From Desulfocapsa sulfexigens DSM 10523 (GTDB lineage: Bacteria > Desulfobacterota > Desulfobulbia > Desulfobulbales > Desulfocapsaceae): a DNA stretch of 32,000 nucleotides. Shown in pieces: positions 1 to 32,000 of this stretch. Within the stretch, counting starts at the first letter, position 1. Each line of letters opens with the position of its first letter. The notes under the pieces were generated by a model. That model was given only the letters and a program-made list of their open reading frames with translations, had not been told where the DNA came from and ran no database searches. The stretch is taken from contig NC_020304.1 of the NCBI RefSeq assembly GCF_000341395.1, forward strand, positions 1,410,001 to 1,442,000, in the 5' to 3' direction. Both the position numbers and the translations under genes were made by a program.

Positions 1-73
1 TGACAATGCTCTTCGAACAGGCATTAAGTGGGCTGGCACCTGCCTCTTCTCCCCAACAACTTTCAGGCAAACA

Positions 74-1216
74 ATGAAAAGTGAATATTCTCCCCAAAGT
101 AGTCGCGCCAGGATCGTGTACATGGTTTGGAAAAACCTCCCTCGCTTCCTTCTTCTCCTTCTTGTTATTTTGTCCCTGTTTGGTTTTCTGGGAATCAAGA
201 AGAAGGGAAAACAGTTGGTTCAGGAAAAAGCGGAGGCGGTAGCTGAACAGAGAGAGGCTGTAAATGTTGTAGTTCTCGAGATTAAGCCGGTTCTACTTCG
301 CGATCGTATTAATCTTCCCGGCTCAATAGAAGCATGGCAGAAACTTGAGCTTTTGGCAAAAGTTGCTGGAACCGTCGAAGAGATTCTTGTTACAGAGGGA
401 GATCTGGTTGAAGAAGGAGCTATCCTTGCCAGAATTGAAGATGATGACTACCGGATTGCCCTTCAGTCTGCCAAAGCATCCTGGACATTAGCAAAGGCAG
501 AGCTACAGCGGGTCCAGACCATGCATGCCAGGGGGATCGCTCCCCAGGCAGAGATGGAAAATCTTAATGCCCGTTTTCTTACGGCTCAGGCAGCTCTGGA
601 TGATGCAACGCTTAAGCTTTCCCGCTGCACCATTAAGGCTCCTGTAGCTGGAGTCATCAGTCGACTGGATGCAAAGCCAGGCCTCCTGCTCAGCGTTGCT
701 GATCCAGTGGCCGAAATTCTTCAGATGGAGAAGGTGAAAGCCGTGGTGGGAATTCCAGAATCTGATGTGGTAGCTCTTCGAGAGATTGATGAAATTAATC
801 TTGAAATCAAGGCGCTTGGTGACAAAATCTTCGTTGGCCGAAAACATTTCCTTGCTCCATCTCCTGAGTCCAACGCTCATGTGTACCGACTGGAGTTGGC
901 TGTTGCCAATCTCGACTATTCCATCCTTCCCGGAATGTTTGTACGGGCGGATATTGTCAAAAAAGAAAATGACAGGGCTCTGGCTGTTCCCCTGTACGCT
1001 GTCATTAACCGCAATGAAGAACAGTTTTTATATCTGGAAGTCGATGGTCGTGTACAGAAGCAGCCAGTAAAGCTTGGTATTATGGATGGCTGGATGGTCG
1101 GAGTGACCGCTGGCCTTGCCACTGGTGACCGGGTCGTGATAGAGGGGCATCGTGATGTTGAAGATGGACAGCAGGTCAGGGTTGTCCGCAGTCTTTCCTC
1201 CCTGGAGGCTCCATGA
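74..1216 (+). CDS. RND efflux periplasmic adaptor (membrane-fusion protein, HlyD/AcrA family)
   Basis: 380-aa ORF with an N-terminal membrane anchor (LPRFLLLLLVILSLFGFLG). It has the coiled-coil hairpin and beta-barrel layout typical of MFPs. Its stop overlaps the start of the downstream pump gene (ATGA at 1213-1216). Confidence 0.85.
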   Translation: MKSEYSPQSSRARIVYMVWKNLPRFLLLLLVILSLFGFLGIKKKGKQLVQEKAEAVAEQREAVNVVVLEIKPVLLRDRINLPGSIEAWQKLELLAKVAGTVEEILVTEGDLVEEGAILARIEDDDYRIALQSAKASWTLAKAELQRVQTMHARGIAPQAEMENLNARFLTAQAALDDATLKLSRCTIKAPVAGVISRLDAKPGLLLSVADPVAEILQMEKVKAVVGIPESDVVALREIDEINLEIKALGDKIFVGRKHFLAPSPESNAHVYRLELAVANLDYSILPGMFVRADIVKKENDRALAVPLYAVINRNEEQFLYLEVDGRVQKQPVKLGIMDGWMVGVTAGLATGDRVVIEGHRDVEDGQQVRVVRSLSSLEAP

Positions 1217-4200
1217 TAGTTTCGGATACAGCTGTAAAAAAATCGATCTCGGTTCTTGTCCTGGCTGTAATAATTCTTGTTTTTGGCACCTATTGCTACC
1301 TTGCACTGCCACGGGAATCTGAGCCCGATATCACAATTCCAAATGTTTTTGTCTCCACCTCTTACAGAGGCGTCTCACCATCCGATATTGAAACGGCTAT
1401 CACAATAGAAATTGAAAAAAAGCTTAAAGGGCTTGATGGCGTAAAAAAAATTGAATCTGTGAGTTCAGAAGGGCTTTCATCCATCAATGTCGAGTTTCTT
1501 ACCGGTGTCGATATAGACAAGGCCCTCCAGGATGTGAAAGACAAAGTAGATGAGGCCAAAGGGGAGCTGCCAAACGATCTGGAAGATGATCCCGTGGTCT
1601 TTGAAGTGAATCTATCTGAAATGCCCATCCTAGTTTTTTCCCTTTCCGGAACCTGCGGTCTGCCATGTCTCAAGGATATAGCTGACGATCTTCAGGACGA
1701 TATTGAGGCAGTAACCGGGGTTCTTGAAGTGGATATCAGCGGAGGTCTGGAGCGGGAGATCCGCATTGAGGTTCTCCCCGAGAAACTCGCATTTTATGGA
1801 CTTACAATTAACTCTCTGGAGCGGGTGGTTGCGAGCGAAAACCAGAACACTTCAGGTGGCGCCATTCACCTTGGAAAGGGAAGGTTTCAACTGCGTGTGC
1901 CTGGGGAGTTTGCAACACCGGAGGAGATCTATGGTCTGGTTCTCACCACCCATCAAGGCGATCCGGTATATTTAAAAGATGTGGCCAGGATTGTGGACGG
2001 GTTTAAGGAGGAATCCAGTCGATCACGCCTGAATGGCGATCAGGCAGTAAATATCTCGGTCAAGAAACGCAGTGGGGAAAATATCATTGCTATTGCAGAT
2101 GCTGTCGGCAAGATCATTGAAGAACGGCAGCAAGGCTGGCCAGATGGAACAGAGATCACCAAGGTGATGGATAAATCAAAGGATATTATCAATATGGTAG
2201 CTGATCTTGAGAACAATATCCTCTCAGGTCTGGTTCTGGTGGTGGTGGTCATTTTCTTTGCCATGGGGATTCGCAATGCCATTCTGGTGAGCCTTGCCAT
2301 TCCCTTCTCCATGCTGCTCTCCTTTGTTGTCCTGTATCTTCTTGGAATAACCTTGAATATGGTAGTCCTCTTCAGTCTGACGCTGGCGCTGGGGATGCTG
2401 GTGGACAATGCAATTGTTATTGTGGAGAATATTCATCGCTTTATGGAACAGGGGGTGCCACGAAGGGAGGCGGCCATGAAGGCAACCTCGGAAGTAGCCT
2501 ATCCTGTCATCGGTTCAACCCTCACCACCCTTGCAGCCTTTTCTCCTATGCTCTTCTGGCCGGGTATCATGGGCGAGTTTATGAGCTATCTGCCTCTGAC
2601 CCTGATTGTCACTCTGTCGTCATCTCTCTTTGTGGCCATGGTTATCAACCCGGCATTGGCATCCTTGTTTTTAAAAGTTGCTTCTGAGGGTGGAAAAAAG
2701 AGGATCGAACATCCGGGGAAACTTTCTGAGGAACAACCGATACAGATCACGACTCCATTGCTCCGGGGGTATACAGCATTGCTGAATGTGGCACTCGGCC
2801 AGCCTTTTTCCATCATTATGGTTTCCGTTTTTGTCCTGATTCTCATGGTTGAAGGCTGGTTGCTTGCTGTGGGACTTGAAAAACCCAAGGAGTTTTTTCC
2901 CGATATTGATCCAAAAGGAATGTATGTCAATGTGGATATGCCGGAGGGTGCCGATCTTGAATATATAAACCGGGTTATGCGGCGGATAGAGGGGGCGGTT
3001 GCCAGTGCTGAGATAGCAGAGGAAAATGAAGAGTTACCAGAGGAGGTGTACCGGAAGGCGCTACTTCCGGTTGAACACAGGGATAAGGATGGAAAGACTC
3101 ATTTCGGGCCTTCAGATCTTGCTAATATTGAAACTATCTATATGAAAGCAACCGTGGAAACGGGTGGTGGTTCGGCCTTTGAAGCTAACACTCCGAATCA
3201 TGTGGGGATTCGTTTTTTTGATCTTGAGGAGCGGCATGGTTCTTCCAAGGAAACCGTGGCGGAGATCCGAAGGCGGATACGGAATATCCCGGGTGGAAAA
3301 ATCACAATTGCCTCAGAGGCCCAGGGACCACCGACCGGAGCTCCTATCAATATCGAAATTTCCGGAGATGATTTTCAGATACTGGGTCAGATCGCAAAAT
3401 CGATCCGCAAGACCCTGAATACCATTCCCCACGTGGAAGACGTACAGGACAACTTTGTGGAGGGTATTCCTTCGGTTCAGGTGGCTGTGGATCGGCAGAA
3501 GGCGGCCCTTTTTGGTATTTCCACCGATATGATAGGTTTTGCTTTGAAGACTGCATATAACGGGTTGGAAGTTTCTTCATTCCGGGAAGGTAATGAAGAC
3601 TATGATATAACGGTACAGCTCGACGAAAAAAACCGCAGGGTGGTGGATGTGCTTCATGAGTTGATGATTCCTGCACCAAACGGTATGACGGTGCCTCTTT
3701 CCACCCTTGCAACGATCAAAATATCCGGATCTCTTGGTGATATCGTACGTATTAACCATGAGCGGGTGGTTACCGTGAAGGCGAATGTGGATGAGGCCAA
3801 GGTTCCGGCTCCAGTGGTGCGTGCAGGAGCGGAGGAGGCCCTGGCCGGGCTGATACTGCCTCCCGGGTATAAGGTTAGTTTTACCGGGGAACTTGAGGAT
3901 CAGCAGGAGTCTGAAGCCTTTCTTGGAAAGGCCTTCATTATCGCCCTGTTCTGCATCTTTTTTATTCTGGTGAGTCAGTTTAATTCGGTGGGGCAGCCGT
4001 TTATCATTATGACTTCGGTTATCCTCTCACTCGGTGGCGCCTTTCTCGGTCTGATGCTTTTCAAACAGCCCTTTGGTATTGTTATGACAGGTGTCGGAGT
4101 AATTTCACTTGCAGGGGTGGTGGTCAACAATGCAATTGTTCTTATCGATTATACCAATCAGCTCCGTGCTCGGGGCATGGCTGTAAAAGAGGCAGTGATG

Positions 4201-4539
4201 GCCGCAGGGGCGACACGGCTGAGGCCGGTACTGCTTACTGCCATAACCACCATCCTCGGGCTTATTCCCATGGTTACCGGGATCTCCTATGATTTTCGTA
4301 ATCTCGCCATGTGCTGGGTGAGTGAGTCCAGCCAATGGTGGCGCTCCATGGCCGTTGTGATCATCTTCGGTCTGATAGTAGCCACTTTTCTGACTCTGGT
4401 GGTGGTACCCAGCCTTTACTATCTCTTTCATCGTTTTCTGGAGTTGCAGCCGCGGCTTCGAGCCTGGCTCCATCGCTTGTACTGGCGTCCTTATCCTCTT
4501 CTCTCTGGTGAATCACAGGAGGTCAACAATGAAAAATGA
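1213..4539 (+). CDS. RND efflux permease, AcrB/AcrD/AcrF family
   Basis: 1108-aa ORF with a 12-TM plus two large periplasmic loop architecture. Conserved RND stretches are present (LALGMLVDNAIVIVENI, GVVVNNAIVLIDY). It is translationally coupled to the adaptor gene. Confidence 0.9.
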   Translation: MIVSDTAVKKSISVLVLAVIILVFGTYCYLALPRESEPDITIPNVFVSTSYRGVSPSDIETAITIEIEKKLKGLDGVKKIESVSSEGLSSINVEFLTGVDIDKALQDVKDKVDEAKGELPNDLEDDPVVFEVNLSEMPILVFSLSGTCGLPCLKDIADDLQDDIEAVTGVLEVDISGGLEREIRIEVLPEKLAFYGLTINSLERVVASENQNTSGGAIHLGKGRFQLRVPGEFATPEEIYGLVLTTHQGDPVYLKDVARIVDGFKEESSRSRLNGDQAVNISVKKRSGENIIAIADAVGKIIEERQQGWPDGTEITKVMDKSKDIINMVADLENNILSGLVLVVVVIFFAMGIRNAILVSLAIPFSMLLSFVVLYLLGITLNMVVLFSLTLALGMLVDNAIVIVENIHRFMEQGVPRREAAMKATSEVAYPVIGSTLTTLAAFSPMLFWPGIMGEFMSYLPLTLIVTLSSSLFVAMVINPALASLFLKVASEGGKKRIEHPGKLSEEQPIQITTPLLRGYTALLNVALGQPFSIIMVSVFVLILMVEGWLLAVGLEKPKEFFPDIDPKGMYVNVDMPEGADLEYINRVMRRIEGAVASAEIAEENEELPEEVYRKALLPVEHRDKDGKTHFGPSDLANIETIYMKATVETGGGSAFEANTPNHVGIRFFDLEERHGSSKETVAEIRRRIRNIPGGKITIASEAQGPPTGAPINIEISGDDFQILGQIAKSIRKTLNTIPHVEDVQDNFVEGIPSVQVAVDRQKAALFGISTDMIGFALKTAYNGLEVSSFREGNEDYDITVQLDEKNRRVVDVLHELMIPAPNGMTVPLSTLATIKISGSLGDIVRINHERVVTVKANVDEAKVPAPVVRAGAEEALAGLILPPGYKVSFTGELEDQQESEAFLGKAFIIALFCIFFILVSQFNSVGQPFIIMTSVILSLGGAFLGLMLFKQPFGIVMTGVGVISLAGVVVNNAIVLIDYTNQLRARGMAVKEAVMAAGATRLRPVLLTAITTILGLIPMVTGISYDFRNLAMCWVSESSQWWRSMAVVIIFGLIVATFLTLVVVPSLYYLFHRFLELQPRLRAWLHRLYWRPYPLLSGESQEVNNEK

Positions 4540-6028
4540 GTATTGGAAAAGGAGAGGCTTTTTGACTTTTTGTGGGATTCTCTGCCTGCAGGCAACGACT
4601 GCGCTTTGTGAAGAGGCAGCACTGGATCTTACCTTAAGCCAGGCCATTGAAACTGCCCTTTCCAACAATCTCAATATTCAGTTAAGCAGACAGGATCTTG
4701 AGATTGCACGAGGTGGCAGTGATCTGGAGCATGGCAGCTTTGACACGCTTCTGGAGACTGGGGTCGGGGCGGGTGAAACACGACTTACTCCGACCGTGCA
4801 GGGAAGTGCCTTGAGTGAAGACACCGGCTACTGGAACACCACCCTTTCAAAACGCATGGTTACGGGAACGGAGTTTGGCTTGTCGTGGAACAACGACTAT
4901 TACGACAGTGACTCCAGCTACTTGCTTATTGATCCACTGTATTCGAGTGGAGTTGACCTCACGATCAGTCAACCCCTTCTTCAGGGAATGGGTAATGAGG
5001 TACAGACTGCGGGGATCCGGGCTGCAGCAAAGAGAACAGAAGCTGCCATTTTTCTTGTTCACCGGGAGGCAGCAGAACTTTGCTCCCAGGTACGCAAGGC
5101 CTATTGGGAACTGGTTTCAAGCTGGCAGGATATTGAGGCTCTCGAACTGTCTCTTACCCTGGCCAGAAAGCTTGAGGAGGAGACCCGGAGTAAAATTGAG
5201 ACAGGAGTTCTGGCGGACGTTGAAATCTACCAGCCCCAGTCAGAAGTTGCGAGAAGGGAACAGAACCTTATCGGTGGGGAGCGGGCCGTCGGTGTTGCTG
5301 AAGACACACTGCGCTATCTGATGAACAATCAGGAGTGGAACAGACCGCTGAACCCGACGGATAGACCGGTTGTTGAAGAAAAGATTCCATCTCTTGATAC
5401 TGTTCTGGAACGGGCTCTGGTTAATCGTCCGGACATACGGGCTGCAGATATGGAGAAAGAGGCGGCAGAAATCATTAGTGTCGCAATGAAAGATAAGACG
5501 CTGCCTTCGCTGAATCTCTTTGGATCCGTGGGGCTTGGTGGGAATGAGGACAGTTACGGAAATGCCGTGGATCGGCTGAGCAATGACGGTGATACCCGAT
5601 GGCAGGCGGGGGTGAAATTTTCCCTGCCTTTGGAAAATCGAAGTGCAGAGGGAAAGTACAGACAGGCAAAGGCCCAGGCGGTGCGTGCAAAAATTGGGGC
5701 AGAACTCCTGCGTCAGCAGACACGAAGTCTCGCCAGACAGGCAGTGCGTGATGTGAGACTGAGTCTTAAGGCCATCGAGGCCACACGTAAAACCAGTCTT
5801 TCGTCACAAAAACGACTGGAAGGGGAGCAGACAAAGTTTGATGTGGGCAGAGCTACCACCTATGATGTACTTGTTGCCCAGGAGGCCTTTTCCAGGGCTC
5901 TTGCCGATGAATACCGGGCTCAGATTCTCTATGTCCAGGTCCTTGCTGAGCTTGATCGTATTCAGGGGATCGTAAGAATTAAAAATACTTCTTTTGTTGA
6001 GGGAAAGAATGAAAAAGATCAATTTTGA
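4529..6028 (+). CDS. TolC-family outer membrane efflux channel
   Basis: About 500 aa with a signal peptide (FLTFCGILCLQATTALC) and two TolC-type repeat halves (LTLSQAIETALSNNLNIQ..., ...VGRATTYDVLVAQEAF). The ATG at 4529 has an AGGAGG Shine-Dalgarno 6 nt upstream, so I prefer it to the ORF-track start at 4508. Confidence 0.85.
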   Translation: MKNEYWKRRGFLTFCGILCLQATTALCEEAALDLTLSQAIETALSNNLNIQLSRQDLEIARGGSDLEHGSFDTLLETGVGAGETRLTPTVQGSALSEDTGYWNTTLSKRMVTGTEFGLSWNNDYYDSDSSYLLIDPLYSSGVDLTISQPLLQGMGNEVQTAGIRAAAKRTEAAIFLVHREAAELCSQVRKAYWELVSSWQDIEALELSLTLARKLEEETRSKIETGVLADVEIYQPQSEVARREQNLIGGERAVGVAEDTLRYLMNNQEWNRPLNPTDRPVVEEKIPSLDTVLERALVNRPDIRAADMEKEAAEIISVAMKDKTLPSLNLFGSVGLGGNEDSYGNAVDRLSNDGDTRWQAGVKFSLPLENRSAEGKYRQAKAQAVRAKIGAELLRQQTRSLARQAVRDVRLSLKAIEATRKTSLSSQKRLEGEQTKFDVGRATTYDVLVAQEAFSRALADEYRAQILYVQVLAELDRIQGIVRIKNTSFVEGKNEKDQF

Positions 6029-6623
6029 TGAGAACATAAAGGCTTGTCACGGCAATTTTGCCATGCAGGTAGATCAGAGTATCTCTGGTCAGGATGTGGT
6101 TATTGATCGTCCTGAAATGTTGCAAAAGAGAAGCGATCTTTGTCTGCTGTCGCTTTGCTCACTCATACTGGTTGTCACTCTAGTGGTATCCGGGTGCTCG
6201 GGCAATAGTCAGTCAGGAGAGGAGAATATGGAAGCATTGGCTGGAAAGAAATATATTGTTAATGGTCACCTGGCACCTTGTCCCGGAAGCCCGAACTGTG
6301 TGAGCAGTGAGGATTCCCTCCAAGACTCCAATATTGCTCCTATTGCATTTACAGGATCGGCATCTGACGCATGGCAGACCCTGCAGGAGCAGATCCTTGA
6401 GATGGGGGGACAGATTGAAGAGGTGGATGGCTTCTTTCTTCATGCCACCTTCCGCAGCAGCCTGTTTCGTTTTACTGATGATGTCAGCAGCCGCCTTGAT
6501 GGTGAAAATAACTGTATTCATATCCGTTCTGCCTCCAGGGTCGGCTATTCTGACTTTGGGGTGAACAGGAAACGGGTGGAGGAGTTGCGAAGACGACTGG
6601 CATCATTGACACAGGAGAGATGA
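6009..6623 (+). CDS. DUF1499-family protein, possibly a lipoprotein
   Basis: Matches the family pattern I recall for DUF1499: LAPCPGSPNCVSSE ... FRFTDDV ... IRSASRVGYSDFGVNRKRVEELR. The start is ambiguous. ATG 6009 has a GAGGG Shine-Dalgarno. ATG 6117 would instead give a classic lipoprotein signal peptide (MLQKRSDLCLLSLCSLILVVTLVVSGC). Confidence 0.6.
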   Translation: MKKINFDENIKACHGNFAMQVDQSISGQDVVIDRPEMLQKRSDLCLLSLCSLILVVTLVVSGCSGNSQSGEENMEALAGKKYIVNGHLAPCPGSPNCVSSEDSLQDSNIAPIAFTGSASDAWQTLQEQILEMGGQIEEVDGFFLHATFRSSLFRFTDDVSSRLDGENNCIHIRSASRVGYSDFGVNRKRVEELRRRLASLTQER

Positions 6624-6661
6624 TATATGGCACCGGGCCAATGCAGCCTGCGAAATGTCAA

Positions 6662-7714
6662 TTATATCAGTTCTATCACGCCACTTTCTCCTGCCACGAT
6701 CTCACCTATGTCCCGGCAGGAAAATGGATAGTTTGAGCTGTTCATTTCTTTCAGAAGCTGTTCACTGGTCGTTGGTGGAGCTGCTATGAGAAGTCCGCCC
6801 GAGGTCTGGGGGTCAGCCAGTACCATTTCCATGGGCTCACCTTCAGTACCTCTGTTTTGCAGCCATTTCGAGTAAAACTTGCGATTGGTATAGGCACCCT
6901 CTGGAATGATGCCCATATTAACGAAATCGATACAGCCTGAAATAAGAGGAATCTGCTTTTTGATCAGTCTGGCCTTGACTCCTGAAGCTATGGTCATTTC
7001 ATGGAGATGTCCGAGTAGGCCAAAGCCGGTGATATCTGTGCAGGCGTGGACCTGGTAACCCCTGTCTCGAACAGCTGTGATTGCATCCGCCGGGGCACGG
7101 TTGAGGGTGGCCATAATGTGTGTGATCTGTTTCTCAATGTCAGCACCTGCCAGCTGTCCCTTGATGGCCGTTGAAAGAATGCCTGTGCCGAGGGGCTTGG
7201 TGAGGATCAGGCGGTCACCGACCCTGGCGCCACTGTTCAGCAGAACTTGATCTGGGTGAACCGTTCCCGTCACTGAAAGACCATACTTTAACTCTTTATC
7301 TTCCACAGAATGACCGCCGACCAGAAGTGCCCCGGCTTCCACCACTTTCGAAAGCCCTCCTTTGATAATTTCGCGGAAAATCTCAACTGCCATGGTTTTG
7401 ATAGGGCAGGCCAGGATATTCATGGCAAGAATCGGTGTGCCACCCATTGCATAGACATCACTCAAGGCGTTGGCGGCAGTGATCTGACCGAAGTGGTATG
7501 GGTCGTCCACGATGGGAGTGAAAAAATCCAGTGTCTGAATCAGGGCTGTCTCGTCGTTTAAGCGGTAGACTCCTGCATCATCACAGGTTTCTGCCCCGAC
7601 GATTAAGCGATCATTTTTGGGAAGGGTAATACCACAAAGTATTTGGCTCAGGTCCCCCGGGCCAAGTTTTGCAGCTCAACCTGCGGCTTTTACGGTTGAA
7701 GTCAGTTTTATCAT
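6662..7714 (-). CDS. selD: Selenide, water dikinase (selenophosphate synthetase), selenocysteine-containing
   Basis: The ORF-track piece 6662-7510 starts at VDDPYHFGQITAANALSDVYAMGG, which is mid-protein when compared with E. coli SelD as I remember it. The same frame continues upstream through one TGA (7678-7676) to ATG 7714. This gives MIKLTSTVKAAG-U-AAKLGPGDLSQIL..., with U at the position of the catalytic Cys/Sec and the Lys three residues later. Confidence 0.9.
7643..7665 (-). promoter_or_regulatory. Candidate SECIS hairpin downstream of the selD UGA
   Basis: Minus-strand UUGGC-CCGGGGGACCUGA-GCCAA begins 11 nt after the UGA. The stem is 5 bp, with a short inner GG/CC pairing and a G-rich apical loop. 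It was folded by eye only. Confidence 0.4.
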
Positions 7715-7854
7715 TTTACGGGTTAAAAAAAATCTGCTTCCTGTCTGTTAGTCTCACCCGGTCAGGGGTGATAAATGAGAAAAACGGGACAGAAGGTGCT
7801 TTATTGTTGAATTTCCATGAAACATATTATAAATCTTTCTATCAGATTTTAACA

Positions 7855-7898
7855 AAAGGCACAAAGATATTTGTTTTCTTTGTGCCTTTCCCTTTTTT
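7855..7898 (+). terminator. Intrinsic terminator-like hairpin in the selD/purF divergent intergenic region, pointing toward purF
   Basis: A perfect 12-bp stem (aaaggcacaaag / ctttgtgccttt) with an 11-nt loop, followed after 3 nt by TTTTTT. It lies about 50 nt upstream of the purF ATG. No upstream plus-strand gene is present for it to terminate. Confidence 0.6.
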
Positions 7899-7947
7899 AT
7901 ACAAATGCAGATTCACTGCCGAGTTGCTGTATACGAGGAATATTCCA

Positions 7948-9369
7948 ATGACAAATAGTAGCGTACAGATTGTTGAAGATGGACGCCCTAAGCATGAGTG
8001 TGGTATCTGTGGTATCTTTGGTCACGAAGATGCTTCAAAGCTCACCTATTTTGGCTTATACGCACTGCAGCACAGAGGTCAGGAAAGTGCAGGGATTGTG
8101 GCTTCCGATGAGGGAAAGGTTTCAATCCATAAGGCCATGGGCCTTGTTCCTGAAATTTTTTCAGAGGATATTCTTCAGGGCTTACCGGGTTCCATGGCCA
8201 TGGGGCATGTTCGATACTCCACCACCGGTTCCTCCAATGTGACGAACTCCCAGCCTTTAATGGTGAATCATAGAGGGTGCACCCTTGCGGTCGCTCATAA
8301 TGGGAACCTTGTTAACTCGCTTGAATTACGTCATGATCTTGAAGGGAAAGGGTCTATCTTCCAGACTGCAATGGATAGTGAAGTGATCCTTCATCTCATG
8401 GCACGTACCACCCATCTTGGTCTCGATCGGGCACTCAGCGAATCGTTTTCCTGTCTGAGGGGTGCCTATTCGATCCTGTTAATGACAGAGGATACTCTTG
8501 TTGCTGTCCGGGATCCTGGTGGGTTTCGACCTCTTTGTCTCGGAAAATTAAATAACGGTGCCTTGATTGTGGCTTCTGAGACCTGTGCCCTGGACCTGGT
8601 CGAAGCTGTGTATATTCGGGATGTTGAACCGGGTGAGGTTGTTATTATCACCAAAGATGGCATTCGTTCAATTTTTCCCTGGCCGAAGCAGAAAACAAGT
8701 TTCTGTATTTTTGAGCAGGTCTATTTTGCCCGTCCCGATTCAGACGTCTTTGGTATCAATGTGTATGAGGCCCGTAAACGAATGGGGGAGATTATGGCGC
8801 GGGAATCTGGTATGAAAGGGGATTTTGTTATGCCCTTTCCGGATTCCGGGAACTATGCGGCCATCGGGTTTTCCAGAGAATCCGGTATCCCTCTTGAAAT
8901 GGGAATGATCCGGAACCATTATGTGGGACGAACGTTTATTGAACCAACCCAATCCATGCGAGACTTTAATGTGCGGGTGAAACTCAATCCTGTAAGGGCT
9001 TTGCTGAAGGGAAAACGGGTTATAATTGTAGAGGATTCCGTTATCCGTGGCACCACTGGGCGGAGCAGGGTAAAGGCACTGCGAGAGGCAGGAGCCACAG
9101 AAGTTCATATGATGGTCAGCTGTCCTCCCACCCGCCATGCCTGCTACTATGGAATCGATTTTCCCTCGTCGGATCAGCTTATTGCAACGAACAATTCGCT
9201 GGAGGAAATAGCCGCCCATCTTGGTCTGGACTCAATTTACTACTTGAGTCTTCAGGGGATGGTCGAAGCCACAGGATTGAAACCCGAAGACTTTTGCCTT
9301 GCATGTTTTAACGGTGAGTATCCCGTCGAGCCCGACAGAAGTTTTACCAAGAATGCATTGGAGAGATAG
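7948..9369 (+). CDS. purF: Amidophosphoribosyltransferase (glutamine-PRPP amidotransferase), Fe-S cluster type with an N-terminal propeptide
   Basis: MTNSSVQIVEDGRPKHE-CGICGIFG..., then GQESAGI, GHVRYSTTG, HNGNLVN and DSEV motifs and C-terminal cluster cysteines (CYYGIDFP, CLACFNGEYP). ATG 7948 is preceded by GAGGA. The 93 codons upstream in the ORF track are intergenic or antisense to selD. Confidence 0.9.
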   Translation: MTNSSVQIVEDGRPKHECGICGIFGHEDASKLTYFGLYALQHRGQESAGIVASDEGKVSIHKAMGLVPEIFSEDILQGLPGSMAMGHVRYSTTGSSNVTNSQPLMVNHRGCTLAVAHNGNLVNSLELRHDLEGKGSIFQTAMDSEVILHLMARTTHLGLDRALSESFSCLRGAYSILLMTEDTLVAVRDPGGFRPLCLGKLNNGALIVASETCALDLVEAVYIRDVEPGEVVIITKDGIRSIFPWPKQKTSFCIFEQVYFARPDSDVFGINVYEARKRMGEIMARESGMKGDFVMPFPDSGNYAAIGFSRESGIPLEMGMIRNHYVGRTFIEPTQSMRDFNVRVKLNPVRALLKGKRVIIVEDSVIRGTTGRSRVKALREAGATEVHMMVSCPPTRHACYYGIDFPSSDQLIATNNSLEEIAAHLGLDSIYYLSLQGMVEATGLKPEDFCLACFNGEYPVEPDRSFTKNALER

Positions 9370-9377
9370 GGGCGGAT

Positions 9378-9569
9378 ATGCTAAAGAAATCCATTCTCAT
9401 TGATGTTTATGAATGTAATGGTTGCGGAGCCTGCGTAGAAATCTGCCCCGAAGTTTTTATAATGGACGAATGGGAGAAGGCCACTCTTATTGATCCGGAT
9501 GCTGAAGTAACTGAAAGGGTGGAAAAAGCCGCCGCCTATTGCTCGCAAAAGTGTATTTCGTTTGAGTGA
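9378..9569 (+). CDS. Small 4Fe-4S (or 3Fe-4S) ferredoxin
   Basis: 63 aa with a CNGCGACVEICP cluster motif plus a distal Cys pair (CSQKC). It starts 9 nt after the purF stop. Confidence 0.8.
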   Translation: MLKKSILIDVYECNGCGACVEICPEVFIMDEWEKATLIDPDAEVTERVEKAAAYCSQKCISFE

Positions 9570-9721
9570 CAGATTTTTATAAGCCTGATTTGCAATCTCA
9601 AAAATACCGAATTAGGATCTTAAAAAAGTCCTTTCATGTTTTTCAGAAAGACTTCTGCTGTCCCGGGGCATAACATACAAATCATTACCTTCAAATTTAC
9701 ACGAATCAGCACAGGGAATTC

Positions 9722-10621
9722 TTGGACAATCTTTTTCTGACAAAACTGCTTGAGTCTGGCTACACTGAAGATCCACTCGATGAGATCCTGGCCGTGATTA
9801 CTTTAATGGCGCCGGATTTTCCCCAGGAGCCCCTTGTTGAGCTACATCGTGAAATCAGGTTGATTTTTGAGGGGGAACATCCGGAGTACCGGCAATCGAA
9901 CACCAAATATCATAACCTCAATCACACCTATGGCGTTGTTCTGGCAACTGTGAGACTGTTTCACGGATTGTCCCGTGATGGCTGGCATGTTTCTGAAGAA
10001 ACTTTAAGCAAGGCACTGTACAGCGCCTATTTTCATGATTGTGGCCTGTTACTCAAGAATTCTGAGGATGCGGAAACCGGCGCTGTGTACACCCTTGGCC
10101 ATGAGAAACGCTCCATGTTTCTTATGGCAGACTATCTGAAAGCAAGAAAATTTTCCCTTCCCTTTATTACAGATTGTTCGCTCATTATCCAGTGTACAAA
10201 TCTTAGTATTGACCCTGACTCGTTGTTTTTTCCATCTGCAGAAATGCAGCTGGCTTCTTTCTCCGTGGGATCTGCGGACATCCTGGCTCAGATGGCCGAC
10301 AGATACTATCTGGAGCGGTTACCGTTACTTTTTCAGGAACATGAGGAAGGCGGGGTTACCGGCTATAAATCTGCAGTGGAATTGATGGAAAAGACTTCTG
10401 TGTTTTATCATGAGGTTGTGGTTGATCGTCTGTCCTCTGTATTTGGAAATCTCACCAAGTTTATGCAGATTCATTTTCGGGAACGCTGGGGGGTTGATCG
10501 GAATCTTTATCTTGACAGCATAAAGAAAAATGTCACGTATATCCGACTTATTGTGAGGTCGTGTGGCGGTGATATGGAAGAGTCGCTACAGAAGTATCTG
10601 CGACGTATTCCACCTGACTGA
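9722..10621 (+). CDS. HD-domain metal-dependent phosphohydrolase family protein
   Basis: 299 aa with HNLNHT ... FHDCGLL ... GHEKRS ... GSADILAQMADR, the H..H / HD / H / D pattern of HD domains. It uses a TTG start with AGGGA upstream. Confidence 0.65.
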   Translation: MDNLFLTKLLESGYTEDPLDEILAVITLMAPDFPQEPLVELHREIRLIFEGEHPEYRQSNTKYHNLNHTYGVVLATVRLFHGLSRDGWHVSEETLSKALYSAYFHDCGLLLKNSEDAETGAVYTLGHEKRSMFLMADYLKARKFSLPFITDCSLIIQCTNLSIDPDSLFFPSAEMQLASFSVGSADILAQMADRYYLERLPLLFQEHEEGGVTGYKSAVELMEKTSVFYHEVVVDRLSSVFGNLTKFMQIHFRERWGVDRNLYLDSIKKNVTYIRLIVRSCGGDMEESLQKYLRRIPPD

Positions 10622-10651
10622 TTTCATCCATAGTGTTGAGCTTTCCCTTCC

Positions 10652-10855
10652 TTACTTCTGCCGTGGATCTTTTCCTGTTTCAAACATTTCAAAAAGGTCG
10701 TAAAACAATCTGGCCACAGCGCTGAAGTGGGTGGCAGAGCCCGAACTGGCATAGGCCTTGGTGAGTTCCATGGCCCGGGCGAAACTTTCCTGACATTCTG
10801 ATTCCTCAGGGGACTTCAGTACTCCTACAAGACGTGCTCCTATTTCATCCTTCAT
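10652..10855 (-). CDS. Hypothetical small acidic protein (67 aa), translationally coupled to pepF
   Basis: Its ATG overlaps the pepF stop (ATGA), and a strong GGAGGA sits 6 nt upstream inside the pepF 3' end. I recognise no family. Confidence 0.6.
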   Translation of the reverse strand: MKDEIGARLVGVLKSPEESECQESFARAMELTKAYASSGSATHFSAVARLFYDLFEMFETGKDPRQK

Positions 10856-12621
10856 GATATTTCCTCCAACATGTTTTCAATGACGTGCAAGCCACCCTGC
10901 CAGAAGGAAGGGTCGTTCAAGTCAATGTTGAACGGGGCCAGTAGTTCGGTTGGGGATTTACTGCCTCCCTCCGAAAGAAGATACAGATATTTGGGGATAA
11001 AATCAGCCCCTTCTTTTTGATAAATTCGATAGAGCGCCAGTACCAGCAATTCGCCAAATGCATAAGAGTAGACATAGCCAGGGGTATGGAGAAAATGGGG
11101 GATATAGGACCACCATATTTTATAATGATCTCCAAGTGTGACTGCATCACCAAACATTGCTTTCTGGCTCTTCATCCACAGGTTTGAAAGATCATCGGTT
11201 GAGACTTCTCCGCTATTGCGGCGCTGGCTATGAATCATATCCTCAAAGCGGTTCATGGAAATTTGCCTGAATACGGTGGCAAATATTGATTCCAGTTTCT
11301 GGCAGATAAAGGCCTGTCTTTGCGCAGGTTCGCTAAGAGATGCGAGCTGCTTGTGAAAGATCAACAGTTCGGCAAAAACGGAGGCTGTTTCGGCAAGTAC
11401 CAGTGGCGTGTCACTGTTGAAATAGCCCTTATCCCTGGCGAGATATTGATGGATACCATGGCCGAGTTCATGGGCGACTGTGGATACATCCCGGAGATTT
11501 CCAGTGTAATTCACCAGAACATAGGGATTGGCATCAGGAACTGCCGGATGAGCGAATGCTCCACCCCGTTTTCCATCAAGTAGTGGTGCATGAATCCAAT
11601 TGTTGTCAAAGAAAAGATTCGCGATATCAGCCATTTCTGGGGAGAAATCCCTGAACCCATCGAGCACCATTTGTCTACATTCTTTCCATGGAACGAGGCG
11701 ATCTGGCAGGGAGGGAAGTGGGGCGTAGCGGTCATAATCGTGGAGGGTATCGAGCCCCAGAATATCTTTCTTTATCGCATAGTAACGCTGGACGATATCG
11801 TAACGTTCAGTGCAGCTGTCCACCAGGGCATCGACGGTTCTATCTTCGAGTTCGTTGGAGAGGTTTCTGGAACTGACCCAGGAGGGGTAGTGTCGTAACC
11901 TGTCGTCGATCATCTTTTCAGCAAGAATAGTATTGAATATATGGCTGAGAATATGGAGCTGGCTGTCGAGGCCAGTGGTGAGTTCAAGGGCAGCATTTTT
12001 ACGAACACTGCGCTTCGAATTGTAGAGATCCGAGAGCACTTCCTCTTCACTTCTTTTCTTTTCGCCGAACTCAAGGTGTCCCAGGAGTTTTTCAAACAGG
12101 GTGAGCCAGCTATCACGGCCCACCGGTGAGAATTCCACCAGCAGAGATTCTTCAGAATGTGACAGGAGATGGTTGGCATATTTACGCAGGTTGCTGAGAT
12201 AATGGTGATACTCTGCAGTATCCTCAGCTGTAAGAAATCGGTCTGCAGAGGTTTGATCCATTTTGGCCCATTCCAGGTCGAAGAAAACCAGCTCCCTATT
12301 GACACGGCTTGCATCTTCCTTGCATTTCTGGAGAAAGGCTGCCGCCGCATTGTTTTTAACTTGAGTGACAAAATTGAGAAAGGCGTAAGTGTCAATGCGG
12401 CCAAGGTTGATATGGATACGTTCTATACGGCGCACTGTCCTGGCAAAGGTGGCAGGAGAGAGTTCTTTGAGTTTCCCCGCACATCCTTCCCTTATCAGCT
12501 CAGCCTCCTGTATGCAGAGGTCAAGGTCATCCTGAAGCAGGTCATCTTCAAGTGAGTCGTAGAGGGCGTCGAGATTCCAGATTACATTGGTGGTACCGAG
12601 TTCGTCATTTAAAGCTGACAT
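10852..12621 (-). CDS. pepF: Oligoendopeptidase F (M3B zinc metallopeptidase)
   Basis: About 590 aa with the HELGHGIH zinc motif in the expected position and M3B-like length and layout. ATG 12621 has GGAGGA 7 nt upstream, so I prefer it to the ORF-track start at 12651. Confidence 0.85.
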   Translation of the reverse strand: MSALNDELGTTNVIWNLDALYDSLEDDLLQDDLDLCIQEAELIREGCAGKLKELSPATFARTVRRIERIHINLGRIDTYAFLNFVTQVKNNAAAAFLQKCKEDASRVNRELVFFDLEWAKMDQTSADRFLTAEDTAEYHHYLSNLRKYANHLLSHSEESLLVEFSPVGRDSWLTLFEKLLGHLEFGEKKRSEEEVLSDLYNSKRSVRKNAALELTTGLDSQLHILSHIFNTILAEKMIDDRLRHYPSWVSSRNLSNELEDRTVDALVDSCTERYDIVQRYYAIKKDILGLDTLHDYDRYAPLPSLPDRLVPWKECRQMVLDGFRDFSPEMADIANLFFDNNWIHAPLLDGKRGGAFAHPAVPDANPYVLVNYTGNLRDVSTVAHELGHGIHQYLARDKGYFNSDTPLVLAETASVFAELLIFHKQLASLSEPAQRQAFICQKLESIFATVFRQISMNRFEDMIHSQRRNSGEVSTDDLSNLWMKSQKAMFGDAVTLGDHYKIWWSYIPHFLHTPGYVYSYAFGELLVLALYRIYQKEGADFIPKYLYLLSEGGSKSPTELLAPFNIDLNDPSFWQGGLHVIENMLEEIS

Positions 12622-12656
12622 GCAAATATCCTCCGGTGAAGGTGGTAACATACGAT

Positions 12657-13163
12657 TTATTGTCTCATGAATTCAATAACGCTAAAAAAAGAAAAGAGCC
12701 AGTCCCCATCTGTTTTTTCTGCATGAATCGTGAGTTCATAGGTGTCGCTGAAGCGGTCATTACTGGTTATTTCGGTCAACTGAAGGGTCGTTGTGATTTC
12801 TGCCAGGGTCTTCTGGGGAAAGATGATGCTTGTGTTATAAAAGCTGAAAGAGGTTTCAGGCATCGTTCTTTTCATCATAATGATCTGATCTGTCAGCTCT
12901 TTCTTGAGAAAGTCACGATGGATATTATGGGAATCGATCTGCACCATACAGGGATTCTTGCAGAGTTTAGCCGCAAGAGCAGCTTTTTTGAGCAGGGCAA
13001 TGGCTGTTTCTTCACTGGTTGAAGAACAGTACTCTGCGAGTGTATCCATATTGCTGAGTATTTTCTTTTTATCATTTGGAAGGAAAAGGATTCCAATGAC
13101 GCTCACAATGAGAATCAGTACGGTGATTATTTTTTTGTCCATGGAATAAACTCTGCCTGGCAT
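12657..13163 (-). CDS. Hypothetical membrane-anchored protein
   Basis: 168 aa with an N-terminal anchor (KKIITVLILIVSVIGILFL). It is the first gene of the apparent three-gene pepF operon. An alternative start is ATG 13142. No family recognised. Confidence 0.55.
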   Translation of the reverse strand: MPGRVYSMDKKIITVLILIVSVIGILFLPNDKKKILSNMDTLAEYCSSTSEETAIALLKKAALAAKLCKNPCMVQIDSHNIHRDFLKKELTDQIIMMKRTMPETSFSFYNTSIIFPQKTLAEITTTLQLTEITSNDRFSDTYELTIHAEKTDGDWLFSFFSVIEFMRQ

Positions 13164-13354
13164 TCTTCGCTGACGCGTTTTAGCAGTATGATGTTTTTTT
13201 CGGTGAAGCGAACAGTGACAATATCAAAACGTCTCATCGGTGGAAAAGGGTATTGGAGCCGCCAGCAGAAAATAAAGATATAGAAGGCGGCTGAGGTATC
13301 TTCTACTGATCGCAGGGAGGAAATATTTCCGTATTATCTGAGATGTTTTGCAGA

Positions 13355-14173
13355 TCACCTGGCATTGGGAGTGAAAAGAATATTTCCACCTTTATCTCTG
13401 AAGGCGCCGATTGTATCCTGGCCTGCCGGTGAGCTGAGCCAGATAACAAAATTCATGGCTGACTGGTAGTTGACATGTCTGTGATTTCTGGGGTTAACGA
13501 TCATAACACCGTACTGATTAAAGAGGCTTGGATCCCCCTCGAGAAGAATAGTAAAATCATTATTTTTACTGGCCTTAAGGCTGAGCCAGGTGGCGCGGTC
13601 TGCTATTGTGTATGCCTTTTTCTCCATAGCCAGATTGATTGTTTCTGTCATTCCCAGGTTTGCGGGCAGGTACCAGGAATCAATTCTGCCAGGCATTGCT
13701 CCGGTGCTGGCCCATATACGGTTTTCACGCATATTGGTCTCGGAATTGTCGCCGCGGGAGATAAAATTGGCTTTTGAAGCACGAATTTTTTTGAAAGCAT
13801 CGAGGGGCACAGTTGAGTTCTGTAGTTCAGCGGGGTCATTTTTGGGACCAAGAATAACGTAGTCGCTATACATGATCTCTTCACGATCAATAAAGTACCC
13901 CTCGTCCACTAGCAGGATTTCAAGGTCCCTGTCATGTGTGAGGACGGCATCCACTTTACCCTGTTGACCAAGTTCCAGTGCAGCACTGTTACTTACAGCG
14001 GTAACAGTCACGTCAATGCCGGTGCTTTTTTTGAAAATCGGTAACAGATAGTCGAGTAGACCGGAGTCAAGGGTTGCCGTGGTCGAAGCAACCTTGATTG
14101 ATTCTTGGGCGTGCAGGGTGGTGAGCGGGAGTAACATAACAAAAAGAAGAAGGAAACTGATTTTTCTGTACAT
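13355..14173 (-). CDS. Periplasmic oxyanion-binding protein, TupA-like (tungstate/molybdate type)
   Basis: 272 aa with a signal peptide. VASTTATLDSGLLDYLLPIFKKSTGIDVTV resembles the TTTS-x-DSGLL signature of TupA proteins as I recall it. FISRGDNSETN and LFNQYGVMIVNP match the rest of the family pattern. Confidence 0.7.
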   Translation of the reverse strand: MYRKISFLLLFVMLLPLTTLHAQESIKVASTTATLDSGLLDYLLPIFKKSTGIDVTVTAVSNSAALELGQQGKVDAVLTHDRDLEILLVDEGYFIDREEIMYSDYVILGPKNDPAELQNSTVPLDAFKKIRASKANFISRGDNSETNMRENRIWASTGAMPGRIDSWYLPANLGMTETINLAMEKKAYTIADRATWLSLKASKNNDFTILLEGDPSLFNQYGVMIVNPRNHRHVNYQSAMNFVIWLSSPAGQDTIGAFRDKGGNILFTPNAR

Positions 14174-14213
14174 AATGTGCTCTTCTAAGTGAGAGTGGAT
14201 TTATTGGGAGTTT

Positions 14214-14873
14214 TTATGGAAGGGTTATCCGGATATCAATAGTTTTAGTCACTTTAGTGCCAAGCTTCAGGGAATCTACAAATCCACATACGGTACCGGC
14301 AAGTGCATCCTGAACAAAATTTTTCATGGGGATGCGATTACCGTTGATGAGGAGGGTGGTGTGGTCTGCACCTTTTCCGGCATCCTGAAGGAAGCGTTTT
14401 TCAATAAATGAAGCAATTTCAGCAGCTTCGGTGAGTCGAAAAACATGGTCTCCACTGACCTGCTCATCACTGGCAACGGCAATTACTCCGGTCACTGTAT
14501 TACGGAGGAGTTCTTTTGTTTCACTATTGCGGAAGACTTCAATTTTAGAGACCTGCCTGGCCTCTTTGAAGCCTTCTCCAATAACAATATCAACATCCGG
14601 AAAGTGGCGGTGGGCGAGACTTGTCAGGGACTCCTGCCTGTTATCCGTCATAATCACCATCTGATCAGGTGCTACCAGCATCACAGAATCCGCCCCGGCA
14701 CTGCGGTGGGTATGGGTGTCCGTTCCGGGGGTATCAAAGACAATCCCCGTTTCCTTGGTGGATTTAATGACAGCCACCTGGTATCCAAGCTGTTTAAGAT
14801 GGCTGACAACCCTGGAAGCGAGTGTTGTTTTGCCGCAATCGTGCCAGCCGATAAAAGTGACGATGGGTGGCAT
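14214..14873 (-). CDS. mobB: Molybdopterin-guanine dinucleotide biosynthesis adapter MobB with a C-terminal extension
   Basis: P-loop IVTFIGWHDCGKTTLASRVV..QLGYQVAVIKST and a VIGEGFK block are typical of MobB. About 55 extra C-terminal residues (TTLLINGNRIPM...IDIRITLP) are unassigned. Confidence 0.75.
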   Translation of the reverse strand: MPPIVTFIGWHDCGKTTLASRVVSHLKQLGYQVAVIKSTKETGIVFDTPGTDTHTHRSAGADSVMLVAPDQMVIMTDNRQESLTSLAHRHFPDVDIVIGEGFKEARQVSKIEVFRNSETKELLRNTVTGVIAVASDEQVSGDHVFRLTEAAEIASFIEKRFLQDAGKGADHTTLLINGNRIPMKNFVQDALAGTVCGFVDSLKLGTKVTKTIDIRITLP

Positions 14874-15136
14874 GTGGGGAACCTCGAAAATGAGTGAATA
14901 ATGACAAGCAATAACTGCTGAAATGTATCCTTGATAAATTACCGTATCCTGCTTAAGAATTCAAGGAGCCTTGAAACTCTTTTTCCGGGAGTGTTCCCTT
15001 GTAAAGGGAGAAACATGCTAACAAATCACATTGACATGCTGGGGAGGGGTTGGTAGTTATCAGATGGTCGCTAATCATACTGTTTGGCGTACAAAAGTGT
15101 GGGCATTGTTCATGGTTTTACTCATCCCTACTCTTT

Positions 15137-15910
15137 ATGACTAAATTCATAAAATACCTTTTTCTTTCTGTTCTGCTCTTGGTGATTGTGCTTCAGGTTG
15201 CAGTTACTTTATTGAGCCCGGCGATTGACCAAGAACTTTCCAGGATGGCAATCAGCCCTCTTTCAGGGCGAAGGGGGGAGGTCTGGGGACATGCCGGGTA
15301 TACTGCTGATGGATCTGCGGCTAATAGTGTAGCAGGCCTCAATGCAGCGGTCGAGCGGCAACTTCAGGGAGTGGAGCTTGATATCCATTACGACCATGAA
15401 CTGAAGGGCTTCGTTGTTGCCCATGACCCGGACTATGATAAGAAAACTGTGCTGCCCCTCGATGAGGTTCTGGAGCGATTTGGTAGCCTGCCTGGGTTCT
15501 GGCTGGACTTCAAAAACCTGAGTAGACAACCGCCATGGCGGGTATCACTTATTGCCGAAAAACTTACCTCTCTGCTCGACAGATATGGTTGCAGTGACAA
15601 GACTCTTGTTGAGTCAAGGAATCCCGTTTATCTCTCTCTTTTGGCCCATCATGGGATACAGACAGCTTACCATCTGAGTATCAGTAAAATTCCGGCCATT
15701 TTCCGGATCGAGGAGTTTCTCTACAAGTTTGTTTTTATTTATGGCCGGTTGAGCAGCTTTTCGATTGGCCACAACCATAGTGGTGGTGAGCTGTTTAGGA
15801 GCTTTTCCCCAATCCCCTTTGTCGTCTCTACTATTAACGACCCCGATGAAATAACCAGATTGCAAAAACAGAAAACAGTTCTGGTGATTCTGTCAGACAG
15901 ACCTAGGTAA
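15137..15910 (+). CDS. Glycerophosphodiester phosphodiesterase (GDPD)-like protein, membrane-anchored
   Basis: GHAGY...ANSVAGLNAAVERQLQGVELDIHYD resembles the GHRG...EN(T/S)...ELD signature. ATG 15137 gives an N-terminal anchor (MTKFIKYLFLSVLLLVIVL). The TTG at 15050 sits only 2 nt from its putative Shine-Dalgarno. Confidence 0.55.
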   Translation: MTKFIKYLFLSVLLLVIVLQVAVTLLSPAIDQELSRMAISPLSGRRGEVWGHAGYTADGSAANSVAGLNAAVERQLQGVELDIHYDHELKGFVVAHDPDYDKKTVLPLDEVLERFGSLPGFWLDFKNLSRQPPWRVSLIAEKLTSLLDRYGCSDKTLVESRNPVYLSLLAHHGIQTAYHLSISKIPAIFRIEEFLYKFVFIYGRLSSFSIGHNHSGGELFRSFSPIPFVVSTINDPDEITRLQKQKTVLVILSDRPR

Positions 15911-15938
15911 CCATCATTTTTGCTGCTCGACATTCCTG

Positions 15939-17567
15939 TCAGTTTTCGGTCTTTGCAACGTTCTCTGCTTTTCTGTTCTCCACTTCATTTTTCTTCAAGG
16001 TCGGGATATATCGATCCGAAAAGATATCATTCGTCTCGTTATAATAGATCCCTTCTATCCCAAGAAGTCCAAGAACCGTGTGGTCGAGAAGATCAACCCG
16101 ATATGGCCGTGAAGCTATGGCTGGATCCACCTTTTCGAGGCTGGGACTCCAGAAAACCATTGGGATTTCCCATTGTTCCGGGGCCGTGTAGTTGTGACCG
16201 GAATAATTGTCATTGTGGCATACATCTTGACCATGGTCGGGAAGGTAGAGCCAGGCACTGTGCTTGGCGTCTTTTGAGTTTTTCAATATTTCGATAAGCC
16301 TGTGGCGAACCATGTCTCCATATACAATGGAGTTGTCGTAGAGGTTCCTGAAGGTCAGGGCCCACCTGGCCCGACCTTTTTCTTTAAGATCAAGGGTGAC
16401 GGGGTCATTATAGGTGTCGGTGAAAAGGCTGTACGAATCGGGGTAACGGAAGTTATAGGCGGGATGGGAACCCAGCATGTGGACGATGATGAATTTTTTG
16501 TCATGGTTGGCGGCCAGTGCTTTTTCGAAGGGGGCAAGGAGAATTGCATCATAGGAGCCCTCTCCTCTGGATTTTCCCCGGTTGGTTCGGATGATCTCAT
16601 CACCATGCTCTGAAAAAATCTTGATGATACCTTTATGGGCGTCGGTGGAGTGGTTAGAGATGTAAGTGACATGGTAACCCGCATGTTTTGCTATAAGGAG
16701 GATATCAGGATCGGTTTTCCAGCGCTCCGGTTCCTCTATCGTTGCTGGGGTCAGCATATGGAGAAAAGCGACCAGAGTTGCCGGAGCGGCAGCGTGAATA
16801 TTCTCAAAAACCACGAGTTCGTCTTTCATCCCATCGAGTTGCGGCGTTGTTTTTCTGTCATAGCCGTAGAGTGACCAGTTGTGCCTCGTGTCACTCTCTC
16901 CGATAACCAGGACGACGGTTTTTTTCTCCTCATCGCCAGTGTATGTCATGAGATCAAGGTTTGAAATTTTCAGGTTGGCATCGAGTTCCTCGACCAGACG
17001 GGCAGTGACACGAAGGGCCTCCTGCCAGTTATTATAGTAGTAGGGAAAATATATAAAAGGATTGGAACGGTATAATGACGGGTTAAGGTGAATAACAGTT
17101 GTCAGGAGCAGAAACACCACCAGTTGCCATCTTTGCCGCCTCGGGCTGGGCGAAGAGAGCGGAGTATTGATTACGTACCGCAGATAGAGTGTGAACAGAG
17201 CAATGCAGAGAACAGTATGTTTGATCAGGTACCAGCGGTAGTGGAGAACAAATTCCGTACTTTCACTCTGGTCTGTTGAAAAGATGGCGGCCATAATAGC
17301 GTTTTCTTCCTGGGCCACTCCGAAAATATCCTTTAATCCGGCATGAAAGCTCATATTGACAAAGAGCACCAGCAGGGTAAAAAAAGTTATATACTTGAGT
17401 TTTTTGGACTCCGGAAAATAAGGTTTGAGGGCCAGGAGGCTGCCAATCAGGAGCACCCCGATCAATGCAATCTTACCAGCACGGGCATGATTGAGATAAC
17501 CAATAAGATAATAGGTCAGAGGAAATATAGAAAATACAAAAGCTTTGATGAACGGTGTTTTGAACAT
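15939..17567 (-). CDS. Phosphoethanolamine transferase (EptA/sulfatase-domain family)
   Basis: An N-terminal multi-TM region precedes VVLVIGESDTRHNWSLYGYDRKTTPQL and HMLGSHPAYNFRYP, both typical of lipid A/core pEtN transferases. The start is ambiguous: ATG 17567 gives about 542 aa, while the ORF-track TTG at 17708 adds 47 aa. Confidence 0.8.
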   Translation of the reverse strand: MFKTPFIKAFVFSIFPLTYYLIGYLNHARAGKIALIGVLLIGSLLALKPYFPESKKLKYITFFTLLVLFVNMSFHAGLKDIFGVAQEENAIMAAIFSTDQSESTEFVLHYRWYLIKHTVLCIALFTLYLRYVINTPLSSPSPRRQRWQLVVFLLLTTVIHLNPSLYRSNPFIYFPYYYNNWQEALRVTARLVEELDANLKISNLDLMTYTGDEEKKTVVLVIGESDTRHNWSLYGYDRKTTPQLDGMKDELVVFENIHAAAPATLVAFLHMLTPATIEEPERWKTDPDILLIAKHAGYHVTYISNHSTDAHKGIIKIFSEHGDEIIRTNRGKSRGEGSYDAILLAPFEKALAANHDKKFIIVHMLGSHPAYNFRYPDSYSLFTDTYNDPVTLDLKEKGRARWALTFRNLYDNSIVYGDMVRHRLIEILKNSKDAKHSAWLYLPDHGQDVCHNDNYSGHNYTAPEQWEIPMVFWSPSLEKVDPAIASRPYRVDLLDHTVLGLLGIEGIYYNETNDIFSDRYIPTLKKNEVENRKAENVAKTEN

Positions 17568-17712
17568 AAGTGAGTGCTGGAGACTGGTGCCTTTTCTTCT
17601 AATGGTTATCGGTAAGTGAAGGGTAAATGTCTGGCCCCAATGAAAGGAAAACAAAATAGACTCAACAGGCTCCGGGGCAGAGCACACGGTGAAGGCACTA
17701 TAGCCCAATATA

Positions 17713-18348
17713 CTATTGTTTTACAAGAGGAAGACGATGATGGGAGATGATGTGCATTAATATATCAGCAGCTGTTTTGAGTGTGAGAAAAACAAATAGC
17801 AGCCACGTTGATTCTCCACTTATGGCTGCACCGAGGATGATAATCAGATGCATGGGGATGATCCTTGCATAAGGGAAAAACATAAGAGTACCGATATTAG
17901 GATTTCCGGCAGCATCTTGTTCCTTATTATAGCGATAGGAAAAGGCGTGATTGAAAAGAAAAATGCCAAGTCCAACGGCTCCATGGAGCATAAAGTACGG
18001 TGAGGTTTCCGGGATGCTGGTTATGAGGAAGATAGCGTAAAAAAGATGGAATGCACCGTAATGGAAAAGGAAAAACCAGGCGGTGGATTTTTGGGTTTTC
18101 GGGGCGGCTTCTGCCTGTCTTCCATTGATTTTGAAGCCCTTTGTGCTGAATGACTTCAGAGCAAGAATGCGCCTCCAGTTAAAAAATCCGATAATCATGT
18201 TCTGCCACCAGTAAATCCAGAGGAGTTCCCCCATGGACCAGCGTTGAACAAGAGCCAGAACTATAACAATCAGGTTTGAGAAGAAGAGCAGCCGGATAGA
18301 AGGGTCTGTACGAAGTCTGTAGCGTACTGTTGTTTCTGTTATTTTCAA
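17713..18348 (-). CDS. Polytopic membrane protein of unknown function (possibly DUF6498-like)
   Basis: 211 aa with about 5 predicted TM segments and a LLWIYWWQNMIIGFFNWRRIL motif. The family assignment is from memory only. Confidence 0.55.
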   Translation of the reverse strand: MKITETTVRYRLRTDPSIRLLFFSNLIVIVLALVQRWSMGELLWIYWWQNMIIGFFNWRRILALKSFSTKGFKINGRQAEAAPKTQKSTAWFFLFHYGAFHLFYAIFLITSIPETSPYFMLHGAVGLGIFLFNHAFSYRYNKEQDAAGNPNIGTLMFFPYARIIPMHLIIILGAAISGESTWLLFVFLTLKTAADILMHIISHHRLPLVKQ

Positions 18349-18461
18349 GTGTAATCCTCTGCAGATTCCTCTAGGTTTTATTTGACAAAACAGGGAATTA
18401 GGCTTTCTGCAACTCCGTTTACTTACAATGAACTGGGAAGAGTCTCTGAGAGACCAGTAGC

Positions 18462-19835
18462 TTAAAGAATATCGTACTCCTTGAGTTTGTTCAACAGGGT
18501 TTGGCGGGCAACTCCTAAAATCTTGGCCGTTTTACTCCTGTTCCCCTCATTTTGGGCAAGAGTTGCACGTATCATTTCCCGCTCCATATCTCGAAGTGTA
18601 ACAGGTGCTGCCGTCGGATCCTGATTTGTCGTTGCTCCCTCGGGTCGTATTTGTGGTGGTAATTCCCGAATGGTGATCCGTTCACCGGGACAGAGGATTA
18701 CAGCCCGCTCCACTGTGTTTTCAAGTTCACGAATATTACCAGGCCATTGATGCGCCATGAAGATGCGCAGTACTTCAGGGGCAAATCCCTTTATGTCTTT
18801 CCTATTTTTTACGGAATAGCGTTCAAGGAAAAGGGAGGCAAGTTCCGGAATATCTCTGGTACGCTCGCGCAGGGGAGGCAACTCCACCGGTACCACGGAA
18901 AGCCTGAAAAACAGATCCTGTCTGAACGTCTTTTCCTCAATCATAAGCTGCAGATTTCTGTGAGTTGCCGCAAGTACGCGCACATCGACCTTGATGGTCT
19001 CGCTTCCTCCCAATCTGTCCAGTTCTCCTTCCTGGAGTACTCTTAAAATCTTGGCCTGGGTCTGGAGGCTCATATCTCCAATTTCATCAAGAAACAGGGT
19101 CCCCTTGTCGGCCTGTTCAAAGCGGCCTTTACGTCTGGAAACAGCACCGGTGAATGCGCCTGCTTCGTGTCCAAAGAGTTCACTTTCAAGAAGATTTTCA
19201 TTGAGGGCTGCGCAGTTTACTTTGATAAATGGATACTGTTTTCGATTACTCTGCTGGTATATGGCGCTGGCAATCAATTCTTTTCCCGTCCCGGATTCTC
19301 CGGTGATGAGTACAGTGGCGTCGGAAGGGGCAACAAGCTCAAGGGTTGCAAAAAGTTCCTCCATGGCCGGACTGCTCCCTATTATGTTGCCGAATGAAAA
19401 GCGTTTTTCCAGATGTTTTTTTAACCTGATATTTTCCTGCTTCAGTTCCTGAAAGCCAAGGGCCTTCTCCATGACCATTTTCAGTTCATCAATATCTATG
19501 GGTTTGGCTACATAGTCAAAGGCACCTTCACGCATTGCTTTGACGGCTGTTTCAACCGATGAAAAAGCAGTGAGGACTATCACCGGGATGGTTGAATGCA
19601 CTGTATCGTTAAGTGCCCTCAACGTGGCTAGTCCATCCATGCGAGCCATTTTCATATCCAGTAGGATCAGGTCTATCGGTTCCCGTTGTTCCTGTTCCAG
19701 AAATGGGATCACCTGATCACCATCATCAACTTCCATAATATGAAAGTCTTCCCCGGAGAGGTTCACCTTCAGCATGGTTCGATGGGCAGTATCATCATCC
19801 ACCAGCAGAATTCGCTTTTTATTTGTCTTGCTCAA
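18462..19835 (-). CDS. Sigma-54-dependent response regulator (NtrC/ZraR/AtoC family)
   Basis: Receiver domain (ILLVDDD...LILLDMKM), AAA+ domain with Walker A GESGTGKE and the GAFTGA loop, and a C-terminal Fis-type HTH (NRSKTAKILGVARQTLLNKLKEY). The TTG start overlaps the stop of an upstream kinase-gene remnant. Confidence 0.9.
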   Translation of the reverse strand: MSKTNKKRILLVDDDTAHRTMLKVNLSGEDFHIMEVDDGDQVIPFLEQEQREPIDLILLDMKMARMDGLATLRALNDTVHSTIPVIVLTAFSSVETAVKAMREGAFDYVAKPIDIDELKMVMEKALGFQELKQENIRLKKHLEKRFSFGNIIGSSPAMEELFATLELVAPSDATVLITGESGTGKELIASAIYQQSNRKQYPFIKVNCAALNENLLESELFGHEAGAFTGAVSRRKGRFEQADKGTLFLDEIGDMSLQTQAKILRVLQEGELDRLGGSETIKVDVRVLAATHRNLQLMIEEKTFRQDLFFRLSVVPVELPPLRERTRDIPELASLFLERYSVKNRKDIKGFAPEVLRIFMAHQWPGNIRELENTVERAVILCPGERITIRELPPQIRPEGATTNQDPTAAPVTLRDMEREMIRATLAQNEGNRSKTAKILGVARQTLLNKLKEYDIL

Positions 19836-19893
19836 ACCTGTTCTCCGGGAAGGATTATCTTCATAGTGCTGCCTTTTCCAAGAGTGCTTTCCA
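19742..19893. repeat. Direct repeat copy A (kinase 3' end plus regulator 5' end junction)
   Basis: By hand alignment it pairs with 28378-28529 over 152 ungapped positions with 18 mismatches, in the same orientation. There is a 29-nt identical core, acctgttctccgggaaggattatcttcat. Confidence 0.85.
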
Positions 19894-19894
19894 A
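19832..19894 (-). pseudogene. 3'-terminal remnant of a histidine kinase gene (last ~20 codons)
   Basis: It translates to ALESTLGKGSTMKIILPGEQV*, which matches the C-terminus of the intact kinase at 28468-30213 (EVESTLGKGTTMKIILPGEQV*). An in-frame TAA lies 10 codons further upstream, with no similarity beyond that. Confidence 0.8.
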
Positions 19895-20285
19895 CGCAGA
19901 CATCGCTCTACAAGTAGCTGGCAGCATGATTTAACCATTTCAGTTTTCCCATTATACTGCGCCAGATCTTTCTCTACAATGGTGAACTCCTCTCAACCTT
20001 CTACAGGGCTGCATTACCAAAATAGTAAAAGATCCTTCAAGTAAGGGCTGCTTTCCAGCATCTTGAATGTGTTGACCAGAAACACAAAAGGAACATTTTT
20101 GTATTTTTAAGTGTTTTTGGGACATAAGAAATTTCCTAACAGTCCTTGCCTTCCCACTTGTAAATAATATATCATTCTTTATGGCAAGAGGTACTCTTGC
20201 TCCATTCAAGAGCAACACTAACCACTCAATTTACCTCCTGGATGAACTCATGAAAACAATTCCCATAACCTCAGGGAGATGACCG

Positions 20286-21149
20286 ATGAATACTATGCTA
20301 CATGTTTTCGTACTCTTTTTTACAGCTGCATTTTTTTTCTTTTTTAACGCTGCAGTATATGCCTCCCCTCCAATAAAGGCTGCAGGATGCAAAACGGAGT
20401 ACTTTCTTATCCAAGATCTGGCTCGTGGGTATAAATCAAAAACAGCAGGAATTGTCATACCACAGAAAACCGGAAACAAGGTTGCTATAAAATTATTAAC
20501 TGCACAGCAGGTAGACTTTGCCTTCACCTGTAAACCACAGGATAATCTCATAAAAAAATTTAACATCAGCCCCGAAATTACTCAAAACTGGAAATCATTC
20601 ATCATTGCAAATGATCCTATCATTGTCGTTATTCACCGTGAAAATGGTATTATTTCATTAACTTTGGAGCAACTCAGTGGCATTTTTTCTGGAAAAATAA
20701 AGAACTGGAAAGAAATAGGTGGGATAGAGACACCGATTCAGGTTGCCTATCTTGACAAAACTGTTGAGAGCGGAGTTCTCACTCTTTTTAAAGAGCTGGT
20801 TCCAGACTCAGAGAATAACACAACAAAACAGGTGAAACTCAGACCCGATGCGTTTCAGGCAGCAGGGCCTAAGCAACTTGGAGCCTATGTGGCACAAAAC
20901 CCCGGCGGTATAAGCTTTATGGCCCTGAGTTCTTATCGACGTCGTTACGGTTCCAAGGTGAACATTAACGGTGTCCCCCCAAATCGGGAAACCATTAAAG
21001 ACGGAAGTTACCCACTAACAGTGACTTACCATATAATTTATGACAAACGAAAGGAGGAAACCCTGAAATCATTTCTTGGCTACATACAAAGTCAGGAAGG
21101 GATATCCATTATTAATCAGGGTTTTATCTCTCGTACCGAAAATAGATAG
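20286..21149 (+). CDS. PstS-family (phosphate-type) periplasmic substrate-binding protein
   Basis: 287 aa with a signal peptide (VFVLFFTAAFFFFFNAAVYA). LSGIFSGKIKNWKEIGG is the hallmark block of PstS-like PBP domains. GGGAG lies 7 nt upstream of the ATG. Confidence 0.65.
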   Translation: MNTMLHVFVLFFTAAFFFFFNAAVYASPPIKAAGCKTEYFLIQDLARGYKSKTAGIVIPQKTGNKVAIKLLTAQQVDFAFTCKPQDNLIKKFNISPEITQNWKSFIIANDPIIVVIHRENGIISLTLEQLSGIFSGKIKNWKEIGGIETPIQVAYLDKTVESGVLTLFKELVPDSENNTTKQVKLRPDAFQAAGPKQLGAYVAQNPGGISFMALSSYRRRYGSKVNINGVPPNRETIKDGSYPLTVTYHIIYDKRKEETLKSFLGYIQSQEGISIINQGFISRTENR

Positions 21150-21161
21150 GGCCAAATATTA

Positions 21162-23606
21162 ATGAAAGTGCACTCTTTAAACACCAAAATTATCCTCTGG
21201 ACCGGGCTTTGTATTGCCTGCACCGCAATGATCCTTGTGGGGTATTCATCCTGGAACCTGAGACGTAATGCTGTTACACTTGCTCAATCGACTCTTCGCA
21301 CATTCGCTCATCAACGTGGGTCTCTCATCGAGCAGGACATAAGCAGTGCCCTTGACACAAGTCGTACATTGGGGCAAGTCCTCAGCAAAGTTCACGACAG
21401 TGAATCTCCCTTAGATATCCCACGTTACGAGGCCTCTCAGCTCGTTCGAAGTATACTTGAAGAGAACCCTCACTTTTTAAGCGCATTCACCTGTTGGGAA
21501 CCACTTGGTTACGACTATATGGATGACGGCTACAAAAATGAAGAAGGACACGACGAATCAGGTCGTTTTGCACCACTGTGGCGCAGGGGAGAAAACGGGC
21601 AGGCATTTATTCAACCCCTGCTTTTAAGTCCTCTTCACATGAAAAACAGTCAGGTACAAGCTTGGTATACTTCGCCACAGACAAAAAAAAACGCACACGT
21701 TTTTGGTCCAAGTTACGATAGTGAAAATGATCGCTGGTTTGTCACGGTCACAGTACCCATTCTTGATCAGAATAAATTCCAGGGAGTTGTTGGTGTTGAT
21801 CTTGATTTGGGGCCGTTGCAAAACTCAATCCTCACAGAAGAACTCTTTGACGGCAATGCACAAATCTCTGTATTAAACCAAAATGGAGTTTATGTTGTCG
21901 GTAGCAACCCTGAGCATTTTTCAGAAGGAGAACTGTTAGATTCCTGCGATGAACATGGTTTTTTATATAATTCTTTACAGAATCATGAAGAGATTTTTGG
22001 TGTTCATAACAATCAATTTCATATGTTGCTTCCCATCCCCCTCAGTAACAGCGACACAACCTGGAACCTCCTCTTTGTTGTTCCTGTGCCGTCCCTGACA
22101 AAAGAAATCACCACCCTGATGTGGAAACAGATTGCACTCCTGATAGGTATTTTGGTCGTCATGCTTCCCGTTTCCCTATTAGGCACCAGACGCATTCTGA
22201 ACCGCCCTCTATCCCTTCTCCTTGAAGGTGTTCAAAAAGTTTCCGGTGGTAACTTGGACCATGAGGTAACAGTTGCTTCCTCCGATGAGATCGGAACCAT
22301 AGGCATGGCGTTTAATACCATGCGCATTAAACTCAAGGAGATGGTCTCTGCCCTTGAAAAACATCAATTGGAACTGGAAGATAAAGTCGCTCAACGGACC
22401 AAAGATCTTGAAAGCAAGAACAATGAAATAGAAGAACATCGAGGTAAGCTGCAAAAAGCATTGGATGAAACATCTGCCCTCATCCAGGCCATTCTTAAAG
22501 AAGGTGGAAGTCTTGATGTTTTTTTTGAAAATCCGGGCCTCCAGTCTTGCTGGGAGTTGATGAAGTGTACCAAAGAAGAATGTCCCTGTTATGGGAAAAA
22601 ATCTCTTCGGTGCTGGCAGGTTGATAACACACTCTGCTACGATATGGGATGTAAAGAAAACTTTAAAGAAAAATTTATTGAGTGTCAGAAATGTAGGGTT
22701 GTAAAAGAGGCGACTCATGACCCGTTGCAGCAAATTGGTGAACATTTCAATAACATGATCTTTATGCTTCAGACCAATAAAAAAGAACTGGATCAAGCAC
22801 ACCAGCGCCTCCTCCAATCACAAAAAATGGAATCTGTCGGACAGTTGGCTGCTGGCATTGCTCATGAAATCAATACACCGGCCCAATTTGTGGGTACCAA
22901 TCTTGATTTCCTGACAGAGGCATTTACTGATATAAACACTCTTGTGGAATCATTGAAAGAAATACCTTTTTTAAAAGAGGGAAGTGGTACCAAGGCATTT
23001 GAAAATGCACTTGAAGAAGCAGACTGGGACTACCTGGTTGCCGAACTTCCTCAGGCACTTGCTCAATCAAGGGATGGTATTGAACGGATCAGCTCAATTG
23101 TTCTGGCCATGAAAGATTTTTCTCATCCGGCAAGTAAAGAAATGACTCCGTCCGACTTAAATAAGCTTATTGCCACCACCATGACTGTTGCCAGAAATGA
23201 GTGGAAATATGTTGCAGAACTCATAACTGACTTTGACCAGCAATTGCCTCAGGTTCCTCTTTTAGCAGATCAGATGGGGCAGGTAATTCTCAATATACTT
23301 GTTAATGCAGCCCATGCCGTTGAAGAACGATACGGGAGTAATCCTGAAACTGGAGTCATAAAAATATCTACTGAGCGCACTGGCGACACAGTCAAAGTAC
23401 GATTGGTGGATAACGGAACAGGTATGCCCGAAGACGTAAAAAGTCGAATCTTCGACCCTTTCTTCACCACCAAAGAAGTCGGTAGGGGGACAGGTCAGGG
23501 CTTGGCCATTGCCTATGATATTATCGCGAATAAACATGGCGGTAAGCTGGAATGTGAAAGTGAAAAAGGAAAAGGAAGCACCTTTGTGATTACTCTTCCA
23601 CTCTGA
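21162..23606 (+). CDS. Sensor histidine kinase: TM, Cache-like periplasmic domain, TM, HAMP, coiled coil, Cys-rich module, DHp, HATPase
   Basis: 814 aa with two TM segments flanking about 290 periplasmic residues. It has a HAMP region (RRILNRPLSLLLEGVQKVSGGNLDHEV...), an H-box LAAGIAHEINTP, an N-box ILNILVNAAHAV and G-boxes DNGTGMP / GRGTGQGLAI. No response regulator gene is adjacent. Confidence 0.85.
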   Translation: MKVHSLNTKIILWTGLCIACTAMILVGYSSWNLRRNAVTLAQSTLRTFAHQRGSLIEQDISSALDTSRTLGQVLSKVHDSESPLDIPRYEASQLVRSILEENPHFLSAFTCWEPLGYDYMDDGYKNEEGHDESGRFAPLWRRGENGQAFIQPLLLSPLHMKNSQVQAWYTSPQTKKNAHVFGPSYDSENDRWFVTVTVPILDQNKFQGVVGVDLDLGPLQNSILTEELFDGNAQISVLNQNGVYVVGSNPEHFSEGELLDSCDEHGFLYNSLQNHEEIFGVHNNQFHMLLPIPLSNSDTTWNLLFVVPVPSLTKEITTLMWKQIALLIGILVVMLPVSLLGTRRILNRPLSLLLEGVQKVSGGNLDHEVTVASSDEIGTIGMAFNTMRIKLKEMVSALEKHQLELEDKVAQRTKDLESKNNEIEEHRGKLQKALDETSALIQAILKEGGSLDVFFENPGLQSCWELMKCTKEECPCYGKKSLRCWQVDNTLCYDMGCKENFKEKFIECQKCRVVKEATHDPLQQIGEHFNNMIFMLQTNKKELDQAHQRLLQSQKMESVGQLAAGIAHEINTPAQFVGTNLDFLTEAFTDINTLVESLKEIPFLKEGSGTKAFENALEEADWDYLVAELPQALAQSRDGIERISSIVLAMKDFSHPASKEMTPSDLNKLIATTMTVARNEWKYVAELITDFDQQLPQVPLLADQMGQVILNILVNAAHAVEERYGSNPETGVIKISTERTGDTVKVRLVDNGTGMPEDVKSRIFDPFFTTKEVGRGTGQGLAIAYDIIANKHGGKLECESEKGKGSTFVITLPL

Positions 23607-23819
23607 TAATCACCAGAGAGAACAGAGACACTTACATAAGCCGCTTTTAAACATATTCCCAAACCTATCCACTCTCATCCTTTTTTTATAGTGTGCAAAA
23701 GAAAAATATCTGGTCTAACGGCTCCTTGAAACATAAACCCAGGGGATTACCGGGAGGCTGATTATACGAAAGATACAGAGAAAAGATAGCATACATCATC
23801 GTGGAAAAAAATAGAAAAT

Positions 23820-23849
23820 TTGACAAACAGACTAATATGGGTGTATATA
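23820..23849 (+). promoter_or_regulatory. Putative sigma-70 promoter of marR (TTGACA, 18 nt, TATATA)
   Basis: TTGACA is at 23820-23825 and TATATA at 23844-23849. The marR ATG (23857) lies 7 nt after the -10 element and has no Shine-Dalgarno, which suggests a leaderless mRNA. Confidence 0.45.
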
Positions 23850-23858
23850 CACCCATAT
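23835..23858. promoter_or_regulatory. Perfect 24-nt palindrome, candidate MarR operator overlapping the -10 element and the start codon
   Basis: ATATGGGTGTAT|ATACACCCATAT. It shares the core GGTGTA-NN-TACACC with the palindrome at 24324-24343. Confidence 0.6.
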
Positions 23859-24309
23859 GGCCGATTCTAATACTATACACTTGGAACTATCCAACATACC
23901 TGCTCAATGTGTTGCCTATAATTTTCAGAAAACCGCAAGGGTAATAACATCTTTTTACAGAAGAACGATTGCCCCATCTGGTCTAAAAGGCAATCAGTTC
24001 CCTTTGTTGCTCGCAATAAAACTGTCACAACCAATTTCTATAACAGAGCTTGCAAAGACCCTGGATTTGGACCGGACAACATTGAGTAGGAACTTGAAAA
24101 TACTTGAAAAAAATAGTTATGTTAGTTTAGAGCAAAGTAATGATCACCGCATACGAAACGTTCAGTTATCTGGAGAGGGAGAAGTGATTCTTAATCTTGC
24201 TCTTCCCCTATGGCAACAAGCTCAAAACACCATAGTAGAAAAAATTGGAAAAGATCAGTGGAGCAATCTTTTGTCTTCCTTCCATGATTTAGCAAGTATC
24301 GTAAAGTAG
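23857..24309 (+). CDS. MarR-family transcriptional regulator
   Basis: 150 aa with a winged-helix region (ISITELAKTLDLDRTTLSRNLKILEKNSYV) typical of MarR. Confidence 0.85.
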   Translation: MADSNTIHLELSNIPAQCVAYNFQKTARVITSFYRRTIAPSGLKGNQFPLLLAIKLSQPISITELAKTLDLDRTTLSRNLKILEKNSYVSLEQSNDHRIRNVQLSGEGEVILNLALPLWQQAQNTIVEKIGKDQWSNLLSSFHDLASIVK

Positions 24310-24323
24310 TTTTTTTTACCATG

Positions 24324-24343
24324 ATAGGTGTACCTACACCTAT
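24324..24343. promoter_or_regulatory. Second palindrome (9+2+9), candidate MarR operator upstream of the AhpD-like gene
   Basis: ATAGGTGTA-CC-TACACCTAT, located 32 nt upstream of ATG 24375. It has the same GGTGTA-NN-TACACC core as the marR palindrome. Confidence 0.5.
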
Positions 24344-24374
24344 CGTCAGCACACACGAACCATAGGGAAAAATT

Positions 24375-24899
24375 ATGTTTATTATTGACGCAAAGCCACC
24401 TGAGAATCCAACCAAAAAACTGAAAGCAATGCTTGATGTCTTCGAAAAAAAGTTTGGTGGGGTGCCACCTCATTTTAAACTTTTGGGGACATTAAATTCA
24501 GATGAATTAGAGATTACCTTGGACTATGTAATTCGCCTGATGCAACATCCAACAATCAATCCTGATCTATTCACTTTCCTACGACTGCATATAGCTCAAC
24601 AAGAAGGATATCGATATTGTGTACAGTTTAACACAAATCTTTTGAAATCTGCTGGTTATGACAATGATATAATCATAAAATCATCAGGTGATATCAGCAA
24701 AGTGCCATTTGAAAAGAAACTTCAAATTTTAGCAATTAAAGCTGTAAAAGGGGTGTTGCGATTTAAAGAATTTGGAAAAAGAGATCTGGACGAACTGTAT
24801 GGGGTTGGTTGGGATGACAATGAGATTTTTGATGCCATTAATCATTGTGGCTTTATGTTGAAAAATGGAAGATTAATCAGTTCCTATATTCTCAAGTAG
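24375..24899 (+). CDS. AhpD-like / carboxymuconolactone decarboxylase superfamily protein (tentative)
   Basis: 174 aa and helical. LRLHIAQQEGYRYCVQFN resembles the CMD-domain core but lacks the canonical CxxC...H (only one Cys is retained). AGGGA Shine-Dalgarno. Confidence 0.45.
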   Translation: MFIIDAKPPENPTKKLKAMLDVFEKKFGGVPPHFKLLGTLNSDELEITLDYVIRLMQHPTINPDLFTFLRLHIAQQEGYRYCVQFNTNLLKSAGYDNDIIIKSSGDISKVPFEKKLQILAIKAVKGVLRFKEFGKRDLDELYGVGWDDNEIFDAINHCGFMLKNGRLISSYILK

Positions 24900-25409
24900 T
24901 TGTAAGCAAATGTATAGACTGCACTGATTTGTCCATTACTTTTAGTAAGCAGTTTTGTCCCAAACAAAAAAATTGCTATAGTAACCGTTTTTTGTTTTAA
25001 ATACCGCTCTCGGTATTGTTAAGTACTTTCCTTAGGAAAGAAAAATGGAGTACAGAGTAGCAATCACTATGTTTATATTATTTATAATTGGTATGTTTCG
25101 TTTTTAACTGGGCTTTTGATGGTAAATTTGGACTGGATAATGTTATTCCAACCCAGAGTCGGGATAATTTAATAATTCAAGATCTTCGACCTGGCTCTTT
25201 AGACAATTTTAACAGCATTGCACTTGATGAAGCGCAGAATCATATTTTCTTCGTTGCCGAACACTCATAATTTCTTCCTGTCAGTCTTTTTATCAATGAC
25301 TTAACCGAGTGTCCACTCTTTCATGGCAGGATCACTCGATAATTTGCCATTTTCTCCCAATAATACAAAAGCAGGAACTCAATCAACTCTTTAAACGAGG
25401 GAATCACTA

Positions 25410-28145
25410 ATGGGAAAAATTCATCCTGTCACACCTTCCACTGAAAATGTAACAATTCAAATTCCTGATTCACCATGGGCAGACTCTTTAGAGGATTCCG
25501 TCAAAAAACTTCAGGTTGAACCTTCACAAGGGCTTAGTACAACAGAGGCCAGCGCACGTCTACAGACCTTTGGTCATAATATGTTGCGGGAAGTTAAGTC
25601 TAAGAGTTCATTGACGATCTTTATTAATCAGTTCAAAAATCTCATTGTCGTGTTCCTTATTGCCGCATCACTCCTCTCTTTTTCTTTTGGCGAATATGTG
25701 GAAGGCCTGGCGATTGGTATTGTTATTGTTATTAACGCTATTATTGGTTTTGTAACAGAATTAAAAGGAGCCCGTTCCATTGAGGCTCTGCGCAAACTCG
25801 GCAGTGTCAGCTCACGTGTGCGAAGAGATGGCAGGATAAGTGAGATTCTCGCCAACGACCTTGTTCCAGGTGACATTATTATACTGGAAGGTGGCGATGT
25901 CATCTCCGCTGATCTTCGTATCATTACTGCTTCAAGACTTCAATCCGACGAATCTGTTCTCACCGGTGAATCCCTCCCTGTCGGCAAATCAGTGGAAGTG
26001 CTTGGAGAAGGAACATCCCTTGCCGACAGAGATAATATGCTTTTCAAAGGTACGGCCCTTACTCGAGGTTCGGGAGAGGCGGTGGTCATTGCTACGGGAA
26101 TGGAGACTGAGCTTGGGAAAATTTCCTCTCTGGTTGCAGGAACCAAAGAAGATGCGACCCCCCTTGAGAAAAGGCTCAATCAGCTCGGAAACTGGCTTAT
26201 CTGGGTATGTCTCATTATTGCAGTATTTGTCGTTGTAACAGGGTTAATGGCAGGACAAGAGTTGTACCTGATGATTGAAACAGGCATTGCCCTTGCTGTA
26301 GCCTCAATCCCCGAAGGCTTGCCAATTGTTGCAACAATTGCCCTGGCAAGGGGCGTATGGCGTATGGCCAAACGTAATGCACTAATAAAGGAGCTATCAG
26401 CAGTCGAAACACTCGGAGCAACAAGCATTATCTGCACCGATAAGACAGGAACACTTACCGAAAATCGTCTCACCGCGGTGAAGTTTGCCATTGCAACCGG
26501 TTCGATTGATATACATATAAATTCCCCGGAAAAAGAAAAAACCTTTGTTGGTGATGCAGGAGAAATTTCTCTCCCTGAAACCAATAGAGCACTGCAACAT
26601 GTTCTTGAAGTTGGTGTCCTCTGCAACAATGCTGAGATTACCCTCTCTCCTGAAGGAGTTATAGTAAAATCCGTAGGGGATCCGCTGGAGGTTGCCCTTC
26701 TTGCGATTGCCGTAAAAGCTGGTATGACCAGAGAAGACCTCGCTGTTCAATTCCCTGAAGACAAAGAAACATCCTTTGATTCGGATATCAAAATGATGGC
26801 AACTTATCATCGTGTTGACGAAGGGTACCGAATAGCTGTAAAAGGTGCTCCGGAAAGCGTTATTGAAGCATGTGACACACTCTTCACGGGGGATGGTGGA
26901 ACTGCACTGACCGCTGAAGACAGGAAGCAGTGGAGTCAGTTAAATGAAGAAATGGCGGCTAAGGGGCTTCGTGTTCTGGCTTTGGCTGAAAAGCAGTCAA
27001 ATAATCTGGAGGAGGAACCTTACGCCAAACTTCAGCTTGTCGGTCTGGTCGGGTTGATGGATCCACCCCGTGAAGATGTAAAAGAGGCATTGGCACAGTG
27101 TCGCGAAGCCGGGATTCGCGTTATCATGGCTACAGGAGACCAGGCGGTGACAGCCCAGGCGATAGGGAGAGCCGTTGGCCTTGTAGCTGAGGATAATGCC
27201 CAGGTTATTCATGGACTTGATTTGGGCAGGCTTGTAGACCTTTCTGAAGCCGAGAAAGATAGAATTGCTTCAGCACAGCTTTTTGCAAGGGTCAGCCCAA
27301 GCCAGAAGCTTGACCTGATAGCCTTTCACCAGGAAAGACATGCAATTGTTGCGATGACCGGAGACGGAGTGAATGATGCTCCTGCTTTGAAAAAGGCTGA
27401 CATTGGTATCGCCATGGGACTTCGTGGCACACAGGTTGCCAGGGAAGCATCCGACATGATTCTTAAGGACGATTCCTTTGCTTCAATTGTTCATGCTGTT
27501 AAACAGGGCAGGATTATTTTCAAAAACATTCGGGCGTTTGTCATTTATCTCCTGTCCTGTAATCTCAGTGAAGTGATGACAGTCACCTGTGCGATGTTAC
27601 TCGGCATGCCTCTGCCACTTCTCCCCCTACAGATTCTTTTTCTCAATATCGTCACCGATGTTTTCCCTGCCCTTGCCCTTGCAGCTGGAGAAGAGAACGA
27701 CAATATTATGAAAAACAAACCGCGGGACAAGCGTGAACCCATCATGTCTAAAATACACTGGTTCGCTGTTTCAGGCTATGGAGCAATCATGACTTGTGCC
27801 GTTCTTGGTGCTTTTTACATTTCACTCAACACTTTGAATTTACCAGAAAAAGAGTCTGTCACCATATCTTTTCTGACCCTGGCTTTTGCTCAACTCTGGC
27901 ATGTATTTAACATGCGGGAACGCAACTCAGGGGTTCTAAACAATGGTATTATTAAAAACCCTTTTATCTGGGGAGCACTTGCTCTTTGTACAGTGCTTCT
28001 TATGTTGGCCCTGTATGTTCCATTTATGGCAAATATTCTCAGGCTTGCAAACCCTGGATTTATTGGCCTGGCCCTAGTCTTGGCAATGAGCCTTCTGCCA
28101 CTTCTGGGTGGACAGTTGTTTCACTTAATTCTTGGTCGAAAATAG
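25410..28145 (+). CDS. P-type cation-transporting ATPase, P2 (Ca2+/Mg2+-type) family
   Basis: 911 aa with an N-terminal cation-ATPase domain (LSTTEASARLQTFGHNML), TGES, IPEGLP in TM4, the phosphorylation site CTDKTGTLTEN, MATGDQ and the hinge MTGDGVNDAPALKKADIGIAMG. GAGGGA lies 7 nt upstream. Confidence 0.9.
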   Translation: MGKIHPVTPSTENVTIQIPDSPWADSLEDSVKKLQVEPSQGLSTTEASARLQTFGHNMLREVKSKSSLTIFINQFKNLIVVFLIAASLLSFSFGEYVEGLAIGIVIVINAIIGFVTELKGARSIEALRKLGSVSSRVRRDGRISEILANDLVPGDIIILEGGDVISADLRIITASRLQSDESVLTGESLPVGKSVEVLGEGTSLADRDNMLFKGTALTRGSGEAVVIATGMETELGKISSLVAGTKEDATPLEKRLNQLGNWLIWVCLIIAVFVVVTGLMAGQELYLMIETGIALAVASIPEGLPIVATIALARGVWRMAKRNALIKELSAVETLGATSIICTDKTGTLTENRLTAVKFAIATGSIDIHINSPEKEKTFVGDAGEISLPETNRALQHVLEVGVLCNNAEITLSPEGVIVKSVGDPLEVALLAIAVKAGMTREDLAVQFPEDKETSFDSDIKMMATYHRVDEGYRIAVKGAPESVIEACDTLFTGDGGTALTAEDRKQWSQLNEEMAAKGLRVLALAEKQSNNLEEEPYAKLQLVGLVGLMDPPREDVKEALAQCREAGIRVIMATGDQAVTAQAIGRAVGLVAEDNAQVIHGLDLGRLVDLSEAEKDRIASAQLFARVSPSQKLDLIAFHQERHAIVAMTGDGVNDAPALKKADIGIAMGLRGTQVAREASDMILKDDSFASIVHAVKQGRIIFKNIRAFVIYLLSCNLSEVMTVTCAMLLGMPLPLLPLQILFLNIVTDVFPALALAAGEENDNIMKNKPRDKREPIMSKIHWFAVSGYGAIMTCAVLGAFYISLNTLNLPEKESVTISFLTLAFAQLWHVFNMRERNSGVLNNGIIKNPFIWGALALCTVLLMLALYVPFMANILRLANPGFIGLALVLAMSLLPLLGGQLFHLILGRK

Positions 28146-28238
28146 ACCTGATGAAGATTGATGTTCAGATAGGACTTATCTGAGCATCAATCAGCCTAAA
28201 CTGATTGTGCTTCAAAAGCAGGCAAAAAACAACGTGCA

Positions 28239-28267
28239 AAAGGGGACAATCAGAAGTGGTCCCCTTT
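28239..28267. terminator. Hairpin with T-rich flanks on both strands (possible bidirectional terminator)
   Basis: A 9-bp stem (aaaggggac / gtccccttt) with an 11-nt loop. On the plus strand it is followed by gtttgaac...tttttttt. On the minus strand it is followed by ttttgcacgttgttttttgcc. Confidence 0.5.
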
Positions 28268-28363
28268 GTTTGAACAAGTATCTTTTTTTTGAGATTTTCT
28301 ATAGTTCTCTTCAATTGAGTAGATCACTTCTCGCATTTTTCACGCAAGAAAATCTCCCAAAAG

Positions 28364-28471
28364 CTAAGACTTTTTCTGAAAAACTTCCCCGGAGAGGCTC
28401 TCTTTTAGCATGGTTTGATGGGCAGTATCATTATCCACCAGTAGAATTCGCTTTTTATTCGCTTTACTCAC
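28364..28471 (-). pseudogene. 5'-terminal remnant of a response regulator gene (35 codons)
   Basis: A GTG start overlaps the kinase stop (GTGTGA). The translation is MSKANKKRILLVDNDTAHQTMLKESLSGEVFQKKS*, compared with MSKTNKKRILLVDDDTAHRTMLKVNLSGEDFHIM... in the intact regulator at 18462-19835. It ends before the phospho-acceptor Asp. Confidence 0.8.
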
Positions 28472-28529
28472 ACCTGTTCTCCGGGAAGGATTATCTTCAT
28501 GGTGGTGCCTTTTCCAAGTGTACTTTCCA
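28378..28529. repeat. Direct repeat copy B (kinase 3' end plus regulator 5' end junction)
   Basis: Partner of 19742-19893, in the same orientation, with about 88 percent identity by hand alignment. Confidence 0.85.
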
Positions 28530-30213
28530 CTTCAATACGTCCGTGATGCTGTTCTATGATCTGATGACTCACGGCAAGACCGAGCCCTGTTCCATCTTTG
28601 CGGGTTGAAAAAAATGGATCAAAAAGTTTTTCCTGCTCCTCATCTGTCATACCATGCCCCGTATCGCTCACCTCGATGCAGATGTCGTCGTTTTTTTTGT
28701 GTGCAGCCAGAAGTATTGTGCCACCATTCTCTGTTACGCTGATACTGTTTTTGAGCAAGTTCAAAAGTACCTGAAGGAGGAGGTCCGGATCTGCATTGAA
28801 TACTAGTTCTGAGTCATAGTCCTTCTGGAAATCGATCTGATGTGCCGCAAAATCCACTTCCATCAGACTGGAAAGCTTTCCAAACAGTTCCTCTGCTTTC
28901 ACTTGTATACGCTGAGGTTCACGTGCTCTTGCAAACTGGAGAAGGCTGGAAATTGTCTGATTGAGACGATCCACTTCGGAGACCATGAGGTCAGCATATT
29001 TTTTTCCATCACTGCCAGGTTCCGACCTGGTGCCAAAGTATTGCGCAAAACCGCGCAGTGTTCCTAAGGGGTTTCGTATTTCATGAGCGACTCCGGCCGC
29101 CATTTTTCCCAATGAGGCAAGTCGCCTGGAAAGTTCGAGTTGCTGTTCAACTTTTCTGATATCCCGCATGTCTCTTAGGATAATCACCAGTCCTGTCTTT
29201 TTTCCATTATGGTCTAAAAGAGGTGAGGTTGAGAGTTTAACCGGGATATCTTCCCCCAGTGGGTTGTGACAAAGGACATCACTCTCGATGAGCAGTTGAT
29301 CCTGCTGCTGATCATCCGTAAAGGAAGAGAAAAGTTCCTGAGGTTGCAAGTTATTCATCTCTGAAAAACGACGGGAAAGCAACTGTTCTGCCTTTTTATT
29401 ACAGGAAACGATGGCATTGCTGCTGTTCAGGGTAATAAGTCCGGCCGGCATGCTTTCGATAACATTGTCAGTATAGAGCTGCATATTGACCAGGGTAGAT
29501 TTACCAACTCGAATGCTCTGATAGAGAAAAAGAAAATACAGTCCAGCACTCCCGAGTAAAAAGAGGAGGGCTCCCATAAGGAGCGCCCGGGTTTTGTCTT
29601 CCTGCCGCGCAGTGTCGAAGGCGCTGGTTCCCAGACCAACCACGATTAATTGACGGCCTTTGTTCTGCATTTCCTCCTGCATCATCTGCATATGTTGATA
29701 CATTTTGCCACGCATGGAATTGGATGGTGACGATGGCGTAGGTTTCCTGCCGCGTCTTGGCATAAGTGGTGGAAGTGGCTCAAAAATTCTTGCCAGTTCA
29801 AATACACTTTTTTCCGGTATTGTCCGGGTGACTGGTGATTCTGCGTCAAGTATTCGTTGAACCTCCTCTTTGTCTATTGGTGGGGGAAGGTCGCCTGCTT
29901 CGGCAACGCTTTCACCATTCTCGTGAAGAATGCGAATGTAAACGACGCTCTCTTCTTTGGTTGTCTCTTCAACCAGAGTTTCGAGGGGGTTACTTCCGCT
30001 CATGTAGTGCATCATTGATGTTCTTGCTCCCGCTTCAAAAGAACGTATCAGGGTCAGGCCCTGCTGGAGGAGGGAATTCTCAAGGAGGCGCTGTTCACGG
30101 TTGAGGTTGCGAACGGTTGTAAATGCAAGGATAACAGCCAGGAGGCAACTTGCAAGGATGAGTACAAGAGCGGGTTTTGAGAATTTAAATGGCTGGTGAG
30201 TGGAAGGCATCAT
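28468..30213 (-). CDS. Sensor histidine kinase (ZraS/AtoS-like: TM, periplasmic domain, TM, PAS, HisKA, HATPase)
   Basis: 581 aa with an H-box AAGVAHEIRNPL, an N-box LLNLLKNSISV and G-boxes DTGHGM / GTGLGLAV. A PAS-like segment (ESMPAGLITLNSSNAIVSCNKKAEQLL) is also present. Confidence 0.9.
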   Translation of the reverse strand: MMPSTHQPFKFSKPALVLILASCLLAVILAFTTVRNLNREQRLLENSLLQQGLTLIRSFEAGARTSMMHYMSGSNPLETLVEETTKEESVVYIRILHENGESVAEAGDLPPPIDKEEVQRILDAESPVTRTIPEKSVFELARIFEPLPPLMPRRGRKPTPSSPSNSMRGKMYQHMQMMQEEMQNKGRQLIVVGLGTSAFDTARQEDKTRALLMGALLFLLGSAGLYFLFLYQSIRVGKSTLVNMQLYTDNVIESMPAGLITLNSSNAIVSCNKKAEQLLSRRFSEMNNLQPQELFSSFTDDQQQDQLLIESDVLCHNPLGEDIPVKLSTSPLLDHNGKKTGLVIILRDMRDIRKVEQQLELSRRLASLGKMAAGVAHEIRNPLGTLRGFAQYFGTRSEPGSDGKKYADLMVSEVDRLNQTISSLLQFARAREPQRIQVKAEELFGKLSSLMEVDFAAHQIDFQKDYDSELVFNADPDLLLQVLLNLLKNSISVTENGGTILLAAHKKNDDICIEVSDTGHGMTDEEQEKLFDPFFSTRKDGTGLGLAVSHQIIEQHHGRIEVESTLGKGTTMKIILPGEQV

Positions 30214-30287
30214 AGGATACTGTCTTACTGAGGATATGTACTTTGAGATGGTTGGCTATTTGTTTCATTAAAAACACAGTATAACAT

Positions 30288-30333
30288 AAAAAAAGGCGAA
30301 AAGTCGTGTGTGATATCAGAACCACGACCTTTC
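30288..30333 (-). terminator. Rho-independent terminator of the zraP-like gene
   Basis: Minus strand GAAAGGUCGUG, a 14-nt loop, then CACGACUUUUC (one mismatch), followed by GCC and U7. Confidence 0.7.
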
Positions 30334-30415
30334 ACCTCTTAAGAGATACTGAACTGGGTACCGGCGTGCTTATCGTTCAACACCGGTATTTGTGTCCTTG
30401 CCGTACTCTGTAAAA

Positions 30416-30922
30416 TTATTCTGCAGCAAAAGCTGCCTGGCGCTTGGCTTGCAGTTCCTGTCGCATGGTGAAGATTTCTTTTTCCTGTGCCTGCAGTTCA
30501 CCTTGGGTCATTGCGGGGTTACGGGTTGCTTCTCTATAGGCGAACTGTTTGTCATGGATCTGTTTGCGGAGCTCTACGGTTGCATCGAGAAACGCATTCC
30601 TTTTTTCAACCATTTCTGGGTTCATCATCGCGCCGCCGCGATTTTTGTAACATCTGCCCTGCTTCATTCCCTTGTGTCCCATTCCCATACAGGGACCAGC
30701 GTTATCACGAAAACAATCCTGACCATTGTTGCCCATCATTCCCTGTCCCCGCATACTGCCTGGACCCTGTCCGTTCATCATTCCCTGACCATTCATTCTT
30801 CCGTAGCCAGGACCAGCAGCAGGGATCTGAGGGTCTGGAGTAGCTGTGGTTGTCGCCAGAGCAACGCCTGCTACAAGTGAAAGGGCCATAGCTGCTGCTA
30901 CAATATTTCTTTTCATTTTCAT
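30416..30922 (-). CDS. ZraP/Spy/CpxP-like periplasmic stress protein with a Gly/Met-rich N-terminal region
   Basis: 168 aa with a signal peptide (AAAMALSLVAGVALA) and repeated GQGMM units (GRMNGQGMMNGQGPGSMRGQGMMGNNGQ). There are three Cys and a helical C-terminal half with an LTPEQ-like region (MTQGELQAQEKEIFTMRQELQAKR). AAGGAG Shine-Dalgarno. It sits next to the ZraS-like kinase and downstream of a sigma-54 promoter. Confidence 0.7.
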   Translation of the reverse strand: MKMKRNIVAAAMALSLVAGVALATTTATPDPQIPAAGPGYGRMNGQGMMNGQGPGSMRGQGMMGNNGQDCFRDNAGPCMGMGHKGMKQGRCYKNRGGAMMNPEMVEKRNAFLDATVELRKQIHDKQFAYREATRNPAMTQGELQAQEKEIFTMRQELQAKRQAAFAAE

Positions 30923-31002
30923 GGTGGTTCTCCTTAGTAGGTTGATGTTTGTTTTGAAATACTCAAAACGGGCTTTGTCAATATCGACTCTGCCTTTTAC
31001 TT

Positions 31003-31018
31003 AGCATGTAGCGTGCCA
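31003..31018 (-). promoter_or_regulatory. Sigma-54 (-24/-12) promoter of the zraP-like gene
   Basis: Minus strand TGGCACG-CTAC-ATGCT versus consensus TGGCACG-N4-TTGCW, with correct GG/GC spacing. It lies about 80 nt upstream of ATG 30922. Confidence 0.75.
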
Positions 31019-31255
31019 TGCCGGGATTTTAGTTTCATTGTCTTGTCTAACCATATAAATTTATGTAATAAAAAAAGTATGGTGTCTGATGTTTCAAGAT
31101 GTGCGAAAAGAGAGGTGTCTAATTTATGTGCACTTCTGAAACGGAGAGACAGGAGGGAGTGTAAAAAAAATGGACAAGGTGTTCTGTTGACGGGGGAGAT
31201 CCCCATCCGCCTCTTAAGTGACACAAAAAAGGCAGATGGAGAAAAAGGGAGGATT

Positions 31256-32000
31256 TTAATACTTGAATTTCGAGTGGAGTATTTTTAACTCGGCCTCAGC
31301 TTTATAACCGCTGATCATGCTTCCTAAAGCACCTTTGATTGCAGCCATGGACATGTATACGTGGATAATAAACATGGCTATCATGGCAGCGCCAAGGAAG
31401 TTGTGAATAACCGCTGAAAGGCGGAGAGTGTCAATGTTTGCAGGAAAAGAATAGAGAAAATACCCTGTGACGGCCATGACAGCCCCACCAAGAGTTGCCA
31501 GCCAGAACCACATTTTTTGCCCCGCATTGAATTTCCCTGCAGGAACCGGTTTCTTCTCCTTACTCAGATAACCGCCCATAATTATCATCCACTTCAGATC
31601 ATAAAGAGCGGGGAGCATATCTTTAATCCAGACCAGAAACATAAAAACTGCAAATCCTGCAAATACCACTGCAGAGAGCAGATGGATGGTGCGGGCCATT
31701 ATACCGATTGCCCCTCCGCCAAGGAGTGAGGCATAGATGATCATAAGTCCGGTGATCACCAGCAGGCTGAATGAGAGAGCAGCGCACCAGTGAACAATAC
31801 GGACAAAGAGGTTGTAGCAGTAGACCTGCTTGCCACTATGGTCAAAGACCATGGGGCCGATTGCAATGTAGTGGAAAAAAAATATAACAGGAACAATGGT
31901 GATCACCAGAAGAAACAGTCTCGGAAATAGAAACTGCTGCAGATTGGTGAAAAGTTGGCCATACTGCTGCCACTCTCCCGTGAAATTCGCATTAATCTGC
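31256..32000 (-). CDS. Formate dehydrogenase gamma subunit-type cytochrome b (partial; ORF open to the window edge)
   Basis: RIVHWCAALSFSLLVITGL, KFNAGQKMWFW and HNFLGAAMIAMFIIHVY match the FdnI/HybB-type di-haem cytochrome b pattern. The ORF-track GTG at 31906 falls inside a TM helix. The frame stays open to 32000 (QINANFTGEWQQYGQLFTNLQQFLFPRLFLL...), so the true start is probably outside the window. Confidence 0.7.
   Translation of the reverse strand, partial: QINANFTGEWQQYGQLFTNLQQFLFPRLFLLVITIVPVIFFFHYIAIGPMVFDHSGKQVYCYNLFVRIVHWCAALSFSLLVITGLMIIYASLLGGGAIGIMARTIHLLSAVVFAGFAVFMFLVWIKDMLPALYDLKWMIIMGGYLSKEKKPVPAGKFNAGQKMWFWLATLGGAVMAVTGYFLYSFPANIDTLRLSAVIHNFLGAAMIAMFIIHVYMSMAAIKGALGSMISGYKAEAELKILHSKFKY

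Follow-up and report, generated by a model that had tools for sequence, protein, structure and literature searches.

How can an operon be cut open at the very point where the stop codon of one gene overlaps the start codon of the next, and leave both genes whole? The locus that raises this question is an NtrC-family sigma-54 two-component system (AtoSC/ZraSR-like; gene order small secreted protein, kinase, regulator), and it lies in a 32,000-nucleotide stretch of DNA, the whole of which we call the window. A preliminary description had taken it for a single operon split by inserted DNA, and this has held up: in relatives whose kinases are 52-80% identical, kinase and regulator are contiguous. 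What did the splitting, then, and what has happened at the break since? We argue, at a little better than even odds (roughly 0.55), that one ancestral insertion duplicated about 155 bp of its target while both genes were kept, and that the cargo was replaced afterward.

The duplicated junction

The four pieces on which the preliminary description was built (intact kinase, receiver head, kinase tail and intact regulator) were all found again (Table 1). The kinase carries HisKA and HATPase_c domains and the regulator REC, Sigma54_activat and HTH_8 (Pfam E 1e-14 to 1e-73); orthologues of the kinase are 95%, 91%, 84% and 80% identical, and those of the regulator are 99%, 94% and 91% identical. The receiver-head remnant shares 77% identity with residues 1-31 of the real regulator (tblastn). 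The TGA of the kinase-tail remnant overlaps the regulator's TTG start, the last ~30 nt of this remnant contain the regulator's GGAG ribosome-binding site, and the remnant also holds a sigma-70-like consensus match (TTGGAA-16-GATAAT, 19881->19854). Upstream of the kinase, the secreted 168-aa protein, with no Pfam or NCBIfam match and no ZraP/Spy/CpxP family hit, has its gene kept in place in L002, L003, L005 and L016. The sigma-54-like site before it has one mismatch to TGGCAC-N5-TTGC, a pattern whose window-wide match total is no higher than chance. A hairpin, missed by a terminator consensus scan, could plausibly end the kinase transcript and, read on the opposite strand, that of the ATPase gene.

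The repeat copies themselves, described earlier as direct repeats of 152 nt that differ at 18 positions and break off abruptly on the inner sides, were reproduced both by realignment (152 ungapped positions, 134 matches, 18 mismatches) and by an automated repeat search, which gives the same pair as 153 nt at 88% identity with a spacing of 8636. On the inner sides of both copies, identity per 10 nt drops from 8-10 to 1-4. Both span the same interval, from kinase -62 to regulator +93, with the cargo exactly in between, and at each of them one sees the overlapping stop and start that had been claimed (GTGTGA and GTTTGA). The pair has an identical core of 28 nt and a divergence of ~12%, rising to ~15% once the constrained 30-nt core is set aside; no other repeat in the window comes near its length, the next families measuring 31-41 nt at 71-80%. 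Could this be the similarity that any kinase and regulator termini share, as the preliminary description had proposed to check? It exceeds that: of the 93 nt of the receiver-head fragment, 78-81 agree with regulators of its own clade and 60-69 with more distant orthologues, and an unrelated neighbouring response regulator reaches only ~37% protein identity. Judged by their closest matches, both remnants derive from this lineage's own genes.

Table 1. Features of the split locus and its cargo, in window coordinates
Feature	Position	Strand	Basis or remark
Sigma-54-dependent response regulator, intact, 457 aa, REC-Sigma54_activat-HTH_8	18462..19835	-	Pfam
Repeat copy A (regulator side)	19742..19893		decaying kinase tail + functional regulator head
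Kinase-tail remnant, 20 codons	19835..19894	-	tblastn 90% over 20 aa
Cargo-side sequence of 17 nt (AGCGATGTCTGCGTTG...)	19894..19910	-	shared only with L016
PstS-family periplasmic binding protein, upstream of orphan kinase	20286..21149	+	PBP_like_2; TIGR02136 below cut-off
Orphan histidine kinase, 814 aa, dCache, HAMP, Cys-rich linker, HATPase_c	21162..23606	+	Pfam
MarR-family regulator	23857..24309	+	Pfam MarR_2 and MarR
174-aa protein, weakly peroxidase-related (AhpD/CMD-like)	24375..24899	+	TIGR01926 E 2.4e-6, below cut-off
ATPase module: P2A (Ca-type) P-type ATPase gene 25410-28145 + flanks	25183..28377	+	Pfam, NCBIfam
IS3-type transposase OrfA relic, decayed, weak	25183..25336	-	homologous stretch in L030
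Hairpin GGGGAC...GTCCCC + T-run	28238..28264	-	sequence + fold
Receiver-domain head remnant, 35 codons to stop, VSKANKKRILLVDNDTAHQTMLKESLSGEVFQKKS then stop	28364..28471	-	tblastn
Repeat copy B (kinase side)	28378..28529		functional kinase tail + decaying regulator head
Sensor histidine kinase, intact, 581 aa, PAS-HisKA-HATPase_c, ends ILPGEQV then stop	28468..30213	-	Pfam
Secreted Gly/Met-rich protein, 168 aa, in zraP position	30416..30922	-	ORF; family not confirmed
Sigma-54 promoter-like site TGGCACGCTACATGC, 82 nt upstream of first locus gene	31004..31018	-	consensus match only

A mosaic cargo

The cargo of the window is a mosaic: its G+C profile falls into three blocks, and the ATPase module recurs elsewhere with an IS relic at its edge. 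An insert that was A+T-rich throughout, as first described, is right for 19.5-25.5 kb, the only A+T-rich part (G+C 0.35-0.43, with ~0.35 in the 174-aa peroxidase-related gene), and wrong for the ATPase gene, which at 0.47 is similar to the flanks. The orphan kinase has its Cys-rich stretch at aa 463-511. The ATPase module is found again in L030/L031, at 90% nt identity and in a different neighbourhood, with homology that ends where the regulator-head remnant starts. In L030, it adjoins two tyrosine recombinases and an IS relic, and it has therefore moved; integrases were found only in that context.

The insert had also been said to lack any integrase, transposase, tRNA or terminal inverted repeat. 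No match to Phage_integrase or Recombinase was found in the window cargo or its gap ORFs, in L016 or in the called genes of L022 (the Logan twin of L002), and no tRNA, Rfam family or terminal inverted repeat was found in the window insert, so that only the transposase has to be amended, by the OrfA relic. The corresponding stretch of L030 contains a 56-aa ORF with a sub-threshold hit to HTH_Tnp_1 (E 2.4e-4, under the gathering score); in the window, this stretch is interrupted by stops and gave no profile match. No intact transposase was found in any of the three cargos (window, L016, L002). Target-site duplications of transposons and IS elements are short (2-14 bp); here, we have a duplication of ~155 bp, no terminal inverted repeats and only that decayed relic.

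The split in relatives

The contiguous relatives, all with overlapping stop and start, are L003/L013, L023, L024, L021 and L005-L008. It follows from the state of these more distant genomes that a contiguous kinase and regulator are ancestral and, in turn, that recombination between the two copies would rebuild the ancestral junction, just as the preliminary description had it (one operon regenerated). The synteny comparison it had called for gives a second answer: the split is common to the nearer clade. That is, it is clade-wide and not a private, recent event of this genome, and what lies between the repeats differs completely from one genome to the next (8.5, 1.1 and 4.2 kb). This shared split with cargo turnover is a new finding, beyond anything noted earlier.

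The same 8.5-kb insert is present in the same-species strains L028 and L029 (98.4% identical). In L016 (kinase 95% identical), the junction holds 1.1 kb with one small secreted protein, and in L002/L022 (kinase 91% identical), it holds 4.2 kb with AbiE, Cas6, IS66 and DruA pieces; the flanking genes are conserved around these unrelated gene sets in the window, L016 and L002. All are bounded by target-derived direct repeats of the attL/attR type (152 nt at 88% in the window, 83 nt at 88% in L016 and 55 nt at 89% in L002/L022), and the lengths of the remnants form a nested series (window 93/62, L016 24/62, L002 20/37). The window and L016 have the regulator-side boundary and the adjoining 17 nt in common, which mark one shared boundary, and the rest of their cargo is unshared; L002 and the window have neither boundary nor cargo in common. 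Measured from the window, dS is 0.09-0.17 to L016, 0.23-0.34 to L002 and 0.86-1.36 to L003, which would fit an origin at about the time when the window and L002 diverged. In L020 (kinase 84% identical), there is a break at CTTCCCGG, inside the kinase tail; it has the look of another, independent event at this position and hints that the site may be a hotspot. An empty site was found in none of the genomes with a kinase >84% identical, and two complete tandem operons were found in none of the relatives examined.

Decay and exchange between the repeats

What becomes of the halves of a repeat that no longer serve a gene? They are decaying, trimmed from the inside. The regulator-head remnant has a D->N replacement in the acidic pocket, five other replacements and a premature stop; in strain L028, the kinase-tail remnant has a 1-nt insertion. 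The differences in the kinase tail are mostly synonymous (4/5), a pattern that would also fit a fragment once part of a functional gene elsewhere.

The two copies also appear to exchange sequence by gene conversion. Regulator codon 4 is GCG in the B copies of all three genomes; the functional A copy reads ACA or ACG in the window and in L002. The regulators of the window and L016 differ at 31 nt, four of them at nt 9-15 and the next not before nt 300, and at three of those four sites (nt 9, 10 and 12), the functional copy of L016 equals the B copies. Over the last ~30 nt of the kinase tail, copies A and B are identical within a genome (window, L016) or have one mismatch (L002), and this stretch differs between genomes (GEQV vs GGPV). 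A kinase tail of its own on both copies of each genome would fit independent events as well as gene conversion.

Origin of the split

The history that we favour would run as follows. The split would have occurred once, in an ancestor common to the window organism and L016, and probably to L002, when an insertion brought in foreign DNA and duplicated ~155 bp of target (kinase -62 to regulator +93). Such a duplication would be tolerated because both genes stay whole: through copy B, the kinase retains its own C-terminus and stop codon, and through copy A, the regulator retains its ribosome-binding site, its TTG start and ~60 nt of the sequence that precedes it. Presumably, the kinase continues to be cotranscribed with the upstream gene and its transcript ends at the hairpin (to judge by consensus matches), and transcription of the regulator may now start at a putative promoter within the kinase-tail remnant or at the edge of the cargo. 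Between the copies, a permissive, fast-evolving islet would have arisen, with cargo gained, lost and replaced, while the useless repeat halves eroded from inside and the copies occasionally gene-converted. As for the duplication, we favour an event in situ: both ends of the incoming DNA may have joined the target illegitimately, at staggered positions, or a short stretch may first have been duplicated in tandem and then received the insert at its joint. We rank a Campbell crossover of a junction-bearing circle second. Against a single origin that includes L002, it may be said that this part of the history draws on one informative site (codon 4), the nestedness and the dating.

In such a crossover, a circular DNA with a related junction of ~155 bp would have integrated by one homologous exchange to give junction, cargo, junction, and later cargos would have left by loop-out between the repeats and entered by the same route. 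We consider this unlikely, albeit worth taking seriously. Cargo lying exactly at the joint of the remnants, with nothing on the wrong side, is an automatic prediction of the Campbell route and a point against an in-situ event; both copies span the identical interval (-62 to +93), the 28-nt core could have hosted the crossover, the kinase-tail differences are mostly synonymous, three genomes have the same kind of bounding repeats around different cargos, and the recombinases and IS relic beside the ATPase module elsewhere give it a mobile history. However, the module in L030 has no accompanying junction fragment, the junction core is absent from the viral contigs searched, and plasmid matches to the cargo are limited to conserved ATPase motifs. 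Because the fragments are nearest to own-lineage genes, no diverged donor is needed; capture of 155 bp on a circle takes two illegitimate joints plus the crossover, more steps than an event in situ; and repeat lengths vary between genomes, so the cargos do not travel with a constant piece of junction. The preliminary description's other option, reciprocal loss of regulator and kinase from two tandem or neighbouring paralogous operons with genes inserted between, would leave an end product indistinguishable from the one observed, and we find it hard to sustain. The insert does have, at 23699-23806 and in the right strand and order, a match to the DUF6498 gene that lies downstream of the regulator, but it is not significant (41 nt at 80% DNA; 40% over 37 aa; tblastn E 0.58) and Pfam gives it no backing, even at E 10. 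Two complete operons are found in no relative, all intact ones having a single pair; the inner flanks resemble kinases and regulators no more than shuffled controls do; and fragments 88% identical to the intact genes, and own-lineage at that, are thus not old paralogues.

Might the junction instead be a true hotspot, struck independently in window/L016, L002 and L020, with some site-specific machinery recognising the CTTCCCGGAG core and leaving a duplicated junction at every strike? The differing boundaries and cargo of L002 speak for it, as do the break of L020 exactly at CTTCCCGG, the own kinase tail on both copies of each genome and the overlap at this core of the identical blocks in the window and L002 repeats. 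We nevertheless think it improbable: the three cargos contain no recombinase, integrase or intact transposase, we know of no mechanism that yields target duplications of 55-155 bp, gene conversion is evidenced independently, and the common codon-4 state of the B copies argues for shared descent. The core doubles as the regulator's ribosome-binding site and the kinase C-terminus, and ordinary selection therefore explains its conservation. Just as doubtful, in our judgment, is that the duplicated junction serves as a recombinase-free docking site (or, alternatively, that an unknown site-specific activity repeatedly targets the core). Cargo would then loop out between the repeats as a circle that takes one copy of the junction along, and a single homologous crossover would let it into the junction of another cell, whether intact or already occupied; if so, a family of mutually unrelated cassettes would be circulating through this operon overlap in Desulfocapsa populations. 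An assembly artefact, finally (a strain-mixture chimaera in a metagenome-assembled genome), scarcely deserves belief. Two Logan contigs from the same sample do break inside the insert, at 25139-25145, but their ends are only 7 nt apart and they otherwise reproduce the window exactly; each alone shows a remnant adjoining an intact gene; the same order is found in another strain, in both an independent 108-kb NCBI contig (L028) and a Logan contig (L029); and the independent Logan assembly L022 reproduces L002.

Significance

No new molecular system is revealed here, and what we describe is instructive but essentially ordinary genome evolution. It is a clean natural case of a translationally coupled operon split by duplication of its overlap with neither gene lost, in which the resulting dead space became an islet of rapid turnover, with three unrelated cargos among genomes whose synonymous divergence is only 0.1-0.3. 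It also offers a small, datable case of gene conversion between repeats kilobases apart. And it carries a warning for annotation: the remnants give a spurious 35-codon receiver ORF, and the regulator of L028 is mis-called as 488 aa.

Comparison with known systems

Tyrosine-recombinase islands integrate in the ends of tRNA or protein genes, and their attL/attR direct repeats restore the target. Like them, the locus has foreign, partly A+T-rich cargo between imperfect direct repeats of its target, target genes that are intact and an empty site that repeat recombination would restore; unlike them, none of its three cargos contains an integrase, excisionase or tRNA, its repeat spans two gene ends and varies in length, and the cargo of close relatives is wholly different. 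Campbell-type insertion-duplication, in which circular DNA enters by one homologous crossover, is familiar from the laboratory use of suicide plasmids. When the carried fragment covers one gene's 3' end and the following gene's 5' end, neither gene is disrupted and the product has the order seen here: gene 1 intact, gene 2 head, cargo, gene 1 tail, gene 2 intact. The difference is that no circular carrier or junction-bearing element was found and that the copies are 12% diverged and eroded, so that the event must be old.

In bacterial pangenomes, the intervals between conserved core genes can be variable islets or replacement hotspots, and the contents here are of that kind (L002 has defence genes and IS debris, the window transport and regulatory genes, and L016 a small secreted protein). 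In contrast to those, the position here is internal to an operon, where two genes overlap by 4 nt, and the islet exists only because the junction was duplicated. The two-component system itself resembles E. coli ZraPSR/AtoSC in its PAS-HisKA-HATPase_c kinase and its REC-AAA+-Fis HTH regulator, with AtoS/ZraS and AtoC/ZraR as best NCBIfam matches, and it resembles ZraPSR in the small secreted protein gene beside the kinase with its sigma-54-like promoter match. It differs in scores far below the equivalog cut-offs (kinase, AtoS 293 vs 646 and ZraS 286 vs 479 bits; regulator, AtoC 528 vs 714 and ZraR 476 vs 760 bits), in a small protein that matches no ZraP/Spy/CpxP family and in gene order.

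Anatomy of the Split Operon

How can a kinase gene and a regulator gene that overlap by four nucleotides be pulled apart without the loss of either? On the minus strand of the window the order is secreted protein, kinase, a 35-codon ORF, the cargo, a kinase-tail fragment and the regulator, and the 4-nt stop/start overlap is preserved in both copies of the junction, copy A on the regulator side and copy B on the kinase side (table below). Aligned directly, the two copies run ungapped for 152 nt with 18 mismatches, and a repeat search of the window recovered this pair too, with a length of 153 nt and 88% identity. At both inner ends, identity per 10-nt block falls from 8-10 to 1-4, and MAFFT agrees. 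When alignment and ORFs were re-checked, every coordinate and count of the preliminary description proved correct; the feature is genuine and solidly documented, and its reading as an insertion was partly right. A further kinase or regulator remnant in the inner flanks had been suspected by eye (19894-19990); local alignments were no better than shuffles.

Positions of features in the window
Feature	Position	Strand	Remark
Secreted protein gene, 168 aa	30922-30416	minus	ORF
Intact PAS-HisKA-HATPase_c kinase, 581 aa	30213-28468	minus	
Junction copy B	28378-28529		
35-codon ORF (regulator-head remnant)	28471-28364	minus	first 31 residues 77% identical to regulator N-terminus
Hairpin GGGGAC...GTCCCC	28238-28264		
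Cargo gene 5, P2A Ca-type P-type ATPase		plus	
Cargo gene 4, 174 aa, weakly peroxidase-related		plus	
Cargo gene 3, MarR regulator		plus	
Cargo gene 2, orphan dCache-HAMP kinase, 814 aa		plus	
Cargo gene 1, PstS-family binding protein		plus	
Kinase-tail fragment, 20 codons	19894-19835	minus	90% identical to real tail
Junction copy A	19742-19893		
Intact REC-Sigma54_activat-HTH_8 regulator, 457 aa	19835-18462	minus	
Sigma-70-like matches	19854-19881; 28490-28517	minus	one in each copy
Cys-rich stretch, aa 463-511 of cargo gene 2	22548-22694	plus	
Inverted repeat, 27 nt	24816-24842; 25623-25649		85% complementary
selD-like gene	6662-7714	minus	in-frame TGA at 7676-7678

Both copies hold a sigma-70-like TTGGAA-16-GATAAT some 20 nt ahead of where the regulator begins; a consensus match only, it could be an internal promoter of the regulator, older than the split.

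Could the whole arrangement be an error of assembly? In the Logan assembly of this sample, two contigs whose ends lie 7 nt apart at 25139-25145 are identical to the window; SRR25712206/7 and SRR27205362 are the source samples. Another strain, represented by a 108-kb NCBI contig (L028, GCA_975001335.1) and by Logan contig L029, keeps this gene order and is 98.4% identical. Together these rule out an artefact.

Elsewhere in the window, a selD-like selenophosphate synthetase gene has an in-frame TGA in its N-terminal motif …VKAAG*AAKLGPGDL…, judged from sequence most likely a selenocysteine codon, which is why an ORF finder reported the gene as a mere 282-aa fragment.

The Cargo

Pfam and NCBIfam profile searches find five plus-strand genes in the cargo. 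Its supposed A+T-richness holds for 19.5-25.5 kb, where G+C is 0.35-0.43, and fails for the ATPase, whose 0.47 is that of the flanks; the cargo is therefore a mosaic. No tRNA or tmRNA gene, Rfam family or terminal inverted repeat was found in searches for them, and domain searches of the cargo ORFs and the gap ORFs of the window yielded no integrase or transposase. The first impression of an insert with no integrase, tRNA or terminal inverted repeat is thus confirmed by domain, tRNA, Rfam and repeat searches; that it also has no transposase is true of domains, but a decayed relic like the IS3-type transposase OrfA lies at one edge of the ATPase module. No sigma-54 promoter precedes the cargo genes: the sole perfect match (27425-27439) lies inside the ATPase coding region, and matches in total equal chance expectation.

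Loci L030 and L031 contain the ATPase module (25183 to ~28378) again, at 90% nt identity and in another neighbourhood; the ATPase in L030 is 96% identical to that of the cargo at the protein level. In L030 (Logan SRR27456247, 4023-12238) the module is followed by a DUF6268-like gene, a pair of neighbouring tyrosine recombinase genes, KTSC, the defence pair of SIR2_2 and a HerA-like ATPase, and NOV_C, which together make up an integrative defence island of a related genome. Homology between window and L030 ends exactly at the start of the regulator-head remnant, and the OrfA-like relic marks the module's other edge in both, with an HTH_Tnp_1 match in L030 (E 2.4e-4, below threshold) and greater decay in the window. 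L030 holds no junction k-mer longer than 12 and no junction fragment. A further locus, L032, has an 85%-identical ATPase among lpx genes. Given its recurrence in other contexts and the IS-like relic, the module has moved, probably with the help of an IS, and the window's cargo was built in several steps.

The 27-nt inverted repeat has one arm at the 3' end of the 174-aa gene and the other in the 5' part of the ATPase gene, and between the arms lie an A+T-rich gap and the IS relic. Between HAMP and kinase core, the 814-aa kinase has a Cys-rich stretch, CWELMKCTKEECPCYGKKSLRCWQVDNTLCYDMGCKENFKEKFIECQKC, covered by no Pfam domain, which could be a metal or redox-sensing module.

The Junction in Related Genomes

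Relatives were Desulfocapsa and Desulfobulbaceae genomes found by scanning with the kinase, and their synteny, which the preliminary description had proposed to compare, is informative. In the farther relatives L003/L013 (kinase 80% and regulator 91% identical to the window), L023, L024, L021 and L005-L008, the kinase gene runs straight into the regulator gene, stop and start overlapping, and contiguity is therefore the ancestral state. None of these loci has two tandem operons. This junction is split in all three of the genome types closest to the window, and the insert differs from one type to the next.

Genomes with a split junction
Genome	Relation to window	Insert	Repeats
Window and strains L028/L029	same species, 98.4% nt	8.5 kb	152 nt, 88%
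L016	kinase 95%, regulator 99%	1.1 kb, one 201-aa secreted ORF	83 nt, 88%
L002 and independent Logan twin L022	kinase 91%, regulator 94%	4.2 kb	55 nt, 89%

By sensitive blastn and local alignments, the three inserts have no common cargo beyond the repeats and 17 nt: window and L016 have in common the regulator-side boundary together with the 17 nt beyond it, a 17-mer with no other occurrence in the window or among the fetched loci. The L002 insert (10260-14303, equal to L022 2498-6541; Desulfocapsa MAG Tobar13.5m-G31) is a jumble of pieces from defence systems and mobile elements: AbiEi/AbiEii, a C-terminal fragment of Cas6, a DruA (DUF4338) gene and two fragments of IS66 transposase. Protein and contig look-ups found no empty, unsplit site within the clade. 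In L020 (SRR33089659; kinase 84% identical) the tail, at 7105-7182, leaves the consensus directly after CTTCCCGG, 65 nt before the contig runs out, for unrelated sequence with a new ending, SLP*; that sequence, absent from all other fetched loci, is possibly a repeated element inserted within the junction core.

Downstream of the L002 regulator (15794-16125) a phosphoethanolamine-transferase gene is reduced to its C-terminal part, ~residues 481-589, and the DUF6498 gene is absent; the regulator's other flank has thus also been rearranged between these genomes.

History Read from the Repeats

The synonymous divergence that separates the window from L016 is 0.09-0.17; for L002 it is 0.23-0.34, for L020 0.79 and for L003 0.86-1.36. 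The repeat copies differ by ~12% in all three split genomes, and by ~15% outside a 30-nt core constrained in both copies; with one half of each repeat evolving neutrally, this would place the duplication roughly at the split between window and L002. Remnant lengths (regulator head/kinase tail) are nested, at 93/62 nt in the window, 24/62 in L016 and 20/37 in L002, as expected if one ancestral duplication has been eroding from inside. Regulator codon 4, GCG in all three kinase-side copies and ACA/ACG in the functional copies of window and L002, is one site that favours common descent.

The copies also appear to have exchanged sequence. The regulators of window and L016 show 31 differences, of which four fall at nt 9-15 and the next not before nt 300; at nt 9, 10 and 12 the functional copy of L016 equals the remnant copies, which resembles a conversion tract. 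Over the final ~30 nt of the kinase tail, copies A and B agree fully in the window and in L016, and with one mismatch in L002, yet the genomes differ from one another there (GEQV vs GGPV), a pattern we read as concerted evolution. Selection can also hold this core, since the regulator's GGAG ribosome-binding site and the sigma-70-like match lie there.

Decay is visible in the non-functional halves. The regulator-head remnant reaches a stop after 35 codons and carries six amino-acid replacements, one of them the D->N change in the acidic pocket. In strain L028 the kinase-tail remnant has a 1-nt insertion that brings an upstream ATG into frame, and the regulator call there (2634-4100, minus) of 488 aa rather than 457 is for that reason an annotation artefact. 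Both remnants are nearest to their own clade's genes, and are therefore neither old paralogues nor distant imports; the head remnant matches at 78-81/93 nt within the clade vs 60-69/93 for distant orthologues, so that the repeats are, as was first thought, more alike than kinases and regulators generically are.

How the Operon Was Split

These genomes document ancestral contiguity, a clade-wide split, turnover of the cargo, decay of the remnants and conversion between the copies. No simple insertion into the 4-nt overlap would leave both genes intact; with the overlap duplicated, the kinase would retain its C-terminus at one copy and the regulator its translation start at the other, and the split would be tolerated because both genes are spared. 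The kinase transcript probably ends at the GGGGAC...GTCCCC hairpin, and the regulator would now need a promoter of its own, its transcript being predicted to begin within 19854-20290.

Such a duplication could have arisen in situ, by insertion at staggered positions or by insertion into the joint of a short tandem duplication; this needs only two illegitimate joints and fits fragments that derive from their own lineage. A single Campbell-type crossover would predict the exact junction-cargo-junction geometry, but it requires a circular DNA carrying the junction, and none was found: the junction core pattern is absent from viral contigs, plasmids match the cargo only in conserved ATPase motifs, and L030 offers no carrier.

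Duplication of the whole operon with reciprocal decay is disfavoured, and the decay of paralogous operons first proposed as the other origin is not supported, given the lack of tandem operons in relatives and of extra remnants in the inner flanks. Its one apparent trace was a 41-nt direct match (80%; 40% over 37 aa; same strand) between the DUF6498 gene (17954-17994) and the insert (23697-23737). A pseudogene at 23699-23806 was rejected (tblastn E 0.58; no Pfam at E 10 with a frame-corrected translation), and the match is probably chance. The break in L020 and the genome-specific kinase tails might speak for a dedicated site-specific mechanism; with no candidate enzyme, we give it a low probability.

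Comparison with Known Systems

The kinase and regulator are a generic NtrC-family pair whose best matches, AtoSC and ZraSR, score under the equivalog cut-offs, and the kinase's small neighbour is not recognisable as ZraP by Pfam or NCBIfam. Our literature search on split two-component operons with junction duplication found nothing relevant; what is new here is the clade-wide view of cargo turnover and conversion. In anatomy the locus is like integrase-borne islands with att repeats, although their defining recombinase is absent, and identical to laboratory insertion-duplication constructs. In behaviour it matches the hotspots and variable islets of pangenomes, and it is a new instance of known genome dynamics.
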